Positions 1 to 64,000 of a DNA stretch of 64,000 nucleotides are shown here, in pieces (within the stretch, counting starts at the first letter, position 1; every line of letters begins with the position of its first letter). Source of the stretch: Leptolyngbyaceae cyanobacterium (GTDB lineage: Bacteria > Cyanobacteriota > Cyanobacteriia > Phormidesmidales > Phormidesmidaceae); contig JBHJHA010000058.1 in NCBI GenBank assembly GCA_050331235.1, forward strand, positions 1 to 64,000. Direction: 5' to 3'. Below the pieces are notes generated by a model that did no database searches, had not been told where the DNA came from, and saw nothing but the letters and a program-made list of their open reading frames with translations. The translations under genes were made by a program, and so were the position numbers.

Positions 1-1
1 G

Positions 2-574
2 CTGCTCTCAAATCAAGACCTAAAGGCCGCTGAGGTGTCCTGGGCCTACAATCGGAAGGCTGATGCGGGTCCCTTAACAGTCCAGGAACTCATTGCCTGG
101 AAGCAGCGCATCTGGCAGTTTCAGCAAGCCATTCTTAGCCAGCCCTCGCCCGCCCAGGGTAGCCTGTTTCCTGCCTCCCCTTAGTCTGTGGAAGACACCC
201 TCAACCCCTTTATGCAGCCCCAAAGAAACGCAGAGTTTTGGCGGGGACACTTTAGCGACGCGGGTAATGCAGCGCTCTATTTTGTAGTTGACCATGAAGC
301 CAACGTTTTGCTGTACGTGGGCGAAACAGTAAAGGCAAACCAGCGCTGGAAAGGCACCCATGACTGCAAGCGCTACATTTTGAACTACGTGGCCGCTCAT
401 CGCAAGGTGGCGGTGCCTGTGGAAATCAACATTGGGTTTTGGCCCTACGCCGCCCAAGACCGCAAAGCTCGCCAAGCTTTAGAAGCAGAGCTAATTCGAA
501 AATGGCGATCGCCCTTCAATAAAGAAAATTGGCGATTGTGGGCCACTCCCTTTGTCGCGGCGGCTGATAGCTAA
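2..574 (+). pseudogene. GIY-YIG nuclease family protein, 5' partial, with an in-frame TAG at 182-184
   Basis: LYFVVD..LLYVGET..QRWKGTHDCKRY and WRSPFNKENW motifs; the same frame upstream reads ..WKQRIWQFQQ..QGSLF, then TAG. Confidence 0.65.
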
Positions 575-1108
575 ACCGGGCCAGCACTCAATATGACCAA
601 CAGCCTTATACAGAGTTAGGACTTACATCGCCCAAGGCGAGCAACGCTGAAATCTGGGCGATCGCGTCAGTCCACAACACCAGGCTCTTTATCAAATCTC
701 CAAACGTGAACAAATTTCGCAAATCATTCACTCAGCCTAGAAAAGGCAAGATACATTAACTTTTATTGCGGCAAGTTTTGGAGGTGATCCACTCGCCGCC
801 CCGTCTGGTTGCATCAATGTTGGGCTATCGAGGTTCTACAGCGGCTCTGCGCAACCTGGACTATGCCATGGGTTCACCCTCGTAGCAGGGAATATCACTC
901 TTCCGACCGACGAACTTGAGGCATAGCGTCAATTAAATTAATAAGTCAAGCAAACTAATTTTTTTAGTTAAGAAAGGCGTTTTGGCCTGAGGTTTAAGCA
1001 GCCATCAGTGAATAATCAAAGATGATGACGGATGTAGCTGTTCGAAAATCCCAATTGCTGGGAAAACATTCAAATAAAAGCACGAAATAAAAGCACAAGA
1101 GCTACGGT

Positions 1109-1534
1109 ATGGAGTTTCCAATTAATGTCTTGCTAGTGGAAGACGATGAGGTCGACGTGATGAATATGCGTCGAGCTCTCAAGCGCAAGCAGCTTTCAGT
1201 TCCTTTACAAGTAGCAAGGAATGGCTTGGATGCGTTGACGCTGTTGCAAGACAGTGCCGCCGCCGCTTTCAGGAGAAAGCGACAGCTCGTACTGCTCGAC
1301 CTCAACATGCCCAAAATGGGTGGGCTGGAGTTTTTAGGCGCTCTGAGGCAAGACCCTGACCTTCGTTGTTTGCCTGTGGTGGCGATGACTACCTCAGACG
1401 ATCCGGCAGACCGGCGTCAGGCTTATCAGCTCAATGTGGCGGGATATGTGTTGAAGCCAGTAAAATTTGCCGAGTTTGCCGATCGCATTGAGACGTTGGT
1501 ACGCTACTGGTCCTACTGTGAAATGCCCAAATAA
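1109..1534 (+). CDS. Single-domain response regulator (Rcp1-like)
   Basis: LLVEDD, LLDLNMPKMGG, MTTS, KP receiver motifs. Confidence 0.9.
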   Translation: MEFPINVLLVEDDEVDVMNMRRALKRKQLSVPLQVARNGLDALTLLQDSAAAAFRRKRQLVLLDLNMPKMGGLEFLGALRQDPDLRCLPVVAMTTSDDPADRRQAYQLNVAGYVLKPVKFAEFADRIETLVRYWSYCEMPK

Positions 1535-1555
1535 TTTGGAAGACGCGATCGGCCA

Positions 1556-2818
1556 ATGACATCTACATCTGATGCAAGGGTGACAGATTTGAGCCTCTCG
1601 GAAAATTTTCTGAGAATTTTGACGGTAGACGATGACGCCGCCGATCGCATGCTGTTTCGCCGCACACTCCGGCAGACCAGGCTCAATATCGCCGAACTGG
1701 CAGAAGCGACGGATGCTCAAAATGCAATTGCCACGCTACAGGCGCATCGTTTTGACTGCATTTTCATCGATTACCGGTTGCCTGATCTCAATGGCTTACA
1801 ACTGATTCAGCAACTCCGCTCCGAGGGGGTAACGGTGCCCCTCGTCGTCCTCACGGGCTTGGGCGACCAAGAGACAGCCGTGGAATTGATGAAGGCAGGG
1901 GCTTCTGACTATGTCGTCAAATCGCGGCTAAGTGCTGACCTGCTTGCCCAGTGCATCCGCAGTGCACTGCGCATCTTTGAAGCAGAGGAAGCTGTCCGCC
2001 GGGCCCAGCAAGAGGTACAGATGACCAATGCGCTGTTGGTACAGCAAAACCGGGCGCTAGAAGACCAACGTCGGGAAATTCAACGGCAAAACTTGGAAAT
2101 CATGCGGGCATCTCAGCTGAAGTCTGAGTTTCTAGCGACGATGTCCCACGAGCTGCGGACTCCTCTCAATGCAATCATTGGTTTCTCGCAACTGCTGGGC
2201 CGCCGCCGCAACGATAAATGGACGGACCAGCAAGCTGAGATGGTGCAGCGCATCTACCGTAATGCCCATAATCTGCTGGGTTTACTCAACGAAATTTTGG
2301 ATTTTTCTAAGCTGGGTGCCCGGCGGCTAGAGCTACAGCCCGTGCCGTTAAATGTCATCGGTCTGGCTGAGGATACTGTCTCAGAGATGCAGTCCCTAGC
2401 AAAACAAAAGGGCTTGCAGCTCACCTGTGACTGCAAAATTGACGATCCCATGATTAAGAATGATCCGCTGCGGCTGCGCCAAGTCATGATTAATTTGCTG
2501 TCCAACGGGATTAAGTTTACCGACGTGGGCCATGTCACGCTGACAGTCAATAATGCTGATGACTCTAGTCCCCATGACATTTTGATTTCGGTGACTGATA
2601 CGGGGAGTGGCATCCATTGTGATGATGTAGATAGTATTTTCGAGGCGTTTCGGCAAATTGATCAAAGCAGTACTCGCAGGCATAACGGCACTGGCCTCGG
2701 GTTAGCGATCGTCAATGCCATTGTCGGGCTGATGGGCGGCAGTATCAGCGTCGAGAGCAATCTTGGCCAGGGCAGCACCTTTGAGGTCCAAATTCCCCGG
2801 GTTGTTGATCGCAGCTGA
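1556..2818 (+). CDS. Hybrid histidine kinase (REC-HisKA-HATPase)
   Basis: N-terminal receiver (VDDD, IDYRLPD); SHELRTPLN H-box; NLLSNGIKFT; DTGSG; GTGLGL. Confidence 0.92.
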   Translation: MTSTSDARVTDLSLSENFLRILTVDDDAADRMLFRRTLRQTRLNIAELAEATDAQNAIATLQAHRFDCIFIDYRLPDLNGLQLIQQLRSEGVTVPLVVLTGLGDQETAVELMKAGASDYVVKSRLSADLLAQCIRSALRIFEAEEAVRRAQQEVQMTNALLVQQNRALEDQRREIQRQNLEIMRASQLKSEFLATMSHELRTPLNAIIGFSQLLGRRRNDKWTDQQAEMVQRIYRNAHNLLGLLNEILDFSKLGARRLELQPVPLNVIGLAEDTVSEMQSLAKQKGLQLTCDCKIDDPMIKNDPLRLRQVMINLLSNGIKFTDVGHVTLTVNNADDSSPHDILISVTDTGSGIHCDDVDSIFEAFRQIDQSSTRRHNGTGLGLAIVNAIVGLMGGSISVESNLGQGSTFEVQIPRVVDRS

Positions 2819-4188
2819 TGACTTTTGAGTTTCCGGTAACGTTTCAATGGGGGGCAGCGACAGCGGCTTACCAGATCGAAGGGGCGGCGATCGCCGAGGG
2901 GCGTGGGTTGAGTGTCTGGGATACCTTTAGCGCTATCCCTGGTCGCGTTCAAAACGGTGATACTGGCGCAGTCGCCTGCGACCATTACTACCGTTATCGT
3001 GATGACATCAAGCTGCTGGCTGAGTTAGGAGTCAAGCATTATCGACTCAGCATTGCCTGGCCACGCATTTTGCCAGCCGGGACCGGCGTTGTTAATCAAG
3101 CCGGATTGGCCTTTTACCAGAGGTTAATTGACGCACTGTTGCACCATGGCATTACGCCCCATGTCACGTTGTTTCACTGGGATAGCCCCCAAGTGCTAGA
3201 AGACCGCTATGGCTCGTGGCGCGATCGCCGCATGGCCCAGGATTTTGCTGACTATGTCACGGTGGTGGTCAAGGCTTTGGGCGATCGTGTCACCCATTGG
3301 ATCACCCTGAATGAAATTTTTTGCTTCACCCACATGGGCTATGGCGTTCACCAAGTGCCGCCCCATGCACCAGGTACCGTCGTTGACTCTGTAAAAGCTG
3401 TATGGCAAACGTCGCACCATGCGCTCTTGGCCCATGGGCTGGGATGTCAAGCGATCCGCGCGACCTCTCCCCAGCCGTGCCATATCTCTCTGGTGGACAA
3501 CTTTTTGGCGACCGTTCCGGTGACAGAGACCCCCGTAGACATCGCAGCAGCACAAAAGGCCTTTCATACGGTGGGCACCAACGGCGGCATCATCTTTCCT
3601 GCGCTGACGGGGCAGTACAGCCCAGCGTGGTTAGAGCAGGTAAGAGACCAAGCCCCGGATATCGCTCCCGGCGATCTAGAAACGATTGCCCAACCCCTCG
3701 ATGCCCTGGGCTTTAATGTCTATAGTGGGGTTTACGTGTGTGCCAGAGAAGCGGCTCCAGGATACGAAGTACTGCCCTTTCCCCAGGGGTATCCTCGACT
3801 GCATATGCCCTGGCTCCATATCGTGCCGGAGAGTTTGTACTGGGGCGTGCACCACGTCAGCACCACGCTAAGTCGCCCAGAACTGCCAGTATTCATTACT
3901 GAAAACGGCTGTGCGGCGCAAGATGTCGTCAATGCTCGAGGCGAAGTGCTCGATCTTGATCGCATTCACTACCTTCGCCAATATTTGCAAGCAGCTCACC
4001 GGGCCATCCAAGCAGGATTTCCACTGCAGGGGTATTTTGTCTGGAGTCTGATGGATAACTTTGAATGGGCCTATGGCTACGATCGCCGATTTGGTTTGAT
4101 TTATATTGATTATGACTCCCAGGCCCGCATTCCTAAGGCGAGTTATCACTGGTATCGCCAATGTATTGCGGCTGGGCGCATATTATAA
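2818..4188 (+). CDS. Beta-glucosidase, GH1 family
   Basis: FQWGAATAAYQIEG, TLNE acid/base, ITENG nucleophile, WSLMDNFEW. Confidence 0.95.
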   Translation: MTFEFPVTFQWGAATAAYQIEGAAIAEGRGLSVWDTFSAIPGRVQNGDTGAVACDHYYRYRDDIKLLAELGVKHYRLSIAWPRILPAGTGVVNQAGLAFYQRLIDALLHHGITPHVTLFHWDSPQVLEDRYGSWRDRRMAQDFADYVTVVVKALGDRVTHWITLNEIFCFTHMGYGVHQVPPHAPGTVVDSVKAVWQTSHHALLAHGLGCQAIRATSPQPCHISLVDNFLATVPVTETPVDIAAAQKAFHTVGTNGGIIFPALTGQYSPAWLEQVRDQAPDIAPGDLETIAQPLDALGFNVYSGVYVCAREAAPGYEVLPFPQGYPRLHMPWLHIVPESLYWGVHHVSTTLSRPELPVFITENGCAAQDVVNARGEVLDLDRIHYLRQYLQAAHRAIQAGFPLQGYFVWSLMDNFEWAYGYDRRFGLIYIDYDSQARIPKASYHWYRQCIAAGRIL

Positions 4189-4312
4189 ATACAGGTGATC
4201 TGACCTTCAGCCGATGGGCGATGGCATCACAATTAACGACTAAAAGCGATCGTCGAGTGCTCGAAAACATAGAGTATTGTTTATCGATACTGCTCATTGG
4301 GATGCGCAATCC

Positions 4313-4546
4313 ATGACTTTTTTGCTTTTTTGGCTCTTGGGATTTGGCATTCTCTGGGCTGGGCTAAACCTGTTTGATGATGAAGCCATTCTCATTGTGA
4401 GCATGTTGGTCGGGTCGGCACTGGTGTTAATTGGCTTGGTGTCAGCGCCAACAAACCTGCAAATTGGCATCGAAGTGGTGTTGATTGTGACGATTTTTCA
4501 TCTTTGCATGGAATGTATCGAGCGCGGTCGTCGAGACAGTCCGTAG
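4313..4546 (+). CDS. Small hypothetical membrane protein
   Basis: Hydrophobic segments; ATG at 4313 chosen over TTG at 4277. Confidence 0.6.
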   Translation: MTFLLFWLLGFGILWAGLNLFDDEAILIVSMLVGSALVLIGLVSAPTNLQIGIEVVLIVTIFHLCMECIERGRRDSP

Positions 4547-4607
4547 TATCCAACGGCAGACCTAGCTGCAGAGCGTTACAGTACATACCGTCGAATCGTA
4601 TCAGAGC

Positions 4608-5432
4608 ATGCCAGAGGGGCCAGAAATTCGAAAAGCGGCGGATAAGCTGGAAAATGCGATCGCCCGAAAACCAACCGTTGAGGTCTTTTTTGCCTTTGAG
4701 CATCTCCAACCTTACGGGCAGACTTTATCTGGGCAGACCGTGACTCACATCGCCACCTACGGCAAAGCGTTAGTCACTCACTTTGAATCGGGTCTCTGTG
4801 TCTACAGCCATAACCAGCTCTACGGCAAGTGGATGGTGCGCCAGGCTTACAACTTTCCCACCACAAATCGTCAACTGCGATTTGCCATCCATACGGAACG
4901 GAAGTCGGCTTTGCTCTACAGTGCATCTGACATTGAGGTACTGCGGGCCGAAGATGTGCTAGACCACCCCTTCATTCAAAAGCTAGGGCTCGATGTTTTA
5001 GACAAAGACTTAGTCCCTGAGCAGGTGTTGGACTGGGTGCAGGCAAAAGCCTTTTACCGTCGGCGATTTACCACATTGTTGTTGGATCAAGGCTTTTTAT
5101 GTGGGGTAGGCAACTATCTCCGTAGCGAAATTTTGTTTGTCAGCCGCCTTCATCCCACTAAACGACCAACCGATTGCGATCGCTATCAGCTCGCGCGGTT
5201 TGCCGATGCGGCGTTGGCCATTCCTCAACAGTCCTACCACCACAACGGCATTACCAATGACTTAGACATTGCGGCTGATCTAAAACAGCAAGGGTGGCCC
5301 CGCCGTCAATATCGCCATTGGGTGTTTGGCCGCGACGGCAACGGTTGCTACGTGTGTGGCACCGCAATTGTGAAAGAACGCTCGGGTGGACGACGCTACT
5401 ATTACTGTCCGCACTGTCAACCAGAGAGCTAA
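4608..5432 (+). CDS. nei: Endonuclease VIII (Fpg/Nei glycosylase)
   Basis: MPEGPEI N-terminus, LLLDQ..GVGNYLRSE H2TH motif, C-terminal CxxC..CPHCQ zinc finger. Confidence 0.9.
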   Translation: MPEGPEIRKAADKLENAIARKPTVEVFFAFEHLQPYGQTLSGQTVTHIATYGKALVTHFESGLCVYSHNQLYGKWMVRQAYNFPTTNRQLRFAIHTERKSALLYSASDIEVLRAEDVLDHPFIQKLGLDVLDKDLVPEQVLDWVQAKAFYRRRFTTLLLDQGFLCGVGNYLRSEILFVSRLHPTKRPTDCDRYQLARFADAALAIPQQSYHHNGITNDLDIAADLKQQGWPRRQYRHWVFGRDGNGCYVCGTAIVKERSGGRRYYYCPHCQPES

Positions 5433-5673
5433 GGGCTGGAGCGTCTCAAAGCTCAGTTTTGGCACCAGCAGCCCCAAGCAGTGCAAGCAAGGTTTGAGCC
5501 AACTATACTTTCCCGTGAATATCGAAGCTAAACGACCCCAAAATCACCATTTTCAGAACTATCACAATGCCCAATATCCACATTTGATTGTGAAATATTG
5601 CAGATAAAGTCAACTATTCGGAAATGCTGATATTGCGGGGAATACTACCGAGGACCTCCTAACTGCCCAAGCA

Positions 5674-6444
5674 ATGGAAATCACTGAGCAAACTGACACT
5701 GTCTTAAAGTTGGAATGCCGATATTTATGGGTGGCAACCATGGTGATGGTGCTCTTTTCGTTGCCGTGGCTAGCACCCGCGATCGCGGGTATAAACCTGG
5801 TGCGTTGGACGTCACTAACCTGCGATCGCACTGCTAGTCAACCAAGCACAGTCGATTGCAAAATCCAGACAGTAGAAATGTCTGATACCGCCTTTGCATA
5901 CCCCTTGCAAGAACCCGCCTACCCAAAACTATTCGACTTGCAGCAAGCTAAATTGCAAATTAATGAAGGGCGCAATGGTAACACCTATCGCCCGCTGCTT
6001 ATCACCCGAGAAATCGAAACCCCCTTTACAGAAAAGTATCATCTCCGTCGCAATGTAGTCGAAAAAGACATTGAGGATATCAATCAATTTCTCAACGATC
6101 AAGGCCGTAGTAATTTCGTCATGCGACACTACGAAATTTCAAGGGCCAAGTGGGCCTGGACGATACTAGGAATCATGGTGACTCCTGGAGTAATCTTCTT
6201 CAGCGGAATTTTTTGGGAACGCACTCTAGTTTGTACTTTTGATCGAAAAAACAATATCTGCAACCTCAAGCGAGGCAATCAATTCTGGTCAAGGAAAACT
6301 GAATTTCCATTGGAGATGATTTCAAAAGCTGAATTCTCCGGCATTACTGTCAAGCTAATTTTGAAATCTGGAAAACGGATAACATTGCGAGATCGGAAAT
6401 CTCCTCGCGCCCTCACCAAACTCATCAATCAGTTCCTTAATTAG
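5674..6444 (+). CDS. Hypothetical membrane protein
   Basis: 256-aa ORF with two hydrophobic segments. Confidence 0.7.
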   Translation: MEITEQTDTVLKLECRYLWVATMVMVLFSLPWLAPAIAGINLVRWTSLTCDRTASQPSTVDCKIQTVEMSDTAFAYPLQEPAYPKLFDLQQAKLQINEGRNGNTYRPLLITREIETPFTEKYHLRRNVVEKDIEDINQFLNDQGRSNFVMRHYEISRAKWAWTILGIMVTPGVIFFSGIFWERTLVCTFDRKNNICNLKRGNQFWSRKTEFPLEMISKAEFSGITVKLILKSGKRITLRDRKSPRALTKLINQFLN

Positions 6445-6599
6445 GCTGGGTTTTTACTGTGGGAAAGCTGGTCACCAAGGTCTAAAGTTGCTGTCTAGCA
6501 GGCGTTCTACCCACAAAACTGTCTGAGCAGATGCAGCTTCCAGCGGCCCGACTTGAGTCCGATGTGGGCCAGTCGAGTACCCCAGTCAACAATCTAGAG

Positions 6600-6705
6600 C
6601 AATTCTCTGTAATCGCGCTACAGATTTGCAGATCCCCCGCTGCCGCTGCCCCCTTGAAAAAGGGGCTTTGAAAAATCTATATGTAGTTGTGATTCGCAGA
6701 GATAG
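6600..6705. repeat. Dispersed ~106-bp MITE-like repeat, copy 1
   Basis: About 90% identical to the reverse complement of 22992-23097; imperfect terminal inverted repeats; central CCCCTTGAAAAAGGGG hairpin. Confidence 0.85.
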
Positions 6706-6830
6706 GATACCTGGTCGCAACTCCTTGATAGAACGACAACCCGTTCTCATCAACGGTAGCGTTCATCTCTCTAGTTCACTAAAAACCCAAACTTTCCACT
6801 GCTACAGCTCAGCTGGCTAGAAAATCACCA

Positions 6831-7172
6831 TTAGCTACCAAGCTTAAAGGCTTCAACAAATAGGCTGTAAATCAATCCAATCTTGAAGGCATTGGTAACC
6901 TCCATGAGCAGACTGTTTTTGCGGGCAAGGTTTTGGGGCGGGCGGCGATAGACCCACCAGCTAATCGCTTCCACCAGCGCTAGCAAAATTGCTGAAATCA
7001 CCACATCCAGTTCTGCCTTTTGGCCGGCGATGGAGGAAACTGCCGTCGCCAAAAAGAAGCCCAGCAAGAGGCTAATAATGACTAGCGATATCCGTCGCCA
7101 AGGGTTGAATACCCAACGGGAAAATTGATTAGCGATCGCCGAGACGAGAGTAGCCAGACGAGTGCGTTGCAT
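6831..7172 (-). CDS. DUF565 / Ycf20-like membrane protein
   Basis: MQRTRL start, NPWRRISL, C-terminal GLIYSLFVEAFKLGS. Confidence 0.85.
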   Translation of the reverse strand: MQRTRLATLVSAIANQFSRWVFNPWRRISLVIISLLLGFFLATAVSSIAGQKAELDVVISAILLALVEAISWWVYRRPPQNLARKNSLLMEVTNAFKIGLIYSLFVEAFKLGS

Positions 7173-7177
7173 AGGCG

Positions 7178-9415
7178 TTATTCCAGTTGGGCCGCACCAC
7201 AGCTGGGATGCAGTCCTCCCTGGGCACAAATATAGGACAACTGCTCTGGTGAAAAGTTGAGCCCGCGACTGAAATCCACATCCTGGTAGCGATCGCCAGT
7301 TTCGAGCTGTGGCACAGCCTCAACAAAGCTTCCTTCAGACTTGGCTTGGGGCTCCATCAAAATCGTTCCAGCAAAGTCGGTATTGTCAATTATCGCTCCC
7401 GCTAAAGACACCCCTCGCAGGTCAGCATCGCGAAAGCTTACACCACTCAAGTTGGTATTTCTCAGGTTGGCATTTTGCAAAGTCGCATCGGTTAAGTCGG
7501 CGTTGGTCATGGCAGCCTGACTCAAGTCAGCACTCTGGAGCTGAGCCGCATTGGCGACAACATCTTGCAAGTTAGCGGCAATCAGTTGTGCCCCTGCTGC
7601 CTGTACACCAGCTAGGCGAGCCCCCGTCAAATCGGCCTGGAGGAGCTCCGCTTCGGTTAAATCAGCCTTAGAAAGACGGGCTTCGGCCAGCACCGCTTGG
7701 CTTAACACGGCTTGGATGAGGCTGGCGTGCTCTAAATTGGCACCGCTCAGATTGGCTAGCGTCAAATCAGCGCGGGTCAGGTCGGCTCTCAGCAGACCAC
7801 TGTTGACCATGCGGCTGAGGGTCAAGTCAGCGCCCGCGAGGTTGGCATAGGTCAAATCAGCCCCACTCAAATCAGCGGTGCGATCGTCGTAGGTATCGGC
7901 ATGGGTATCAGCCCCCGGATGGTAAAAGCGAGTGCTTTGAAACTGCGCCCGGTTTAGCACTGACCCCTGCCATTGAATTCCCGACAAATCCTGATTTTTG
8001 AGCACCAGTCGAAAGTCACCATGCCCCTCACCAACGAATCCCAGGTTCATGCGACTGAGGTCAACACCGGCGGCGGTGCGATCGCCCGCTTCCAGTAGCA
8101 GTAGCTTGTTGACAATCCGGTTCACCGTTTGTAATCGAATCACCGTTGTGCGGTGCAGACCTGGATCGCCCTGCATGGCTAGATCGGCAGCTAGCCCTTG
8201 ATTAAGCCGACGGAGGGGCGCAAAGGCCGCAGGCCCCCGGGCAATCAGCGCCTGCTGGAGGGCATCTAACCAAAGGGGATCATCCGTTTGGGCGATGAGG
8301 TCTACGAGCAACGGCGTGACTCGGTCATCAGGCAGGTTGCCCAAAGCCAGCACCGCCGCGCGCCGCGCCGCCGGGTCGAGCTCCGGATTGGTCAGAGTGG
8401 AGACCAAATCAGCGTAGAGCGTTTCATCAGCACTCGGTGGGGTAGAGATCGCCGGTCGCCCCACGAGAAAGTAGCTCCCAACCCCAAGCAAACTACCAAA
8501 GGTCAGCAATACGCCGAGGCCAATCCCCACTTTTGGTAAGGTCAGATCGGCAACCTGCCAGCGAGCTCCCTCAGGATTCATCACGACGGCAGCAGGCCCC
8601 ACGGCTCGCATCCAATCAGAGGCCCGGCCCAAACCCTGGGGAATTTGGGCCTCCGCCTGCCACAAACTTGAAAGATGGATGATCGCGCCCGTTTCTTGAT
8701 CGACAAGACAAGTCCCGCTGATCCAGTCGTGCCAAGCGCGGCGCGGGCGGTTGCTCAATCCCGTAAGACTCTCTGCCAACAGGGCCACCCCCGACAGACC
8801 GACTAACGCCCCAATCACAGGAAACGCTCCACCTATGACCCAAACGCCATAGGCGATCGCTAAGGGAGTGCCCCATTTGCCCACGACCTCGCGGATGATT
8901 GCTCGTCCGATACCGGGCATCTGCCCATTGAGGGCTAAGACCTGGAGCCCCAACCAGCGTTTAGGCCAGCTATGGCCGTGGCGACCCAGGCTGTAGACGT
9001 GACCTGCAATAAGCAAAATCGGTAAGCTTAACGCCGCTGACCACAGTAGATTAGTCCAAGGCGACACTTGCGTCGGTAGCGATCGCGGAGGAACGCCTAA
9101 GAGTTTAGCCCCATGCTGCTGTACCGCTCGCAATGTAGTCGAGAGTTCCGCCTTGGGTTCATCGCTGATTTCGTTGAGCTGATGACCGAGATAAGCCGGG
9201 CCAGCCATGCTCCCTGTGAGCACAACGAGCTCCAAACTCCAGGCTAAAAGCCGTCGCCCCAGAGTCGGGACCACCTGTGCCATTGAAAGCGTGGGTGAGT
9301 GACTAGGTGAATGCTGGCCAATCGGCTGTTTCCCGGTGTGGTTCACCGGGGGCTCGGGATGAGCAGGCGGCGGAGCAGCACGGTTCGAAGAATTTCGCCG
9401 GGGGAAGAAGCGCAT
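7178..9415 (-). CDS. RDD + HEAT-like + pentapeptide-repeat membrane protein
   Basis: RRLLAWSLE...RAWHDWISGT (RDD), RRAAVLALG (HEAT-like), long ADLxx/ANLxx repeats; start uncertain. Confidence 0.8.
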   Translation of the reverse strand: MRFFPRRNSSNRAAPPPAHPEPPVNHTGKQPIGQHSPSHSPTLSMAQVVPTLGRRLLAWSLELVVLTGSMAGPAYLGHQLNEISDEPKAELSTTLRAVQQHGAKLLGVPPRSLPTQVSPWTNLLWSAALSLPILLIAGHVYSLGRHGHSWPKRWLGLQVLALNGQMPGIGRAIIREVVGKWGTPLAIAYGVWVIGGAFPVIGALVGLSGVALLAESLTGLSNRPRRAWHDWISGTCLVDQETGAIIHLSSLWQAEAQIPQGLGRASDWMRAVGPAAVVMNPEGARWQVADLTLPKVGIGLGVLLTFGSLLGVGSYFLVGRPAISTPPSADETLYADLVSTLTNPELDPAARRAAVLALGNLPDDRVTPLLVDLIAQTDDPLWLDALQQALIARGPAAFAPLRRLNQGLAADLAMQGDPGLHRTTVIRLQTVNRIVNKLLLLEAGDRTAAGVDLSRMNLGFVGEGHGDFRLVLKNQDLSGIQWQGSVLNRAQFQSTRFYHPGADTHADTYDDRTADLSGADLTYANLAGADLTLSRMVNSGLLRADLTRADLTLANLSGANLEHASLIQAVLSQAVLAEARLSKADLTEAELLQADLTGARLAGVQAAGAQLIAANLQDVVANAAQLQSADLSQAAMTNADLTDATLQNANLRNTNLSGVSFRDADLRGVSLAGAIIDNTDFAGTILMEPQAKSEGSFVEAVPQLETGDRYQDVDFSRGLNFSPEQLSYICAQGGLHPSCGAAQLE

Positions 9416-9547
9416 AGCGGGCAAAATCGGGCGGTATGCTACCTGTTGTACCACCGTTATTGGGATTGCGCTGCCTTTTATGCCGACTTTGAGACAAACT
9501 GCGATAAAGCGATCGCGCCATTGACGACGACACAATAACGATAGCTC

Positions 9548-10984
9548 CTAAAAAATCGAGACCGTTGCATCAAAGCTGATACCAAAGAAAGAATCATCGA
9601 AATTGATGCGACTTTCCGATGAGCGCCCGGCACTGAGCCCTCCAAAGATAGACAGCCTGACCGAAGGCGTAATTGAATAACGGAGCTGCCCAGTGAGCCG
9701 CTGATAAGCTTCGTGGCGGCTTTGCTGAGTAAAGTCAGAAATCGTAAACCGATAGCCGATACCAGTGTCCCACTGGGGACTGATGCGATAGCCCAAATAA
9801 GCACCCACCGAGTTTAAAATATTGCTAAACTCCTCGGGATTACTAAAGAACACTTGGCCTTGGTAATAGCTATCCAAGATGAGCCGGGGCGTCAACGGAT
9901 CGCGGCGGCCCAGCGTAATTTCAAACCCCGTGTTGGTAAAAAACTGGTCTTTGTAGCCTTCATCAAACAGCAGCTGCTGACTCAGGTTGAACTGCCCATA
10001 GGCCCGTTCAGAAAATCGATGGCGAATGCCCGCCCGGAAACGAACTTCGTCGTAACTCGAATTACTTTGTTCTTCATAGCGCAAGAAATTTGTTGTCGCT
10101 GAAATCAGCAGATTGGTATCCGGCCCAATTGCTGGAAATGCGGTCAGGCTGATACCCGGACGAATAAAGTTATCACCAAATCGTCCCTGTATCGGGTCTT
10201 CGACCAAGAAGATGTTGTCGCTACTGCTGGCTGACACATAGCTAGACACAAACAAAAAGGGACGACGTCTTGGCGGCGGTGCAATTTGCTGCAGCTCAAT
10301 GATGCCCAGCTCAGGGTCTTGGAGGGGATGACGTAGGCGAATTTCACCGAGTTCGTCGTCCCGCTGCACTTCAGAGACTTCAATGACGCCTAGCTCAGGG
10401 TCTTGTCCAATAGTAGTGGCAGGAGCATCTAACGACACGGGAGTCGCTGGTTGATCGTCCGTAGTAGTCGGGGGGCTCAAAGCAATGGATTGCGAGGACG
10501 TGACTGGAGCAGCCAGAAACTCATCCAGCAAAGGGATTACACTTTTTTGCGGTTTGTCGGCAGGCTCAAGCTTAAACTCAAGCTCTGGAGCTGCTGGGGG
10601 GGCTAAGCTTTCCAGCCCCAGATTAGCCAGTCTCGAAGTTGAGGTGTCGAGAGATGTCCTGGGTATGGCGGCCGTCGCCAGAGGCTCGCTGACATCGTTC
10701 TCACTTGTCGGGGAGCCCAACTGAGTTGCCAAGTTTTGCTCTGTCCTAGATACCGGTGCCTGGCTCGCGCCTTGCCGGCGATCAGTGGCCTCCAGCGGGT
10801 TTCCTTGAGCAGTTGACCAGCGGTCTGTATAGGAGCGATCGCCGGCCCCATACTTTTGAGCCATGGCGGCCACTTTGACATCCTCTGCATTGGCCGACGA
10901 CGGCTGAAGGCTAGCAGCAACCAAACACCAACCGAGGGTCCAAGATGAAAGCGTGATAAAACGACTGACCACTAGCGGCTCCAC
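9548..10984 (-). CDS. Putative outer-membrane beta-barrel protein with a disordered N-terminus
   Basis: Signal-peptide-like N-terminus, amphipathic beta-strand C-terminal half, terminal Phe (DATVSIF). Confidence 0.65.
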   Translation of the reverse strand: MEPLVVSRFITLSSWTLGWCLVAASLQPSSANAEDVKVAAMAQKYGAGDRSYTDRWSTAQGNPLEATDRRQGASQAPVSRTEQNLATQLGSPTSENDVSEPLATAAIPRTSLDTSTSRLANLGLESLAPPAAPELEFKLEPADKPQKSVIPLLDEFLAAPVTSSQSIALSPPTTTDDQPATPVSLDAPATTIGQDPELGVIEVSEVQRDDELGEIRLRHPLQDPELGIIELQQIAPPPRRRPFLFVSSYVSASSSDNIFLVEDPIQGRFGDNFIRPGISLTAFPAIGPDTNLLISATTNFLRYEEQSNSSYDEVRFRAGIRHRFSERAYGQFNLSQQLLFDEGYKDQFFTNTGFEITLGRRDPLTPRLILDSYYQGQVFFSNPEEFSNILNSVGAYLGYRISPQWDTGIGYRFTISDFTQQSRHEAYQRLTGQLRYSITPSVRLSIFGGLSAGRSSESRINFDDSFFGISFDATVSIF

Positions 10985-11221
10985 AAATCAAGCTGTTCTC
11001 TTTGTTTGAATAAGTCCACACATTTGCATGAGTTCACACTAGGGTTGCGCTGACAGACCTGTCTACGTTAATGAATGAATCGAGACGCAACCAACCTAAA
11101 ACTCAGGAGTCGTGAAACGCAAACGGCCAAAGGGGTATATTGCCAGGAGCCAGTAGGGCAAGCTTAGACTCTTTTTTGCTATAGACGATATATCCGCAAG
11201 TGATTGAGGACGACCCTGTAG

Positions 11222-12334
11222 ATGCCTATGAGCCAATATCACCTTCTAAGGGGAGGACTGGCAAGTCTCGCCCATGCATTATTTTTCCACCTCCTAGCGC
11301 CGTCCATGGCCGCAGCCGCCACTCCGTTGTTACAGGCTGACGTTGAGTCATTCCGCAATCGGGTAGACCTGGTTTTGCGCGGGGGACCAACGCGACCGAT
11401 ACGCCCGAGCGATCGCCTCGGTTTTGGGGATAGCATCCGCACCGGCCTAGTATCTCAAATCGACTTACATTTCAACGATGGCTCGTTTGCCCGGGTGGGA
11501 GAGCTGGCTATTTTTGGGTTTGTTCCCCAGACGCGGACCCTGCAGTTGACAGCGGGGACAGCGCTGTTTCTGATTCCACCTGGGCAAGGCGGCAGCACCA
11601 TTGAGACCCCCACCCTGATCACCACAACTGGTGAGGCGGCGCTGGTCGTCCGCCACTTTGCCGCCCCCCCCTCAGCTCTAGAGCTCAATACAGCAGCGGA
11701 CTCAGACACCGCGATGGCCGCCCCCATCGAGCGCACGGCAGTCATAGTGCTATCTGATGGCGATGGCGGCCCCTTAAATGTGCGATTACGCGATGGTCGC
11801 AATGTAGACCTCTCCGCTGGACAGATGGCCATTGTCGATGGTGACAATCTGTACGTTTTTGCCTTCGATTTGGCCCTGTTTTACGAGACGAGCCCTTTCG
11901 TCCAGGGATTATTTTTAGCCGAGCCTAACCATGATGACAACAACGCCGCGATCGCCGCGATCCGTCAGGCCATCATGGATGATTTACAAGAGCAACCGGG
12001 ATTCACTGGAGAATATCTGTTAGATCCACAATTTCTGGCCCCTGATGGCAATCTACCGGAGGGGGGAGGATGGTTATTTCCCAACGGAGACCCAGCACGA
12101 CCGCCTAACTCAGAGCCAATCCCTGAAGAGCGCCCCTCCCAAGAAGCCGACAACCTACTCCCTTCCCCCCACGAATCGACAGATTTAGAGCAAGATTTGA
12201 CGGAGCCGCTAGCCCCAGACACAGAATCTGGAGCCCCCACCAACGAATCTGATATCAGCGGTGATGACTTACCGGCAGGCGTCATTATTCCAGGTCCTGA
12301 TTTAGCCCCTGAGACGGACCCAGCCCCCAACTAA
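11222..12334 (+). CDS. FecR-domain protein
   Basis: GDSIRTG..DLHFNDGSFARVG FecR motif, signal peptide, acidic Pro-rich tail. Confidence 0.8.
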   Translation: MPMSQYHLLRGGLASLAHALFFHLLAPSMAAAATPLLQADVESFRNRVDLVLRGGPTRPIRPSDRLGFGDSIRTGLVSQIDLHFNDGSFARVGELAIFGFVPQTRTLQLTAGTALFLIPPGQGGSTIETPTLITTTGEAALVVRHFAAPPSALELNTAADSDTAMAAPIERTAVIVLSDGDGGPLNVRLRDGRNVDLSAGQMAIVDGDNLYVFAFDLALFYETSPFVQGLFLAEPNHDDNNAAIAAIRQAIMDDLQEQPGFTGEYLLDPQFLAPDGNLPEGGGWLFPNGDPARPPNSEPIPEERPSQEADNLLPSPHESTDLEQDLTEPLAPDTESGAPTNESDISGDDLPAGVIIPGPDLAPETDPAPN

Positions 12335-12892
12335 AAAAGCTGGGTGGGTTGCTTGGGAGGCGATCAATGACATCGGCGACAGTCCTGGTCGATCCAGGGT
12401 CAAAAATCGGTCTATCGGGTGGTGACGCCGATCATCAGCCATGCCAAGATTCGGATATGCAGAATGAATAATTAGGCTGATGGTCATGCCGCTGTTTGAC
12501 ACCTCTATTTGCTGATGTTTGCGAGCGTCTAAGATCGCGAGGTTCAGACACAACGCGGTATTAGCGCAAACCAGAGGATATTGAGAGGTGCAAGTGCGGG
12601 GCCGTATTCGGCCAGAAACTTCATGGATTTTTCACAAAAGTCTTCGTACTCTTTACGAAAAGTTTGGATTGAACGTTTAAGTTATAGTTGGAATTACTGA
12701 GCAACTGTCAAAACTAGGATGTAGTTTGCGAACCATTATTTGTAGCTGACGCTCTGCGCCGATGTGTACAAACCTAGATGGTTTACTACCGCCCGGTCTG
12801 TATGTTCTCAATGATCCATTGTTGACTGTCGCTATCCAGCCTCGGGCCATCTACGGCGTGTTTCGTGAGTTAAACTTTCGAACTGGTCATTT

Positions 12893-14623
12893 ATGAATCA
12901 CTTATTCCTCAAGTCATTATTCGGATTCACTAGTTTGACTGGGCTGGTGTCAGCGAGTGCGCTTACCATAGGCCACCTGCCTGCCCATGCGGAAGTACCT
13001 TTGACCCGAGCTGATGTGGAGTCTGTCTATAACCGGGTTGAGCTGATTCCTGAGGGCGAAACGGCTCGGCGGGCAAACTTGACTGATTGGTTGGCTCGGG
13101 GAGATGCGCTGCGGACGTTTGAGAATGCCAGAGCCGAGCTGAGATTTAATGACGGCTCGTTGGCTCGGGTCGGTGAGCGAGCAACCTTTTGGTTTGTTCC
13201 CAACACCCGAGACTTTAGATTGTCGAACGGGACAGCGCTGTTTTTAATTCCCCCCGGACAAGGCCCCAGCAATATTCAAACCCCAAGTGCGGTCACGGGA
13301 ATCCAAGGCACCGCTTTGGTCGTGCGGCATATCCCTCGTCAAGATTGTGTGCAAGCGGCGCCACCGGCTGAGATTGCAAATTGTCCCGGCCGCACAGTGG
13401 TGATGGTACTCACAGATAGTCCTAAAGGCCCGGTCGAGGTTTCGACCGAAACTGGCCGTTCGGTTGCGTTGAATGCTGGTAATTTGGCAGTTATTGAAAA
13501 CGACGCTATTCAAGTTTTAGAGTTCGACTTGCGCTTGTTTTACGAGACTAGTCCTTTGGTAGAAGGGCTGGATCTTGATAATCCTGACTACGTCGGTACT
13601 GGCTCTCCGACTGATCCAGTGCGTCAAGAGACTTGGGCCGGTATCCAAACCCAAGAAGGCTTTGAGAGCAGCTATTTACTCAATCCTGAGCTGATTAGTG
13701 TAGATGCTCAGTTGGGCGTTTCGACCAGCTGGTTATTGTCTCCTAGCGATACGCCCAGTGGCTTTCCAGTGTCGATGATGTCGGGCGATCGCGTCGGCAA
13801 CCTTGACAATTTCAATCAAGGACCGTCCAGGCGTTCTGCAAATCGCGCTTTGATGTCCTCTTGGTTTGCCAACACGCCACCGAGTGCACTGCCTAGTCAG
13901 GCCAATGTACCACCGGGCATTTTAGCGACGCCCTCTGGTGCCAGTCAGCCAGCCGGAGCGACTCCGACTACCCAGATGGGCTCTAGGGTCCCGACAACGA
14001 ACAGCGGCACCCCGGCCCCATTTGTGCCGCCAACGCCAACCAGCGGACCGTCTGTTATCGGCGGCGGCAGCGCTAACCCACCGACGACAACACCCTCGAC
14101 ACCTACACAACAACCTTTCGATCCAGTTGGGCAGCCAACAACTCCTGATATACCCGTAGGGGGTGAGCCGACAGTACCTGATGCAACCGGGGGTGCACCC
14201 ACCCAGCCGACTCCGTTTGACCCAACAGGGGGAACGGGGGGAATACCTCAGGATCCGACCGATCTGCCGATGGAGCAGCCGGTGATTAATCCCAATGACG
14301 GATTTGAGCCGCCAGGTAATAACGACCCAACAGGCAATCCTGACTTTACTCCGCCGGGCAATCCCACTCAACCTCAAGGGGTGCCCTTTGATCCCACAGG
14401 TGGCGGGGCAGCGCCAGCGCCGAATACTGATCCAGGAGTTGGGGCAGCTGGCGGGGTCACGGCTCCGGTACCGACAGTCGAACCCATTCTCAATGACGTA
14501 CAAACGGTACCTGATGCGGCGGCGGCTAATGACGTACCGGCTGGGGTCATTGTTGAGCAACCCACAGATCCCACACCGACGGTAGAAACTCAGACGGTAG
14601 AAACTGAAGCCACTGTTAACTAG
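12893..14623 (+). CDS. FecR-domain protein with a long Pro/Thr/Gly-rich tail
   Basis: GDALRT..AELRFNDGSLARVG..TPSAVTGIQGT; signal peptide; PFDPTGG-type repeats. Confidence 0.85.
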   Translation: MNHLFLKSLFGFTSLTGLVSASALTIGHLPAHAEVPLTRADVESVYNRVELIPEGETARRANLTDWLARGDALRTFENARAELRFNDGSLARVGERATFWFVPNTRDFRLSNGTALFLIPPGQGPSNIQTPSAVTGIQGTALVVRHIPRQDCVQAAPPAEIANCPGRTVVMVLTDSPKGPVEVSTETGRSVALNAGNLAVIENDAIQVLEFDLRLFYETSPLVEGLDLDNPDYVGTGSPTDPVRQETWAGIQTQEGFESSYLLNPELISVDAQLGVSTSWLLSPSDTPSGFPVSMMSGDRVGNLDNFNQGPSRRSANRALMSSWFANTPPSALPSQANVPPGILATPSGASQPAGATPTTQMGSRVPTTNSGTPAPFVPPTPTSGPSVIGGGSANPPTTTPSTPTQQPFDPVGQPTTPDIPVGGEPTVPDATGGAPTQPTPFDPTGGTGGIPQDPTDLPMEQPVINPNDGFEPPGNNDPTGNPDFTPPGNPTQPQGVPFDPTGGGAAPAPNTDPGVGAAGGVTAPVPTVEPILNDVQTVPDAAAANDVPAGVIVEQPTDPTPTVETQTVETEATVN

Positions 14624-14783
14624 CTCGGGTATGTAGAGGGTCAATGGAGCCATCACCTAGACAACAATGCGAGAATTGATAGCAGCATTTTCTGGTGGGT
14701 GAGTGTTCGTATGCTTGCCTTCTGAAATTGCGTTCGTTATGGTGTGAGAGACTCTTATCCGGGTCTCAGCTTTGCTCAGTTGG

Positions 14784-15212
14784 ATGTCCTTGGTCACTGC
14801 CACTGTGCGCTCTAGAAAAGCTCAAAAGATTGATCTTAACGCAGAGTATCCCTGCCCCTGTCGGCGTAGCGGTGTCTTGACCCCGATCGCGCTGACAGAG
14901 GCCTTTGGTTGCAATCGATGTCAGCAAATTTTTGTCGTCAAGGATGACGGATATTTACTCGAACAGTTATCCACCCACTATCCCTACAAGCGGGTGTGGT
15001 ACTGGACGGGGCATCAGTGGCGGTTGGATCATTCGGTACTCAGCAATCACTATTTGCCCTTGGCAACGATGCTCTTTGGGGTAGGGATGTTTGTCTTGCT
15101 GTTAGCGATATTGCAACCCCCCAGCAGTTTAGGAATGTTTTTGCGATTGCTCACGGTGGCAGCTGTCGCATTACTATTTTTAGTAGTGTTTTGGCTCTCT
15201 TGTCGTCGCTGA
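14784..15212 (+). CDS. Hypothetical zinc-ribbon membrane protein
   Basis: YPCPC..EAFGCNRCQQIF and two C-terminal TM segments; start uncertain. Confidence 0.75.
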   Translation: MSLVTATVRSRKAQKIDLNAEYPCPCRRSGVLTPIALTEAFGCNRCQQIFVVKDDGYLLEQLSTHYPYKRVWYWTGHQWRLDHSVLSNHYLPLATMLFGVGMFVLLLAILQPPSSLGMFLRLLTVAAVALLFLVVFWLSCRR

Positions 15213-15243
15213 GCTCAACCGTGTTCGCTCCTGGAATGATGCA

Positions 15244-16497
15244 ATGACCTCCGTTCAGTCTTTGGCCGAGCTTTCGGCGCTTATCCGTCAGGTCCGTCAG
15301 GCTGCTAAAGCGCTGAATCGAATTGGGCCCACTACAGAGGTGTTACATTTAGCCGCCCAGGCATTTCGCGAGGCGACGGCGACGATTTTAGAAGCCAATA
15401 CGCTCGATCTAGAAGCCAGTCTGGAGATGGCGGTACCTGACTTGGTCGTTGAGTGGCTTAAGTTGACACCCGAACGGCTCAACACGGCTATCACGATTTT
15501 AGAGCGACTGGCTCATCTCGACTCGGTAACCAGTTTTGCATACGGTTCGCAGCAGGCGATCGCGCCCACAGCGCATTCCTATCTGCTGGGAGAGCCCCTG
15601 GGTATTATTGCCTTTGCCTATGAGGCTTTTCCAGAGTTGGCGATTGTAGCCTCAGGATTATGTCTGCGAGCGGGCAATGGGTTAATCCTCAAGGGCGGGC
15701 ATGAGGCCAGTCAGACTAACCAGGCGATCGCCGATGTCTTTCAGACCGTGTTATCTCAAGCTGACTTGCCAGAAGAAGTCATTCTTTCGATTTCTCCCAA
15801 TGAGGGCGAAGCGGCACGACGTTGGCTCATGCAAACCACGGAACTTGACTTGCTGATTCCCTATGGGCGGACAAGTTTAGTACAGCAAATCGTTCGTGAG
15901 GCCAACTCGCCTAGCCTAGCCACCGCAATCGCCAATTGCTATCTCTATTGGGCCCAGACCGCCCCAGCCGGGGTGGTCGCTAAAATCGTCGCTGACAGCC
16001 ATCGGGGCAATCCAGAGCCGGTTAACGGCGTCGAAAAGATCTTTTTGGACGATAAAGTATCAGCGGTTGCTCTGCGAGAGCTCAAAGCCTCGCTTCAAGA
16101 ACACAATCTAACGGTTAAAGAAGTGGCGGCTCCAGTAATTTCGCCGTTTGCCATTCCCGCCGAAGAGGAGCTATGGAAAGAATCTCAACTTAATCAGACG
16201 GTACTCGTCGCCAGGGTACCAGACCTCACTACGGCGATCGCCTTGGTCAATCGCTACAGCAGCGGCCATGCTGACTGTATCGTCACCAACTCGTATCGAG
16301 AAAGTGTGCAGTTTGCCAGTCAAATTCGCAGTGCTTCGATTTACGTCAATGCCTCTCCTCGGTTTCAGCGAAACCCCACCCAAGCAAGCGCGATCGCCCT
16401 GGGCATGTCATCACAGCGTGGCCTCAAGGGAGGGCGCATCACCTTAGAAACCTTGTTGACCCACAAATCCGTTGTCAAAGGCTTAGGCACACCATAG
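15244..16497 (+). CDS. Gamma-glutamyl phosphate reductase-like protein (divergent ProA paralog)
   Basis: ILEANTLD, PLGIIAFAYE, GNGLILKGG, LLIPYG, SGHAD, YVNASPRF. Confidence 0.85.
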   Translation: MTSVQSLAELSALIRQVRQAAKALNRIGPTTEVLHLAAQAFREATATILEANTLDLEASLEMAVPDLVVEWLKLTPERLNTAITILERLAHLDSVTSFAYGSQQAIAPTAHSYLLGEPLGIIAFAYEAFPELAIVASGLCLRAGNGLILKGGHEASQTNQAIADVFQTVLSQADLPEEVILSISPNEGEAARRWLMQTTELDLLIPYGRTSLVQQIVREANSPSLATAIANCYLYWAQTAPAGVVAKIVADSHRGNPEPVNGVEKIFLDDKVSAVALRELKASLQEHNLTVKEVAAPVISPFAIPAEEELWKESQLNQTVLVARVPDLTTAIALVNRYSSGHADCIVTNSYRESVQFASQIRSASIYVNASPRFQRNPTQASAIALGMSSQRGLKGGRITLETLLTHKSVVKGLGTP

Positions 16498-16578
16498 TGG
16501 CGGTGCGGCCGCGCCTTGATGAGGCGACTCAGGTGCCGGCGTCTGCCATAATAGCCCTTGTCTGTTGACTCAACCGCC

Positions 16579-17481
16579 ATGACTACTGTTAAAGCCAACG
16601 GCGCGCTTGCTTGGTTGCGCCGGCTCTATCCCCAGGGTCGAGCCAACATTTCGGTACTGTTCATGGTGATGGGCCTAGCGATCACCGCCACTTTCATTGC
16701 GATTGCCCTCTTGGCACCCGTACTGCAATCATGGGGCATTTTGCAAGATCCCACTGCAGCATTACAAAATCCGGTGCATCAACCGCCCTCACCAGAGCAT
16801 TGGCTGGGCACTACGCGCCAGGGCTATGACGTTCTGTCTCGCGTTCTGTTTGGCACTCGAGCTGCTTGGCAGGTGGTGGTCCTGGCCACACTCATGAGTG
16901 TGCTGATTGGTGTGCCCTTGGGCATGGTCAGTGGCTACCTAGGCGGTAAGCTCGATCGCATCCTCCTGTTTTTCATGGATACGATTTACACGCTACCAGG
17001 GTTGTTACTGTCGGTCACACTGGCATTTGTCGTGGGGCGGGGCGTGATCAACGCCGCGATCGCCCTCAGCATTGCCTACATACCGCAGTATTACCGTGTA
17101 GTGCGCAATCACACGGTCAGCGTCAAAACGGAGCTATTCATTGAGGCGGCTCAGGCCATGGGCGCTTCTACCTGGACAGTGCTCAACCGCTACCTCTTCC
17201 TCAATGTGGTGCAGAGCATTCCTGTCTTGTTTACCTTGAATGCGGCGGACGCCATTTTGATTTTGGGCGGGTTGGGCTTTTTAGGCTTAGGACTGCCTGA
17301 GCAGACTCCAGAGTGGGGAGCCGATATTCGGCAGGCCCTAGATGCTTTGCCCACGGGGATTTGGTGGACGGCGCTGTTTCCGGGGCTGGCGCTGACGCTG
17401 ATGGTGACAGGGCTATCACTGGTGGGTGAAGGGCTGAACGAACTTGTGAACCCATTACTACGGCGAGAAAATTGGCAATAG
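16579..17481 (+). CDS. Peptide ABC transporter permease (DppC/OppC-like)
   Basis: HWLGT..GYDVLSR, FIEAAQAMGAS EAA loop, PEWG. Confidence 0.92.
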   Translation: MTTVKANGALAWLRRLYPQGRANISVLFMVMGLAITATFIAIALLAPVLQSWGILQDPTAALQNPVHQPPSPEHWLGTTRQGYDVLSRVLFGTRAAWQVVVLATLMSVLIGVPLGMVSGYLGGKLDRILLFFMDTIYTLPGLLLSVTLAFVVGRGVINAAIALSIAYIPQYYRVVRNHTVSVKTELFIEAAQAMGASTWTVLNRYLFLNVVQSIPVLFTLNAADAILILGGLGFLGLGLPEQTPEWGADIRQALDALPTGIWWTALFPGLALTLMVTGLSLVGEGLNELVNPLLRRENWQ

Positions 17482-17516
17482 CTTGGCAGTAGCGACGTAA
17501 CACTGCCACCCGCTAG

Positions 17517-17628
17517 CTCGGGATATCGGGGCTCTAATCAAGCGCCCTGCGCCCCCCAGGGAAGGGCGAGAAGGAACGGGCCCTGGGCTCTCGGGATATC
17601 GGGGCTCTAATCAAGCGCCCTGCGCCCC
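17517..17628. repeat. 39-bp perfect direct repeat (17517-17555, 17590-17628) separated by 34 bp
   Basis: CTCGGGATATCGGGGCTCTAATCAAGCGCCCTGCGCCCC occurs twice; the second copy overlaps the recR 3' end. Confidence 0.95.
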
Positions 17629-18200
17629 TCTAAGGCACGAGCTAGAGTAACCTCATCCGCATATTCCAAATCGCCGCCCATGGGCAGCCCAAAGGCAATG
17701 CGCGTCACCTTAGTAAATGGCTTGAGCAACTGGCCAACGTAGAGCGTGGTCGTGTCGCCCTCAATGCTGGGACTGATGGCAATAATCGCCTCTTGCACGT
17801 TGTCCTTGTTGACGCGGTGTACCAAAGGACCAATATTGAGCTGCTCTGGCCCGATACCTTCCATAGGAGAAATCAGCCCCCCCAAAACATGGTATTTCCC
17901 GCGATATTCTCGCGTTTTTTCGAGGGCAATCACGTCTCTAGAATCAGCGACCACGCAGAGGGTCTGAGCATCGCGGTTATTAGATTTGCAGATATCGCAA
18001 ACCGGCTCTGCAGAGAGATGAAAACATACAGAGCAGTAACCCATCTGGGCTTTAGCATCCACTAGCGCTTGGGCAAATGCCTGGATCTCAGCGTCAGATC
18101 GCTTCAGCAAGTGTAATGCCAATCGCTGAGCGGTCTTGGGGCCGACACCCGGTAGTTTTTGCAACTCTTCAATCAGGCGGGCAAGGGGGCGAGCGTAAAT
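17607..18200 (-). CDS. recR: Recombination mediator RecR, probable ATT start
   Basis: [14 protein letters not shown]4 zinc finger, [14 protein letters not shown]; frame extends to [12 protein letters not shown] with AGGAGG 9 nt upstream. Confidence 0.93.
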
Positions 18201-18338
18201 CGGTCTAATCCTCCTAGACGGGTGAAGGACAGCAAACAGTTAAGCACAGGTGCAGCAAATCCGGGAGACTTCAGCGGGACAGTAAACGTCGATGTCATGA
18301 TCACTCGCGAAGTAAGGGAGCCGCATAGGAGCGGCAGG

Positions 18339-19175
18339 TTAGGTAGTAGACAAAATTCTGACGCGATTGCGACCGCGCTGGAGCGCTTGTTCCAAGGCTT
18401 TGTCGGCGGTCAGGAGCAAGTCATCGCTACTCGTCGCGTTTACAGAATCTGCGATCGCACCACCCACGCTGACATCCATTTCCATGGTTTGGCCAGTCGA
18501 TAATACGGGCGGATTTTCTAAGATAGCCGCCTGGAGCTTTTCACCGTAGTGGGTAATTGCTTTGGTGTCCATGCCGGCATTGGTGGCGGCAAATTGGCCC
18601 TGACCATCGCTATAGAACCAGGTTTGTGGTAAGGCTTGCTGCTGTAGGGTATTGGCCACTGCAGCAAACATCTCCGGCAGCGAGCTGCCGTTTTCGACAA
18701 CGGGGACGACTTTAAGCTGTAAGACACTGTAAGGAGGAACTTGTGCGACGTCAGCTTGTTTTTGCAAACGGGCAAGCTGGGCCGCGATCGCCTTAGACAA
18801 GAGACGATGTCTAATCAAACCCGTTGTCGGTTCTAAAATGTCCAATGAGTTGAGCAACTCTTCATAATTGAGCTTAACGGCTTGGTTTTTTTCCGCCTCT
18901 GAACGAACGGCAGCGGCTTTGTCTTCGATCTGTTGTGTCAGGTTCTCAGTCTGCTGCTGCAACCTCGAAACACGGACATTGCGACGAATGACGGCAGGTA
19001 TGGAAACCAGCAAACCGATGATGACCCCAATCGCTAAGCTTCCTAAAAGTATCAGTGCCTGGGATTGCTGATACTCCCAAATAAAGAATTGAATTGTAAC
19101 CAGATTTGTGTTTTGAAGCGCGAATAAGATAGCAAGGAAAGCTATCAATAGCGCCGAAACTACATAGAGTCGCAT
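18339..19175 (-). CDS. LapA-like membrane domain fused to a degenerate GGDEF domain
   Basis: ILFALQNT..VTIQF N-terminus; TGL..; DVSVGGA..LLLTADKAL..GRNRV C-terminus; GGDEF position reads DGQGQF. Confidence 0.7.
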   Translation of the reverse strand: MRLYVVSALLIAFLAILFALQNTNLVTIQFFIWEYQQSQALILLGSLAIGVIIGLLVSIPAVIRRNVRVSRLQQQTENLTQQIEDKAAAVRSEAEKNQAVKLNYEELLNSLDILEPTTGLIRHRLLSKAIAAQLARLQKQADVAQVPPYSVLQLKVVPVVENGSSLPEMFAAVANTLQQQALPQTWFYSDGQGQFAATNAGMDTKAITHYGEKLQAAILENPPVLSTGQTMEMDVSVGGAIADSVNATSSDDLLLTADKALEQALQRGRNRVRILSTT

Positions 19176-19363
19176 AACGGTCTATAACTGCTGCCTTTCT
19201 TCTTTATCGTACTGGCAAGTGGTTTCTGCATGGAGACGACCTCTGCGCTTACGGGTTCGAGCGGTAATCCGCTGTCGCATAGGCGATGTCAGTTAACAAC
19301 GCTTTAGCGAGTGTGTACAAGGTTCAACGTAGATGACAGTGAGCAATCACCGGGTTCAGAGTC

Positions 19364-19774
19364 ATGAATATAACGACAACAGATATTAGCGGATGTTGGC
19401 TGGGGGCTTATTGGCAGGGCAAGCAGCCCATTCACTTTCAGGCAACCCTGCTTCAAGGGGGGAATGTCGTAGACGGGCGCATCCTTGACAGTAACTATTT
19501 AGGTGAGTCACACATTAAAGGTGAAGTGCTCGGACATCGCATTTTCTTTATCAAGCGATATCTCACGACATCCCCCAATCCTATTCGCTACAGCGGCTCA
19601 TTAGCTGACAATGGTCATTACATGCATGGTCATTGGCGCATTGGTTATTTTGACTCCGGCCGCTGGGAGGCTTACCGGACCCACGACCCTTTTGCCGAGG
19701 AGCTATCGGCGCTACTGGCAGAGCAGCCCGCTACCGCTGCGCCCTGGCCGGAAGATGAGCTGTGGCGTAATTAA
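19364..19774 (+). CDS. Hypothetical protein
   Basis: 136-aa ORF with ATG start; ISGCWLGAYWQ..GRWEA. Confidence 0.7.
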   Translation: MNITTTDISGCWLGAYWQGKQPIHFQATLLQGGNVVDGRILDSNYLGESHIKGEVLGHRIFFIKRYLTTSPNPIRYSGSLADNGHYMHGHWRIGYFDSGRWEAYRTHDPFAEELSALLAEQPATAAPWPEDELWRN

Positions 19775-20092
19775 TCCATCCAGCTGCCGGCGATCGCGAT
19801 CCAGCGAGGCGGCTCAAATTTTTCGTTGCACAGAGCGGGGCCCGTTAGTAGACTGAAATGCCCACAGCACACCGTCCAAGCACGCCGTGCTGTCTTTGCA
19901 AAGTTGATAACGATAATTGGCTTCTAAGATGTCCGCAACTTACGGCAGCAACTTTGAAGCTCTGCTTATGCTCCTGTCATCAGTCCCTGGAGCACTCTCC
20001 GACTTAATCCGACGATTTGAGTCTAGGCATTCATAATTTTGCTCGCCAGGATAGAGACGATAGCTGCTCTTAACTCTCCTTTCCCTAAACCT

Positions 20093-22918
20093 ATGCATTT
20101 TATTCAGCCCCAGTCGTCACGACGGTTGGCCAAAGTTCTCGGCAAGGTTGCCTGCCACACCATCTTTTGGGGATGGAATGCCCTGTTCTTGATGATGGTC
20201 TATCTCGGTTTCTTGCCCTTTGTGGGTGTCCCATTAATTACGGCACTGGCTACGGGGCAGGTGCCGTTTCCGTTTGTGGTGCCGCTAGTGGGCTTTCTGG
20301 CAGTCCCCCCGCTCTGCACCGTACTGGGGCTAAGGCAGTTGAGAAAGCAGCCGGGGAGATTAATGCGGCTGTTTTATGGCGTTGAAGCCCCCATCATGGC
20401 GCTGTGCATTTTACGCATGTTTGTGTTGCGGGAGCTGACGCCTGCCAGCACGGTGATGGTGGTGGCAGGGGCTCTGGCGATCGCCACCGTCACAATGGAG
20501 TTGGCCTTTGGCTACGCTGCATACAGTCAGGGACTGGCTCGGTTTCAAATGGCTGCCCACACGGTGGTGAGGCTGGCGGGCGTTTATGTTGGGACCATTC
20601 TGCTATTTTACACGGTGCCGCTGCTCTGGACATTGCTGGAGGGGTTTTTCCGGTTTGACTGGGTCCGTGGCATCATTCAGCAGCTTGTCATCTCTTGGCA
20701 GATATATCAGCCCCGAAGTGTCTTAGATTTAATCGAGTTTTTGCTAATCAGCAGCTTACGATCGCTGTTGGTGGTCGGGTTCTTCACATTATTCGGTTTC
20801 AGTACCACGCTGTTTGTCGGGCTGCCCTATGCGCTGGTCATCCTGTTTTCGCAGTCTTGGGCACGCATTCACCATGCGTTTGGCCAGCAGTTTAGCAAGG
20901 CTCAAGCCTGGGCCACGACTGGATCTGTGATATTGGTGATGGGTGGGTTGTTTTGGCTGACAGCCCCCCAGCCCCAGACGCCAGCCTTTGCATTGTTGAG
21001 CCAGCCGCCAGCAACCGTAGCAGCTCGACAAACCCTATTGCAGAAATCACCACAAATTCGTCAAGGGTTGCTGAATGCCTATTTGATGCAGTATCGCTAC
21101 ATCAGCACTTGGCAGTCGGCCAACAATCTTGAGGCTTGGTATCCGGACGTCCTGCCCGTGACGGCCCGCCGAGCTAAGCAACTGCAGCAATGGCACAATG
21201 CGCTAATATCGCCGTTTCTATATCAGGGCGATCGCACGGATCCCGAAACAGCAGCGGGGTTATATGCTGACTTTTTTGATACGCCGATTCAAAAAACTGA
21301 AGCCGATGCCATACAGCACGCGCTACAGTCCACCGTTGAACGTGATTCAATCGAAGCCAGCCTACTGAACATTACTGATCGCGTGGTAGCGCTGACCCAA
21401 CAGGAAGTGACGGTGCAGCCCCAGGGCGACTGGGCCGAAGTCACGCTATACGAGCGCTACGAAAACCCCGCCCGTGAAGATCAGGAGATTGTCTACCAGT
21501 TTTCACTGCCTGAAAGTGCCGTATTTACGGAACTCTGGCTGGCGGAAGCAGAGATGACTGAGCGTTATCGCTTCGTGGTGTCGCCGCGGGGGGCTGCACA
21601 AACCGTTTACAAACAAGAAATTGAACGAGCGCAAGTGACTCGGGCAGAAGATCCGGCTCTGCTAGAGCAAGTGGGTCCCCGGCAATATCGGTTGCGCGTC
21701 TTTCCGATTCCCCGTCGGAGCCGCGCCGGTCGCCCGGGCATTACTCATCTCTGGATGACGTATCAGGTGGCTCAGCAGGACGGAGCTTGGCCGCTGCCCC
21801 AACTCACGGAAAAGCGCAACCTGTATTGGACCAACCAAACCCAGCGCATCCGCCAGGGTCACCCGTTGAAAGCAGCGGCAGACGTATGGTACGAACCCGC
21901 GATCGCCGCGGCCGCCCCGACGCCACCACGAGCTCACACGGTTGCGTTGGATGCAGGCTATGTGGTAGAGGCTACCCCAACAACCCAAGATCAGGCACCA
22001 GCGCTCATCAATCAACGATTCGCTGTGGTGTTGGATACCTCTCGCAGTATGGGCGATCGCACTGACGAGCTCGCCCTTGCCCTCGATCAGGTTGCGGCAC
22101 TGGCTAAGCACAACACCGTTGATTGGTTTATGACGTCGGCGACGGGCATGTCTGAGGAGAAACTCGCGACGGCACCTGAAATTCACACTCTCTCTTTCTA
22201 CGGCAGCTTGCTCCTCACAGACCAGTTGAGCCAATGGGATAAGCTGCGGGAGTCGGCAACCTACGACGCAGTGCTAGTGCTGACAGACGCTGGCAACTAC
22301 GAACTGGAGGACGATGCCACAGCGGTGCCTGAGGTCTTCGGATCCTTGTGGTTAGTACATTTAGGCGGTGATGTACCGACGGCCTATGCTGACGCCTTGC
22401 AGCAGCGCCTGGCCGATTCCCACGGCGGGGTGAGCAGCACCGTGGCAGCCGCGATCGCACGCTTTGCCACTGAGCAGCAAACGGGAACGACTGTGATGGA
22501 TGGCTATCAGTGGGCGGTGTTGCCTAATGCCGCCACCGCCCCAGGGACGAAAACCGAGGAAGACTGGCAACCAATTGCGGCCCGTCAGGCCATTCGCTGG
22601 CTGAGTCGCCACCAGGATGTCGCCGAGGTTGAAACGTTGGATCGGCTCCACGAGATCGCGAAACGGACGGAGATTGTGACACCGTACTCTTCAATGTTAG
22701 TGCTGGTCAACGATCGCCAGCGGGAGGCCCTAAAGGCAGCGGAAAACGACCCCGACCGGTTTGACCGAGAGGTCGAAGTCGGGGAAGACACATTGACCAA
22801 TCCGGGTGATCCACTCAATGCCTCGGTCCCTGAGCGTAGTTATCCCCTGGCGATTATGCTGGTGGGAGGGATATTTGTCGGGTGGATCGGGCGATCGCGC
22901 CGTTCTACGCGGGGTTAA
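20093..22918 (+). CDS. PEP-CTERM-type integral membrane protein with VIT and vWA-like domains (TIGR02921-like)
   Basis: Multi-TM N-terminus, FSLPESAV..SPRGAAQ..DPALLEQ (VIT), LDTSRSM MIDAS, VTPYSSM, C-terminal VPE+TM+basic tail. Confidence 0.8.
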   Translation: MHFIQPQSSRRLAKVLGKVACHTIFWGWNALFLMMVYLGFLPFVGVPLITALATGQVPFPFVVPLVGFLAVPPLCTVLGLRQLRKQPGRLMRLFYGVEAPIMALCILRMFVLRELTPASTVMVVAGALAIATVTMELAFGYAAYSQGLARFQMAAHTVVRLAGVYVGTILLFYTVPLLWTLLEGFFRFDWVRGIIQQLVISWQIYQPRSVLDLIEFLLISSLRSLLVVGFFTLFGFSTTLFVGLPYALVILFSQSWARIHHAFGQQFSKAQAWATTGSVILVMGGLFWLTAPQPQTPAFALLSQPPATVAARQTLLQKSPQIRQGLLNAYLMQYRYISTWQSANNLEAWYPDVLPVTARRAKQLQQWHNALISPFLYQGDRTDPETAAGLYADFFDTPIQKTEADAIQHALQSTVERDSIEASLLNITDRVVALTQQEVTVQPQGDWAEVTLYERYENPAREDQEIVYQFSLPESAVFTELWLAEAEMTERYRFVVSPRGAAQTVYKQEIERAQVTRAEDPALLEQVGPRQYRLRVFPIPRRSRAGRPGITHLWMTYQVAQQDGAWPLPQLTEKRNLYWTNQTQRIRQGHPLKAAADVWYEPAIAAAAPTPPRAHTVALDAGYVVEATPTTQDQAPALINQRFAVVLDTSRSMGDRTDELALALDQVAALAKHNTVDWFMTSATGMSEEKLATAPEIHTLSFYGSLLLTDQLSQWDKLRESATYDAVLVLTDAGNYELEDDATAVPEVFGSLWLVHLGGDVPTAYADALQQRLADSHGGVSSTVAAAIARFATEQQTGTTVMDGYQWAVLPNAATAPGTKTEEDWQPIAARQAIRWLSRHQDVAEVETLDRLHEIAKRTEIVTPYSSMLVLVNDRQREALKAAENDPDRFDREVEVGEDTLTNPGDPLNASVPERSYPLAIMLVGGIFVGWIGRSRRSTRG

Positions 22919-22991
22919 CCCAGGTTCCTCAGGTCCATCGTGGCTCACGACTGAATTACGTGTCTCTTAACCCCAAACCCCGTCTCCTATA

Positions 22992-23097
22992 CTATTTCTG
23001 CGAATCACGACTACACATAGATTCTTCAAAGTCCCTTTTTCAAGGGGGCAGCGACAGCGGGGGCTCTTCAAATCTGTAACGCTATTACAGAGAATTG
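22992..23097. repeat. Dispersed ~106-bp MITE-like repeat, copy 2 (inverted)
   Basis: Reverse complement aligns to 6600-6705. Confidence 0.85.
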
Positions 23098-23344
23098 GTT
23101 TTAAAGTCTGCGCCTACCAGGCTGTACTGCATTACCTTGAATGCTCCCATTGCCCGTGAACAAGCCATTGGAACATTGCCAAGAGCATTGAGTTGCTTGA
23201 AGATGGCAGAACACCTGTCTTTCCAGTGATAAAAAGCGTGAACCGGATATCGGCCAGTACTCACCAGCCACTCGCCAGATGCCCAAACTTCGTGACGCTA
23301 GTGCAAGCCGCAGCCCAGTGTGGCACGGGGGCACCCATGGCGAG

Positions 23345-24889
23345 CTAGCTCGCCGCGATGAATGCGAGGTAGTCCTCAATCGAGGGAGCAGGGGAAGAGG
23401 TATCGCTAGGCCCATCCAACGGGAACATGCCCTCGAAAGATGACAAGTTGCGTAGACCAAACCGCGGATTGCTATAGAGCTCCAACAGGGACCGGTGGGT
23501 ATTCACCAATCGCACTTGCAAAGGCTGAGTAAAAAACGCGTGGGCGTGGGCCAGTTCTGACATCGCCGGGAAATCCTGCTGGCCCAGCATATCAATGACC
23601 CAATCAAGTTCTCGTTGGGATTCTTCCTGAACAAATGCTTGCTGGGGCAAGGCGCGGCCCTGTTCCATCAGCTTGATTAAAGTCTGCTGTACCCTCTCTC
23701 CATCTTGAAACGGCCAAGTCGCCAGATACGTAATGGCTAACAGTTCAGCTTCTTGTGCCGCTTTAAAGGTCAGGACGGTGTGACGATTGGTCAGTTCGAC
23801 ATTTGGCGATCGCGAGAATAGTGGGCTCACCGACGCTAATGTTGAGAAGATGGTCGCCAAAGCCGCATGTTCCGATGGCGTCATCACGGCATCCACCACA
23901 ATATTCACTTGGGGTGGACGCTGGTTAAGAAAGCTGTGAATGTCTTCACCGGTGTTGAAGTAACGTCGCTGAGACTGCTCTGCCATCGGGCTCAGATCAA
24001 GCCATTCACAGACAATTTCAGCAGTCTGCACATCGTAGGCGATCGCCCCGTGCATTTTTGCTCCCGTCAGCATCGCCCCCGATAGGTCAGATCCGACACA
24101 GCGCACATCACGCAGGTTCGCGCGACTCAAATCCACATGCACCAACGTTGTATTTTCTAGGATTGCCCCCTGTAGCTGAGCACCGATCAGTTCGGCACCG
24201 CTGAGCTTAGCATCGGTCAGATCCGCCTCCTGTAGCTTGGCACCGTTCAGGTCGGCCCACCGCAAATTAGCCCCCCTGAGGTTTGCACCGCTCAGGTTTG
24301 CCATGCGCAAGTTAGCATGGCGACATTCAGCCGCAATCAGCGTCGCACCGCTAAGATCGGCTCCCTCCAAATTGATCGAATTGGCCTGAGCATGATTCAG
24401 ATTAGCCCCCATCAGATTGCTATTGCGCAAATTGCACTGGCTCAGGTTGACTCTATCCAAATTGGCCCAGCGCAGCCTCGCCTCGCGCAAATCGGCTTCT
24501 TGGCAATTAGCTAGACTCAGATTGGCATTGCTGAGGTCCGCCCGCAGCAGTTCTGAACGCACCAAAGAAGCGTTTGATAAATTGGCCCCCACCAGCACCG
24601 CCCGGATCAGATTAGCAACATTGAGTTGAGCTTGATGCAAGTTAGCCTGACTCAAATTGATGCTGCTCATTCGGCTGACATTGAGCACCGCTCGGGTCAA
24701 ATCACTCTGGCTCAGATTTGCAGTGCTGAGATTCACCACCTTGAGGGTGGCCCCTCGCAGGATGATGTGTGGTAGCTTGACCCCGGCAAGGTTGCACTCG
24801 CTGAGGCTAAGACCCGAAAAGTCACGCTCGCCCTGAGCATACCTTTCGAGCAACATAGCCACTTCGTCGGATGTAGGTGGGGGCTTCAT
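23345..24889 (-). CDS. Pentapeptide repeat protein
   Basis: LLERYAQGERDF start, long ANLxx repeat tract, non-repeat C-terminal domain. Confidence 0.9.
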   Translation of the reverse strand: MKPPPTSDEVAMLLERYAQGERDFSGLSLSECNLAGVKLPHIILRGATLKVVNLSTANLSQSDLTRAVLNVSRMSSINLSQANLHQAQLNVANLIRAVLVGANLSNASLVRSELLRADLSNANLSLANCQEADLREARLRWANLDRVNLSQCNLRNSNLMGANLNHAQANSINLEGADLSGATLIAAECRHANLRMANLSGANLRGANLRWADLNGAKLQEADLTDAKLSGAELIGAQLQGAILENTTLVHVDLSRANLRDVRCVGSDLSGAMLTGAKMHGAIAYDVQTAEIVCEWLDLSPMAEQSQRRYFNTGEDIHSFLNQRPPQVNIVVDAVMTPSEHAALATIFSTLASVSPLFSRSPNVELTNRHTVLTFKAAQEAELLAITYLATWPFQDGERVQQTLIKLMEQGRALPQQAFVQEESQRELDWVIDMLGQQDFPAMSELAHAHAFFTQPLQVRLVNTHRSLLELYSNPRFGLRNLSSFEGMFPLDGPSDTSSPAPSIEDYLAFIAAS

Positions 24890-25499
24890 GGACGCGTTGA
24901 ATCAGAAACTGAGTAGCGAGCAAACGGAACTTCTCCAGGTCAACCAACAGCCAACGTCAGAGCAGATGAGCTCCCAGGCGGTTCAGCTGACATGGCTCAA
25001 TTATGGTACCAACAGGATCGACTGGAAACATGGCATCTAACTTTAGCGCTACCCTCTAAAAATTGAGATAAATGGTCGTGACGCGAACCTGCAACTCGAG
25101 ATGGCAGCGTGCCGATCAGGCAAAGACATCTTGCATTTGTTCTCTAAGAAGCTGTACTAACTTGAGTTGCCCATCGCGATCCTCTCACGTAATCGTATGA
25201 GCTCAGGCTGCCCATTCAGAGTAACGTCGCGTGCAGCGACACCAAGATTTGCCCCCAGGTGAGCAAACATTGAATGTCCTTAGGCAACACGATGCGGCCT
25301 GGAAATACTCGACATAGAGGCTGGGCAACGGCGGAGTTTGGGCGATCACGTTTCCTGGTTAACAGATCATTTGCAGTAACGGCAAGATCTAGCTAATGGT
25401 TCATACAGAACTTGACACTAGCTTGAACTTCCATCGCGTTTCTCTCAAAAGTCGTTAAGCTTTGAGGCGGGCTGTGAGCGTTTGTGTTCCAAGTATCTT

Positions 25500-26369
25500 A
25501 TGAAAATTGGCATCGTCGGACTGGGCTTAATTGGGGGATCGCTGGGCTTAGATTTTCGCCAATTGGGCCATGAAGTGATCGGGGTCGCTCGTCGCTCAGC
25601 CACTTGTGAAACCGCGATCGCCCGAGGAGCTGTTGATCATGCTGACACTGAGTTGCAGGTCTTGCAGTCAGCAGACATCGTTTTTCTGTGCACACCAATT
25701 CATACCCTCGCATCCATCACGGTTGATTTAGTGGCGCATTTATCGCCGACCACGGTCTTGACCGACGTCGGCTCGGTCAAGGGAGCCGTCGTTCAGACCA
25801 TTGAACCCCATTGGCCTAACTTTGTCGGTGGTCACCCCATGGCCGGCAAAAGCGAGGTCGGCATTGCCGTAGCCGAAGCTAACTTGTTTGCCCATCGAGC
25901 CTACGTGATCACGCCCACTGCAGCGACTCCACCAACGGCGATCGCCTGCCTGACTCAGCTCGTCACCGCGTTGCAAGCAGAGATTTTCACCTGCTCACCC
26001 GCGGCCCACGATCGCGCCGTCGCCTGGATTTCCCATTTACCGGTTATGGTCAGCAGTAGCTTGATCCAAGCCTGTCTACAGGAGCCTGATCCGACTATCC
26101 GTCAGCTTGCCAGGGCATTTGCCAGTTCAGGATTTCGCGATACTAGCCGGGTTGGCGGAGGGCACCCCGAGTTAGGCATCATGATGGCCCAATACAATCG
26201 GGCGGAACTCTTGCGATCGCTCCACACCTATCAACAGGCTTTACAAGAGTTGACTGAACTCGTTGCCACCGAACAGTGGGAAGCGCTTGCCAGCATACTC
26301 GCCACGAACTACGACATTCGCCCCAGCTTTACTCAACCAGCACCGGCTCCTGATACAGCAGCGCTGTAA
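25500..26369 (+). CDS. tyrA: Prephenate/arogenate dehydrogenase
   Basis: IGIVGLGLIGGS, TDVGSVK, GGHPMAG, HDRAVAWISHLP, SGFRDTSRV. Confidence 0.92.
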   Translation: MKIGIVGLGLIGGSLGLDFRQLGHEVIGVARRSATCETAIARGAVDHADTELQVLQSADIVFLCTPIHTLASITVDLVAHLSPTTVLTDVGSVKGAVVQTIEPHWPNFVGGHPMAGKSEVGIAVAEANLFAHRAYVITPTAATPPTAIACLTQLVTALQAEIFTCSPAAHDRAVAWISHLPVMVSSSLIQACLQEPDPTIRQLARAFASSGFRDTSRVGGGHPELGIMMAQYNRAELLRSLHTYQQALQELTELVATEQWEALASILATNYDIRPSFTQPAPAPDTAAL

Positions 26370-28074
26370 ATGTCACCGTAGAGCCCAACCCCTCGCCCAT
26401 ACTGATAAACTGCACCACCCCACCCATGGCCTCAATCAATCGTTGGGAGATCGCTAGCCCCAGGCCCGTACCCCCGTACTGACGGGTACGCTCACCATCG
26501 ACCTGGCTAAAGGTTTGGAACAGACGATCCTGCTTTTCTAAAGAGACGCCGATGCCACTGTCTGCGACGCTCACCTTGACAATGCCGGGCCACTCTTGAC
26601 CTTGAAAATGGACTTTTTGTGATTTGAGCTCAGCGCTGATGGTGATGTGCCCCTCATGGGTGAACTTGATCGCATTCCCCACTAAGTTCAGCATGACCTG
26701 CAGCAGCCGTTGATAATTACCGTTGATGACAATCTCATCACGGGTCAAAGGTTGCAGAATGTTGAATTCTAAGCCTTTGCGCTCGGCTTGCGGTCGAGTA
26801 AAGTTTTCGACATCGGCAAACAGCTCGCTCAACTGCACCTGGGACATATCGATCTGCATCTTGCCCGCTTCAATCTTGGCAATGTCGAGCACGTCGTTGA
26901 TTAGATTCAGGAGGTGAATGGCAGATTTATGGGCTTCCTGTAAAAACTCATCTTGCTCTTCAGGGTCGTCGGCCATGCCATCTAAGATGAGTCGCAGAAA
27001 ACCAATCATCCCGTTTAAAGGGGTCCGCAGCTCATGGGAAGTATTCGCTAAAAACTCGCTTTTTAGGCGGGAGGCTTCTTCTGCTTGGTATCGGGCCTCT
27101 TCAAGCTCATGGTGCTTTTGTAGCAGCCTTTGGTTGGCGGCCTGTAGTTCATCCGTCAGTCCCTGGGCATCACGAAACAGGTGAGCATGGGCGATCGCAG
27201 TGCCGACCTGATCCATCACTGCTTGAAATAAAGACATGTCTAAGCTGTTCCAAGCACAGGTCGAGGGCGATTTCAGCACAATCAAGCCGTTGGCCTCGCG
27301 ATGATGACGAGTAAATGCCACCAAATGAGGTCCTCCGGCGATCTCACCCGATTCAACAGTCGCCTGCAAATCGTCCACAATGATCGGCGTAGGCATACGT
27401 AGGGCCGCCGCAACGCAGGGATAGTCGGCAAAAGATAAGGTCGCCAAAGCCGGTGGTTCAGTGTCTGTAGCTGAGGCCGTAGCCATCACCGTAGCCACTT
27501 TTTCATGGGGACCATAGGCACAAAAGATGCCCCAGTCAATCCCAAAAATAGCCGCTAACTCCCCCAGGGTTTGCTGCCAGATGGTGTCTAGATCAAGAGT
27601 TCGCCGAATCGACCATGTCAGCCGCGTTAGCTGACGTTCCGCGCCTCGGCTGGTTGATTGCACAGCCCCCACCTTGGGCAACCAATCCAAAACTTTGAAG
27701 GCCCCCATCCAGTGGCGCCCAATGGCAACAGACAGCGGGCACATCTGTACAATGCCAACCAATTGCCCAGTGACAAACTGCAAATGCCAAGGCTCCTCAG
27801 ACCCTACCGGACTATCGCGCTGCCAATCAATGTCAAGCGCTACAAAGTTGTCCACGAGCTGATTGAGCGATCGCCCAATCCAACTAGACAAATCCAAGCC
27901 AAAATCATCGGCCACCGACCACCCAAAACTCAGCAGTCGCCCCTGCTCATCGACCGCGAATAACAAAGGCGGCAGGGTCTCCGGGAGGGGAGCACCCTGC
28001 TGCTGCGAGGCGATATCAGACAAATCAGTTGGCGCTGTGTCGCGAGTAGAGAGTGAATGAGAAGAGCTGAACAT
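26329..28074 (-). CDS. GAF-domain sensor histidine kinase
   Basis: IRRTLDLDTI GAF start, SHELRTPLN, NLVGNAIKFT, GTGLGL; start uncertain. Confidence 0.88.
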   Translation of the reverse strand: MFSSSHSLSTRDTAPTDLSDIASQQQGAPLPETLPPLLFAVDEQGRLLSFGWSVADDFGLDLSSWIGRSLNQLVDNFVALDIDWQRDSPVGSEEPWHLQFVTGQLVGIVQMCPLSVAIGRHWMGAFKVLDWLPKVGAVQSTSRGAERQLTRLTWSIRRTLDLDTIWQQTLGELAAIFGIDWGIFCAYGPHEKVATVMATASATDTEPPALATLSFADYPCVAAALRMPTPIIVDDLQATVESGEIAGGPHLVAFTRHHREANGLIVLKSPSTCAWNSLDMSLFQAVMDQVGTAIAHAHLFRDAQGLTDELQAANQRLLQKHHELEEARYQAEEASRLKSEFLANTSHELRTPLNGMIGFLRLILDGMADDPEEQDEFLQEAHKSAIHLLNLINDVLDIAKIEAGKMQIDMSQVQLSELFADVENFTRPQAERKGLEFNILQPLTRDEIVINGNYQRLLQVMLNLVGNAIKFTHEGHITISAELKSQKVHFQGQEWPGIVKVSVADSGIGVSLEKQDRLFQTFSQVDGERTRQYGGTGLGLAISQRLIEAMGGVVQFISMGEGLGSTVTFTALLYQEPVLVE

Positions 28075-28494
28075 GTTAGCTGGGGCAACGCTGAGGGCGT
28101 AGGTTGGGCAGCAGACTGAACAAGGCAAAGTTTTTCATCTGATCCACTGAATTGACTTTAATTAGCGGCAATAAGTTCCCCGACAACGGGCAACTCAGAG
28201 ACACAGAGTCAACCGGATGACTCAAACTCAGCTTGAGGACAAGCTGATTGCCTCCACTTGTCACCACCCAGTCTGAGGTGCGTGGTCTTAAAGTGCCCTT
28301 TGCGAGATCGTTTTTTCACATGTCTCGTGGGCTTTCGTGCAAGCCGGTCGTTAGGCCGTTTTGGTGATTGTGCTCAATCAGTTGCTAAAAGGTCTCCATA
28401 GCGTTTCATCAAGATCATTGGTTCCGTCTACAGATAAATCCGATTAAACTTAAGTGACAATCTCCCTTTTTTTAAGTCCGCCATCATCCTCTTT

Positions 28495-30300
28495 ATGACT
28501 GACGCACCTGTCTCTCGCATTCGCAATTTCTGCATCATCGCCCATATCGACCACGGCAAGTCGACCCTTGCCGATCGCCTGTTGCACAAGACTGGCACAG
28601 TGAGCGATCGCGAAATGAAAGACCAGTTTCTTGACACGATGGATTTGGAGCGAGAGCGCGGCATCACCATTAAGCTACAAGCCGCCCGGATGAACTACAC
28701 CGCTAAAGATGGCGAAGACTATGTGCTCAACCTCATTGATACACCAGGGCACGTTGACTTCTCCTACGAAGTTTCACGTTCTCTAGCGGCCTGCGAGGGA
28801 GCGCTGCTCGTGGTGGATGCATCTCAAGGCGTCGAGGCTCAAACCTTGGCCAACGTCTACCTAGCCCTCGAGCATGACCTAGAGATTATCCCTGTTCTCA
28901 ACAAGATTGACCTCCCTGGGGCAGAACCTGATCGCATCAAACAAGAAATCGAAGACGTCATCGGGCTGGACTGTAGCGAGGCCATCCTGGCATCGGCCAA
29001 AGAGGGCATCGGCGTTGACGAAATTTTGGAGGCGATCGTTCAGCAGGTACCCCCGCCCCAAGACACCACCAAGAAGCCGCTGCGCGCGCTAATCTTCGAC
29101 AGCTACTATGATCCCTATCGCGGTGTCATCGTTTATTTTCGAGTCATGGATGGCACGCTGCACAAGGGTGACCAAATTCGCCTGATGGCATCCAAAAAGG
29201 AGTACGCCGTCGATGAGTTAGGTGTTCTTTCACCGACGCAGGTACCGGTAGAGGCATTACACGCTGGCGAAGTTGGCTACTTTTCCGCCGCAATCAAGTC
29301 AGTGGAAGATGCTCGGGTGGGCGACACAATGACCCTGGTCAAAAACTCGGCTGAGGAACCGCTACCGGGCTATGTTGAAGCTAAGCCCATGGTGTTCTGC
29401 GGTCTGTTTCCTACTGACTCTGATCAGTATGAAGATCTGAGGGACGCTCTGGAAAAGCTGCGCCTTAGTGATGCCGCCTTGCAATACGAGCCGGAAACTT
29501 CCAGTGCCATGGGATTTGGGTTTCGCTGCGGTTTCCTCGGTCTACTGCATATGGAAATCGTGCAGGAACGATTAGAGCGTGAATATGACCTTGACCTCAT
29601 TACCACAGCACCGTCTGTAATCTACAAGGTGACTCTGCTGGACGGCAGCGTTGTCGAGATTGATAATCCCAGCACGCTGCCGTCTCCCCAAGAGCGGGAA
29701 TCTATCGCTGAGCCCTATGTGCGCGTCGAGATGCTGACCCCTGAAGAATACGTAGGTGCCCTGATGGAGCTGTGTCAGAGCCGCCGGGGTGACTTTAAAG
29801 ATATGAAGTATTTAGCCCAGTCACGCACGGCACTGATTTATGAATTGCCGCTGGCGGAGGTCGTAACCGACTTTTTTGATCAGCTCAAGTCACGTTCAAA
29901 GGGCTACGCCAGCATGGAGTATCACTTGATTGACTACCGAGTTAATCACTTAGTGCGGTTGGATATCTTGATCAACGGTGAGCCGGCGGACCCGCTGGCC
30001 AACATCGTTCACCGCGATAAGGCTTACTACGTAGGTAAGGCACTGGTGGAAAAGCTGAAGGAACTCATTCCTCGTCATCAGTTCAAAATTCCGCTCCAGG
30101 CTTCCATTGGTAGCCGGGTCGTCGCCAGCGAAAGCATTCCTGCCTTGCGTAAGGATGTCTTGTCGAAATGCTACGGCGGAGATATTTCCCGGAAGAAAAA
30201 GCTGTTGCAGAAGCAAGCTAAGGGTAAAAAGCGCTTGAAGGCGATCGGCACAGTTGACGTGCCCCAGGACGCGTTTATGGCCGTTTTGAAATTAACTTGA
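28495..30300 (+). CDS. lepA: Elongation factor 4 (LepA)
   Basis: [45 protein letters not shown]. Confidence 0.98.
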
Positions 30301-30334
30301 TCAGTTTTAGTTTTGGCTCAATCGGTTTAATACT

Positions 30335-31654
30335 TTGGTCATCCATCATCTAGCAACCCTTCAGGAACAACGGAAATACCTCCGATGGTTGATTCAACTT
30401 CTTGGCTGCTTGAGCTGCGGTCTGGCGATCGCCTGTCAGTCCGACGTGTCCTCCAATGCGACCGATCCGACTCAGCAAGTCACCATCCTAGGTACTTTAA
30501 CGGGGAACGGAGAAGATAAGCTGATGGCAGCGATCGCACCATTTACGGAAGCGACCGGTATTGAGGTGACTTACGAAGGTACCGATGCCTTTGCCACGCT
30601 GATTGCCGTGCGGGTTGACTCAGGCAATGCCCCCGATATTGCCCTCTTTCCGCAACCGGGGCTGATGCTCGAGTTTGCCGAGCGGGGAGACTTAGTCCCC
30701 CAAAACCGTGCCGCCATAGCCGATGCCTATGCCCCCTACTGGCTCGACTTAGCCAGTGTTGGGGCAGATCTATATGGTGTCTGGATGCGAGCTGATGTCA
30801 AAAGCCTAGTTTGGTATAACCCTCAAGCCTTTGAGGCCGCCGGCTACACCGTGCCAACCACGTGGGATGAACTGCAAACCCTCAGTGACCAGATGGTTCA
30901 AGACGGCAACACACCCTGGTGTCTGGGCATGGAAAGTGGCGATGCTACGGGCTGGGTCGGCACTGATTGGCTCGAGGAAATATTGCTGCGTCAAGCTGGA
31001 CCGGACCTCTACGATCAATGGATTGCCCACCAAATTCCATTTACTCATCCGGCAGTTGAGCAAGCCTTAGAAACCTTTGGAGCGATCGCCCGCAATCCTG
31101 AGCAGGTCCGTGGCGGCCCGACGGGTGTCATCGGCACACCGTTTGGCGATTCCCCTAATGCTTTATTCAGCGAGCCGCCGGGATGCTACTTACATCGCCA
31201 GGCCAGCTTTATCAGTGACTTTTTGCCTAACGGTCTCGAACCCGGAAAAACAGTCGATGTATTTGGGCTACCACCGATGACGGCCACCGCCGAACGTCCC
31301 ATTTTAGTGGGAGGGATTGTCTATGCTCAGTTCAACAATACCTCCGCCGCGATCGCCCTCATGGAGCACCTCGCCTCGGCTCAGGCCCATGCAATCTGGG
31401 CTGGTGAAGGCTACATTACCCCCCACCAACAGGTCACTTTAGAAGCTTATCCCGACGACTTAACTCGAGATCAGGCGGCAATATTGCAACAGGCCGACAT
31501 CATTCGGTTTGACGGTTCTGACCTGATGCCCGGTGCTGTAGGCACCGGCACCCTTTGGACGGGCATGGTGGACTATGTCGGGGGTAAAGAGGCCTCTACC
31601 GTACTGAATGCGATCGAGCAAAGCTGGTCCGCCTCTCCTGTGGAAAACCAATGA
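30335..31654 (+). CDS. Carbohydrate ABC transporter substrate-binding lipoprotein (alpha-glucoside type)
   Basis: Lipobox-like LAIAC, PDIALFPQPG, KSLVWY, ATGWVGTDW, FDGSDLMPGAVG; start uncertain. Confidence 0.85.
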   Translation: MVIHHLATLQEQRKYLRWLIQLLGCLSCGLAIACQSDVSSNATDPTQQVTILGTLTGNGEDKLMAAIAPFTEATGIEVTYEGTDAFATLIAVRVDSGNAPDIALFPQPGLMLEFAERGDLVPQNRAAIADAYAPYWLDLASVGADLYGVWMRADVKSLVWYNPQAFEAAGYTVPTTWDELQTLSDQMVQDGNTPWCLGMESGDATGWVGTDWLEEILLRQAGPDLYDQWIAHQIPFTHPAVEQALETFGAIARNPEQVRGGPTGVIGTPFGDSPNALFSEPPGCYLHRQASFISDFLPNGLEPGKTVDVFGLPPMTATAERPILVGGIVYAQFNNTSAAIALMEHLASAQAHAIWAGEGYITPHQQVTLEAYPDDLTRDQAAILQQADIIRFDGSDLMPGAVGTGTLWTGMVDYVGGKEASTVLNAIEQSWSASPVENQ

Positions 31655-31667
31655 TCAATGCGGGTCT
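31629..31667. repeat. 39-bp direct repeat, left copy (partner at 47694-47732)
   Basis: CCGCC(T/C)CTCCTGTGGAAAACCAATGATCAATGCGGGTCT, 1 mismatch between copies. Confidence 0.92.
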
Positions 31668-31751
31668 CAAACCAGCCTAGCGAAGGATGCTGTATGGGGT
31701 TTTTTGCATAACCCCCCGAAAAGGTATATTCCACAATGAGATGCCTAAGTC

Positions 31752-32317
31752 TCAATCTGCCGATTGCACGACCTTCGTCCCATCCAGATAGCGATACACA
31801 CTAGCCTTCGAGAGTTTGTAATCCTGCATCAAGGTTTTGATGAGCACTCCCTGCGCTCGCTTCTGTCGCAGCTCCAAACACTGTTGCTCAGTCAAATGCT
31901 TATCTCGACCCAGCCTAACGCCACGGGCTTTAGCATTTTGGATGCCATCCATTTGGCGTTCAGCCCGGATTTGGTTTCAAACTGGGCAATGGCTCCCAGC
32001 ATATTGAAGAGTAGCCGTCCGGTCGCATCGCCGGTGTGAATGTTCTGGTCCAGCACTTGGAGATTGACCTGCTTTTGTTCCAACTGCTCAGCTAACTGAC
32101 AGAGATGAAGCGTGGAGCGTGCCAGCCGGTCTAAGCGCGTCACCACCAATGTATCGCCTTCCCTAATGTATTCGAGGCAGGCTTTCAGCCGAGGTCGCTT
32201 ATGGGAAGAGCCACTCCGCTTCTCCTGAAAGATCTTGTCACAATGCTTCAGTTTATCGAGTTGCACATCGAGACTTTGTCCTACAGAGCTGACCCGCGCA
32301 TAGCCGACGACAGCCAT
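31752..32317 (-). pseudogene. tnpR: Serine resolvase of Tn A, frameshifted near 31972
   Basis: VGYARVSS, VTRLDRLAR, AQFET; continues in another frame as (E)IRAERQMDGI..HTH SKASVYRY. Confidence 0.88.
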
Positions 32318-32319
32318 GA

Positions 32320-32430
32320 TCGCCCCCAAAGGTTTCAATAAGCCTAAGACTTTGTGAGAATCAAGTAATGAGACATGATTTGAGACACTAGTATGAGTAT
32401 GTCTCAAAAGGTCTACTTTCTGAGACTATC
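32320..32430. other. Putative res site of Tn A
   Basis: Repeated TGAGAC/GTCTCA inverted half-sites between the divergent tnpR and tnpA. Confidence 0.55.
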
Positions 32431-32468
32431 GTAAACGACGAAACGTCCCAGCGCGATCCTCCATTTCT

Positions 32469-35400
32469 ATGGCAAAGCAGATAGCAGCCCCGACTCAAAA
32501 ACGTCTGCACATCCTAGGGGATGACGAGATCGCCGACCCCTATGGACTCCCTCACTTCACCTCGGAGGAGCAAAGCGAGTACTTCGCACTATCACTGAGG
32601 GAAGCTATGGCCATCGAGCAGCTGCATAGCAGCTGCATAGCATTAAATCTCGGCTCTATGCCATTCTGCAACTGGGCTACTTCAAGGCCCGCCATCTCTT
32701 TTTTGTCTTCAGCTTTGAAAGGGTGGCAGCGGATGCCCACTATCTCCAGGAGCGCTACTTCCCCACGTTCCAGCTAACTGCGTTTGAGCCGACGAAGGTC
32801 ACGCGCCTGAAGCACCAGCGCATCATTCTTGAACTCTGCCATTACCGTATCGGCGCTGAGCCAGAGCGTCAAGCACTGAGACGCAAAGCCGAACAGGCCG
32901 CGAGGGTTTGCGGAAAACCCATCTACATCTTTCGCGAGCTGATGCATTACCTCGAAGAGGAGCGTATTGTTGCGCCTGGATATAGCTTGATGCAGGATAT
33001 CGTGGGTCAGGCCATTGCCGATGAGCAAGACCGATTGGTTGCCGTGATGCAACGGCGTCTGACACCGTCTGAGACAAAAGCCTTAAATCGGCTGATAGAA
33101 GACGTACCCGGACTGTACGAAATCACCCAGCTGAAACGAGAACCCAAAGATTTCAGCCTCGGTGAGGTGAAGCGTGAGATTCGTCGCAGCGAGCAGATTC
33201 AGTCGCTCTATCACCTGGCCCAGACGCTGTTGCCTGCGCTGAAGATTTCTGGTGAAAGTATGAAGTACTATGCGTCACTGGTGACCTACTACTCCGTCTT
33301 CCGGCTCAAGCAGTTGGCTCAGGGCACGGTACATGTGTATCTTCTGTGCTTTGTTTACCACCGCTACCAACGGGCACACGACAATCTCATCAACAGCCTG
33401 ATATATAACGTCAGACGGTATGTTGAAGCGAGCAAGGTAGCGGCTAAAGAACAGGTCTATGAGTACCGGATTGAGGGTAACCAAAACCTACAAAAAGCCG
33501 GTCAGATTCTCAAGCTGTTTACGGACGACACCATTGTCGAAACTACCCCCTTTCAAGAAGTTCAGACAAAAGCCTTTGAGATCCTAGAGCGTCAGAAGTT
33601 GACCGTCCTCGCTGAGCACATTGCCACCCAAGCTAGCTTCGATGAGACGGCTTTTCAGTGGGAGTACATAGACACTTTGGCACGGCAGTTCAAGTGCAAT
33701 CTACGGCCTATCCTACAAGCGATTGAGTTTGCCAGCGCCTCGGGGCATGTCCCTCTGCTAAAAGCGCTTCAGTTCTTGAAAGCCGCAGCTCAAAAAGGAC
33801 GATCCCTGAATCAATATCGGCCAGACTCGTTTCCCACCCAGTTCATTCCAGACGCAACCAAACGCTATCTCTACGCCTCGGCGGAAGCCGGTGGTCATCT
33901 ACTACCAGACCGCTACGAGTTCCTGGCCTACCGCCTGCTGCGCAACGGTTTGGAATCGGGCGACATTTTCTGTCGCGACAGCGTTCGCTTCCGCAGTTTT
34001 GAGGACGACCTGCTCAGCGAGCAGCAGTGGCAAGCCAAGACGGAGCTGATTACAGTAACCGGTCTGACAATACTCAAGCAACCGATTCAAGAGCATTTGG
34101 CTGCGCTCGAACAGCAGCTAGAATCACGGCTGGCTCAGGTGAATCAGCGCCTGAATGCTGGTGAGAATCCACATTTTGAGACCAAAAAGCGAGGTTCAAC
34201 CATCCGGTGGACGCTTCAGTCACCAGGCATTCGCGAGTCGATCAACCATCCGATGTTCAGTGCGCTGAAGCACGTCACCTCAGCAGCGTTCTGCATTTCG
34301 TCAATCAGCACTGTCAGTTTAGCGAGGCCTTTGAACACCACTTGGGACGTTACGTCAAACAGAAATCAGAGGACAGCGTGCTGATCGCCTGCCTGATTGC
34401 CTGGGGCACCAATATGGGACTGGGCCGTATGGCCGAGACCTTGGATATCAACTATCACGCCCTGGCAAACGCATCTGACAACTTTCTCCGTCCCGAGACG
34501 CTGAGAAAGGCCAACGATCGCGTCAGCAATGCCATGGCTGAGCTACCCATTTTTCGGCACTACGATATTGGCGGAGCCCTTCACTCCAGCAGTGACGGGC
34601 AAAAGTTCGAAAGCCAGATTCAGACCATCAATGCTCGTCATTCGCCCAAGTATTTTGGCTTGAAAAAGGGCATCGTTTCCTACACCCTGCTGGCCAACCA
34701 TGTGCCGGTCAATGCCAGAATCATCGGCGCGAATGAGCACGAGAGCCATTATGTCTTTGACCTGCTGTTCAACAACACTACAGAGGTACAGCCGACGATT
34801 CATTCCACGGATACCCATGGCACCAATGAGGTCAATTTTGCCATCTTGCACCTATTCGGCTATCAGTTCGCCCCGCGCTACCGGGATATTCATGACAAGG
34901 TCAGTCATGCGCTCTATGGATTCCAACACCCCAGTCAATATGAGGATGTCCTGCTCAAGCCGATTCGCAAGATCAATACCCCACTCATCATGGACGAGTG
35001 GGACAACATCCAGCGCATCATGGTGTCATTGGCCCTGAAGACGACCACTCAAAGCATCATTGTCAGCAAGCTGAGTGCCTATGCTCGCAGAAATAAGACC
35101 CGGCGGGCGTTGTGGGAGTACGACAACATCCTCAAAAGCCTCTATCTTCTGGACTATGTCGATTCGGTTCCCCTGCGTCAGAATGTCCAACGAGCCCTGA
35201 ACCGGGGCGAAAGCTATCATCAATTGCGCCGAGCCGTTTCCTACGCCAACTTCGGCAAGTTTCGCTTTAAAACTGAATACGAGCAACAGATATGGGGGGA
35301 TTGCGCTCGCCTGCTGACTAACTGCATCATCTATTACAACGCCTCTATCCTGTCCGACCTGATGACTCACAGCGATAGCTGTGGTGACGTGGCCAGGGTA

Positions 35401-35535
35401 GCCCTACTCAGCCAGGTGTCGCCAGTCGCGTGGCAGCACATCAATTTTTATGGTCGCTATGAGTTCAATAAGCAGCCTGAACCCATCGATATAGAAGCGA
35501 TTCTTCAACAGTTGATACAGCTGAGGATTGAGTAA
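32469..35535 (+). pseudogene. tnpA: Tn3-family transposase of Tn A, with two frameshifts
   Basis: ILQLGYFKA restored by removing an 11-bp duplication (32620-32641); 1-nt loss near 34277; SSDGQKF, STDTHG, LNRGESYH motifs. Confidence 0.92.
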
Positions 35536-35591
35536 GACTCACTCGTCTGATTGTGGAATATACCTTTTCGAGGGGTTATGCAAAAAACCCC

Positions 35592-36289
35592 TAGATGAGT
35601 TCAAGCGGCATAAAAACGCCCTGCTACTCATTGATGAGTGGACCATTATCGGAGCCACCACATTTCGATTCAACGAGCATCTCAAGCCGTTTATTGATGA
35701 TGTGTGCTCGACTATCACCACGCTATCCAGCCGGGGGCTACAGGCAGATCAAGCCGTATGGTTAATTGCCCCCCATTGCCGACTAGATTTCCTTGAAAAG
35801 TCAGCTAAGGCTCTGAAGCTTTGCAAGCTCTGTTTAGTCGCTGCTAACCCTGAGCGACCGTTCGATGTGGATGGCAATCGCATTGGATTTGATAGTGAGT
35901 TATTCGACCAAGTAAAGAACAACTGGAAAGACCTAACAGCGCCCCCAAAAGGTATTGATTCGCTCGACTCAGAACGGATTGCCTTTATCAATGGTCAATG
36001 GTTACCGCTGGGTTCCATCGAAGTTACGGTAACCAACTCGGAACCTGAGGGCGTAACCACCGTAACCAACTGCCACAGCAGCGATACAGCGCTTATCTAT
36101 ACCCGCTTATCGGAGGTGTGTAACTTGACGGTAACCGAGGTTACAGGGGCTTTATCTGCCCTTTCTCAGGGCCTAACTAAGACTCACATTATCAAAAACA
36201 TTTGGGGCTATACCGGGCGTAATTATGCCGACTATGCCGAACGATTTGACCAATTACAGCAACTTACTGAAGTGAATCAAGATGTCTAA
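35592..36289 (+). pseudogene. 5'-truncated P-loop ATPase-like gene with a C-terminal HTH-like region
   Basis: Walker-B-like LLLIDEW just after the Tn A IR; the ORF-track start lies inside the transposon end, so the true 5' end is lost. Confidence 0.5.
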
Positions 36290-37025
36290 GAACTCCCAAA
36301 ACAACTCCAACTCATTCGACAGAAACTTTGCTACTGGCATTCCTAGTAATGATGATATTTCGCGGTTGTTTTCTGCCCATCGCCGCTATGCCAAAAGCTA
36401 TAAGGAAAATCAGCGCAAGATGCGCATGTTCAAGTTTGCTAAGCGGATAGCTTGGGTGCTGTTTGCTGCCGATGTCTGGTTTAGTTTGCTGGGGATTCGG
36501 GCCTTTAGCGGTTCCCTCGAATTTGCCCTTTTTACAGCGGTGTTCGTAGGGGCTGGCCAGTGGGTCGTCAGTGAGTCGCTGCTGTCTAAATCGTTTGGCT
36601 CACTCATGAAGATAGACGCCGACAGCGACGGGGAAATCACCCTGGCTGAGTGGATGCGTTGGGGCATTCACTTATCAGCCCTGATCGTGGTCTACGGCCT
36701 TGATATTGCCACCAACTTGGCTGCCATTAATGGAGAGGTGTTGGGGACATTGCCCTTTACGATCGCCGGTGATACGGCTGCCAGTAGTGTGCCGATATGG
36801 GCTGCTTGGGTGGTATCCCTCATCATTTGCGGCATTCTCTGCTTTGCGGATGAGTGGATTCATTCAATCAGTGATTCCCGATTGGCAGAACTGGAGAGCG
36901 AGCAACCTGCCCTCAAAGAACGCGCCGCTGTCATCGAAGCCAAGTTGGCGGAAGCGGGGGCCTTCGGTGAAACCATCCTGACTAAGGCCACAGAGCGGGG
37001 GATGCAGCGTGGCCAAGCCTACTAA
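36282..37025 (+). CDS. Hypothetical membrane protein with an EF-hand-like loop and a coiled coil
   Basis: About 4 TM segments, DADSDGEITLAE, overlaps the upstream stop. Confidence 0.7.
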   Translation: MSKNSQNNSNSFDRNFATGIPSNDDISRLFSAHRRYAKSYKENQRKMRMFKFAKRIAWVLFAADVWFSLLGIRAFSGSLEFALFTAVFVGAGQWVVSESLLSKSFGSLMKIDADSDGEITLAEWMRWGIHLSALIVVYGLDIATNLAAINGEVLGTLPFTIAGDTAASSVPIWAAWVVSLIICGILCFADEWIHSISDSRLAELESEQPALKERAAVIEAKLAEAGAFGETILTKATERGMQRGQAY

Positions 37026-37203
37026 ACCCATCTTTCTCACCCAGCGCCGCTGGTATCACCGCGTCAAACCTCTGACATGGGTGCTGGTGGCGCTATTCAT
37101 TGCCGACATTGCCACCCCTGGCTATATGCGCTTTGACTTTCTGCTCTTTACGTTGGATGCGACCAATGCAGTCGAGTCATTCCACCATCACCCACATCCA
37201 TAG
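37009..37203 (+). CDS. Small hypothetical membrane protein
   Basis: GTG start overlapping the upstream gene, one TM segment. Confidence 0.4.
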   Translation: MAKPTKPIFLTQRRWYHRVKPLTWVLVALFIADIATPGYMRFDFLLFTLDATNAVESFHHHPHP

Positions 37204-38014
37204 AATTGGCTTGCCCTTGCTCGCTATCAGTCGAGAGCAAATGGTGCAGATCGCTTTAGCTGTTGCTGTCTCAGTACCGGCAGTGAACGCGATTATCGAC
37301 GGCTTGTTATCTCCCCTATTCCCTCAGCAGCAGGAACCGATACAGGCGATATCGAGCCATGCAGCCCCCTTTGAGCCGCTGGCAGTCTATGCCCCGCATT
37401 ACTACGATGAATCCCCACTTGGTAGTTATGACCTAACGCTGGTGGACCCGGTAACTGATAGCGAAGCGGTAGCTGTGCCTAGTCCCTGCAATGGCACGGT
37501 AAGCACTACTGGAGCCGATGGCGGTTATGGCAACTATGCGGAGATTCTATGCGATGACGGCAACGCTATTTTTGTCGCTCATGCCTCTGAGGTCTGGGTA
37601 AACAAAGGTGACGCCCTTCGCAAGGGTCAAGCGTTCATGGTGCAGGGGTCGACCGGCAACAGTACGGGGCCTCACTTGCATGTAGAGATTACGCCGCCCG
37701 ATGGGGATAGAACTAATCGAGCTAAAACGGAGCCGGTGATGGAGCAAGCGATTGCCTTTTGGGAGGCGGGCGTATCGCCGGTTTCACCTGTTGCTAGCGC
37801 TGCTGGCGAGGCTTTAGATGATGCTACTTTGCGATGTGCTATCGGTGCCGCTGAAGGCACGATGAACGACGATTGCACGCCAAACCATAACTACGATGGC
37901 CATATTGATCCGGGTAATGGGGCGGCTAATCTTGGGGCCTTCAGCTACCAGCACGGTGCTAGCTCGCCACAGGAAGGCCCCAAAGTAGCGAAGCTGCGAT
38001 TTGGGGCAATTTAG
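37100..38014 (+). pseudogene. M23 peptidase-domain protein, C-terminally truncated by a TIR cassette
   Basis: GGYGN, AHA, GSTGNSTGPHLHVE; second domain AIGAAEGT..GHIDPGNG..FSYQHG runs into the IR at 37970; start uncertain. Confidence 0.72.
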
Positions 38015-39437
38015 TTCCTTTGTATTGTTTGACCCCTAATCCTATAACCAAGCCCAAATGGGCTCAGATTAATTGCCAACAGCTCGCAAACAAACCTTTC
38101 GGCTCAGATTAACTGCAAATAAGCTGAAAGGCTTGACTAACCCTCATTAACTCTGAAAGTGAATCTCGACGATGCCGAGGTTGCCAAAATCCGCGGTGAC
38201 GGTAACACCGAGATCAGTAGACAGTGGCCCAATGGCAGCTCCGGTGGTCACCCAGTCCCCAGCTTTAATCATCAGCCCACGCTGAGCCAGGTGATTCGCT
38301 AGCCAGGTTAATGAATTGAGGGGATTGCCCACGACATTGGCTCCGGTCTTGGTCGCAGCTAGTTGGCCATCGAACAGAGCACGGACAATGCAGGTGGACA
38401 GATCGAGCTGCTGCCAATTGGGCACGGCGGGGGCATACACAAAGCTGTAATTGCCCCCATGGTCGGCAATGAGACCGGGCGCACCACCCTGGGCTGGACC
38501 ATTGACGAGACGGCTACCCACTGGTTCGATAGCCGGGTGCAGGGTGTCTGCGGCGGCGGTAACGGCGGCAACGGAATAGGGTGCCCCCTGGGGCGGCAGG
38601 TCTTTGCCCATGCGAAATGCAAACTCAAACTCGAAGCCATACAGGGTGGCGCTGCTATCGGTGATAGTCTGGGGGGTCGGCCCCACTAATGACTCAAACA
38701 AAGGACCGGCGATAGGTTCGCTGACATGGGCCAGTTGCTGTAGGGGTTCGTTGGTCAGGGCCACCTTCCAACCCACTTGCGGGATGCCAATATCTTGCCG
38801 AAGCTGGTCCTGAACGGCGTAGGCTTCGTCAAGGGTTGCGGGAACCGCCGTTGGCGGGAGATGAATGCGCTGGTTTTTGCGTCTGGCGGTAATCAGGAGT
38901 TCAGCCGCTTGTTTGGTGTCAACCATGTTTCTTTCTCTGTGATTCCTTTATAGCCGAGTGAACCATAGAAGACAGCATGACCACTTCAAGGGCATGGAAC
39001 AGCAGGTGAAACTAGACCCCAGACCCAGCAGCCACACTGCACCGACCGATCCCTATACAAAGATCAAATGCTAGTAATGCTATCAAGAGAGTGTCCATTA
39101 AGCTAAAAGTCTTTACTAGTAGGGCATTCAACAATTTTTAGCCAAATCGACTAGCTGCGCTGCTCCGCAACTAGTCGATGACTGATGAGAGGTTAAAACA
39201 GCTTTTACCACAAGGATCACAGCCGATTTCTATTGATGATGTCTGGGTAGATGAGTCTCACCAAATTAGGGCGTTGCAGCTGTACTATCAGCTCACAACT
39301 TAGGCCATATTTAGGCCAAGCGCTTCCAGGGAACTGAGACTTATTTTAAGACTACCTTCCTCTATCAATGATGCTTTTATAGTTCAAAAGAACTAAATTG
39401 CCCCAAATCGCAGCTTCGCTACTTTAAGGCCTTCTTG
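37970..39437. mobile_element. Non-autonomous TIR cassette carrying a passenger gene
   Basis: 48-bp inverted repeats at 37970-38017 and 39390-39437 (45/48 match); no transposase inside. Confidence 0.8.
38147..38926 (-). CDS. 2-keto-4-pentenoate hydratase / FAH-family protein
   Basis: EAYAVQ, GWKVALT, EFEFAF, IADHG, GNPLNSLTWLAN, GDWVTTG. Confidence 0.85.
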   Translation of the reverse strand: MVDTKQAAELLITARRKNQRIHLPPTAVPATLDEAYAVQDQLRQDIGIPQVGWKVALTNEPLQQLAHVSEPIAGPLFESLVGPTPQTITDSSATLYGFEFEFAFRMGKDLPPQGAPYSVAAVTAAADTLHPAIEPVGSRLVNGPAQGGAPGLIADHGGNYSFVYAPAVPNWQQLDLSTCIVRALFDGQLAATKTGANVVGNPLNSLTWLANHLAQRGLMIKAGDWVTTGAAIGPLSTDLGVTVTADFGNLGIVEIHFQS

Positions 39438-39645
39438 GGACGACAATCCAAGGCACTGCCGCTCGGCCGCACGCGGATGTTACTCACGCTTCGAAGTGAG
39501 CTACGGCATCGGTTTTCGGGTAGTTTGCGCCGCCTCGTGGGATTTTTCGTAACCCTTTGCCCTCTTGCCCTTTGCGGCACAAAAATAGTTTATTTGTACT
39601 ATTAAGGGGTTTCGTACAGGATAAGCTCCTAAAACGATAATTTCT

Positions 39646-39685
39646 TAAAGATATAAAGGTATTAGATGTTTATGCGTTTAAGTTA
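39646..39685. repeat. Tandem 8-bp array (parS-like)
   Basis: TAAAGATA TAAAGGTA TTAGATGT TTATGCGT TTAAGTTA; related arrays at 40810 and 42040. Confidence 0.6.
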
Positions 39686-39716
39686 TAAGAGCCCTGAAGA
39701 GGTAAGCCCGCAGGGC

Positions 39717-40793
39717 TCAAGGGGCAGATTCTTCGTTGCCCTCGTGCGTTTGCAGATCGCGCACGGCAGCGTCTAGCTCCATCTCCAATTGTTCGGCGCT
39801 AGGCAGGCTGGTTTGCAGGTCGGGGGGCAGCTCGTCACGTAGCTTATAGGTCGAGACGCCGATCGGATTTTCCATCATGTCGAGGGCAAACTCGACGATG
39901 GTGCGCTTCTTCGACCGACAGAGCACAATGCCGATTGTGGGGTCGTCCCGCTCACCACACAGCAGATAGTTCACCGCCTTCACGTAGAAGTTCATTTTGC
40001 CTGCATATTCTGGCTTGAATTCGGTGGTCTTGAGGTCAATGACCACGTAGCGGTGGAGTTTGATGTGGTAGAACAGCAAATCAATAAAGAACTCATCGCC
40101 TTCGAGCTCCAGCCGGTACTGGCTGCCGACGAAGGCAAAGCCGACCCCGAGTTCCAACAAAAAGTCGCGAATGCGATCCACTAGGGCACGTTCGAGGTCG
40201 CGTTCCTGAGCGGCCTTGTCCAATGTGAGGAACTCAAAGTTGTAAGGGTCTTTGAGCAGTTGCCGTTGGAGGTCTGACTGTTCGGGCGGCAGGGTCTTCT
40301 CAAAGTTGGTGACTGCCCCTCCCTGCCGCCCGAACAGATGAGTTTCGATCTGCATCACCAGAATGTCTCGGCTCCAGCCATTTTCTAGAGCTTGCTGGCC
40401 ATACCAGAGCCGTTCTTCGGTGCTCTTGAGCTTTTCGAGTAGGGCGATGTTGTGCCGCCAGGGTAATTGTCCAACGCAGCGTTGGACAATTAGTTCATCG
40501 GGCCAGGCTTCGGCAAAGGCCCGCATATACATTAGATTCGAGCGAGAGAATCCCTTGATATCGGGAAACTCCCGTTTCAAATCCTGTGCTAGTCGTTGGA
40601 TGACCTTGGCGCCCCAATTTTCCTGGGCCTGCCGCTGCAAGATTTCGCGCCCAATTTGCCAATAGAGTTGAATCAGCTCTTGGTTGACAGCCAACGCTGC
40701 GCGTACTTGGGCCGACCGAATCCGTTGTTTCAGCCCATCTAACAGCGCGAAGTAATTTTCCTCTTCAGGGAATAGGGGACTATTGGTAGACAA
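39717..40793 (-). CDS. DUF1016 / YhcG PDDEXK nuclease-domain protein (cargo copy)
   Basis: AVNQELIQLYWQIG, GFSRSNL, LPWRHN, KDPYNFEFL, LELGVGFAFVGSQ, IDLLFYH, GKMNFY. Confidence 0.92.
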   Translation of the reverse strand: MSTNSPLFPEEENYFALLDGLKQRIRSAQVRAALAVNQELIQLYWQIGREILQRQAQENWGAKVIQRLAQDLKREFPDIKGFSRSNLMYMRAFAEAWPDELIVQRCVGQLPWRHNIALLEKLKSTEERLWYGQQALENGWSRDILVMQIETHLFGRQGGAVTNFEKTLPPEQSDLQRQLLKDPYNFEFLTLDKAAQERDLERALVDRIRDFLLELGVGFAFVGSQYRLELEGDEFFIDLLFYHIKLHRYVVIDLKTTEFKPEYAGKMNFYVKAVNYLLCGERDDPTIGIVLCRSKKRTIVEFALDMMENPIGVSTYKLRDELPPDLQTSLPSAEQLEMELDAAVRDLQTHEGNEESAP

Positions 40794-40849
40794 GGCCCAA
40801 CTCCTTGGCTAAAGGTATTAGACGTTTATATATTTAAGGTATATAGAAA

Positions 40850-41263
40850 TCAAAGATTTAAGGCTTCCTTGAGGTCCTCAATGTTGTGAATTGCTTCCCA
40901 GTCCAGGTCTTGGGCCTTGAGGAGATCGATGGCTGCGCCAATGAGGTGTTGTGGATAGACCCGCTCGTTGGGGGGCACAGCATATTCATTGTTGTCACGC
41001 ACCTGTTGGGCAGTGTCCTGTAGCCAGCGCTGCTGCTTCCGTTCAATCTTGATATTCACTGTTGTCAAGGTTTCTTTGCGACGGCGCTTGGCCTTCGTCT
41101 TAGGGGTAGCTTTCGTTGCGTCGGTGGGCGCTGCTGCCTCGGTCGGTGCTGGCGGTGGCGGCGTGGCTTCCTCCGCGACGGCGGTCTCCGTCTGCGCCGC
41201 TGGCTGTGAGACCCCCCCGAACGAACTCAAACTCAGATTTCCCATCCGTTTCTTCGTAGTCAT
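40850..41263 (-). CDS. Putative ParA partner / centromere-binding protein
   Basis: ATGA-coupled to parA; disordered N-terminus and a beta-helix-helix-like C-terminus (TTVNIKIER..). Confidence 0.6.
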   Translation of the reverse strand: MTTKKRMGNLSLSSFGGVSQPAAQTETAVAEEATPPPPAPTEAAAPTDATKATPKTKAKRRRKETLTTVNIKIERKQQRWLQDTAQQVRDNNEYAVPPNERVYPQHLIGAAIDLLKAQDLDWEAIHNIEDLKEALNL

Positions 41264-41979
41264 TGCAGTCCCCATACTTTCAAACATTCTTTGGCGAGTG
41301 AGCGATAGGCCGTCGCCCCGGAAGATTTGGCGTCGTAGTCAGCGACGGGCACCTGCTGAGCGATAGATTCAGCGATCGCAATGTTTTCGGGAATGAACGA
41401 ATGCAGCAAGCGATAGTCGAGATCTACAGAGCCGGCGATCAGCAGGTCATCGGCTTCCCGTGACAACACCAAGCGACTTTTGTACCGCGATCGCAAAACT
41501 TCGATGGGTACGTCGGGTCGCTCACCCCGGATCAGCCCAATCGCTTCCGAGATGCCTTTCAAGCTGGCAGGTTCACATAAGGTCGGCATAATGACGCGAT
41601 CGGCATTCAATACGGATTGTACTGATGGCAGCCCTAAGCTAGGTGGGCAGTCCATCAGACACACATCATAACCTCTTAGACCTTAAATGGATGGAGCGAT
41701 TAAATCTTTATCAGCTGATAATCTAAACATCCCAATGTCACCAGCGATGAGATGCAGCTTCTCGACGGAAGTGGTTAAGGGTTCACCGCTACCATCTAGC
41801 CAATCTAAAATGGTTGGCTCTGCACCATCGAGCCCCAACGAGAAGGAGATCGTTCGCTGCCCATCTAGATCAATAAGGACGGTTTCGTATCCAGCCCGCG
41901 CAATTTCAGCACCCAAGTTGAGGGCGGTTGTGCTTTTAGAGGTGCCACCTTTCAAATTCCAAACAGCGACTTTCAGCAT
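41260..41979 (-). pseudogene. parA: ParA-family ATPase with an internal in-frame TAA (41683-41685)
   Basis: NLKGGTSKSTT, IDLDGQ, DCPPSLG; the two ORF-track pieces are in the same frame (APSI*GLRGYDVCLMDCPP). Confidence 0.88.
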
Positions 41980-42275
41980 GGTGGTTCATTGTGAGGACAT
42001 AATGACTTTATGTCATTAACCTTCGTTCTGAATAACAGTTAAAGGTCTAATATGTTTATCTGATTAAATGTGCCAGTTGACGAAAATCGCTGGACTGAAT
42101 CTGGATTATTTGCTGATGAAAGGAACTGTGCCAGTTGGCTGAAGCCCTTGAAACCTCGTGACCAGTAAAAACGGGGTCAAAAAGCGCGATCGCCCCGGTT
42201 TGCCAAGCTTTCCTCCATATTTAACGGAGGGAGTAGTTGCCTTGTGTCGCAGCGCTTCCAGAAAGGGTTAACGCT

Positions 42276-42887
42276 TTAACGCCCTGCGGCATGAAAAATA
42301 GCGTCGGCGGTGAGCGACAAGGCGGGGAAGGTCATCGAGACGATGCGATCGCTGCTGCGAAACTGTCGTAGCTGATATTCACCCTTCTCTAGGCTGTAGA
42401 CCGAAATGGTCGGCGTTTTCGGCGAGCCAATATAGCGAGTTGCTCCAACTGCCAGGTAGTCAACAATCCAATATTCCAGGATGCCGAGCGCTTCATACTC
42501 AGCCAGCTTGTAGAGATAGTCGTCGCGCCAATTGGTTGAACTCACCTCTACGGCGAGCTGAATCGGCTCCTCCAGAGCCGCATATGCTTTCGGGTCAGAT
42601 GTCCAAACGGTTTTATCAATCACACTCACGTCCGGAGTCCGACCTTGCACCAAACCGTCATCGCGGCGAGTTTTGACGGAAGCAAATCGCGAGACTTTGT
42701 AATGGAGCTGATCGCGTCTGACTTCGTCGCGGAAGGCATCGTAGATAAAGTCGGCTACATCATCATGGGCGCGAGTTGCCATTAGCTGAACTTGTTCCCC
42801 GTTAACCAATTCATAGCGATTGCCATCTTCTGGCATCGCCTCCAGAAATTGCAGAAAGCTGAGTGGTGGAGCAAGCGCTTGAGTCAT
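42276..42887 (-). CDS. Uma2-family endonuclease
   Basis: RYELVNG, PDVSV, LAVEVSS, KLAEYEALGILEYWIVD. Confidence 0.92.
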   Translation of the reverse strand: MTQALAPPLSFLQFLEAMPEDGNRYELVNGEQVQLMATRAHDDVADFIYDAFRDEVRRDQLHYKVSRFASVKTRRDDGLVQGRTPDVSVIDKTVWTSDPKAYAALEEPIQLAVEVSSTNWRDDYLYKLAEYEALGILEYWIVDYLAVGATRYIGSPKTPTISVYSLEKGEYQLRQFRSSDRIVSMTFPALSLTADAIFHAAGR

Positions 42888-43028
42888 GATGACGATAGCC
42901 GCAGCTATATGACAGTAGTGGTATGAGGTACCTCTAGTTTACGGGGTTTGAGTAGTAATAGAACAGAAACCTACGCTAAGGCTGAAGTCCTTGCGTTACA
43001 GTCTTCCTGGGCCTTAAAGCGAGCAATA

Positions 43029-44237
43029 TCATTTAGGAATCATCTGTAGCTGGGCATTAATCTCACCAAGTTCAGCCTCCTCTGGGTCAAAGAATCCCCC
43101 AACCCATTCGAGCATCTCCTCATGTTCAGGATGCTCCACGTCTTGGATGGTCTCTAGGAACTCCTGATAGCCCCAAACCCCACCACAGTCTTCCGGTGGA
43201 CAGGCACGCTTGGCTTTGATGCAAACGGGATAGCTAACATCAGGCTCCGCTGGGAGAACCTTTTCAACCAGGACGTCATGCTCCCAGGAGTCTCCGAAGT
43301 CATACAGATAAGAGAACTTAAACTTTTCTCCTGGTACGAGGCGACTCAATTTGACCGCCTGTTCGTCACGTAAGTCCATCTCATCAAAGCCTAAGTCAGG
43401 CATGGGGACGCCATACTCAACGCCTTGAACATGGAAGGAATGGAGGTGTGAATTTGTCCACCCCATTGAGAGCTGAACCACCCAGTGCAACTGCCCTAGG
43501 GTGATATCACTGGGCACCTGTACCCGCCGCCAAATCGGTGGCCGGATGTCCTTGAGGGTGATTTTGAGTTGGTAGATTGATGGAGCTTTCTTTCGAGGAG
43601 CCATTTTAGAGCGCGGGGGATAAAAATCGGGGTGAGTTTCGCGGTGACGTTTCACAATCTCAGTAACTGTCGTCTTGCTGAGCTTCAAATGATGGGCAAC
43701 GGTTCGATAGGCCGTTCCCGCCTCCACCATCTGTATCACTTTTGGGGCCAGCGGGTCTGACTTAATCCGTTGGCCTGGTCGGCGGCCCAAAAGCTTTCCT
43801 CTAGCCTTCGCGGCGGCCAACCCTGAGCGGACTCGTTCGCTGACTAAATCGCGTTCAAACTCTGCCAGCGCTGCCATCAACTGGGCAATCAGACGGCCTT
43901 GCGGGGTCGTTAAGTCGAACTGTAGTCCGGTTTGGGCAATCAAGGAGACTTGCCAACTGTGTAAAGCTTGCAACGTTTGAATCAGGTCTAGAGTGCTGCG
44001 GCCCCATCGAGTCAGTTCGGTCACGAGGACGGCATCAATCTTCCGAGCTTGCGCCAAGGCCATCACCTGCTCTCGTTCAACTCGGGATGACCTTGTCCCT
44101 GGGGCGGTCTCCTTCCACACGCCAACCACCTGGAAATTGGCTTGGGTAGCGTAGTGCAATAAGTCCTGCTCTTGTCGGTCACAGGACTGATCCATGGTTG
44201 AGACCCGGCAATAAATGGCAATCCTTTTTTGTACCAA
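43029..44237 (-). CDS. Serine resolvase fused to a pRiA4b ORF-3-like domain
   Basis: AIYCRVST, ELTRWGRS, AEFERD; then IYQLKITL..PPIWRR..SHLHSF..YDFGDSWEH..CPPEDCGG. Confidence 0.88.
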   Translation of the reverse strand: MVQKRIAIYCRVSTMDQSCDRQEQDLLHYATQANFQVVGVWKETAPGTRSSRVEREQVMALAQARKIDAVLVTELTRWGRSTLDLIQTLQALHSWQVSLIAQTGLQFDLTTPQGRLIAQLMAALAEFERDLVSERVRSGLAAAKARGKLLGRRPGQRIKSDPLAPKVIQMVEAGTAYRTVAHHLKLSKTTVTEIVKRHRETHPDFYPPRSKMAPRKKAPSIYQLKITLKDIRPPIWRRVQVPSDITLGQLHWVVQLSMGWTNSHLHSFHVQGVEYGVPMPDLGFDEMDLRDEQAVKLSRLVPGEKFKFSYLYDFGDSWEHDVLVEKVLPAEPDVSYPVCIKAKRACPPEDCGGVWGYQEFLETIQDVEHPEHEEMLEWVGGFFDPEEAELGEINAQLQMIPK

Positions 44238-44292
44238 TTAAACCCTTCTGACTTTAGAGGGCTGAAACCCGCGATGTGTCGTACCGTTTTGG

Positions 44293-44324
44293 TGTACCAA
44301 TCAGACTATACTCTGACTGGTACA
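44293..44324. other. Putative res subsite of Tn B
   Basis: TGTACCAATCAGA-CTATAC-TCTGACTGGTACA palindrome between the divergent resolvase and tnpA. Confidence 0.55.
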
Positions 44325-44354
44325 AATTATGATGGGATTAGCTACCTCAGTCGC

Positions 44355-47300
44355 ATGCCTGTTCGTTTTCTGACGGAAGAGCAACAACAGCGCTATGGGT
44401 GCTATCTAGACACACCAACTGAGCTTCAGCTGGACCGATACTTTCATCTCGATGACGTAGACCGACAACTGATAGCTGCACGCCGGGGCGACCACAATCG
44501 GTTGGGGTTTGCCGTGCAGTTGGGAACTGTGCGTTTCTTGGGGACCTTCCTGGCCAATCCAATTGAGGTGCCGCCCAACGTCGTTGACTATTTAGCGCAG
44601 CAGCTAGAGGTCGCTAGTACGAGTAGCCTGCCAACTTATCTGGAGCGAGAGGAAACCCGCTGGGGACACACGGCGCTGATCAAGCGTCACTATGGCTACC
44701 AGGATTTTAGCGCTCAGCCAGCACACTGGCGATTTATTCGTTGGCTCTATGCTCGCGCCTGGGTAGGAACAGAAGGCCCCAGCGTTCTCTTTGATATTGC
44801 GACAACGCAGCTGCTGGAGCAGAAAATTTTACTCCCTGGCGTCAGCGTCTTGGAACGGTTGGTAGCGACTGTGAGGGAGCGGGTGTCACAGCGGGTATGG
44901 AAGGTCTTGTCACGTCTGCCGACAGCTGAGCAATGCCAGCGCCTGGACGCCATTCTCAAAGTGGATGAGGATGCTAGGCAAACGGTCCTTGATCAGCTCA
45001 GGCGCTCACCGACGCGCCATAGCGCTCCAGCGCTGGTGGCGGCACTTCATCGGTTAAAGCGGATACGGGCCATTGGCGTCAGCCATCTGGTGATGCCAAT
45101 GGTTCCGCCCAGTCGGTTGAAGGCGTTGTCACGAGCTGCATTCACCTCCCGCGCCCAGACTATTCAGCGGATGCCGAAAGCTCGGCGGATAGCGACGTTG
45201 TTAGCCTTTGCCCGTGATGTCGAAGCGACGGCCCAGGATGATGCGCTGACGGTTCTAGAGCTACTCACAAAAGAATTGTTGTCCAAATCAGCGAGTCAAG
45301 GAAGAAAGAAACGGCTGCGGACACTCAAAGATTTAGATGCGGCGGCGCTGACGTTGAGTACCGCCTGCGCCATTCTCATAGCGCCAGAGCAGGAAGTTAC
45401 TCAGCTGCGCGAGACAATCTTTGCTCAGGTTCCCCCAGAACAACTAGCAGCAGCGGTCGAGCCGGTGGAATCCATTGCCCGCCCACCAGATGACCAATAT
45501 TACCCTGAGATTTTGAGTCGCTGGCGCACCGTGCGGTTATTCCTGCCGACGCTGTTGAATACGATTGACTTTCAGGCAACCCAGGCAGGGCAGGACATTC
45601 TAGCGGCGGTAGCCTTTCTCAAATCGATTGAGGGCAAGCGTAAGCCTGTCATGACGGAGGCTCCTTTATCGATTGTCAGCAAAGGCTGGTGGCGTTGGGT
45701 ATGTCCAGCTCCAGGCGAAATTGATCGCCGTGCCTACACTTTCTGTGTGCTGGAACAGTTGATGAATGGGCTGCGCTGCCGGGACTTGTACGTGTCTCCG
45801 AGTGTGCAGTGGAGCAACCCACAGGAAAAATTGATTCAGGGCCGCGAGTGGGTGGCGGTGCGCAGCCAGGTCTGTCGCACGTTGAATCTTGCGCCGAAGC
45901 CTGATGAGAAATTAACGCAGCTAAAGCAGCAGCTCAATGATGCTTACCACCGGACGGCTCAGAATCTGCCCAACAATGATGCTGTACAAATTGTTGAGCA
46001 AGAGAACGGGCGACCAACCCTGACAATTAGCCCGCTAGAGAAGCTAGAAGAGTCTGAAAATTTGCGATCGCTCAGGGCGAAGGTGACGCCCCTGCTGCCT
46101 CGGGTAGATCTCCCGGAAGTACTGCTAGAGACTCACGAAAAAACAGGCTTTCTCGATGCTTTCTCTCATGCTCATGAGGAAGGTGCTCGCGCTGATAACC
46201 TCACCACTAGCCTCTGCGCTGTCCTGGTGGCGATGGCCTGTAACATTGGGCTCAGACCGTTGCAGCGTAAGGATACGCCTGCGTTAACGAAGCATCGTTT
46301 GGCTTGGGTGAAGCAGCACTACATTCGAGCTGAAACACTCGTTGAATCGAATGCTTGTTTGGTGAATGCACAGAAAAATGTTCCCATTGTTCAGGCTTGG
46401 GGTGGCGGTGAGGTCGCTTCTGCCGATGGTTTAAGGTTTGTCGTGCCAGTGAAAACATTAAATGCTGGCCCTAATCGCAAGTATTTCAGCAGCGCGGGGT
46501 ATTACCTACTACAACTTTGTCTCAGATTTGTTTGCTGGGTTTCACGGCCTAGTGGTGACCGGGACGCTGAGAGATTCGTTGGTCGTGCTGGTCGGCTTGC
46601 TGGAGCAGCGGACAGGGCTGAGGCCGCGCGAACTGATGACGGATACGGCAGGTTACAGCGATATCGTCTTTGGTCTGTTCTGGTTACTGGGCTATCAGTT
46701 CAGTCCGCGCCTGGCCGACACTGGTGAGGCCCGCTTCTGGCGACTCGACCCAAAGGCTGACTATGGTGTACTCGATGGGATAGCTCATCAGAAGGTGAAA
46801 GTGCATCTCATTGAAAACTCGTGGGACGACATGCTACGGGTAGCTGGGTCGCTCAAGTTCGGTAGGGTCAGCGCTTTGGAAATTATGCGCGTGCTACAGA
46901 AGGGCGGGAAGCCGTCTACGTTGGGCAAGGCCATTGGTGAGCTGGGCCGGGTGGCGAAGACATTGTATTTGTTGCACTACATCGATGATGAGGATTATCG
47001 GCGACGCATTCTTATCCAGCTCAATCGAGGGGAAGGGCGGCACAGTTTGGCCAGGGCGATCTGTCATGGCAACAAAGGGGAGATCCGGCAGCGCTATCGT
47101 GAGGGGCAGGAGGATCAACTCAATGCGCTGGGGCTGGTCACCAATGCTGTCATTCTCTGGAATACTCTGTACATGGATAGAGCCCTTGATCACCTCCGTG
47201 CTCAGGGCTTAGAGATCGATCCTGACGACATCGCTCGGTTGTCGCCGCTGGGACATATCCATATCAATATGCTCGGTCGTTATTACTTCGAGCTGGCTGA

Positions 47301-47367
47301 GGCACTCAAGGAGGGTGGGTTTAGGCCGCTGCGGAACCCTGATGACCCAAATGAGCCATTTTACTAG
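44355..47367 (+). pseudogene. tnpA: Tn3-family transposase of Tn B, frameshifted near 46490
   Basis: MPVRFL, NRLGFAVQLGTVRFLG, ASADGLRF; then RGITYYNF, MTDTAG, QLNRGEGRH in another frame. Confidence 0.92.
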
Positions 47368-47436
47368 GCTCGAAGCTAAGCGTGGCAACGGATGTAGCCT
47401 TAGCGCAGGTTTCTGTTCCGTTACTACTCAAACCCC

Positions 47437-47682
47437 TATCCTGTCCGACCTGATGACTCACAGCGATAGCTGTGGTGACGTGGCCAGGGTAGCCCTACTC
47501 AGCCAGGTGTCGCCAGTCGCGTGGCAGCACATCAATTTTTATGGTCGCTATGAGTTCAATAAGCAGCCTGAAACCATCGATATAGAAGCGATTCTTCAAC
47601 AGTTGATACAGCTGAGGATTGAGTAAGACTCACTCGTCTGATTGTGGAATATACCTTTTCGAGGGGTTATGCAAAAAACCCC
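47437..47682 (+). mobile_element. Second copy of the Tn A right end (246 bp)
   Basis: Near-identical to 35346-35591 (one substitution seen). Confidence 0.95.
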
Positions 47683-47693
47683 TGTATCGGATC

Positions 47694-47732
47694 CCGCCCC
47701 TCCTGTGGAAAACCAATGATCAATGCGGGTCT
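47694..47732. repeat. 39-bp direct repeat, right copy (partner at 31629-31667)
   Basis: Contains the stop codon of the DUF1016 gene. Confidence 0.92.
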
Positions 47733-48784
47733 TCTTCTTCACCCGGACTGGCCGCCATCTCTAGGGGAACAGCTTTGAGTTCTTTTTCTAACCGTTCGAC
47801 CGACGGGAGCTGCGTTTCTAAGGGAGCCGGGATTGTCCGATGCGTGGAAATCCCAATAGGCTTTTGCAAATCCCGTAGGGCATATTCAGCGATCGTTTTA
47901 TTTTTGGCTCGGCACAGAATTAAGCCAATCGTCGGGCCATCATCGGGATGCCGGAGCAAGTCGTCGATCGCCGATACGTAAAAATTCATGCGACCAGAAT
48001 ATTCCGGCTGAAAGTCTCCCATCTTTAAATCAATGACGACAAAGCACCGCAGCTTCAGGTGATAAAATAACAGATCTACATAAAAGTCTTCGCCACTTAC
48101 TTCTAAATGGTGCTGACTCCCTACGAAGGCAAAGCCAACACCCAGCTCCAACAAAAAGTCGCGAATGTGATCAACCAGCGCCTGCTGCACCTCTCGTTCC
48201 TGAGCATCTGCCGAGATCGTTAAAAAATCAAACGTGTAGGAATTTTTGACAAGATCCCTAGCCAAATCAGACTGGAGCTCAGGGAGCGTTTGCTCAAAAT
48301 TAGTAATCGCGTCACTTTTGTGTCGACTGTAAAGCTGCTGGTCAATCTGAGTCAGAAGGATATTGCGGCTCCAGCCGTGGGCGATCGCCTGCTGGGCGTA
48401 CCACAGTCTGGCTTCAGGGTCCTTGATCGCCTCCATCAAGCGAACATTATGCCCCCAGGGCAGGTTAGCCATCACCTCGTGCAACACCGCTTCATCCGGA
48501 TAGGTTTCGGCAAAGGCCCGCATGTAGTGCAGATTGCGCGGAGAAAAACCTTTCATGCCGGGAAACTCGCCGCGTAGGTCCTGGGCAATGCGCTCAATGA
48601 CCTTACTGCCCCAACCCTGTGCTGTCTGACGTTGTAAAATTGCTTGCCCAATCTGCCAGTAAAGCAGGACCAGCTCCCGATTGACCGCTAAAGCCGACCG
48701 AACTTGTGCCCGCCGAATATGATCTTTTAGCTGCGTAATCAGATGCTCATATTCAGGGGTCTGGGAAGGCAGCAAAGCAGACAT
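47720..48784 (-). CDS. DUF1016 / YhcG PDDEXK nuclease-domain protein (chromosomal copy)
   Basis: AVNRELVLLYWQIG, GFSPRNL, LPWGHN, LELGVGFAFVGSQ, VDLLFYH. Confidence 0.92.
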   Translation of the reverse strand: MSALLPSQTPEYEHLITQLKDHIRRAQVRSALAVNRELVLLYWQIGQAILQRQTAQGWGSKVIERIAQDLRGEFPGMKGFSPRNLHYMRAFAETYPDEAVLHEVMANLPWGHNVRLMEAIKDPEARLWYAQQAIAHGWSRNILLTQIDQQLYSRHKSDAITNFEQTLPELQSDLARDLVKNSYTFDFLTISADAQEREVQQALVDHIRDFLLELGVGFAFVGSQHHLEVSGEDFYVDLLFYHLKLRCFVVIDLKMGDFQPEYSGRMNFYVSAIDDLLRHPDDGPTIGLILCRAKNKTIAEYALRDLQKPIGISTHRTIPAPLETQLPSVERLEKELKAVPLEMAASPGEEEDPH

Positions 48785-48806
48785 AACGACACACGATTCA
48801 TTCCAA

Positions 48807-48876
48807 GAATCTGCAACAGGCTGTTGCAAGATTCACATCGTACCGCCTCGAGATAAATGTGCAACGGGCTGTTGCA
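48807..48876. promoter_or_regulatory. Two TGCAAC-N5-GTTGCA palindromes upstream of the DUF1016 gene
   Basis: Cores at 48812-48828 and 48860-48876. Confidence 0.6.
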
Positions 48877-48931
48877 GCAATTGCAAATGGCTATACACCT
48901 ATCAAAATTTAGTATAAATGAATTATCTAGC

Positions 48932-49408
48932 TTAGGGAATTTTCCACAGATATAGTGTTGATTCTTCCTCAGAGTGCGGCAAACGCAGCATCTCATCGGG
49001 ATACCAGTCACCCATATCAAACTGGTGAGACACAATGCGAGTCCCTGCTCGCAATTGCTGCCACAGCTGTGGCAGCAGTCGCCTGTTGAGATGTGGCAAC
49101 AAATAGAGTGCAACTACCGTCGCCTCGGTAAACTGACTCTCAAACAAATTACCCTGTTGCAGAGAAATGAGGTGAGCAACGCCGGCCACTTTGGCTTGCT
49201 GCCGGGCTCGCTGTAGGCACACCGGGTCAATATCAATGCCCACACCACGGGTGCCCCACCGCTGCGCCGCGCGAATCAGCAATCGACCATCACCACAACC
49301 TAAATCGTAGAGTACGTCTTGTGCGCCCACCTGAGCCAGCTCAAGCATCGCCTCCACTGCATCGGGGGGCGTGGGAATGTAGGCAATATCAGGGCGATGA
49401 GTGACCAA
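48932..49408 (-). CDS. Class I SAM-dependent methyltransferase
   Basis: YIPTP, YDLGCGDGR, GIDID, RIVSHQF. Confidence 0.9.
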   Translation of the reverse strand: MVTHRPDIAYIPTPPDAVEAMLELAQVGAQDVLYDLGCGDGRLLIRAAQRWGTRGVGIDIDPVCLQRARQQAKVAGVAHLISLQQGNLFESQFTEATVVALYLLPHLNRRLLPQLWQQLRAGTRIVSHQFDMGDWYPDEMLRLPHSEEESTLYLWKIP

Positions 49409-49410
49409 TA

Positions 49411-50076
49411 TCAGTGTCCATGTAATGAGCTAGAGCTAGCCTCAGCACGCACTGCTGTGATCAACCCTTGCAGGTGCGATCGCACTGACTCCAGAGTATA
49501 TTCTGCATCGGGATGGGGAGGCTGCCCGGAATATTTAAAGTGAGGGCGTTCGCCGTACATACGCCCCCAGCGCATATCGACCCGCCAAACGAACTCCCGG
49601 AGATGCGACTCCTGAGTCACCAAGGGCTGCAACAGTTCAACCAGTGCCCCTAGTGGTGAGTCTAAGTGACGGCTACAGGCCGCATCCTCCATCCGTACAA
49701 GATCCAAAAGCGTTGCTAAAAGGGCTCCCGAAGGATCGTTCAGATGAGTCCGGATAAATACCATCAGCTCATTTTTGACTTGGGTGAGTCGAGGAATCGT
49801 GGACTCACCTTTGAGAAAATCGCCCCCCTGCTGCGCGATCGCCTCAGCCAAGGAAAACTGACGGCCTTGGCGGATTTCTTGCTCAAGCGCCCGATCATAA
49901 TTGGCCTGGTCAACCAGCGAGCCGGTATTGCGATCGCCCTTTTCCTCACTCCCTAGCCTCAGTGGCCGAGCAGATGACCGCTCGGATCTATCAGGGTGAA
50001 CCGATACCCGAGCCAGCCCCGTACCGGTCAACCAAGCCCAACCGCGACGCACTGTGATCAGTATCTGCCTAATCAA
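49411..50076 (-). CDS. Conserved hypothetical protein
   Basis: FSLAEAI..GGDFLKGES, WGRMYGERPHF..HPDAEYT; start uncertain. Confidence 0.7.
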   Translation of the reverse strand: MIRQILITVRRGWAWLTGTGLARVSVHPDRSERSSARPLRLGSEEKGDRNTGSLVDQANYDRALEQEIRQGRQFSLAEAIAQQGGDFLKGESTIPRLTQVKNELMVFIRTHLNDPSGALLATLLDLVRMEDAACSRHLDSPLGALVELLQPLVTQESHLREFVWRVDMRWGRMYGERPHFKYSGQPPHPDAEYTLESVRSHLQGLITAVRAEASSSSLHGH

Positions 50077-50350
50077 TCCGCTCTAGCTGCCAGAGAATCT
50101 GATTTCCCTCCCGACGCACACGAGAAACTGACCAGTTGCGCCAGGCCCAGTATTCACCCCGACTAGTCACTGCACTCGCGTTCACATCCATCAAATCAGC
50201 GAGCTCAGAGCTAGTGATCAGATAGCCTTCTTTCGCAATCACATCAGCAATCTGTAGCGTATCGATCATATTGCGGAGCTGAGTAACTCGCGCCTCACGG
50301 GGGAGATTTTCGAGATTGTCATATACGTCATTGACGCCCGGCTCTACCAT
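50069..50350 (-). CDS. Conserved hypothetical cyanobacterial protein
   Basis: GYLITSSELADLMDVNASAVTSRG..WRNW. Confidence 0.75.
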   Translation of the reverse strand: MVEPGVNDVYDNLENLPREARVTQLRNMIDTLQIADVIAKEGYLITSSELADLMDVNASAVTSRGEYWAWRNWSVSRVRREGNQILWQLERID

Positions 50351-50461
50351 TTTATATCCCTGTAAGACATCGCTTCTATTCTAGGTCTTCTCTCTAAAAT
50401 ATCTCGGAAAATTCCATCATATATTTACCTCAATTAGCATGATAAATCTCTATGATGAACT

Positions 50462-51190
50462 CTACTTGGGCGACGCTACCACCGCGGTCAAACTAGCCGC
50501 TTGTGGATGCTGACGCAGAGCGATCGCCCGATTTTGAGAAAAAGACCGAGCAATCTCGTCACATCTTTCATTCCCTTCATTACCAGTATGTCCGCGCACG
50601 TAGGTCCATTTCACAGACATACCAGTTTGTTGAGCGGCGGCCTGATTTAGGATGTCCAATTGCTGCCATAAATCTTTATTCAAAACTGGTTTTTTGGCCG
50701 ATGTTTGCCAGCCCCGTCGCTTCCAGCCGTCGATCCATTGGGTAATGCCTTTTTTGACATATTCGCTGTCAGTAAAAAGTTCCACAGGCTGCTTTTGCTC
50801 TGAGGAAATAAGAGCCTGAAGGCCTGCGATCGCCGCCTGCATTTCCATCCGATTATTCGTCGTCTTGGGGGCTCCACCCCCCAGTTCGTGAACGGAGCCA
50901 TCGGCAAAATACAGCACGGTCCCCCAGCCGCCGGGGCCGGGATTGCCTGAACAAGCACCATCCGTATAGATTGACTGAACTACTGGCAACCCTGTGCCGC
51001 CTGACTGATCTGCAGCTGGCAGAGAGCTGATAGTCGGCTGATCATCGCTCGTTGGGGAGTCCTCGGAGCGAGCCGATATACCGGATGCGGGTGGCTGAGC
51101 TTTGAGGAACCTAGCAAAGTTGAGTACCTGGCTGATGATAGAGTCAGGCAAACCATCCAGCTCGGCTATCAACTGCTCTTTCAACGTCAT
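50462..51190 (-). CDS. rnhA: Ribonuclease HI with an extra N-terminal helical domain
   Basis: [35 protein letters not shown]. Confidence 0.92.
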
Positions 51191-51326
51191 AAATATCTTG
51201 CACCAGGATTTCTCACCTGTGCATCGTAAAGCATTACTGCGATTTGCTGATCGATTTCTCGACTCAAGCGATCGCCCAGTCACCGATAGGCATATCTCCG
51301 GTGTCGTCCTGGCTCCTAGCTCGTTG

Positions 51327-52238
51327 CTAGCCGCCCACTGTCAACATCTGACGTCGCTGACCCGCCCTTTCCCAAAAAAAGCCAGCAACATTGGCCACCT
51401 GTGAAATGCCCATCAACCCTGACACGAGAATGCCTTGATGAAACGGTAAATGATGAAAGGGGTAGGTCAGCAGCTTCCAATAAAAACTGAGCTTTTCGAC
51501 CTTGATAGTGCCGTCAGTTCGGTCAGCACGTGTTTGGTGGAAACAAAAAGCACCTCGCCCATAGTTGAAATGCTGCCGCCAAAACGAGCGCAACTTTAGC
51601 GTATGGGAATGGTAGATCTGCATGTCGGGGGCATATCGCATGGAGTAACGATGATGGCGCCAGCGATCGCAAAACTCTCGATCCTCCCCGGCAGCCAATG
51701 GAAAGCTCGTATCAAATCCGGCTAGCGCCTGGTATCTTTCACGGGGCACCGCAAAGTTATTGGATGCGAAAAAGCTAGCCTCTCCCTCAACAGGATTATA
51801 AAACTCGTAAAGGTAGTCAATCAATACCTGACTGGCGGTGGAACAGAGATTGTGGGGAAGCGCATTAATCGTCTTGCCCCCGACTAAGGCATCAGGGTGC
51901 GCCTTAAGCGTTTTTTCTAATGCCATCAACCAAGACGGTGTTGGCTGGCAGTCATCATCAGTAAATACCAAGTAGCGCCCCTGAGCGACAGCAGCACCAG
52001 CATTCCGGGCACTGGCCGGTCCCCCATTCGCTTGCCGCAAAAATCGCAGATTCAATGCATCCTGAAAGGTCAGCACAACTGGTTCTAAAGATTCGCGGCT
52101 ACCGTCGTCAACGACCACGACTTCGTAGCGATCGCGGGCATAGTCCAAGCGAGTCAAACTTTGCAGACACTGCCTAAGCCGCTCGGGGCGGTTATATGTC
52201 GGGATAACAATAGAGAAATTGAATAGTTGAGCACTCAT
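51327..52238 (-). CDS. GT2 glycosyltransferase
   Basis: [24 protein letters not shown]. Confidence 0.92.
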
Positions 52239-52388
52239 AGCCTATCTAAGACCTATCGGCCGTAAACACCATCGCTAAACAAGCGAGGCAAGCAATCACG
52301 AGTACGCTTGAGTCCAAAGCAAACAGAAGCCTAGACACATCTCCATTCAAGCATTGCTTGCCTCCGCTGATCGTCACCCAGCTACCGG

Positions 52389-53903
52389 TTAAGCCACCCG
52401 AGAAACCGGACGGTCAGTGGGAACAGCCGGCACCTGCTGCTGTCTGACTTTTGCCCACTCTTCATCGGTAAAGTTCTCATGGTAGGAACGCTCAACATTG
52501 ATATTCCAGATGTCGTGATCTTCACCCATAATATTCTTCGCCGCTAGCAGAGCAGACAACATCGAGTGGTCTTGGTTGTTATAACGGTGCATGCCGTTGC
52601 GGCCCACAGTCTGCAAATTATCAAAGGTCCGAATGTAATCTTCCAGTACTTTTAGATGGCGACGATATTCACCGTCATACACCGGATAGGCCTTGCGCTG
52701 TCGAATGATACAGCCATCTTCGACATCCTCCGGTTGGACACCTAGATTAAGGCGGACAATTTCCTCAGAAGCCAGTGCCACCAACTGAGCTTCATCCATC
52801 TCCCACAGATCATCGCCTTCACTGCAGAAGTATTCCATACCCAAGCAGGTTTTGTCGGCATCAGGCACCATTTCAGGACTCCAGTTTTTGAAGTTTTGGA
52901 TACGCCCCACACGGAATTCTGGACTGTGGATATACAGCCAGTTATCCGGAAACAGATGCTTGCGATCGATAATGAGCGACACGATCAAAAAGTCGCGATA
53001 TTTGAGGCCAGCAGCGGCTTCTAAAACTGGCTGAGGCGCGGGTGGATCGAGTCGCCGCACCAGTGCTGAAACGGGCATAGAGTTGATAAAGTGATCGCCT
53101 TTAAGCTCAAAGGTCCGCTCCGGCAAAATTCCAGCAGAATCTCGCTGTTCAGCAATCACCTTGGTAATATGGTTGCCCTGCCGTTCTACCCGAACTACCT
53201 CAGTATGCAAATGCACCGGAGAGCCGTGCATTTCTAAGATCTCTTGGCAGCGCTCCCACATCATGCCCGGCCCTAAACGGGGATAGTCAAACTTTTTAAT
53301 TAGACTCTTGGAATTTTTACTGCCAAAAAGTGCATTTAAGACCGCTTCTTTCAAGGAAAGGTTGCGAATCCGCTGAGCTGCCCAGTCAGCACGAATCTGG
53401 CTACAGGGAATACCCCACACCTTTTCGGTATACGTTTTAAAGAAAGTTCGGTACAGCCTTTCCCCAAAGGAATCAGTGACCCATTCTTCAAAGGTCTGAG
53501 GCTCCGGGCGTAGTCTTAAAAACTTTTTTGCTTTGGCTGTTAAGTAACTCAATAAAATCAGCGTGCTACGAACGACCCCTAAGTTTTTCAACGTCTTGCT
53601 GATAGACAACGGATAGTCGTAGAACTTGCCATCGTAGTAGATGCGCGATAAGCGCGGGGTTTGAATAAAGTCATGGCCCAGAATTTCTTTCCAGACGGCT
53701 TGCACCTCTCCCACCTTGGTAAAGAAGCGGTGACCACCGATATCAAACCGATAGCCCCGATAGGTCTCGGTTCGTGAAATTCCACCGACTTTATCCGCTC
53801 GCTCTAAAATAATGGACTGCTGACCATGCTTCATCAACTCGTAGCCAGCAGTGAGGCCCGCAGGTCCACCACCAACAATGATGACAGGATTGGAATTTTT
53901 CAT
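52389..53903 (-). CDS. NAD(P)/FAD-dependent oxidoreductase (sugar mutase/HemY-like superfamily)
   Basis: IVGGGPAGL, FDIGGHRFF, GRNGMHRYNNQDHSM. Confidence 0.85.
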   Translation of the reverse strand: MKNSNPVIIVGGGPAGLTAGYELMKHGQQSIILERADKVGGISRTETYRGYRFDIGGHRFFTKVGEVQAVWKEILGHDFIQTPRLSRIYYDGKFYDYPLSISKTLKNLGVVRSTLILLSYLTAKAKKFLRLRPEPQTFEEWVTDSFGERLYRTFFKTYTEKVWGIPCSQIRADWAAQRIRNLSLKEAVLNALFGSKNSKSLIKKFDYPRLGPGMMWERCQEILEMHGSPVHLHTEVVRVERQGNHITKVIAEQRDSAGILPERTFELKGDHFINSMPVSALVRRLDPPAPQPVLEAAAGLKYRDFLIVSLIIDRKHLFPDNWLYIHSPEFRVGRIQNFKNWSPEMVPDADKTCLGMEYFCSEGDDLWEMDEAQLVALASEEIVRLNLGVQPEDVEDGCIIRQRKAYPVYDGEYRRHLKVLEDYIRTFDNLQTVGRNGMHRYNNQDHSMLSALLAAKNIMGEDHDIWNINVERSYHENFTDEEWAKVRQQQVPAVPTDRPVSRVA

Positions 53904-54051
53904 AAATCAAAACCTAGCTTGCTTACTATTGGGGCTGTGAACGTAATCAAAACTGACTCATCCTGTAACTAAATCAAGATCTTGCCAGGACTCAACTTTT
54001 CGCGCAGCGATCGCCAATACTTTCACCATGTTGATCGCCAAAATCTGCCAA

Positions 54052-55104
54052 CTATGAAGAAGGGGTCCGCAACTGTCGAGACGAGGAGAAAACAGCCTGA
54101 CGCCAACGCTCAGCCTGGTGAGCCACTGTGCCATAGGCAAAAGCAGCCCCGCCATAGAGAAAATAGAACCAGTGCCAAGGAATCACTTTTAGGGTGAACC
54201 ACCACCCTCGGCAGCCCAAAAAGAAACGATAGACGTCGCGATTGATTACCAATAAACTCAGCGCACAGGCTACGGCAATGATGAACCCGAAGGGGTACCA
54301 GACACTAACAATCACGCTACCTAGCAGGACATGCGCCAGGATGACACTGAGACGATTGGCATGGCTTAGGTTGAGGTCAGCGTTGAATTGGCGATCGCGC
54401 AACAACAACCGAGTCCACGGCAACGCGCGATAAAATACCTCTGCTCGCAGAAGAGAAATCGGCTCCCATCGTTTGAGGTGTTTAATCTGGATCGATTTGC
54501 ACAATCGGATGGAATAGCCATGGCGTTTGAGACGGTACCCCAACTCAATGTCTTCAATACAGGGTTTGCGATACCGCTCATCGAAGCCCCCCACAGCCAT
54601 GAATGCGGCGCGCCGGACGGCACCGCAAGCTCCCCAAAACGTTGACGCCTCCTCAGCAGAAATCTGATGAGTGTAGTGATGGAACAGGTTTTTGTACTGG
54701 GAAAGGAAATTTTCTGCCCCTGGTTGATCGTCGTAGGAACCAATCAGGGCCCCCAAAGCAGGCTGATCTTGAAACTGCTGTTTGACCCGAGTGATTGTGT
54801 CAGGGTGCAATGTTACATCGGCATCGACAAAAAAAAGAATGTCACTTTTCGCAGCTTTGGCACCCACGTTACGAGCCCGAGCGGGGCCACCACTGTCAGG
54901 CAGTCGAAAAACCTGAGCGCCAAATGACTCTGCCACTTGCCATGAGCCGTCAGTATCGCCATCCGAAACTACGATCAGCTCATCCGGCGGTAACTGACTG
55001 CTTTGAATGCTTTCGAGGCAACGACGAAAACTTTCGCCCCCGTTGTATACGGGAATAATGACTGCGATCGCATTTCGATGACTGGTTTGCTCTAATAGAT
55101 CCAT
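54052..55104 (-). CDS. GT2 glycosyltransferase with C-terminal TM segments
   Basis: VIIPVYNG, DGDTD, FFVDAD, IEDIELG. Confidence 0.9.
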   Translation of the reverse strand: MDLLEQTSHRNAIAVIIPVYNGGESFRRCLESIQSSQLPPDELIVVSDGDTDGSWQVAESFGAQVFRLPDSGGPARARNVGAKAAKSDILFFVDADVTLHPDTITRVKQQFQDQPALGALIGSYDDQPGAENFLSQYKNLFHHYTHQISAEEASTFWGACGAVRRAAFMAVGGFDERYRKPCIEDIELGYRLKRHGYSIRLCKSIQIKHLKRWEPISLLRAEVFYRALPWTRLLLRDRQFNADLNLSHANRLSVILAHVLLGSVIVSVWYPFGFIIAVACALSLLVINRDVYRFFLGCRGWWFTLKVIPWHWFYFLYGGAAFAYGTVAHQAERWRQAVFSSSRQLRTPSS

Positions 55105-56059
55105 CGCGAAGTAAAGCCTGATTAACGTCAATCACAACCAAATGAAGGCATTGTTTGAGTTCGTAGTATCGGAATGAAGCCTGATTAGCTATCAAGCGAC
55201 ACATCAATCTCAAGTTTCAGAACATTTGATGGTTAGGGAGTGCCTCAGAGTTAAAAACAAAACATAAACTCCTAAGGTACTGACTTTTACTCTAGACTGA
55301 TATCCTCCTAAGCAAAAGACTTAAGGCATTCAGAACACAAGAAACAAAGCAGAAAGCGGCCCTAAAGCTGCGTATCAATTACTACTCAAAATACAGAGCT
55401 CACAGGTCGATATCGATGCAAAATCACCATCCCTCATGCCTTATTTAAAGCCTCAAAAGCGAGCCTAAAGATCAGAACAGCAAGCCTTTCAGCCAATTAA
55501 GCACCTCTCAGAAATTGTTCAGACCAAGCCTTTAATCCAAATGAAATGGTCTCAAATCCTGAAGGCTACAACAGTTCGTTTGGCAACGTTTTAACGCCTC
55601 AATTTTGACTGAGGTGAAGTAAAATTTACCTCTTTAGACTATTGGGTTTATTTATTGAATGGCAAGTAATTTGCAGGGCTTCATCTGAGCTTCATGAAAT
55701 CCATAAGTTCATAAAAATTCCTCAGGGATCTTACCAAGGAGAGATTGCCAACCAGCGGAGTTGTGGGGTGTCCGAGGCGGGCAGTTTTCCATATAGTTGC
55801 TCAGGTATAGATCATTTACCCATGCGAGCTATGCCAATTTTGTAAACCGTGGTCACGGATACAAGCATGCCGAGCAGTAGGAACGAGGCAGAGGGGCAGT
55901 TCAGCCTTTACCTGAAATAGATAGGTCAATAGCTAGCAGAACCGGACTTAAGCGATCGCTCATGATCGCTAGGGCAGCAGTTCTTGCATTGACATCACCA
56001 GTGGTTAAGCGCATTTGACCGCGAGTTGAGGATCGCTCAACGGACGGTCTTTCTCTATG

Positions 56060-57244
56060 TTATCCGGACGACTGTACCCTGGGGTGCGTCGCTTGCAAAG
56101 CCAGGATCGTCTCTCGGCAAGCTCGGGCCGTCCGATCAATTTCTTCTGCGGTGTTAAAGCGGCCGATTCCAAATCGCAGCGAAGCGTAAGCCATTTCATC
56201 GCGATGTCCTAAGGCTTTTAGCACGTGGGAAGGGGCAACATTGGCTGAACTACAGGCAGCACCGGAAGAGACTGCCGCCACCGAGCGAAGACCCAACAAT
56301 AGAGCTTGTCCGTCGACTCCAGCCACGCTGATATTGAGATTGTTGGCCAGTCGCTGGGTGGGATGCCCATTCATAGAGACGCCTGGTAAATCTTGAAGCT
56401 GACTCCAGAGGCGATTGCGGAGTGCCGCGATCCGCGATTGCTCACTCGCTTGTCCCTGCCAAGCCAACGCCAAGGCTTTGCCCAAACCGACAATCTGGGG
56501 AGTGTAGAGTGTACCCGAGCGTCGTCCTCGTTCTTGTCCTCCACCGTGGAGTTGCGGTGCCAAGGTCACGCGCGGCTGCCGGCGACGGACATATAGGGCA
56601 CCGATACCCTTGGGTCCATAGATTTTGTGGGCGGTGAGCGATAGCAAATCAATTTGCTGGGCTTGAACATCAAGGTCAATTTTGCCAATTGCCTGGGCGG
56701 CATCGGTATGAAACAGGACGCCTCGCTCACGGCAACAATGGCCAATGGCGGCCAGCGGTTGCAAGACTCCAATTTCGTTGTTAGCCGCCATAACCGACAC
56801 TAAGATAGTGTCCTCCCGTAGCGATCGGGCCAGTTCATCAATATCGATCAAGCCGTCCTGGCCCACGGGCAAATAGGTGATCTCAAAGCCCAGGGTCTCT
56901 AAATAGCGACAGGGATCTAGCACAGCACTGTGCTCGGTTTGCACAGTCACAATGTGACGACCCCGATTGAAATAGGCTTCGGCAACGCCCTTAATAGCTA
57001 AATTGTTGGCCTCCGTCGCACCGCTGGTAAAGACCACTTCCTCGGGGCTAGCGTGAATGCCCTGGGCGATAATTTCCCGCGATCGCTCCACGGCAGCGGC
57101 AGCTGACCACCCATAGGCATGGCCCACGCTCGCAGGATTGCCAAAGTGCTCCGTAAAAAAAGGCAGCATGGCCTCGACAACTTGTGGGTCAACTGGGGTA
57201 GTCGCGTGGCAGTCTAAGTAAATGGGTTTTAGGTCACGGCTCAT
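56060..57244 (-). CDS. Cysteine desulfurase (IscS/NifS-like)
   Basis: YLDCHATTP, FTSGATE, HKIYGPKG, SSGAACSS. Confidence 0.93.
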   Translation of the reverse strand: MSRDLKPIYLDCHATTPVDPQVVEAMLPFFTEHFGNPASVGHAYGWSAAAAVERSREIIAQGIHASPEEVVFTSGATEANNLAIKGVAEAYFNRGRHIVTVQTEHSAVLDPCRYLETLGFEITYLPVGQDGLIDIDELARSLREDTILVSVMAANNEIGVLQPLAAIGHCCRERGVLFHTDAAQAIGKIDLDVQAQQIDLLSLTAHKIYGPKGIGALYVRRRQPRVTLAPQLHGGGQERGRRSGTLYTPQIVGLGKALALAWQGQASEQSRIAALRNRLWSQLQDLPGVSMNGHPTQRLANNLNISVAGVDGQALLLGLRSVAAVSSGAACSSANVAPSHVLKALGHRDEMAYASLRFGIGRFNTAEEIDRTARACRETILALQATHPRVQSSG

Positions 57245-57255
57245 AGGTCAACGCG

Positions 57256-57816
57256 ATGAATACCCCAAGTCACAGCATTCTCAATTTAGCGATTTTAGAC
57301 CGAGCCGGACTGAAAGGCTGTACCTGGCCCATTTTGATTGGTAGCTGGCTACCCGATATCGCGATGTTTGTCTTCTATGGGTGGGCTAGCTGGCAGCAAC
57401 TCCCCCCCGCCACCATTTGGCAGGAAGCCTACTATGAGCCCTTCTGGCAAAATATTTTTGCCGTCGGCAACTCCATTCCGTTGGCTATGTTGGGCATTGG
57501 CTGGGGTCTCTGGAGACGACAACGCTGGGCGATCGCGCTCTTTGCCAGTATGCTGCTTCATCATTTAGGCGATTTGCCTCTACATCATGAAGATGCCCAC
57601 CAACATTTTTGGCCTCTGACTAACTATCGCTTCGTGAGCCCCGTCTCCTATTGGGACAGAGATCATTACGGCATGTATGGAGCCCTACTGGAACTGATAC
57701 TGACAGCGATCGCGAGCCTGCATCTACTGAAAAGACTACGATCCACTTGGGGCAAAGCCCTAATCATTTCAACTAACTGCGCCTATCTGTTCGGCTATTG
57801 GCAACTATATCTGTGA
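57256..57816 (+). CDS. Membrane protein, putative metal-dependent hydrolase
   Basis: TPSH, LPD, HHLGD..HH motifs with TM segments. Confidence 0.65.
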   Translation: MNTPSHSILNLAILDRAGLKGCTWPILIGSWLPDIAMFVFYGWASWQQLPPATIWQEAYYEPFWQNIFAVGNSIPLAMLGIGWGLWRRQRWAIALFASMLLHHLGDLPLHHEDAHQHFWPLTNYRFVSPVSYWDRDHYGMYGALLELILTAIASLHLLKRLRSTWGKALIISTNCAYLFGYWQLYL

Positions 57817-57950
57817 ATGGACGCCTTTCGTCCCCTACATAAAGTCCTCTCTGGTACCAAAGACTACAAACCTGTAGCTAATGGCAGATTACGCTATGGT
57901 GCAATTAATTCTTTAATTTTTGTAAATTGCACTGCAATCGGTTGAATTCT

Positions 57951-58562
57951 ATGCATCAGTCGGCATTTAATCTTTCCCAGATTCTTATTGAGGTTGGCGC
58001 CGTACCAGGAAAGGACTTTTCGTGTGATCCAGTGCAGCAGGCGTATCACCTCAATGACAGATGCTATGAGCTCTTACAATCAGCGCATCCAGAAATCGAT
58101 TGGCAAGACATTCTGGGACATCCCTACAAAGATGTCGGCAAGCGGATAGAGGCTCTACACCAGCAATTAGGAGAGCCATTTATCAATAATCTCTTGGCCC
58201 AAATGTCCCATCGGCTGACGCTGCTGACTGATGACCAAGCAGCAGGCTACGTAAGAGCTATCTTGGCCGGTATCGAAAGCGCTACCGGCATCGCGCTCTA
58301 CCCTTTTCTTGTAGAAACGCTCAATCTATCTGAGCAAGCTCGGTTAGAGTGGCTGCTGCGCCAAGAGGTAATTGCCATTCCTGGCGAAGTTTGCCTAATT
58401 GACCTCTTAGAAGCTTCTGGTGCCACTAGCGTAGACTTTGAAGTTCAAGAGGGTGAAGTCTGGTTGACGGAAACCGGATGGCAACGCCTCGCCTTAGTTT
58501 GGGACAGTGAATGCCTGCTGAGTGAACCGGCATCGGCCACGCAGTCACCTCAGCAGACATAA
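57951..58562 (+). CDS. Hypothetical protein
   Basis: About 200-aa ORF with ATG at 57951. Confidence 0.7.
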   Translation: MHQSAFNLSQILIEVGAVPGKDFSCDPVQQAYHLNDRCYELLQSAHPEIDWQDILGHPYKDVGKRIEALHQQLGEPFINNLLAQMSHRLTLLTDDQAAGYVRAILAGIESATGIALYPFLVETLNLSEQARLEWLLRQEVIAIPGEVCLIDLLEASGATSVDFEVQEGEVWLTETGWQRLALVWDSECLLSEPASATQSPQQT

Positions 58563-58773
58563 CTAACCGCGCAGTCAAATAATGCTGCTGTTCCTCCACT
58601 GACATCAATCCAGATGAGCCCTGCGCAGTTAGCGATATTCAAACAGTCACGGCGGCGGCACGATCGCGGTGGCAACAGAGTAGTGGAATCTGGCGATCGC
58701 TATTCACATTCCTTCAGCTTTGCCAGTCTTCTATGCCAATAATACTAAAGACTGCATTGTGAGTTTTCTGCCC

Positions 58774-59400
58774 ATGGCCCGTCTTTCCGTTGAGCTGAGC
58801 AATTTTTTCTTTGATGAATCGCGCGCTGAACAGATCACGCTCGGCGACATTCTCAATTTGGCTGGCGAACGTACTTTTGGCTTTCTATTTGTGTTGTTGG
58901 CTTTGCCATCAGCGCTCCCCATTCCTGCACCAGGGTACTCTACGCCCTTTGGCATTGTGATGTTCCTGCTAGCGGTGCAGCTCATTGCTGGACGAGAGCG
59001 GCCTTGGCTGCCCCATGGCTGGAAACAAAAAGGCTTTGGCTTAGCTCAAGTGCAGGGTGTCGTTAAAGGGGGACTTCCTTGGCTAGAGCGCATCGAAGTG
59101 TTATCACGCCCCCGCATTTCTATGGTTTGTACAAGTCGTTGGGGCCGAGCGATTTTAGGCATTGTGATCGCGCTAATGTCTGTCTGCATGATGATCCCCA
59201 TTCCGGGAACCAACACCTTGCCGGCGATCGGCGTTTTTGTGACTGGGTTTGGGCTCCTCGATGACGACGGCTTCATCAGTCTCATTGGCCTCACGATTTG
59301 CCTGCTGGCCGGCAGCCTAGTAATCGTCATTTTGTTCGCCGGCGTTCAAGGCGGTTCCGCAGCGTTGAAGTTTATCCTCAACGGGTTTTCGACTCCTTAG
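58774..59400 (+). CDS. ExoD-family exopolysaccharide biosynthesis protein
   Basis: LPSALPIPAPG, PWLP, IPIPGTNTLP, DDG. Confidence 0.88.
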   Translation: MARLSVELSNFFFDESRAEQITLGDILNLAGERTFGFLFVLLALPSALPIPAPGYSTPFGIVMFLLAVQLIAGRERPWLPHGWKQKGFGLAQVQGVVKGGLPWLERIEVLSRPRISMVCTSRWGRAILGIVIALMSVCMMIPIPGTNTLPAIGVFVTGFGLLDDDGFISLIGLTICLLAGSLVIVILFAGVQGGSAALKFILNGFSTP

Positions 59401-59848
59401 GATCTGGCGGGCAAGATATCCGCTTAATCTGATTGCTAGTCCGTTCAGCCTTAGGGCTGAGCTTTGGCGGGGCGACGGCCTCATCTGGCAAACAGCCCTC
59501 TAGAGACAGTCCTTAGAATTTCGCTATTCAGTATCCAAGAATACCGTTTACTTTTTTGCCAAGGAAAGAATGTCGCACTGTTCTAAATTGTGCTGTTTGG
59601 CAGCTAATTGATTGAATAACTGGATTGGGATCAACCCTTATCGCCCAAAAATGAATCAGGATCCCTTAGTTCATGAAAATACGTAATTCAATTGATTCGC
59701 TGCAGACGCGACTAGTTACTTATATAGATATTCGCAACAAAACATTTCAATAGCCCCCTTAAACCTCAAGTAATTCTAAGACTTTTCCAATCGTAAGCAT
59801 TGAGTGTCTACGATGAAGTTGTAGGCCCATGATGCCCCGGAGAGTCCG

Positions 59849-60025
59849 ATGGATAAGACCTTGTTACTCCTTCTAGTTGTCAGTGGTTTGCTACTAACGG
59901 TATTGGCCCCCCAGGCAACCATGACTTTAGCTGCTGTGATGGTGCTGTCGGTGTTGACGACTCGCGTCATTTGGGCCATCGTTCAGTCCTTTGAGGAAGC
60001 CAGCCCCTATCGCGCGATCGACTAA
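59849..60025 (+). CDS. 58-aa small membrane protein (not in the ORF track)
   Basis: MDKTLLLLLVVSGLLLTVLAPQATMTLAAVMVLSVLTTRVIWAIVQSFEEASPYRAID; GGAG upstream. Confidence 0.55.
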   Translation: MDKTLLLLLVVSGLLLTVLAPQATMTLAAVMVLSVLTTRVIWAIVQSFEEASPYRAID

Positions 60026-60334
60026 CTGAGTTTTGTCAGCTGAGTGTATGGCTGTCAGAGACGATGCCGAAAACCGCGTTCTCCTGACTAGTGCCTGTCA
60101 CAACCGGTGAAGCTGTAGCCATGCAGCTTCACTTTTTTGCGGGCATTTAGCACTACAATCTGCATCGTCAAAAACTGCAATCTGCGTTGTCAAAATAGGA
60201 TATGGCCAGCGATAAGTAGGTTTGTCATAGCATCTTAATTGGCAAATTTAAGTGGTGTTTGCGTGCGGATCAGCAGCACGGTTTTCCGATACACCCTACA
60301 ATCAGCTATGGGCTGGACTAGGAAGACCGATCGC

Positions 60335-61477
60335 ATGACAGCGCTAGATGACATTACTCAAGAATGGTCAACCCGATTAGCGGCTGAACTCGCTGATGAG
60401 AGCGCAAATTCTCGGCAGAGCATTTTGACTTGGCTGTTAGGACCGCATCCTGAACGCTTTGATGAAGCGACGGATCCTGCTAGGCAAAAAATTCTGGCGC
60501 AGGCTTTGGAGTATCGATATCAGATTTTGCGCCAGCGCTATTGGCAGATAAGTCCCGATCGCGCTTACAAGCAGTTAATTAAGCGCTTGAGTAGCCTCTT
60601 TTTAGTCCGGAGCAAAGTCAAAACCTGGATTGCGCTTAGTCGCGATCGCCGCCGCACGGTGACTGATGTGCTGCAAGAAGTCATTCAGGAAATGCTGCGC
60701 AGCGATCGCTATCTCAAGGAACAAGTTGTGTGGATTGGCGAATGCTCACCGCGATCGCAGATCCGTAATCTCCTGATGCTGGCCACAGTTGAAGAGTACT
60801 GCCTCCGCCCGATTCGCAATCAACCGTTGTTGGTTTACCGATTTGTCAACTATCTGCGGCGTTCCCAGCGCGGGGGCATGACGAATATTCCGTCTGGGGA
60901 AATGATCCGCCTCATCTCAGAGGAAATCGGCACCGACGAACCGGACTCGTCGATGAGTCTGCTAGATGTGGAAGCCGTCTCACAATACGCAATGCAGACC
61001 AATGCCGAAGAAGCCCAAGTCGTTAGGGAACAGGTCAAAACGAGCTTTATCCAATATTTGCAAGAGACCCTGGACCAAACCGCTGTGGCATGGCTGGAGC
61101 TCCATCTCCAGGGATTTTCTCAGGATGCGATCGCCCAGCGATTAGACCTATCGACGAAGGAAGCTTACCGACTTCGAGAAAAGATTCGCTATCACGCAAT
61201 TCGAGTCTTTACGCTAAAAGAGCAACCTGAGCTGGTCTTGGGCTGGCTCAAAACCTCTTTGAAAGAGCATAATCTTGGGCTCATTCCAGAGCAGTGGGAA
61301 GCTTTTCAATCAAGTCGCACCCCCTTGCAGACCAGAATTTTGCAAGGGCTCAAAGCAGGCAAGAGCTTTGATGAGATTGCCCACGATACCAATCTCAAAG
61401 TCAAGCAAATTACGGGAGAATGGGCACAGATCTACCTCGATGCTCAAAGCCTCCGGCAGGATGCCAGCGCCTCCTAA
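60335..61477 (+). CDS. HetZ-related protein
   Basis: EYRYQILRQRY, TWIALSRDR, EEYCLRPIRNQPLLVYRFVNYLRR, HTH-like SQDAIAQRL; start uncertain. Confidence 0.75.
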   Translation: MTALDDITQEWSTRLAAELADESANSRQSILTWLLGPHPERFDEATDPARQKILAQALEYRYQILRQRYWQISPDRAYKQLIKRLSSLFLVRSKVKTWIALSRDRRRTVTDVLQEVIQEMLRSDRYLKEQVVWIGECSPRSQIRNLLMLATVEEYCLRPIRNQPLLVYRFVNYLRRSQRGGMTNIPSGEMIRLISEEIGTDEPDSSMSLLDVEAVSQYAMQTNAEEAQVVREQVKTSFIQYLQETLDQTAVAWLELHLQGFSQDAIAQRLDLSTKEAYRLREKIRYHAIRVFTLKEQPELVLGWLKTSLKEHNLGLIPEQWEAFQSSRTPLQTRILQGLKAGKSFDEIAHDTNLKVKQITGEWAQIYLDAQSLRQDASAS

Positions 61478-61522
61478 CTGGATGACTATCAGTTTTGCTG
61501 TTTTGATTGCTTCCCAAGCGCT

Positions 61523-62293
61523 ATGGAACCGCTACTCACCATTCAGGCACTGACTAAGTCTTACGGAGCAATTTGCGCCTGCGATCGCATCTCGTTTTCG
61601 CTATATCCCGGACAGGTGTTGGGCATCATCGGCGAGTCTGGCTCTGGTAAAAGTACGCTGCTCAACTGTATCGCTGGCGAAATGCTCATCGATAGCGGCA
61701 CCATTGCCTATCGAGATCGCGGTGGTACTCTGATCAATTTGCGCACCCTGCCAGAGCCCCAGCGCCGTCGTCTGATGAAAACGGAATGGGGCTTTGTGCG
61801 GCAAAATCCCCGGGATGGCCTACGCATGGGCGTAACCGCCGGGGCCAACATCGGAGAGCGGCTCTTGGACGTTGGCGTACGGCACTACGGCAATATCCGC
61901 ACGGAAGCCCAGGCATGGCTCACGCAAGTCGAAATTCCGGCGCTGCGAATGGATGATTTACCTAGCACCTTTTCCGGTGGTATGCAGCAGCGTTTACAGC
62001 TCGCTCGTATCTTAGTCACCCAGCCTAGTTTAGTGTTGATGGATGAACCCACCGGGGGACTCGATGTCTCTGTGCAGGCAAAACTGCTGGATTTGATGCG
62101 ATCGCTGGTGCGGACCTTACATCTCAGCGTCATCTTGGTTACCCACGATATGGGTGTCGTGCGCCTCCTGGCCCATCGGCTGCTCGTGATGCAAAACGGC
62201 CAAGTCGTTGAGTCCGGTTTGACGGATCAGGTGCTGGACGATCCGCAGCATCCCTACACTCAACAGCTTGTCAGTGCCACCCTGACCCCTTAG
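61523..62293 (+). CDS. phnK: Phosphonate C-P lyase ATP-binding subunit
   Basis: GESGSGKS, TEWGFVRQNPRDGLRM..AGANIGERL, FSGGMQQRLQ, GLTDQVLDDPQHPYTQ. Confidence 0.9.
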   Translation: MEPLLTIQALTKSYGAICACDRISFSLYPGQVLGIIGESGSGKSTLLNCIAGEMLIDSGTIAYRDRGGTLINLRTLPEPQRRRLMKTEWGFVRQNPRDGLRMGVTAGANIGERLLDVGVRHYGNIRTEAQAWLTQVEIPALRMDDLPSTFSGGMQQRLQLARILVTQPSLVLMDEPTGGLDVSVQAKLLDLMRSLVRTLHLSVILVTHDMGVVRLLAHRLLVMQNGQVVESGLTDQVLDDPQHPYTQQLVSATLTP

Positions 62294-62379
62294 TCAACGC
62301 GAGCTCATATTGGCTCAGAGTCAACTGATTGCCCAGCGGACGCCTAAGCTGAGCTAATCAAGAGGCCTCAGTCAAACAT

Positions 62380-63063
62380 CTACGAAGCACTAGAAGCGCT
62401 GTGATGGGGCAATCGCGCATCAATGAAGGGCAGGGTTTCTTCTTCAACTGCCGCCGCCGCGCACCAAGATTGAATCGGTTCTAAGTTGCGCACTGCAGTT
62501 ACAAAATCCTGGGCCACTGGATTGAGCTCGATGCCATAGGTCACAAACCGCAAGGCTACAGGCGCGTACATGACATCAGCAATCGAAAAATCGCCACAGA
62601 GCCATGGGCCCTGGTAGCGTTCAAAGCAGTCTTGCCACAGCGCTTCGACTCGCTGGATTTCCGCTCGCGCATGACTAGAAAAATCGTCCAGCGATCGCTG
62701 CTGGCAAACTCGCAAATTTTGCGGTAGCTCCTCACGAATCGCCATGAACCCCGAATGCATTTCCATCGCAATCGAACGAGCATGGGCTCGGGCAGTGCGT
62801 TCTTCGGGCCAACCAACCGTATCGGGCCGGGTTTCCCGCAGATATTCCATAATGGCCAGCGAGTCCCAAACGGCCAATTCATCCTCGATCAGCACCGGCA
62901 CCTTACCCGCTGGTGTATAACGCGCAATCTCCGCTTCCCACTGCGCCGTAAATAGTGCTAACCGCACTTCTTCAAACTCAAGCTGGCTTCGTTTCATAAA
63001 TAGCCAAGCCCGCAATGACCAGGAAGAGTAATTTTTGTTGCCGATGATCAGCTTTAAAGACAC
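62380..63063 (-). CDS. Glutathione S-transferase family protein
   Basis: GNKNYSSWSLR, GKVP, WDSLAI, EMHSGF, FSIAD. Confidence 0.9.
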   Translation of the reverse strand: MSLKLIIGNKNYSSWSLRAWLFMKRSQLEFEEVRLALFTAQWEAEIARYTPAGKVPVLIEDELAVWDSLAIMEYLRETRPDTVGWPEERTARAHARSIAMEMHSGFMAIREELPQNLRVCQQRSLDDFSSHARAEIQRVEALWQDCFERYQGPWLCGDFSIADVMYAPVALRFVTYGIELNPVAQDFVTAVRNLEPIQSWCAAAAVEEETLPFIDARLPHHSASSAS

Positions 63064-63223
63064 CCGTAACGCCCTCTTCAGAACCTGATTTCAGAAACGT
63101 GCTGCCTGGTTGGCAAGAAAATAGGGCATCTGTGCTCGTAAAGATCGAGATTCCGCCCTATTGCCGCAATTTGAAATACGGTCAACCGGATTCTTGACAG
63201 CCTAGCGTTTCTGCAAGTTCCCA

Positions 63224-64000
63224 TCAAGCAGAAGTCCCTGGCCCGAAATAATTAGAGACAAAGTTTCCATGTAGTCCGTAGGGTACGTGATGCTTGAGCT
63301 TGAGCCGGGCGACGGGTCCAGCCTCAATATCATGGGCAGCCAATATGACAAGATCAGAACAGCGACGGCCGGCATCATAGATCAAAGCCAACACCCAGCC
63401 ATCGTCTTCGCTCTGCCCATCCGGGCGCGGCACAAACACTGGCTCTCCCATAAAGCCTTGGGGCGCGACGCTCCAAAGCTGCTCTTCGCCAGTATGCAAA
63501 TCTCGCTTGAGCAGGGCCTGTAGGGGAGCGTTGCCGACGGAGACATGGGTGGCTCCGATATAGAGATATCGATAGGGCTGCCCCACTCGGTCTGGATGCA
63601 AATTGGGGAACTCGCAGCTGCGGTCAATTAGACGGTTATGGGCAACGGTTTCAGTATCTAAATCCACCTCAAAGCGCCAGAGCTGTCCTGCAGGCACCGT
63701 TGCAAAGTCCACATCTTCATAGGTCAAGCCTTCATCCAAAGCTGGAAAGTCTTGATAAACGACGGAGTCAATCATCACCTTGCCCTCCTGCTCAAACGCG
63801 TTGGCATGGTGAAAAACAAAGCCGGCAGGGGCTTCAAAGGACTGAGCCGGGCGATTGCCCCCACGGGGAATCAAGATGATATTGGTTTTGGCCTTGGGGT
63901 CAAACTGCACGCATTCACCAGCACCCTTGAGTCCCATCAGAAAAGGAAAAGGATTGAAGCTAACCGGGTTTTGAAAAAAGATGGCGTAGTGCGAGGTAAT
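63224..64000 (-). CDS. Carotenoid oxygenase (apocarotenoid cleavage) family, 5' partial
   Basis: FVFHHANAFE, CEFP, GEPVFVP, EDDGWV, PYGLHG; frame is open to the window edge. Confidence 0.9.
   Translation of the reverse strand: MTSHYAIFFQNPVSFNPFPFLMGLKGAGECVQFDPKAKTNIILIPRGGNRPAQSFEAPAGFVFHHANAFEQEGKVMIDSVVYQDFPALDEGLTYEDVDFATVPAGQLWRFEVDLDTETVAHNRLIDRSCEFPNLHPDRVGQPYRYLYIGATHVSVGNAPLQALLKRDLHTGEEQLWSVAPQGFMGEPVFVPRPDGQSEDDGWVLALIYDAGRRCSDLVILAAHDIEAGPVARLKLKHHVPYGLHGNFVSNYFGPGTSA

Follow-up and report, generated by a model that had tools for sequence, protein, structure and literature searches.

The window, a stretch of 64,000 nucleotides from the genome of a Leptolyngbyaceae cyanobacterium, carries at the 3′ end of recR an exact 39-bp direct repeat whose two copies flank a unique 34-bp insert, with a resulting period of 73 bp (scar 1; Table 1). 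This geometry of 39 + 34 + 39 bp, in which the repeat includes the recR stop codon, had been described in an earlier note on the same DNA and was confirmed. The C-terminus of RecR is identical to that of relatives in the genus, the open reading frame is intact, and the protein is unchanged by the scar. The product of the membrane-protein gene converging on recR is, by resemblance, presumably an ABC permease. No Rfam match was found at 17200-17900. Exact repeats of at least 30 bp with a period of 55-100 bp were counted in the 4.8-Mb assembly (118 contigs), leaving out a poly-C run, and only scar 1 and a CRISPR remnant on contig C49 remained. Since the only other such repeat in the assembly is a CRISPR remnant, scar 1 lies far beyond chance. 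A sharp genome-wide peak at approx. 72-74 bp, which had been predicted in the earlier note, is absent, as there is one uninterrupted scar in 4.8 Mb.

Table 1. Coordinates of the scars, adjoining genes, the Tn3-family element and the CRISPR remnant (window positions, unless a contig of the genome, G000, is given)
Feature	Position	Strand	Remarks
Membrane-protein gene converging on recR	16558..17481	+	Adjoins recR in 3/5 relatives fetched
Scar 1, repeat copy A	17517..17555		39 bp, exact; now downstream of the recR stop
Scar 1, unique insert	17556..17589		34 bp; 36 bp if the repeat is 37 bp
Scar 1, repeat copy B	17590..17628	-	Holds the last 6 recR codons and the stop (17607-17609)
recR, ORF as listed	17607..18164	-	TIGR00615 above cut-off; true start may be further upstream
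Scar 2, repeat copy A	31629..31667		Includes stop of the sugar ABC substrate-binding gene (30335-31654, +)
Scar 2, first 28 of 34 bp of the insert	31668..31695		Ends in the 5-bp Tn3 target duplication (31691-31695)
Tn3-family element, 16 kb, with nested elements	31696..47682		Terminal inverted repeats, target duplication, transposase NF033527
Second 5-bp Tn3 target duplication (47683-47687) and last 6 bp of the scar 2 insert	47683..47693
Scar 2, repeat copy B	47694..47732		Mismatch in the non-coding part; includes stop of the YhcG/DUF1016 gene (47720-48829, -)
Scar 3 (outside the window)	G000:C59:144-180 + G000:C18:149-220		Repeat copies at C59:144-180 and C18:184-220; interrupted by an IS (target duplication of 9 bp)
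Orphan type I-D-like CRISPR remnant	G000:C49:7465-7715		Truncated repeat, two intact 37-bp repeats, degenerate in-register fourth (20 of 33)

Two further scars split by mobile elements

A second locus of the window (31629/47694) had been proposed to share the geometry of scar 1, and it does so once the Tn3-family element is subtracted: the two parts of the insert, 28 + 6 bp, add up to 34 bp and the period becomes 73 bp (scar 2). The repeat copies differ by one mismatch and are 16,065 bp apart because the element sits within the insert. The repeat spans the abutting stop codons of two converging genes, encoding a sugar ABC substrate-binding protein and a YhcG/DUF1016 protein. Of 13 loci returned for the genus, two paralogues were set aside, and the two genes are adjacent in 9 of the 11 orthologue loci left. 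From these neighbouring pairs and the nested position of the Tn3 element an order of events follows, in which the adjacent genes came first, the repeat-insert-repeat unit second and the Tn3 element last.

A third scar was found outside the window, when the assembly was searched for repeats of 30-45 bp with two copies, irrespective of the distance between these. Most of the 45 pairs returned were recognized by eye as palindromes, tRNA pieces, ends of mobile elements, paralogues or tandem duplications, and one more scar fits. Here, an exact 37-bp repeat is separated by a 35-bp insert after subtraction of an IS, giving a period of 72 bp. IS ends terminate both contigs concerned, C59 and C18, and the 9-bp target duplication agrees across them, but is missing next to the remaining IS ends (C91, C36). 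Judging from this duplication and from the continuity of the gene, C59 and C18 are probably joined via the IS. The repeat falls in the middle of a small gene, for which a family search gave no match; all 11 homologues of this gene are uninterrupted and contain the duplicated stretch once. Older, diverged scars at periods of 68-78 bp were not detected in the genome, where the background at these periods is coding periodicity.

Correspondence with type I-D CRISPR arrays

The scars have periods of 73, 73 and 72 bp (39 + 34, 39 + 34 and 37 + 35) at three unrelated sites and with unrelated inserts. A comparison with the genome's own arrays, as suggested in the earlier note, gave a match: the remnant on C49 has periods of 72, 73 and 73 bp, and of 190 periods in seven type I-D arrays of relatives, 140 fall at 71-73 bp. 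The end of contig C49 cuts the array on its leader side, and no cas genes were found on this contig. Its repeat belongs to a family found after cas1 in relatives, and Cas10d and Cas1d scored above their cut-offs in all three such loci scanned. A unit of 39 + 34 bp is compatible with 37 + 36 bp, a boundary shift already considered in the earlier note, because among 190 pairs of adjacent repeats in real 37-bp arrays, 48 agree over at least 39 bp owing to chance-matching spacer ends (exactly 39 bp in 27/190). Copy A of scar 1 is, therefore, likely a 37-bp target duplication with two additional bases which match by chance. From the 190-pair counts, the probability that two of three repeats measure 39 rather than 37 bp by chance is about 0.16. 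The target duplication thus has the length of the cognate repeat, being exactly 37 bp in scar 3, with movable boundaries in scars 1 and 2.

In Cas1-Cas2 chemistry, a prespacer is joined through its two 3′ ends to opposite strands, at positions separated by the length of one repeat, and gap repair duplicates the target. We consider it quite probable that the three scars stem from natural off-target spacer integration by Cas1-Cas2, presumably of type I-D. The two 3′ ends of a 35-36-bp prespacer would have attacked opposite strands 37 bp apart, and gap filling would then have duplicated the target, resulting in a repeat-insert-repeat unit within ordinary chromosomal sequence. The assignment to subtype I-D is less certain than that to Cas1, because other arrays of the relatives, type III included, have 35-36-bp repeats and overlapping periods.

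The earlier note had also brought up an unknown integrase with a fixed-length ruler. An enzyme of this kind would duplicate 39 bp and insert 34 bp, and could also be a Cas1 of another subtype or a Cas1 on a passing mobile element. Such an enzyme would account for scars 1 and 2 both being exactly 39 + 34 bp, for an assembly without cas1 and for targets unlike type I-D junctions. However, scar 3 measures 37 + 35 bp, a 39-bp match arises from 37 bp by chance in 27 of the 190 real pairs (in 48 if longer matches are included), and the periods coincide with those of the genome's own array. A separate enzyme is not needed to explain the scars, and we regard this origin as rather improbable.

The targets of the three scars showed no likeness to 11 type I-D leader-repeat junctions, scoring no higher than random sites on a matrix of these junctions (six sub-regions, p 0.08-0.75), and since they do not resemble such junctions, the scars are not classed as functional arrays. 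Each scar carries a single insert. The repeats could hardly be processed into crRNA, as they consist of gene sequence without measurable likeness to a CRISPR repeat. Scars 1 and 2 are likely neutral relics rather than working immune arrays. Both leave their genes intact because the duplication restores each gene end, which would also explain their survival.

Off-target integration has been described for overexpressed type I-E Cas1-Cas2 of E. coli, resulting in “neo-CRISPR” loci (Nivala, Shipman and Church 2018, as cited in 10.1101/148544, PMC11788318), and its natural frequency is called unclear in a preprint of 2018 (10.1101/148544). Most likely, the scars work like these events and represent a new case of a known kind, as in both a spacer-sized insert lies between two repeat-sized copies of ordinary chromosome. 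In contrast to the E. coli loci, as far as these are covered by the sources cited, the scars are natural and not a product of overexpression, have type I-D dimensions (37 + 35-36 bp), occur in an assembly without cas1, are in two cases old enough to have received later transposons and are known from sequence alone. Accordingly, the proposal of natural one-spacer neo-CRISPR scars in the earlier note is supported with respect to off-target integration, to which the third scar adds support, but nothing indicates a working neo-CRISPR array.

Off-target acquisition has further been proposed as the origin of orphan or isolated CRISPR arrays (Shmakov et al. 2020, as cited in PMC13142298). Like these arrays, the scars are repeat-spacer-repeat units away from cas genes; unlike them, going by the citing paper, they have repeats that consist of gene sequence and bear no measurable similarity to a CRISPR repeat. 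The closest correspondence in dimensions is provided by type I-D of Synechocystis 6803, which has 37-bp repeats and a modal spacer length of 35 bp, or 36 bp without Cas4 (PMC5896167), and takes up spacers even without a leader (PMC6607411). Cas4-Cas1-Cas2 of this system thus shares repeat length, modal spacers of 35-36 bp and the possibility of leader-free integration with the scars, but the portions of these papers available to us concern integration into arrays, and the enzyme genes were not found in the assembly studied here. Type III-A Cas1-Cas2 without HU integrates in vitro with low fidelity and off target (PMC13769266). This resembles our case by showing that Cas1-Cas2 generally integrates off target where host factors are missing; it differs, according to the parts of that source at hand, in being an in vitro finding on another subtype without fixed genomic scars. 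A literature search, with most subscription papers outside its scope, returned no report of natural type I-D off-target scars. Three scars of the same size, two of them with later transposons, constitute natural evidence with type I-D dimensions in a genome in which no cas genes were found.

Relatives, insert sources and read evidence

The earlier note had looked to the cas1/cas2 type of the genome, but cas1, cas2, cas4 and cas6 (PF10040) were not found in the 95.5%-complete assembly. Likewise, tblastn with the proteins of relatives' cas loci detected no cas gene (hits listed from six loci). In contrast to the assembly, 7 of 13 members of the genus contain cas1, as do 29 of 40 relatives, and close matches to type I-D cas1 were present in 15 of 150 family genomes. 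The cas genes would have been lost later, or may not have been assembled, leaving the orphan array on C49.

A single-copy allele without a larger element, which the earlier note had proposed to look for in relatives, was indeed seen at the level of homologues, in relatives only about 80% identical: the recR end is repeated in none of 24 relatives, and the homologues of the scar 3 gene agree (11/11). No strain-level empty site was seen among these relatives, and none of the Logan contig joints listed at locus 2 is an empty-site joint. At the recR end, 4-7 kb of additional DNA are present in two relatives (G001 and G010), where inspection by eye revealed no duplication longer than 15 bp and no recognisable integrase ORF; recR was, therefore, rejected as an att site. 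This extra DNA, the stop codons covered by scars 1 and 2 and the tyrosine-recombinase-like reading of insert 1 (see below) would fit remnants of integrative elements, in which a gene 3′ end was duplicated as attL/attR and nearly the entire element was deleted afterward. However, besides the missing att duplication and integrase in G001 and G010, scar 3 is located in the middle of a gene, three deletions occurring independently would not each stop at 34-35 bp, and the ends of an element would be expected to remain rather than the middle of an integrase gene. Such an origin is extremely improbable in our view.

No scars were found in 1.98 Mb of relatives' sequence (780 kb of G011, 402.5 kb of G001 and 800 kb of G016), and two of these three genomes have cas1. 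A period-72 match in G011 was discarded, as it belongs to a longer multi-copy repeat region. One candidate for an older scar was noticed in a more distant cyanobacterial genome with cas1 (G039, L133:10413-10522). It lies just past a gene end and consists of a 37-bp repeat with three mismatches and a 36-bp insert, i.e., a period of 73 bp.

The type I-D PAM is GTN. A search for the protospacer and PAM of the 34-bp insert of scar 1, as advised in the earlier note, found neither in the genome, 172 family genomes, plasmids, phages or IMG/VR. In the own genome, no full-length source of inserts 1 and 2 was detected, the best matches covering 22-23 of 34 positions; for insert 3, which was checked as an 18-mer seed only, no source was found either. 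Phages and plasmids gave only partial matches at chance level for the inserts. In IMG/VR the seeds of the three inserts had 0, 0 and 1 matches, and that one agrees at 21 of 35 positions across the full insert. In the 172 family genomes, the seeds had 3, 2 and 4 matches and their reversed controls 3, 2 and 1; upon extension, no match exceeded 23 of 38 or 25 of 35 positions. One frame of insert 1 (17556-17589) reads as the motif GKGxKER, typical of tyrosine recombinases. Its seed was found in 28 records, 14 each from metagenomes and genomes, with 27 of 34 positions matching at best. From the 28 ORFs, 14 were chosen by eye for their context, and all of these are PF00589, from which it follows only that a widespread recombinase motif is encoded by the seed. 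The motif is a weak hint that insert 1 may derive from an integrase gene, and just a hint, because the residues after the motif fit poorly.

Since the genome is apparently derived from a metagenome, an assembly or library artefact was considered, as was a chance repair error, in which a duplication would have received a templated insert. According to its label, the best-matching run is a stromatolite metagenome. In Logan contigs of run X1, insert 1 is joined to 30 repeat bases on each side, and both junctions are thus present in a separate assembly. This speaks against the assembly error on which the earlier note had wanted a check; X1 may be the source sample and, hence, not independent. Runs X2-X4 do not cover the scar junctions, and none of the runs listed is an RNA run. 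The depth of the insert 1 contig in X1 is half that of its flanks (5.6 versus 11.3 and 10.5), as might be seen with an artefact, and the repeat has a depth of 15.1. The expected depths of insert and repeat are 10.9 and 21.8 if all cells are carriers, and 5.5 and 16.4 if half of them are. These values hint at a mixed population of carriers and non-carriers for scar 1, with pieces of only 94 and 39 bp, whose depth is not the share of cells. However, scar 2 is old DNA, with a mismatch and a nested transposon, and the contig leading from its repeat through the insert into the Tn3 element reaches full depth in X1 (11.2). Against a repair error, inserts 1 and 2 are not copied from genomic sequence, and the simple tandem duplications of this genome have periods of 29, 45 and 46 bp with gaps of at most 2 bp. 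We give very little credence to either kind of error.

Transposons within the scars

Two of the three scars contain a later transposon, compared to a chance expectation of 1e-5 to 2e-3. This figure is crude: about 162 repeat blocks were taken as the upper bound on insertions, and its upper value assumes 15% neutral DNA. The excess might suggest that transposition, or its repair, made the repeat-insert-repeat units and that scar 1 has since lost its element. However, scars 2 and 3 hold unrelated elements, both with an intact target duplication of their own inside the scar (5 bp in insert 2; 9 bp across the repeat-insert junction of scar 3), so both scars predate their transposons. Further, neither end of an element is present in scar 1, whose insert occurs nowhere else in the genome. 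A transposon-linked origin thus appears very improbable.

Under off-target integration, the excess of transposons may rather reflect a survivor bias, as these three cases suggest: a bare 73-bp unit would tend to revert, whereas a unit separated by kilobases would persist. RecA-independent deletion between short direct repeats is reported to fall with distance, for 101-bp repeats on E. coli plasmids (PMC7145654). Two of the three scars were hidden from period scans by the inserted elements, which suggests how scars survive and how they are to be counted. More speculatively, and with considerable doubt on our part, off-target integration could be a steady, mostly invisible mutagen in wild cyanobacteria. 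Fresh scars would be lost fast through deletion between their closely spaced repeats, and those still present would be either very young (scar 1) or held in place by a transposon which entered the new neutral DNA and moved the repeats apart (scars 2 and 3). Signs of youth in scar 1 would be its perfect repeats and the half depth of its insert. If this were true, mobile elements would find landing pads generated by CRISPR errors, even where neighbouring genes had left no gap, and short-period scans would undercount the true rate of scars.

The Tn3-family element of scar 2 (31696-47682) is composite, with a nested element bounded by 41-bp inverted repeats at about 42943-47436. Judged by resemblance, its ORFs presumably include one like a resolvase, one like ParA and one like a peptidase, besides broken transposases and a second DUF1016-like gene. 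Because a 251-bp stretch containing the transposase end and the right inverted repeat is present in duplicate (35342-35592 and 47433-47683; 99%), the left part of the element, 3.9 kb in length, may in turn be a Tn3-like unit of its own. Inverted repeats of 50 bp (37973-38022 / 39385-39434) bound approx. 1.46 kb, and contigs of X1 and X3 skip this part or leave there, as expected for a small mobile element. Finally, a 34-bp AT-rich motif occurs in three intergenic copies (39654, 40810 and 42040; 68-100% alike) beside successive cargo genes; these copies are possibly promoters, operators or recombination sites.

Follow-up and report, generated by a model that had tools for sequence, protein, structure and literature searches.

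Between the convergent genes for a sugar-binding protein and a DUF1016/YhcG protein in this cyanobacterium lies a 16-kb block of transposon and plasmid-like DNA, and on each side of the block stands a copy of the same 39 bp. What process duplicated these 39 bp, and why does a second duplication of equal dimensions lie at the end of recR? The question was pursued in the window (the whole stretch of DNA analysed, 64,000 nucleotides) and in the assembly to which it belongs, which comprises 118 contigs and 4.80 Mb and is 95.5% complete. The features concerned are collected in Table 1.

Table 1. Positions, in the window, of the repeats, inserts, mobile elements and neighbouring genes.
Feature	Position	Strand	Description
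Companion scar, 39 + 34 + 39 bp	17517..17628	+	Duplicates the last 19 coding nt of recR, its stop and 17 downstream nt; lies between convergent ABC-permease and recR genes
Sugar-binding protein gene (SBP_bac_1)	30335..31654	+	
Repeat copy 1, 39 bp	31629..31667	+	Last 26 nt of the sugar-binding gene including the stop, plus a spare last 13 nt of the DUF1016 gene
34-bp insert, left part	31668..31695	+	Ends in the first TGTAT
Element A, Tn3-family	31696..35591	.	Terminal inverted repeats; frameshifted resolvase at about 31750-32407, minus strand; transposase split over 32469-35535
Plasmid-like cargo	35592..42942	.	M23 peptidase; hydratase-family gene between 59-nt inverted repeats; second DUF1016/YhcG; split ParA; Uma2; few GCGATCGC octamers
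Element B, Tn3-family	42943..47436	.	Resolvase-PRiA4_ORF3 fusion; split transposase; ends without a 5-bp duplication
Remnant of the right end of another copy of element A, in direct orientation	47437..47682	+	99.2% identity over 250 bp
34-bp insert, right part	47683..47693	+	Second TGTAT and the final 6 bp of the insert
Repeat copy 2, 39 bp	47694..47732	+	One mismatch; spare sugar-gene end plus the working DUF1016 end
DUF1016/YhcG gene	47720..48829	-	

Two duplications of identical dimensions

The preliminary description of this locus had reported 39-bp direct repeats with a single mismatch, and the copies indeed agree at 38 of 39 positions, differing at position 6, with a match that stops at both edges and extends no further on either side. 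The stops of the two convergent genes abut within each copy (TGA|TCA, at 31652-31657 and 47717-47722), and the ends of the two ORFs bear out the claim that each gene keeps one copy. The duplicated 39 bp are host sequence, namely the terminal stretches of both genes. TGTAT occurs at 31691-31695 and again at 47683-47687, in both cases immediately outside the GGGG-ended inverted repeats, whose outer edges are 31696 and 47682. Scripted removal of 31696-47687 reproduced the 34 bp said to remain between the repeats, and with them the 73-bp period found at recR; this 34-bp insert has no second copy in the genome.

At the companion scar, where the geometry is again 39 + 34 + 39, the repeat copies are 100% identical. 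Comparison with relatives showed that the duplicated recR codons belong to the conserved C-terminus, and the repeat is thus the host target rather than element DNA. No promoter- or terminator-like site was found at the recR scar. Both the repeats and the spacers of the two scars had been called unrelated; this is true of the repeats, but the 34-mers are not wholly unrelated, since they agree at 13 of 34 positions, including a central GAAGGA in register. The resemblance is weak (shared run of six or more, P = 0.007, post hoc). A loxP-like or inverted-end reading of the 34-mers was discarded because their arms are not palindromic in register.

The nearest genomes, at 71-79% identity, document gene order and the host derivation of the repeats but do not reveal the empty allele that directly preceded the scar. 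A convergent ORF that visibly resembles DUF1016 in sequence lies 61-739 bp beyond the sugar gene in 8 of 11 same-genus loci, and the DUF1016 tail of one congener has equal length and shares an Asp-Pro, which is consistent with an ancestral arrangement in which the two genes may have abutted; we infer, rather than observe, this empty allele. Three congeners have the permease gene directly next to recR, and in two others further genes intervene. A repeat of the scar type was seen at none of the nine congener sugar-gene loci examined and at none of the 12 recR loci.

The repeats also appear in separately assembled Logan contigs of a sequencing run (X1) that is possibly the source sample. Contig ends fall at 17546 and 31664 and contig starts at 17599 and 31638, exactly the branch points expected of a 31-letter-word graph if each repeat has two contexts. 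Since the breaks in this independent assembly coincide exactly with the two repeats, the present assembly did not create them. An assembly artefact, which might be suspected from the 141-bp overlaps shared by contig ends (the assembler presumably uses k = 39 among its steps), is highly improbable: in addition to branching at both repeats, the independent contigs carry the left junction between spacer and transposon, the contig from 31638 crossing the left half of the spacer into the transposon; one of the two repeat pairs has a mismatch; and an artefact would not be limited to one contig. Depth in X1, which is not a copy number, is 10.7-12.3 for the five longest insert contigs, 13-15.4 for those of element B and 10.5-12.9 for the flanks. 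Four further runs (X2-X5) give patchy, low-depth cover, with parts of the insert covered in X2-X4 and neither scar spanned among the joints listed; within this cover, neither the empty allele nor a 73-bp allele free of the transposon came to light. The runs containing this DNA derive from stromatolite, and the organism is mat-dwelling. This origin, the abundance of the GCGATCGC octamer and the cyanobacterial-type Cas1d of congeners mark the host as a likely cyanobacterium.

Such units are rare in the genome. The genome-wide periodicity scan that the preliminary description had proposed, taken together with a self-BLAST, yields, in 4.8 Mb, the two scars and one CRISPR unit of period 73. Periodicity scans and self-BLAST across the 118 contigs, low-complexity and coding tandem repeats aside, showed only the recR scar and that CRISPR unit near this period, and among the 41 two-copy repeats of 28-60 nt with at least 90% identity that self-BLAST returned, both of the 39-nt ones are the two scars. 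Candidates for further scars were rejected: a period-70 unit on contig C77 is, by eye, a decayed tandem duplication; a 37-mer on contigs C18 and C59 belongs to a region that has a paralogue on C39; and the remaining matches are tRNA pairs or coding repeats. Rfam matches were likewise absent from the window.

A block of two Tn3-family elements and plasmid genes

The block had been taken for a single 16-kb Tn3 insertion, a description that needs revision: it consists of two Tn3-family elements and plasmid genes. The hallmarks of the family are present, comprising terminal inverted repeats, a DDE_Tnp_Tn3 transposase and a 5-bp target duplication at the outer ends. Elements A and B, which hold the only Tn3 transposases in the assembly, are separated by 7.35 kb of cargo, in which ParA and plasmid-type genes are present and no replication gene was identified. 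The octamer GCGATCGC, which we take to be HIP1, occurs at 1.35 per kb in the host, at 1.3-1.5 per kb outside the block and at 0-0.54 per kb inside it.

A cointegrate is the intermediate of replicative transposition in the Tn3 family. The block shares with such cointegrates its GGGG-ended inverted repeats, transposase, resolvase, 5-bp duplication and same-direction copies around plasmid genes; it differs in that only about 250 bp of the second copy remain, beside another Tn3 element, and in that the resolvase and transposases are frameshifted. It is likely an unresolved cointegrate that was later trimmed beside element B. Replicative transposition would have made the cointegrate, and this would have stayed unresolved because the resolvase, which in element A changes frame ahead of its helix-turn-helix tail, is frameshifted; trimming next to element B would have followed. 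Alternatively, the outer ends could have served a composite transposon, which would produce an identical 5-bp duplication. The proposed order of events, with duplication and 34-bp insertion first and the transposon second, fits the 5-bp duplication lying intact inside the 34-mer.

Could the whole block of 16,026 bp have arrived at once? A circular donor might have recombined into a 39-bp site, either in an att-like manner or by single-crossover insertion-duplication, with the match at recR a coincidence. This scenario dispenses with the improbable step in which a transposon hits a 34-mer, and the plasmid-like cargo and the one-base difference between the repeat copies would suit it. We nevertheless consider it unlikely. 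The 5-bp duplication shows that the Tn3 composite entered the 34-mer, which leaves a pre-transposon circle of only 73 bp; the agreement of both lengths, 39 and 34, with the recR scar would be accidental; an exact search of metagenome and viral contigs with a 24-nt core of the repeat gave no match; and no CGATCG lies at a junction, the nearest being 12 bp beyond the repeat. Nor is there an integrase in or beside the block or elsewhere on this contig: the 22 ORFs scanned yielded only resolvase-type serine recombinases and Tn3 transposases, and the phage-integrase matches lie on other contigs.

Integrative elements that restore the 3' end of a gene leave attL/attR direct repeats, and the present locus resembles them in having direct repeats with a gene end around foreign DNA. 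Unlike them, it has no integrase, a pre-transposon insert of 34 bp and a second site of the same geometry with unrelated repeats. The attL/attR island that the preliminary description had held up as the counter-case is thus not what was found, the more so as genus relatives have no att-like repeats at these loci.

Origin of the 39 + 34 + 39 units

Searches for the source of the spacers returned no convincing candidate. Against the genome itself, the two 34-mers reached at best 22-23 of 34 positions, where shuffled controls reached 22-26, and neither exceeded its controls; searches of phages and plasmids gave chance-level matches (E of 0.4 or worse) or none. For the recR insert only, exact scans of viral, metagenome and genome collections gave no match in any of them. 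An 18-nt match across the repeat-spacer junction in seven congeners proved to be one stretch of an ORF that is SbcC-like by eye, with no extension, and is ascribed to chance. The possibility that the 34-mers represent the ends of a repeated element was not borne out in the genome.

Staggered, concerted insertion of about 35 bp with duplication of 35-40 bp of target characterizes Cas1-Cas2, and to our knowledge no other enzyme has such a geometry. We favour, with confidence a little above even, an off-target spacer integration by Cas1-Cas2, probably of type I-D, followed by Tn3 insertion into the spacer. In this process, Cas1-Cas2 would have attached both 3' ends of a prespacer to the host DNA, one to each strand with a stagger of 39 nt, and repair of the gaps would have copied the 39 nt, giving direct repeats around a 34-bp spacer into which the Tn3 transposon would then have fused a plasmid. 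The integrase, probably of type I-D, would no longer be present in the assembly. Both scars may have survived because the duplicated stop codons of convergent genes leave both genes intact.

The dimensions point in the same direction. The genome retains an orphan CRISPR unit on another contig (C49:7537-7646) that is type I-D-like and has the period of the scars (37 + 36 = 73); its third repeat is degenerate, and the contig ends 69 bp away. The end of its repeat resembles the ends of the 37-bp repeats of two relatives, G007 and G011, whose arrays adjoin type I-D genes (a cyanobacterial-type Cas1d, Cas10d and Cas7d). Units of period 71-74 account for 88% of 109 and 86% of 42 in the two sets of arrays, and those of exactly 73 for 16% and 45%, with 34-nt spacers making up 30% and 7%. 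Of 13 other genomes in the genus, 7 carry a cas1 gene. Taken together, the type I-D arrays of congeners, their cas1 genes and the C49 unit make it plausible that a type I-D system of suitable dimensions once existed in the lineage. The 28-nt core of the orphan repeat was absent, at up to three mismatches, from 300 other genomes of the class.

The fit is not perfect. HMM searches of the 95.5%-complete assembly detected no cas1, cas2 or cas6, and tblastn with the ORFs of 16 congener cas loci gave no match there for the identified core Cas ORFs. The duplication measures 39 bp and the cognate repeat 37 bp; the probability that chance matches at the ends make both scars look like 39 is 0.011 if the true length is 37 and 0.08 if it is 38. 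Moreover, the 39-mers are no more similar to type I-D repeats than random 39-mers are (p 0.09-0.92, two sites against three reference repeats). Scars of this type were absent from 0.8 Mb of G011 and 0.4 Mb of G007, both of which have cas1, a result that excludes only high densities, about 0.5 being expected if scars were as frequent there as in the present genome.

A precedent exists in Escherichia coli, in which Nivala, Shipman and Church reportedly saw in 2018 off-target integration by the type I-E Cas1-Cas2 in vivo, producing "neo-CRISPR" loci. Like those loci, the present scars duplicate host sequence around a unique, spacer-sized insert outside arrays, in a unit equal to the CRISPR period. 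Unlike them, they are natural, fixed in a cyanobacterial chromosome and likely of type I-D; the duplication is 2 bp longer than the cognate repeat, the assembly is without cas genes, the sites do not resemble the CRISPR repeat, and one spacer was later split by a transposon. Off-target spacer integration in vivo is cited in four sources (10.1101/148544, PMC7054753, PMC6698737, PMC6607411), and the last describes low-rate integration without a leader by the type I-D Cas1-Cas2 of Synechocystis (PMC6607411). The setting here resembles that of type I-D adaptation in so far as the genus has arrays with 37-bp repeats and 34-37-nt spacers and the genome an orphan unit of that class; it departs from it in that the scar repeats are coding host sequence without a leader and the assembly encodes no Cas1d. 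Ruler motifs are reported to shift the duplicated length in types I-E and II-A (PMC5039180, PMC6895254). A catalogue of CRISPR-like false positives, many of them unclassified, has also been compiled (PMC5294841). A literature search that mostly covered papers outside subscription returned no survey of natural off-array scars in cyanobacteria. The scars are probably a new natural instance of a known integration error, one known mainly from the laboratory.

Two other origins were weighed. The first is a Cas-independent local process with a fixed 39-nt stagger, of which the scars might even be the two ends of a single event, for example a donor with 34-bp tails that replaced the 14-kb segment from recR to the sugar gene. 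Just two scars are found in 4.8 Mb, and they lie 14 kb apart (P = 0.005, about 0.5%); their 39/34 geometry is identical, their inserts share the in-register hexamer, and the assembly has no detected cas genes, all of which would suit such a process. Against it, no enzyme other than Cas1-Cas2 is known to us to have this geometry, the inserts do not form inverted repeats with one another or palindromic recombination sites, the intervening segment has ordinary GC and octamer density, and the period matches that of a CRISPR unit. We accordingly give this origin little probability. The second, which appears rather improbable, invokes two separate repair or template-switch accidents, each capturing a short foreign piece along with a duplication, the equal sizes being chance. 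The lack of a target-sequence signature and the variability of both intergenic regions in relatives agree with accidents of this kind, but units of duplication plus unique insert are very rare in this genome, and two of equal dimensions, at the CRISPR period, would be an unlikely outcome.

The preliminary description had reasoned that two independent events of identical size point to one mechanism rather than slippage. A fixed ruler does fit the equal geometry and the period of the CRISPR unit, but scars so closely spaced may not be independent. Should off-array integration by Cas1-Cas2 be the correct explanation, the locus would be a natural fossil of that reaction in a cyanobacterium with no cas genes in its assembly; it would suggest that 39-bp duplications lie within the reach of a type I-D ruler at non-cognate sites, and that scars of this kind are retained where they straddle convergent stop codons.

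A transposon within the 34-bp insert

Insertion of the transposon, the only Tn3 insertion of the assembly, into a neutral site by chance, as first envisaged, is unproven and would be a coincidence with odds of about 1 in 2,000 or longer: if the events are independent, the odds of one transposition landing in either 34-mer range from 1 in 1,935, counting convergent intergenic DNA only, to 1 in 70,517. The proximity of the scars, their shared central hexamer and the landing of the transposon in a 34-mer are unaccounted for by independent events. A regional hot spot or direct coupling could be the source of both the proximity and the hit.

Tn3-family transposases are described as dependent on the sliding clamp and favouring the terminus region (PMC11417375), and as binding fork-like DNA (bioRxiv 10.64898/2026.05.30.728999). 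In the present genome, the GC skew signal is too weak to place the replication terminus. A coupled history, which we regard as distinctly improbable, would have a Cas1-Cas2 integration intermediate serve as the landing site of the Tn3 cointegrate during one plasmid invasion. Full-site integration would leave the 34-bp duplex between two 39-nt single-stranded gaps, and this gapped, fork-like, clamp-loaded structure would be of the kind favoured by Tn3 transposases; a 30-kb region would then have been prone to both enzymes.

If the favoured reading of off-target integration followed by Tn3 insertion is right, later insertions can hide such scars, and short-period scans would undercount them. The position of the transposon inside the spacer offers a testable link between Cas1 gap intermediates and target choice by Tn3-family elements.

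The two inserts and the sugar-gene junction

The 34-bp insert of the scar under study and that of the companion recR scar are identical at 13 of 34 positions overall, and both carry GAAGGA, in register, at positions 15-20 (P about 0.007, calculated post hoc). In three congeners (L006, L008 and L010), visibly related inserts of 600-740 bp lie between the sugar gene and a DUF1016-like ORF, indicating that this junction repeatedly takes insertions.

Frameshifts and repeats inside the 16-kb block

Frameshifts split resolvase A, both Tn3 transposases and parA. Logan contigs, assembled separately from individual sequencing runs, cross element A and parA without gaps; thus, the breaks there look real. 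Within the plasmid-like cargo, a hydratase/decarboxylase-family gene is enclosed by 59-nt inverted repeats, near which runs X1 and X2 both have loose contig ends, suggesting that the ends of this unit occur in other contexts, as with a small non-autonomous mobile unit. Three related AT-rich 34-nt repeats, at intervals of about 1.2 kb, enclose both the second DUF1016 gene and the parA region; they may be recombination or operator sites.

Coordinates of the features described (window positions unless a contig of the host assembly, G000, is named)
Feature	Position
Insert of recR scar	17556-17589
110-nt inverted pair	6600-6709; 22988-23097
Frameshifted genes	31750-47367
59-nt-repeat unit	37964-39443
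Hydratase/decarboxylase-family gene	38147-38926
Loose contig ends	37975-38108
AT-rich 34-nt repeats	39654; 40810; 42040
47-bp direct repeats	C37:39126-39172; C37:54166-54212
C run	C102:1-85
CRISPR remnant (L050)	C49:7480-7646

Repeats elsewhere in the window and genome

The arms of a 110-nt inverted pair are 90% complementary, and in run X1 the depth summed over the second arm is very high; the sequence may therefore be a widespread small repeat element. Two 47-bp direct repeats on C37, separated by 15 kb, delimit a candidate att-flanked island; a tRNA-like sequence adjoins the second copy. The run of about 85 C opening C102 is probably a sequencing artefact.

An orphan CRISPR remnant, comprising two 37-bp repeats and one degenerate repeat, lies 69 bp from the end of its contig and adjoins an IS-like fragment. 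The host assembly yielded no cas genes, and the repeat core (28 nt, up to 3 mismatches allowed) was not found in 300 other genomes of the same class. On contig C397 of genome G012 (L058), a 563-aa cas1-containing ORF region is present as two inverted copies; the duplication is either genuine or produced by a fold-back in the assembly.

Follow-up and report, generated by a model that had tools for sequence, protein, structure and literature searches.

Most of the genes sampled from the YhcG/DUF1016 family carry a DNA palindrome at one fixed spot within their coding sequence, and the two arms of this palindrome change together. Because its bases change in step with residues of the predicted DNA-reading surface of the encoded protein, each protein likely docks on its own gene. 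The best explanation, which we consider probable on the basis of sequence comparisons, is that each protein uses a predicted ParB-type domain to bind a site inside the gene that encodes it, and likely keeps its own nuclease in check. One stretch of DNA would then both encode a binding domain and serve as the likely target that this domain reads. The family is a widespread group of nucleases in bacteria and archaea, is present in E. coli K-12 and is a candidate defence system.

A perfect palindrome inside a YhcG/DUF1016 gene

The window (the whole 64,000-nt stretch analyzed here, from a Leptolyngbyaceae cyanobacterium) contains both DUF1016 genes of its genome (Table 1), and the database matches at the protein level bear cyanobacterial names. 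The first, P0001, matches PF17761 (DUF1016_N, E 3e-47) followed by PF06250 (YhcG_C, E 6e-64), as well as the PADLOC profile PDC-S02 (E 9e-155). The initial annotation had reported a perfect 29-base palindrome inside the coding sequence, encoding IVQRCVGQL directly ahead of a conserved PWxHN motif, and both points are confirmed: the sequence TAATTGTCCAACGC-A-GCGTTGGACAATTA lies at 40464-40492 within ORF 39717-40793, immediately before PWRHN. It codes for residues 101-110, which lie between predicted DNA-contact helices one and two, and is the longest perfect inverted repeat of the whole window.

Base composition predicts about 0.0002 such repeats per window (with a 1-nt spacer). The host genome nevertheless holds 54 perfect repeats with arms of at least 14, 7 of them inside ORFs of at least 150 aa, so that this null is too lenient and rarity alone says little. 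Measured against synonymous shuffles, the window gene has 10/10 core positions paired vs 5.6 (p=0.002, the floor with 500 shuffles). An assembly artefact is unlikely, since a contig from a second run of the same study (X2 record 8) covers the palindrome with zero differences. No other copy of the 23-bp core was found within 3 mismatches across the 4.8-Mb genome, in which three family-type sites pass the strict threshold. Dispersed palindromic repeats, such as REP and the Rickettsia palindromic elements, have many near-identical copies genome-wide or within unrelated genes; no such copies were found, and we do not place the palindrome in this class. Many long, loop-less perfect palindromes centred on GCGATCGC, an octamer that we take to be HIP1, also occur on many contigs of this genome.

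Table 1. Features of the two DUF1016 genes in the window and of their palindromes (strand "." for palindromes).
Feature	Position	Strand	Remarks
YhcG/DUF1016 gene P0001	39717..40793	minus	358 aa; PADLOC candidate PDC-S02
PD-(D/E)XK nuclease domain	39801..40262	minus	NucS/EndoMS-like fold
Predicted ParB/Noc-like helical DNA-binding domain	40323..40628	minus	residues 56-157
Arg142-Asp143	40365..40370	minus	third predicted contact helix begins here; linked to bases +2, +3 (weak link once the tree is controlled for)
Arg113 to Ile116	40446..40457	minus	matching ParB G201 to R204 in the alignment; vary together with bases +2 to +4
Perfect 14-1-14 palindrome, predicted self-binding site	40464..40492	.	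centre 40478, first base of codon 106
Ser85	40539..40541	minus	aligned to ParB R173; non-Arg goes with non-C at +7; G here, as observed
Paralog P0002	47720..48829	minus	likely ATG at 48784; Arg85, Gly113, Val116
Decayed in-gene palindrome of P0002	48461..48489	.	3/10 pairs
Palindrome TGCAACAG-G-CTGTTGCA	48807..48833	.	centre 36 nt upstream of likely ATG of P0002
Second palindrome, same type	48855..48881	.	48 nt further upstream (84 nt from likely ATG)

Conservation of the symmetry across the family

We gathered 405 loci from the same phylum, GTDB genomes, viral contigs and metagenomes, which yielded 325 unique genes. Of these, 319 could be aligned on the conserved Trp, and 273 remained after filtering to below 90% identity. 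With the first base of codon 106 as the centre, positions 2-11 of these 273 non-redundant genes form on average 8.16 of 10 pairs, vs 4.51 in synonymous shuffles. At least 8/10 pairs are present at this register in 219 genes, and the next best centre within the scanned part of the gene averages 3.85 pairs. A site above thresholds between the first contact helix and the Trp is absent from 9/273 genes, and from 9/55 genes of the held-out set described below.

Changes on both sides of the centre were counted in an unselected sample of every third gene plus the window gene (92 rows), in which 84.6% of cells are paired and 32-42% in slid controls; there are 275 both-side changes between the arms vs 98 in shuffles. 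Free synonymous third positions are complementary in 1333/1523 cases vs 576 expected, and it is therefore the symmetry rather than the peptide that is conserved. Mismatches at pairs 2-9 comprise 29 G-T and 39 A-C, and because there is no G-U bias, the symmetry resides in double-stranded DNA. These data support the proposal, made from the window alone, that DNA-level symmetry is maintained inside the gene; the codon-aligned scoring against synonymous shuffles and the search for compensatory arm changes suggested at that time both return an excess across DUF1016 homologs.

One subfamily of 55 genes (L233-L312 and others) has a second in-gene palindrome within the preceding helix, 108-111 nt upstream of the main site, and in 5 of these genes the upstream site is intact and the main site decayed. 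The long linkers of L209, L231, L373, L386, L521 and L527 consist of two or three in-frame palindromic units.

A predicted ParB-type domain fused to a nuclease

In the structure model of P0001, residues 11-58 form one long predicted helix, and residue 85, residue 113 and the region of residue 142 lie at the starts of helices 84-96, 112-121 and 142-150. Family-level structural matches of the DNA-binding domain are Spo0J (Z 7.3, rmsd 2.8, 90 residues), ParB-parS, KorB-operator, Noc and SopB. In Foldseek, ParB, Noc and SopB occupy the first listed rows with E-values that are not significant, and a domain-only VIA search places FlhA above ParB (Z 6.2 vs 5.4). The Pfam model HTH_ParB (PF17762) is matched at E up to 1 by 26/111 family members (best 4e-6). 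Profile alignment with hhalign to a 19-row ParB profile gives a significant match with a probability of 54% (E 1e-4), and a non-significant 2.9% with only 4 ParB rows. A PDB sequence search returned no match for P0001, and none relevant with the profile of the DNA-binding domain. Taken together, these model-based comparisons moderately support a ParB-type helix-turn-helix DNA-binding domain in the N-terminal half of DUF1016 proteins. Among the Pfam matches of P0001 there is no CTP-binding ParB N-terminal domain.

In the hhalign alignment, the residue that follows GKS corresponds to residue 85 and the G of GH to residue 113, with ParB numbers matched to these motifs through the published list G170, K171, S172, R173, G201 and R204 (PMC7383237). 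ParB touches parS with three helices; the outer guanine is bonded by R173, and an inner base lies opposite position 201 (PMC7383237). The three helices of P0001 named above are predicted to correspond to these contact helices.

The C-terminal domain of P0001 has NucS/EndoMS (2vld) as its best structural match (Z 10.3, rmsd 2.5, 108 residues; covering residues 196-319). Its PD-(D/E)XK motif is intact (E197, D238, D253, K255), and E197, D238, D/E253, K255 and Y270 are kept in 259/259 full-length relatives.

Co-variation of protein residues and palindrome bases

All protein columns outside the palindrome were scored against each base pair in 236 genes with at least 7 pairs, with 37 genes set aside. 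The top co-varying residues are 85, 113, 143, 142, 116, 111, 89 and 88, and residue 85 with base 7 gives the strongest signal over all these columns (z 10.4). Arg85 accompanies G at -7 and C at +7, with 223/230 genes in agreement (counts 99, 5, 2, 124), Ser113 accompanies T at +3 (56, 6, 0, 151) and Arg/Lys116 accompanies G at +4 (37, 6, 2, 163).

On a tree built without residues 78-150, residue 85 and base 7 undergo 43 and 41 changes, and the 22 independent pairs comprise 19.6 with concordant and 0 with opposite changes (p 2e-6); the corresponding values are p 2e-4 for Ser113/+3 and p 0.016 for Arg/Lys116/+4. When the tree is built from the domain's own DNA with the tested codons removed, p is 1e-3 (85), 5e-4 (113) and 0.06 (116), and a protein tree of the DNA-binding domain gives p 0.06, 0.03 and 0.25, respectively. 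Once the tree is taken into account, the residue-base pairs for 143, 89, 88 and 113R/G/F fall short of significance, as do most of the remaining pairs; the outcome for residues 142, 89 and 113Y/F comes from the domain-tree analysis. When whole clusters are left out, bases 2-7 are predicted correctly in 76-89% of cases vs 28-62% for the majority base.

As base +7 is the second base of codon 108 and also alters residue 108, natural controls are needed. Thirty-seven genes lack the canonical site, and in 28 of them the site is displaced, frame-shifted by one base or spacer-less; the Arg85 and Ser113 rules hold in 26/28 and 28/28 of these (a hand tally in which several genes are kin). A frame-shifted clade of 6 genes, which is monophyletic, has C at +3 where residue 113 is Thr and T where it is Ser.

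A further 55 new genes were held out for an alignment-based test, after 12 partial, 7 duplicate and 4 training rows had been dropped from 78. A site is present in 46/55, and the three rules hold in 45/46 (Arg85), 39/46 and 46/46, with T at +3 in only 9/16 of the Ser113 proteins.

For P0001, left out of training, the half-site predicted from its contact residues is GCGTTGGACAA, and the best match in the genome is the palindrome at 40464-40492. No further cognate sites of P0001 were found elsewhere in the genome, so that a genome-wide regulon or a multi-site centromere is unsupported.

The paralog P0002

The initial annotation had described the equivalent segment of the paralog as not palindromic, which is borne out at 48461-48489 (3/10 pairs, p=0.47 vs synonymous shuffles) and requires one correction: the segment is a copy that has decayed, and at the 5' end of P0002 lie two palindromes of the type predicted for this protein. 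The site predicted from its contact residues is CTGTTGCACAA, of which the best two matches in the 4.8-Mb genome are 48807-48833 (first) and 48855-48881 (second), a match that is less specific than it appears because the predicted site is near a common family type. An operator would be expected at such a 5' position. Upstream of P0002 there is no match to the sigma-70 promoter consensus, and a 158-aa SAM methyltransferase gene of unclear substrate is located there.

Genomic neighbourhood and sites outside the main register

The region of the DUF1016 genes in the window also contains Tn3 remnants, a resolvase and a split parA. The two Tn3-family remnants (31629-35592 and 43029-47732) match each other over an end of 251 nt (99%) and a repeat of 39 nt. 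In the second, the transposase is in two frames and adjoins a resolvase-pRiA4b ORF3 fusion. The split parA of the window locus lies 0.5 kb upstream of P0001 and occupies 41260-41979 as two ORFs of 98 and 134 aa; the gene after it (145 aa) has no Pfam match. Three AT-rich direct repeats (39654-39687, 40810-40843 and 42040-42073), spaced by 1156 and 1230 nt, enclose the DUF1016 gene and the parA cassette in the manner of modules. They may resemble dif-type sites, and no other copy within 10 mismatches was found in the genome. Co-occurrence of DUF1016 with restriction and mobile-element domains has been described (PMC3424549).

Across the family, 26 flanking non-coding copies of the site are isolated 27-nt units. 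Compared with the residues of the neighbouring gene they score 14 vs 13 permuted and 17.5 vs 14.3 (p 0.09), and both rules hold in only 12/26, no better than permutation; such copies could be relics, or could serve other paralogs. Of the five sites of E. coli K-12 yhcG, three are in-frame, one follows directly on the stop codon and one is 7 kb distant; Ser113 agrees with all five and the Lys85 rule with 2/5, in a protein with Arg in place of the conserved Trp. A family-type palindrome just after gltD (L562:645), 7 kb upstream of yhcG, matches the first in-frame copy of yhcG.

In-frame palindromes were also seen in two other families (hand counts, no null): 27/30 RhuM loci (PF13310; L434-L463) have a position-fixed, sequence-variable one (e.g. 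VRKFRT, VANFAT, VKDYLT), and 16/21 ORF6N loci (PF10543; L464-L484) have one at a similar spot (e.g. RSQFVT, VANCDH, ITNCDR), with the palindrome of L474 located upstream of the gene.

Proposed mechanism and alternatives

The ParB-type domain of a YhcG/DUF1016 protein would dock, likely as a putative dimer, on the 27-29 bp palindrome inside its own gene, and occupancy of the site would likely hold down expression of its own nuclease. Direct binding of the protein to the palindrome is, judging from the sequences, very probable; negative autoregulation, by roadblock or operator occupancy, we hold to be reasonably probable. Template switching likely helps to copy a new mutation onto the other arm, altering both arms together, and a matching residue change would then be selected, an order of events that we infer. 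Site and reader lie about 20-110 bases apart in one gene and therefore move together. Of the mechanisms listed in the initial annotation, a self-binding operator is favoured by the residue-base rules, and a hairpin substrate for the nuclease received no support from the tests run; the breakpoints bearing on an exchangeable cassette are given below. More tentatively, YhcG/DUF1016 genes may encode self-addressed nucleases: the sequence coding for the binding domain would at the same time be its target, reader and site would diversify together, and the family would record a natural protein-DNA recognition code. Occupancy of the site would keep the nuclease off and loss of the DNA would turn it on, possibly a general design of DNA-binding genes of mobile elements (RhuM, ORF6N); this broader proposal we regard as possible rather than probable.

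The protein could also bind a site that serves mobility or shuffling, with nicking at or near palindromes and genes or specificity modules exchanged between them. Extra family-type sites amount to 105 in 90/273 loci, where shuffles yield 1 and 83 kb of ParB loci yield 0. Among them are the second in-gene sites (55 genes), which enclose the first contact helix together with the main site, as well as non-cognate sites in the flanks. An enrichment of DUF1016 genes beside programmed inversions has been reported (odds ratio 17.4; PMC9881135), the genes are present on 540 plasmid records, and 15/35 pairwise breakpoints lie between -30 and +59 nt from the centre, though these pairs are non-independent and confounded by the variable segment itself. 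However, the sites 108-111 nt upstream follow the residues of their own gene (48 and 45.5 of 55, p 2e-4), as operators would, a rule-keeping that gene conversion from the main site could equally explain. Moreover, a symmetric site is directionless and cutting the own gene would be costly. Centre-base flips, considered as a sign of inversion, are C/G in 11/22 combinations, no excess over base frequencies. We consider a role in mobility unlikely.

Next, the site might act as a DNA antitoxin: binding to the own gene would park the nuclease, and loss or degradation of the DNA (plasmid loss, phage attack) would free it to cut other DNA. This would fit the catalytic residues kept without exception, the status of the family as PADLOC candidate PDC-S02, its presence on plasmids and beside restriction systems, and the lack of a DNA methyltransferase adjoining 39717-40793 among the 21 proteins scanned. 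Yet one to three sites per gene hold only few protein molecules, and some genes are without a detectable site, and an antitoxin role appears distinctly unlikely.

A chance inverted repeat might have been kept perfect by template switching, which conserves short perfect repeats in bacteria (PMC5941160), with the residue links reflecting intra-protein contacts or shared ancestry; the host genome is rich in long palindromes, and a change of base +7 changes the amino acid at codon 108. Under this explanation it is difficult to see why the rules persist where the palindrome encodes other residues or is in another frame, why non-Arg85 accompanies both Gly108 and Arg108, which have only the base in common, why base 7 is explained 0.70 by residue 85 vs 0.36 and 0.13 by its neighbours, and why the residue-base co-changes recur on trees. 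It is in our view highly improbable. That the selected object is an mRNA hairpin acting on translation or stability is the least credible: the mRNA over 40464-40492 would fold into a 13-bp stem (z -4.5), but G-T mismatches are not above A-C mismatches, some genes are wholly without spacer, and an RNA stem does not explain base-specific links to the ParB-type surface.

Comparison with known systems

In the main texts searched, for the most part outside subscription journals, we found no description of a palindrome or recognition code of YhcG/DUF1016, and no known substrate. With the preferred reading, binding of each protein to its own gene, the predicted target becomes readable from each member's own gene, with single-residue, single-base switches, and an uncharacterised nuclease family gains a testable predicted target. 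The likeness of DUF1016 to NucS/EndoMS concerns the C-terminal domain only (residues 196-319). EndoMS is known for mismatch recognition and has another N-terminal domain.

Perfect coding palindromes of up to 284 bp occur in many genes of Nematomorpha mitochondria (PMC6649704), and perfect repeats maintained by template switching are mostly non-coding (PMC5941160); in their accessible parts, neither text links the repeats to a cognate reader protein, as we propose for DUF1016. RptR (PMC12255303), a promoter repressor, is unrelated and was set aside. Binding of a ParB to a palindrome in its own gene is already known: by EMSA, ParBm of the Thermus thermophilus megaplasmid binds the palindrome parSm inside its own coding sequence (PMC4409726). 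parSm differs in being one 14-bp, nuclease-free partition centromere, and the accessible sections of that report do not describe co-variation of site and protein across a family (PMC4409726).

By analogy, palindrome and reader would work like ParB-parS. As in ParB-parS and Noc-NBS (Jalal et al., 2020; PMC7383237), a helical domain with three (predicted) contact helices is paired with a palindromic site, and residues 85 and 113 of DUF1016 align to R173 and 201 and co-vary with the outer and inner bases. In contrast to the ParB-parS described there, DUF1016 is without a CTPase domain and has a fused PD-(D/E)XK nuclease, and its site, about 27 bp long around a centre of 1 nt, differs between genes and encodes part of the binding domain, whereas parS is conserved family-wide. 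Membership in ParB-parS was thus rejected, because the system lacks the CTPase domain and the parS consensus and has a nuclease; the palindrome at 40464-40492 differs from the 16-bp parS consensus quoted in PMC4409726, with a 1-nt centre and longer arms. The hundreds of natural residue-base combinations would turn the two-state ParB/Noc specificity switch into a code.

The C proteins of type II restriction-modification systems are separate small proteins with operators upstream of their own genes. Like the proposed DUF1016 readers, they are helix-turn-helix autoregulators with diversified palindromic operators, and they restrain a nuclease (PMC2632904). In DUF1016, in contrast, the predicted reader, the nuclease and the putative site are one gene.

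Follow-up and report, generated by a model that had tools for sequence, protein, structure and literature searches.

Our analysis identified two copies of one palindrome, TGCAAC-N5-GTTGCA, directly in front of a YhcG/DUF1016 gene (copy 2) of the window, that is, the whole 64,000-nucleotide stretch of cyanobacterial DNA analyzed here, and this palindrome is the very site predicted for copy 2 from the residues of its own protein. A dimer of the YhcG protein very likely binds such palindromes, and, judging from sequence comparisons, the two upstream copies are probably the protein's own operators, through which copy 2 would repress its own transcription.

The window carries the only two YhcG/DUF1016 genes of the assembly (Table 1), both of which are full family members by profile. 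Copy 2 matches PF17761 (DUF1016_N, E 1.6e-45) and PF06250 (YhcG_C, E 5.2e-61), copy 1 matches the same two families (E 3.2e-47 and 5.7e-64), and the PADLOC candidate defence profile PDC-S02 is matched at E 9.6e-148. The C-terminal domain is predicted by both residues and fold to be a PD-(D/E)XK nuclease: among 99 proteins, D237 is invariant and D252 and K254 are conserved in at least 90%, and the predicted structure matches AdnA, NucS and other nucleases. Copy 2 is a resident gene, found in relatives in the same slot between a methyltransferase gene and a solute-binding-protein gene, and named relatives are Leptolyngbya- and Halomicronema-type cyanobacteria. Copy 1 is cargo of a composite Tn3-family element (31696-47682), bounded by inverted ends of 46 bp, which inserted directly behind copy 2, between it and the solute-binding-protein gene, and left a 5-bp target duplication. 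The transposition genes of this element are two transposase genes, each split over two frames, and a resolvase fusion, and its other cargo comprises a split parA, a small partner gene, a Uma2 nuclease and an M23 peptidase. The window also holds an inverted repeat pair (6600-6709 and 22988-23097; 110 bp, 90% identical) whose members lie 16 kb apart.

Table 1. Positions in the window of the YhcG genes, their palindromes and neighboring features.
Feature	Position	Strand	Remarks
YhcG/DUF1016 copy 2	47720..48784	-	354 aa; DUF1016_N 19-154; PD-(D/E)XK domain 177-321
Gly111 codon of copy 2	48452..48454	-	Start of predicted helix 110-119; accompanies inner bases AAC
Decayed internal site of copy 2	48467..48483	-	Codons L-H-E-V-M-A; 2/6 arm pairs
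Arg83 codon of copy 2	48536..48538	-	Start of predicted recognition helix 82-94; accompanies G at -7
Proximal palindrome GAATC-TGCAACAGGCTGTTGCA-AGATTC	48807-48834		Imperfect 14-1-14, left arm minus one T
Proximal perfect site TGCAAC-N5-GTTGCA	48812-48828		Within 48807-48834; 28-44 bp before ATG 48784; predicted copy 2 site
Distal perfect site TGCAAC-N5-GTTGCA = TGCAACGGGCTGTTGCA	48860-48876		76-92 bp before ATG 48784
Possible -10 hexamer	48906-48911	-	Follows LexA-like box
LexA-box-like 14-mer	48911..48924		8/10 consensus positions; just upstream of the sites; tentative
Small methyltransferase gene	48932..49408	-	Upstream neighbor of copy 2, kept across the genus
YhcG/DUF1016 copy 1	39717..40793	-	358 aa; cargo of Tn3-bounded element; site predicted from Ser83/Arg111 differs
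Internal site of copy 1, TCCAAC-N5-GTTGGA	40470..40486		Core of perfect 14-1-14 palindrome 40464-40492; codes IVQRCVGQL

A first-pass annotation of the window had reported both palindromes and their coding-strand readings, ILQQPVADSW and LLQQPVAHL. We confirmed the readings as well as the positions, which together span 28-92 bp upstream of the ATG of this minus-strand gene. The further claim that the upstream palindromes share the site of the other copy holds for the geometry and fails for the identity, since the upstream sites begin with TGC and the site in copy 1 with TCC; it is the internal site still carried by copy 2's own orthologues that the upstream sites match. The motif is far from common in the genome: T[GC]CAAC-N5-GTTG[GC]A has three matches in the 4,795,212 bases of the assembly, two upstream of copy 2 and one inside copy 1, all at YhcG/DUF1016 genes, and the same half-sites at other spacer lengths (0-12) give 0-2 matches each. 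The chance expectation for a given half-site, estimated from letter-permuted half-sites, is 0.41 perfect 6-5-6 palindromes per genome, or about 9e-6 per 100 bp.

The palindrome of copy 1 belongs to a family-wide pattern. Of 288 matches, representing 257 distinct loci, 239 full-length proteins remained after removal of partial or interrupted genes, and 163 of these 239 genes have a perfect 6+6 palindrome in the same codon positions; synonymous recoding that keeps the codon use of each gene would give 1.7. This 17-bp palindrome is formed by the codons of the linker that joins two helices of the N-terminal domain, and across the family arm pairing is high at offsets 2-11 and 13. A 16-bp variant with a four-base centre (6-4-6) and the linker VQQLLH occurs in Arg83 proteins of three loci (L172, L186 and L054); this spacing may be tolerated or read differently.

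The bases of the site are predicted by residues of the protein that carries it. When the site's own codons are left aside, the outer bases are best predicted by residues 82, 83 and 86, and the inner bases by residues 111 and 114. All 89 genes with Arg83 have G at position -7, and all 74 with another residue have a different base there (163/163 genes). On a tree built without residues 76-120, residue 83 and base -7 change 32 times each and all 22 independent pairs agree; on a tree of the N-terminal domain from which code and linker columns had been removed, the rule holds in 12 of 12 pairs. A held-out set of 67 additional loci, the majority from three other phyla, provided 37 new genes parsed by pattern, 30 of them with a perfect palindrome, and the residue-83 rule held in all 30 (11 with Arg, 19 with another residue). 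All tandem palindromes follow this rule as well, that is, the two or three in-frame copies found in lengthened linkers at L318, L322, L325, L326, L331, L336 and L365. Orphan sites adjoining the genes at L055 and L059 do not match the code of that gene.

For the inner bases, Gly111 goes with AAC (72/83), Phe111 with AGC (18/18), Tyr111 with AAG (16/16) and Lys111 with ACC (14/14). Arg111 is mixed, and a rule linking it to G at -2 was set aside as weak (9/13). Pair tests for residue 111 on the first tree gave p values of 0.008 (Phe/Trp) and 0.004 (Tyr); on the N-domain tree there were only 3, 4 and 1 pairs, too few for a test. Eight of eight combinations of residues 83 and 111 were found, with the predicted site the commonest in each. 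The codons of residues 83 and 111 flank the site, with that of 83 ahead of it, and each residue governs both arms, from which we infer that one crossover cannot yield the combinations.

Two other explanations of the covariation fall short. A protein-protein contact, with residue 83 touching residue 106, leaves unexplained both the left-arm base -7, which is a synonymous position, and the non-coding sites, which follow the code even with an altered linker peptide; among genes with a decayed site, Arg83 also accompanies Ser106 (17/64). The linker peptide as the setter of specificity was ruled out, as the upstream sites of copy 2 and its relatives stay TGCAAC where the linker has become LHEVMA, ILETLS, IADTLA or VDQVMA.

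Applied to the window, the code separates the two paralogues. Copy 1, with Ser83, Arg111 and Ile114, carries TCCAAC-G. Copy 2 has Arg83, Gly111 and Val114, which predict TGCAAC-A, and the upstream sites therefore fit copy 2 and not copy 1.

The upstream sites are a conserved property of the copy 2 clade (SH-aLRT 99 on a tree from which the site region was left out). At 20 of the 21 loci with at least 66% identity, one to three perfect TGCAAC-N5-GTTGCA sites lie within 260 bp upstream, with no perfect site of the four other half-sites examined. The exception is L011, in which Trp110 has also changed. A further clade member, L048, has no site in 232 bp upstream, so that 20 of 22 copy 2 orthologues carry perfect upstream sites. 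In most of the clade the distance from the proximal site to the ATG is about constant, the sequence between the sites is unconserved, and the number of sites varies by duplication and deletion. This conservation, together with the match to copy 2's own residues, favors the autoregulatory operator proposed in the first-pass annotation, as a prediction from sequence. At four loci of one group, g1 (L122-L125, from G087, G079, G063 and G043), an extra gene of 216 aa lies between the methyltransferase and YhcG genes and has its own upstream site or sites; its product has no Pfam or NCBIfam match and is unrelated to the g6 gene described below. In G087, 700 bp of repeat-rich DNA lie between two sites, and G043 has there one site with the outer flanks.

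The site had also been thought to occur either inside the gene or in its promoter. These are not alternatives, since 14 of the 20 genes with upstream sites have kept the internal site too and 15 genes of sister lineages have neither. Where copy 2 itself has the decayed site, close orthologues encode LQQVVA and have a perfect site, and the state of the internal site changes three times on the clade tree, that is, it decayed three times. The internal site decays and the peptide drifts once non-coding copies exist, which shows that the linker peptide is retained for the sake of the DNA that encodes it. Outside the clade, 141 genes with a perfect internal site had 250 bp of upstream sequence, and in none of them does this stretch contain the gene's own site with one mismatch or fewer; at two mismatches there are 8 such sites among the same genes versus 2.4 expected, and L233 has a perfect own site at -269.

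The predicted sites of copy 2 lie between the ATG and a LexA-like box with a possible -10 hexamer. A sigma-70 scan found no promoter in front of copy 2. The consensus of the cyanobacterial LexA box is of the AGTACWNWTGTACT type (PMC3091678), and the likeness scores 8-10 of 10 in 10 of 11 same-genus orthologues and 6-7 in the other 10 clade loci; scores of at least 8 are reached by 32 of 86 other cyanobacterial family genes and by 128 of 1000 random windows, and the genome's own recA and lexA score 8.

Structure prediction places the N-terminal domain near ParB and Noc. The model (pLDDT 94.5) has helices at residues 10-56, 61-73, 82-94, 98-103, 110-119, 123-136 and 140-148, and its Foldseek matches are mostly DNA-binding domains of Noc, ParB and Spo0J, including Noc 6y93_A (probability 0.99, target TM 0.72, E 0.34). 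Ranked by E, the first match is Raf1 (0.17), a cyanobacterial RuBisCO chaperone that appears among the structural matches beside ParB and Noc. With the full model, Spo0J is matched at Z 7.1 (rmsd 2.7 over 90 residues) and KorB at Z 6.6. ParB, Noc, Spo0J, KorB and SopB recur among the N-domain matches, at modest scores (Z 5.6-7.7, Foldseek E at least 0.3). Sequence-level likeness is weak: local hhalign against a ParB set in which 18 of the 30 loci had been picked by a motif gave a probability of 2% and E 0.024, with GFS aligned on GKS and LPWGH on LxMGH, global hhalign with ParB gave no match (probability 0.1%), and no sequence of a solved structure matched the family profile at E up to 1.

In ParB, four residues switch binding from parS to NBS, and R173 of the recognition helix and G201 of the helix after it are among them (PMC7383237). 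Gly111 aligns weakly with this specificity glycine, and the two specificity residues are 28 apart in both proteins (R173/G201 in ParB, R83/G111 in YhcG, with the register at 82-83 uncertain by one). Residues 83 and 111, identified independently of any structure, thus map to the base-reading positions of a solved relative, and the model suggests for the N-terminal domain a DNA-binding fold of the ParB/Noc type in which these two positions likewise set specificity. ParB-parS, Noc-NBS and YhcG would then share a helical DNA-binding fold, a palindromic site of 16-17 bp, and specificity set by the residue at the start of the recognition helix together with the Gly-His of the next helix. YhcG differs from ParB in its long N-terminal helix and its C-terminal PD-(D/E)XK domain; the N-terminal (CTP-binding) domain of ParB has no Pfam match in YhcG, in which residues 10-56 form a single helix in both models. 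Its site, moreover, is written in the codons between its two specificity positions, the family has many specificities instead of two, and copy 2 has no partition neighbors.

The codons of the helix, the site and codon 111 all lie within about 90 bp. In two sets of loci (L045/L047/L049/L050 and L161/L165/L169/L173) the proteins are 94-98% identical elsewhere and differ in three to four helix residues and in both arms of the site. Such joint differences between near-identical proteins suggest the exchange of a short specificity block, and many of the changes counted on the tree are therefore probably block transfers and not new origins. Paralogues residing in one genome seldom share a code: in 26 genomes with at least two listed paralogues, and with the best-scoring paralogues only, the same code was found in 4 of 60 pairs (16% expected, p 0.01) and the same half-site in 2 of 46 (11% expected, p 0.05, borderline). 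Tandem YhcG genes occur at L076, L083, L215, L254 and L280, with a different site in each gene.

According to the mechanism that we propose, each site would be occupied by a dimer, which in the leader would obstruct RNA polymerase; at the internal site repression could work by roadblock or looping. Autorepression would keep the nuclease at a low level, and different specificities would keep co-resident paralogues apart. The copy 2 clade gained non-coding leader copies of the site, after which the internal copy decayed on three occasions.

The sister group of the clade (g3, g6 and g10) has the same three residues as copy 2 and has kept the catalytic-type motif. In 12 g3 and 3 g6 genes the internal site has decayed with Arg83 and Gly111 retained, and these 15 genes have no match at up to two mismatches within the gene or in the 600 bp before it, which indicates that cis-repression is dispensable there. 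A perfect site is nevertheless present somewhere in 20 of 22 g3 genomes, and in all 12 examined for its location it lies inside a nucleoside hydrolase gene, in G034 at 260 kb from the YhcG gene. The site in this gene is restricted to genus g3: of 30 hydrolase loci, 26 could be parsed, and it is present in 6 of 6 unbiased g3 orthologues and in none of the 20 orthologues of other genera. Across nine genomes selected by the motif, seven successive codons are identical, compared with 12 of the other 84 comparable codons. Chance coding matches were dropped as an explanation in view of these frozen codons and of the split between g3 and other genera. The sequence in question is TGCAACA-N3-TGTTGCA, about 300 bp into the hydrolase gene and with synonymous positions frozen (L115-L121, L127, L128, L399-L404, L429-L431), and in G080 another perfect site lies at a distance of 33 bp.

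In g6 and g10 the distant site lies in the leader of a hypothetical gene that follows cpcT, as two sites in 3 of 3 g6 cases and as one site in the 3 of 3 g10 cases examined, and in g10 the internal site is intact alongside it. This gene stands between cpcT and a NUDIX-like gene, far from YhcG (L112-L114, L458, L459 and L465), and its product is probably secreted. A slot for gene swapping at this locus was ruled out, because the downstream genes of g6 and g10 are orthologous (50% identity). Two sites are kept 1.3 and 2.0 kb upstream in the genome G087, where leader and internal sites are gone. In G076 (97% complete) the YhcG gene is intact, there is no perfect site and the hydrolase gene is missing from the assembly, and G106 has a site and no YhcG gene that we could find. 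The distant sites of the sister lineages are not accounted for by cis-repression alone.

These sites give some weight to the main rival reading, in which the protein does bind the palindrome and the site serves mainly as an anchor or sink, required at some place in the genome, that holds or loads the nuclease, and not as a cis operator, the upstream copies being no more than the anchors of this clade. The sites in the hydrolase gene and at the cpcT locus are kept with the same code where g3 and g6 have lost the internal site, and the two distant sites of G087 without leader or internal copies would fit an anchor as well. We nonetheless regard it as unlikely, since the intact gene of G076 stands without a perfect site and the site of G106 without a gene, since distant sites would fit equally well with a protein turned regulator of other genes, and since the constant spacing between proximal site and ATG in the copy 2 clade suits an operator.

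It is also conceivable, and in our judgment improbable, that the palindromes are targets which YhcG nicks or cuts, promoting recombination by which copies multiply and cargo and specificity blocks are swapped. Changes in site number that fall between sites, such as the 700 bp of G087 against the single site of G043, can be explained by ordinary direct-repeat recombination. Other observations in its favor are the tandem sites in the linkers of distant genes, the block-like switches in near-identical proteins and the enrichment of DUF1016 genes beside programmed inversions (PMC9881135); against it, the g3 site is stable in a conserved enzyme gene and the g6/g10 site lies beside orthologous genes.

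Still less probable is a palindrome kept by hairpin function in DNA or RNA, or by template-switch mutation, with the upstream copies as relics that no protein reads. In its favor, the innermost pair on the coding strand is G-T 102 times and A-C 10 times, a terminator-like match covers 48860-48876, and the orphan sites of L173 and L228 are remnants of broken genes. Core mismatches, in contrast, show no wobble bias (G-T 7, A-C 6), the upstream sites hold one sequence without compensatory changes between random flanks, and a hairpin model does not predict the residue-to-base code.

It seems very improbable that a different regulator, or the copy 1 protein in trans, is what the sites serve: several genomes do have perfect matches away from DUF1016 genes, but reversed-pattern controls give some background matches too, the motif is confined to the two YhcG genes here, the residues of copy 1 predict TCCAAC-G, and G013 and G038 have a single perfect site per genome, which lies upstream of the YhcG gene.

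The suggestion that the variable peptide draws on the upstream copies as silent donor cassettes is largely refuted and retains next to no credibility, since over 32 upstream sites the 20 bases on each side are only 24% and 27% identical to the gene, the gene's reading frame is kept in 12 of the 32, and among the 50 closest proteins there is neither an upstream-type linker nor an allele in which an upstream cassette has replaced the intragenic segment; the family-like peptide readings, with the proximal site in frame and open through to the ATG at this locus, arise because the motif itself dictates them.

The operator reading has precedents in known systems. KorB-OB of plasmid RK2 is a ParB-fold protein that represses at palindromic operators, and the predicted role of YhcG resembles it in using a ParB-fold protein as repressor at palindromes; to our knowledge, KorB lacks a nuclease domain, and no part of its DNA-binding domain is encoded by its operator. 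Protein-binding palindromes inside coding sequence are known from lac O2 in lacZ and parS in Bacillus spo0J, where, as predicted for YhcG, a protein-binding palindrome doubles as coding sequence and works with promoter-near sites. The YhcG site differs from these in that it varies with the encoded protein, alters its peptide and can leave the gene. The controller (C) proteins of restriction-modification systems limit a nuclease through diversified palindromic operators, which also keep co-resident systems apart; YhcG would be controller and nuclease in one protein, with a different predicted fold and an in-gene operator.

Earlier work has described YhcG/DUF1016 as a predicted nuclease often found on mobile elements (PMC4316617) and DUF1016 as correlating with prophage number (10.1101/2024.04.30.591980). 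In 10.1101/2024.09.26.614923, a PDC-S02 member is among eight candidates set against T4, T5 and T7 and is not among the four protective ones, and the main text of 10.1101/2024.01.29.577857 names neither PDC-S02 nor YhcG nor DUF1016. Our literature search, which covered few subscription journals, found no published description of a YhcG palindrome, operator or code, and in the literature searched no binding site, code or regulation was found for PDC-S02.

YhcG/DUF1016 is widespread and a listed candidate defence gene. The residue-to-base code gives a predicted site for each member, which makes binding, regulation and cleavage directly testable. With an operator that lies between the two codons whose residues read it, a change of specificity need not pass through a broken intermediate, and such an operator offers a natural library of specificities of a predicted ParB fold. 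The distant sites of the sister lineages raise the question of action in trans. It is possible, if doubtful, that YhcG is a one-gene system in which the nuclease is restrained by its own palindrome somewhere in the genome and is freed when all sites are lost. If this were true, site and specificity would form one swappable block of 90 bp, with the site by default in the codons that separate the two DNA-reading helices, and the site may move to the gene's own leader, to the leader of another gene or into distant coding sequence. Destroying all sites would then switch the nuclease on, as in an addiction system or a sensor of genome damage.
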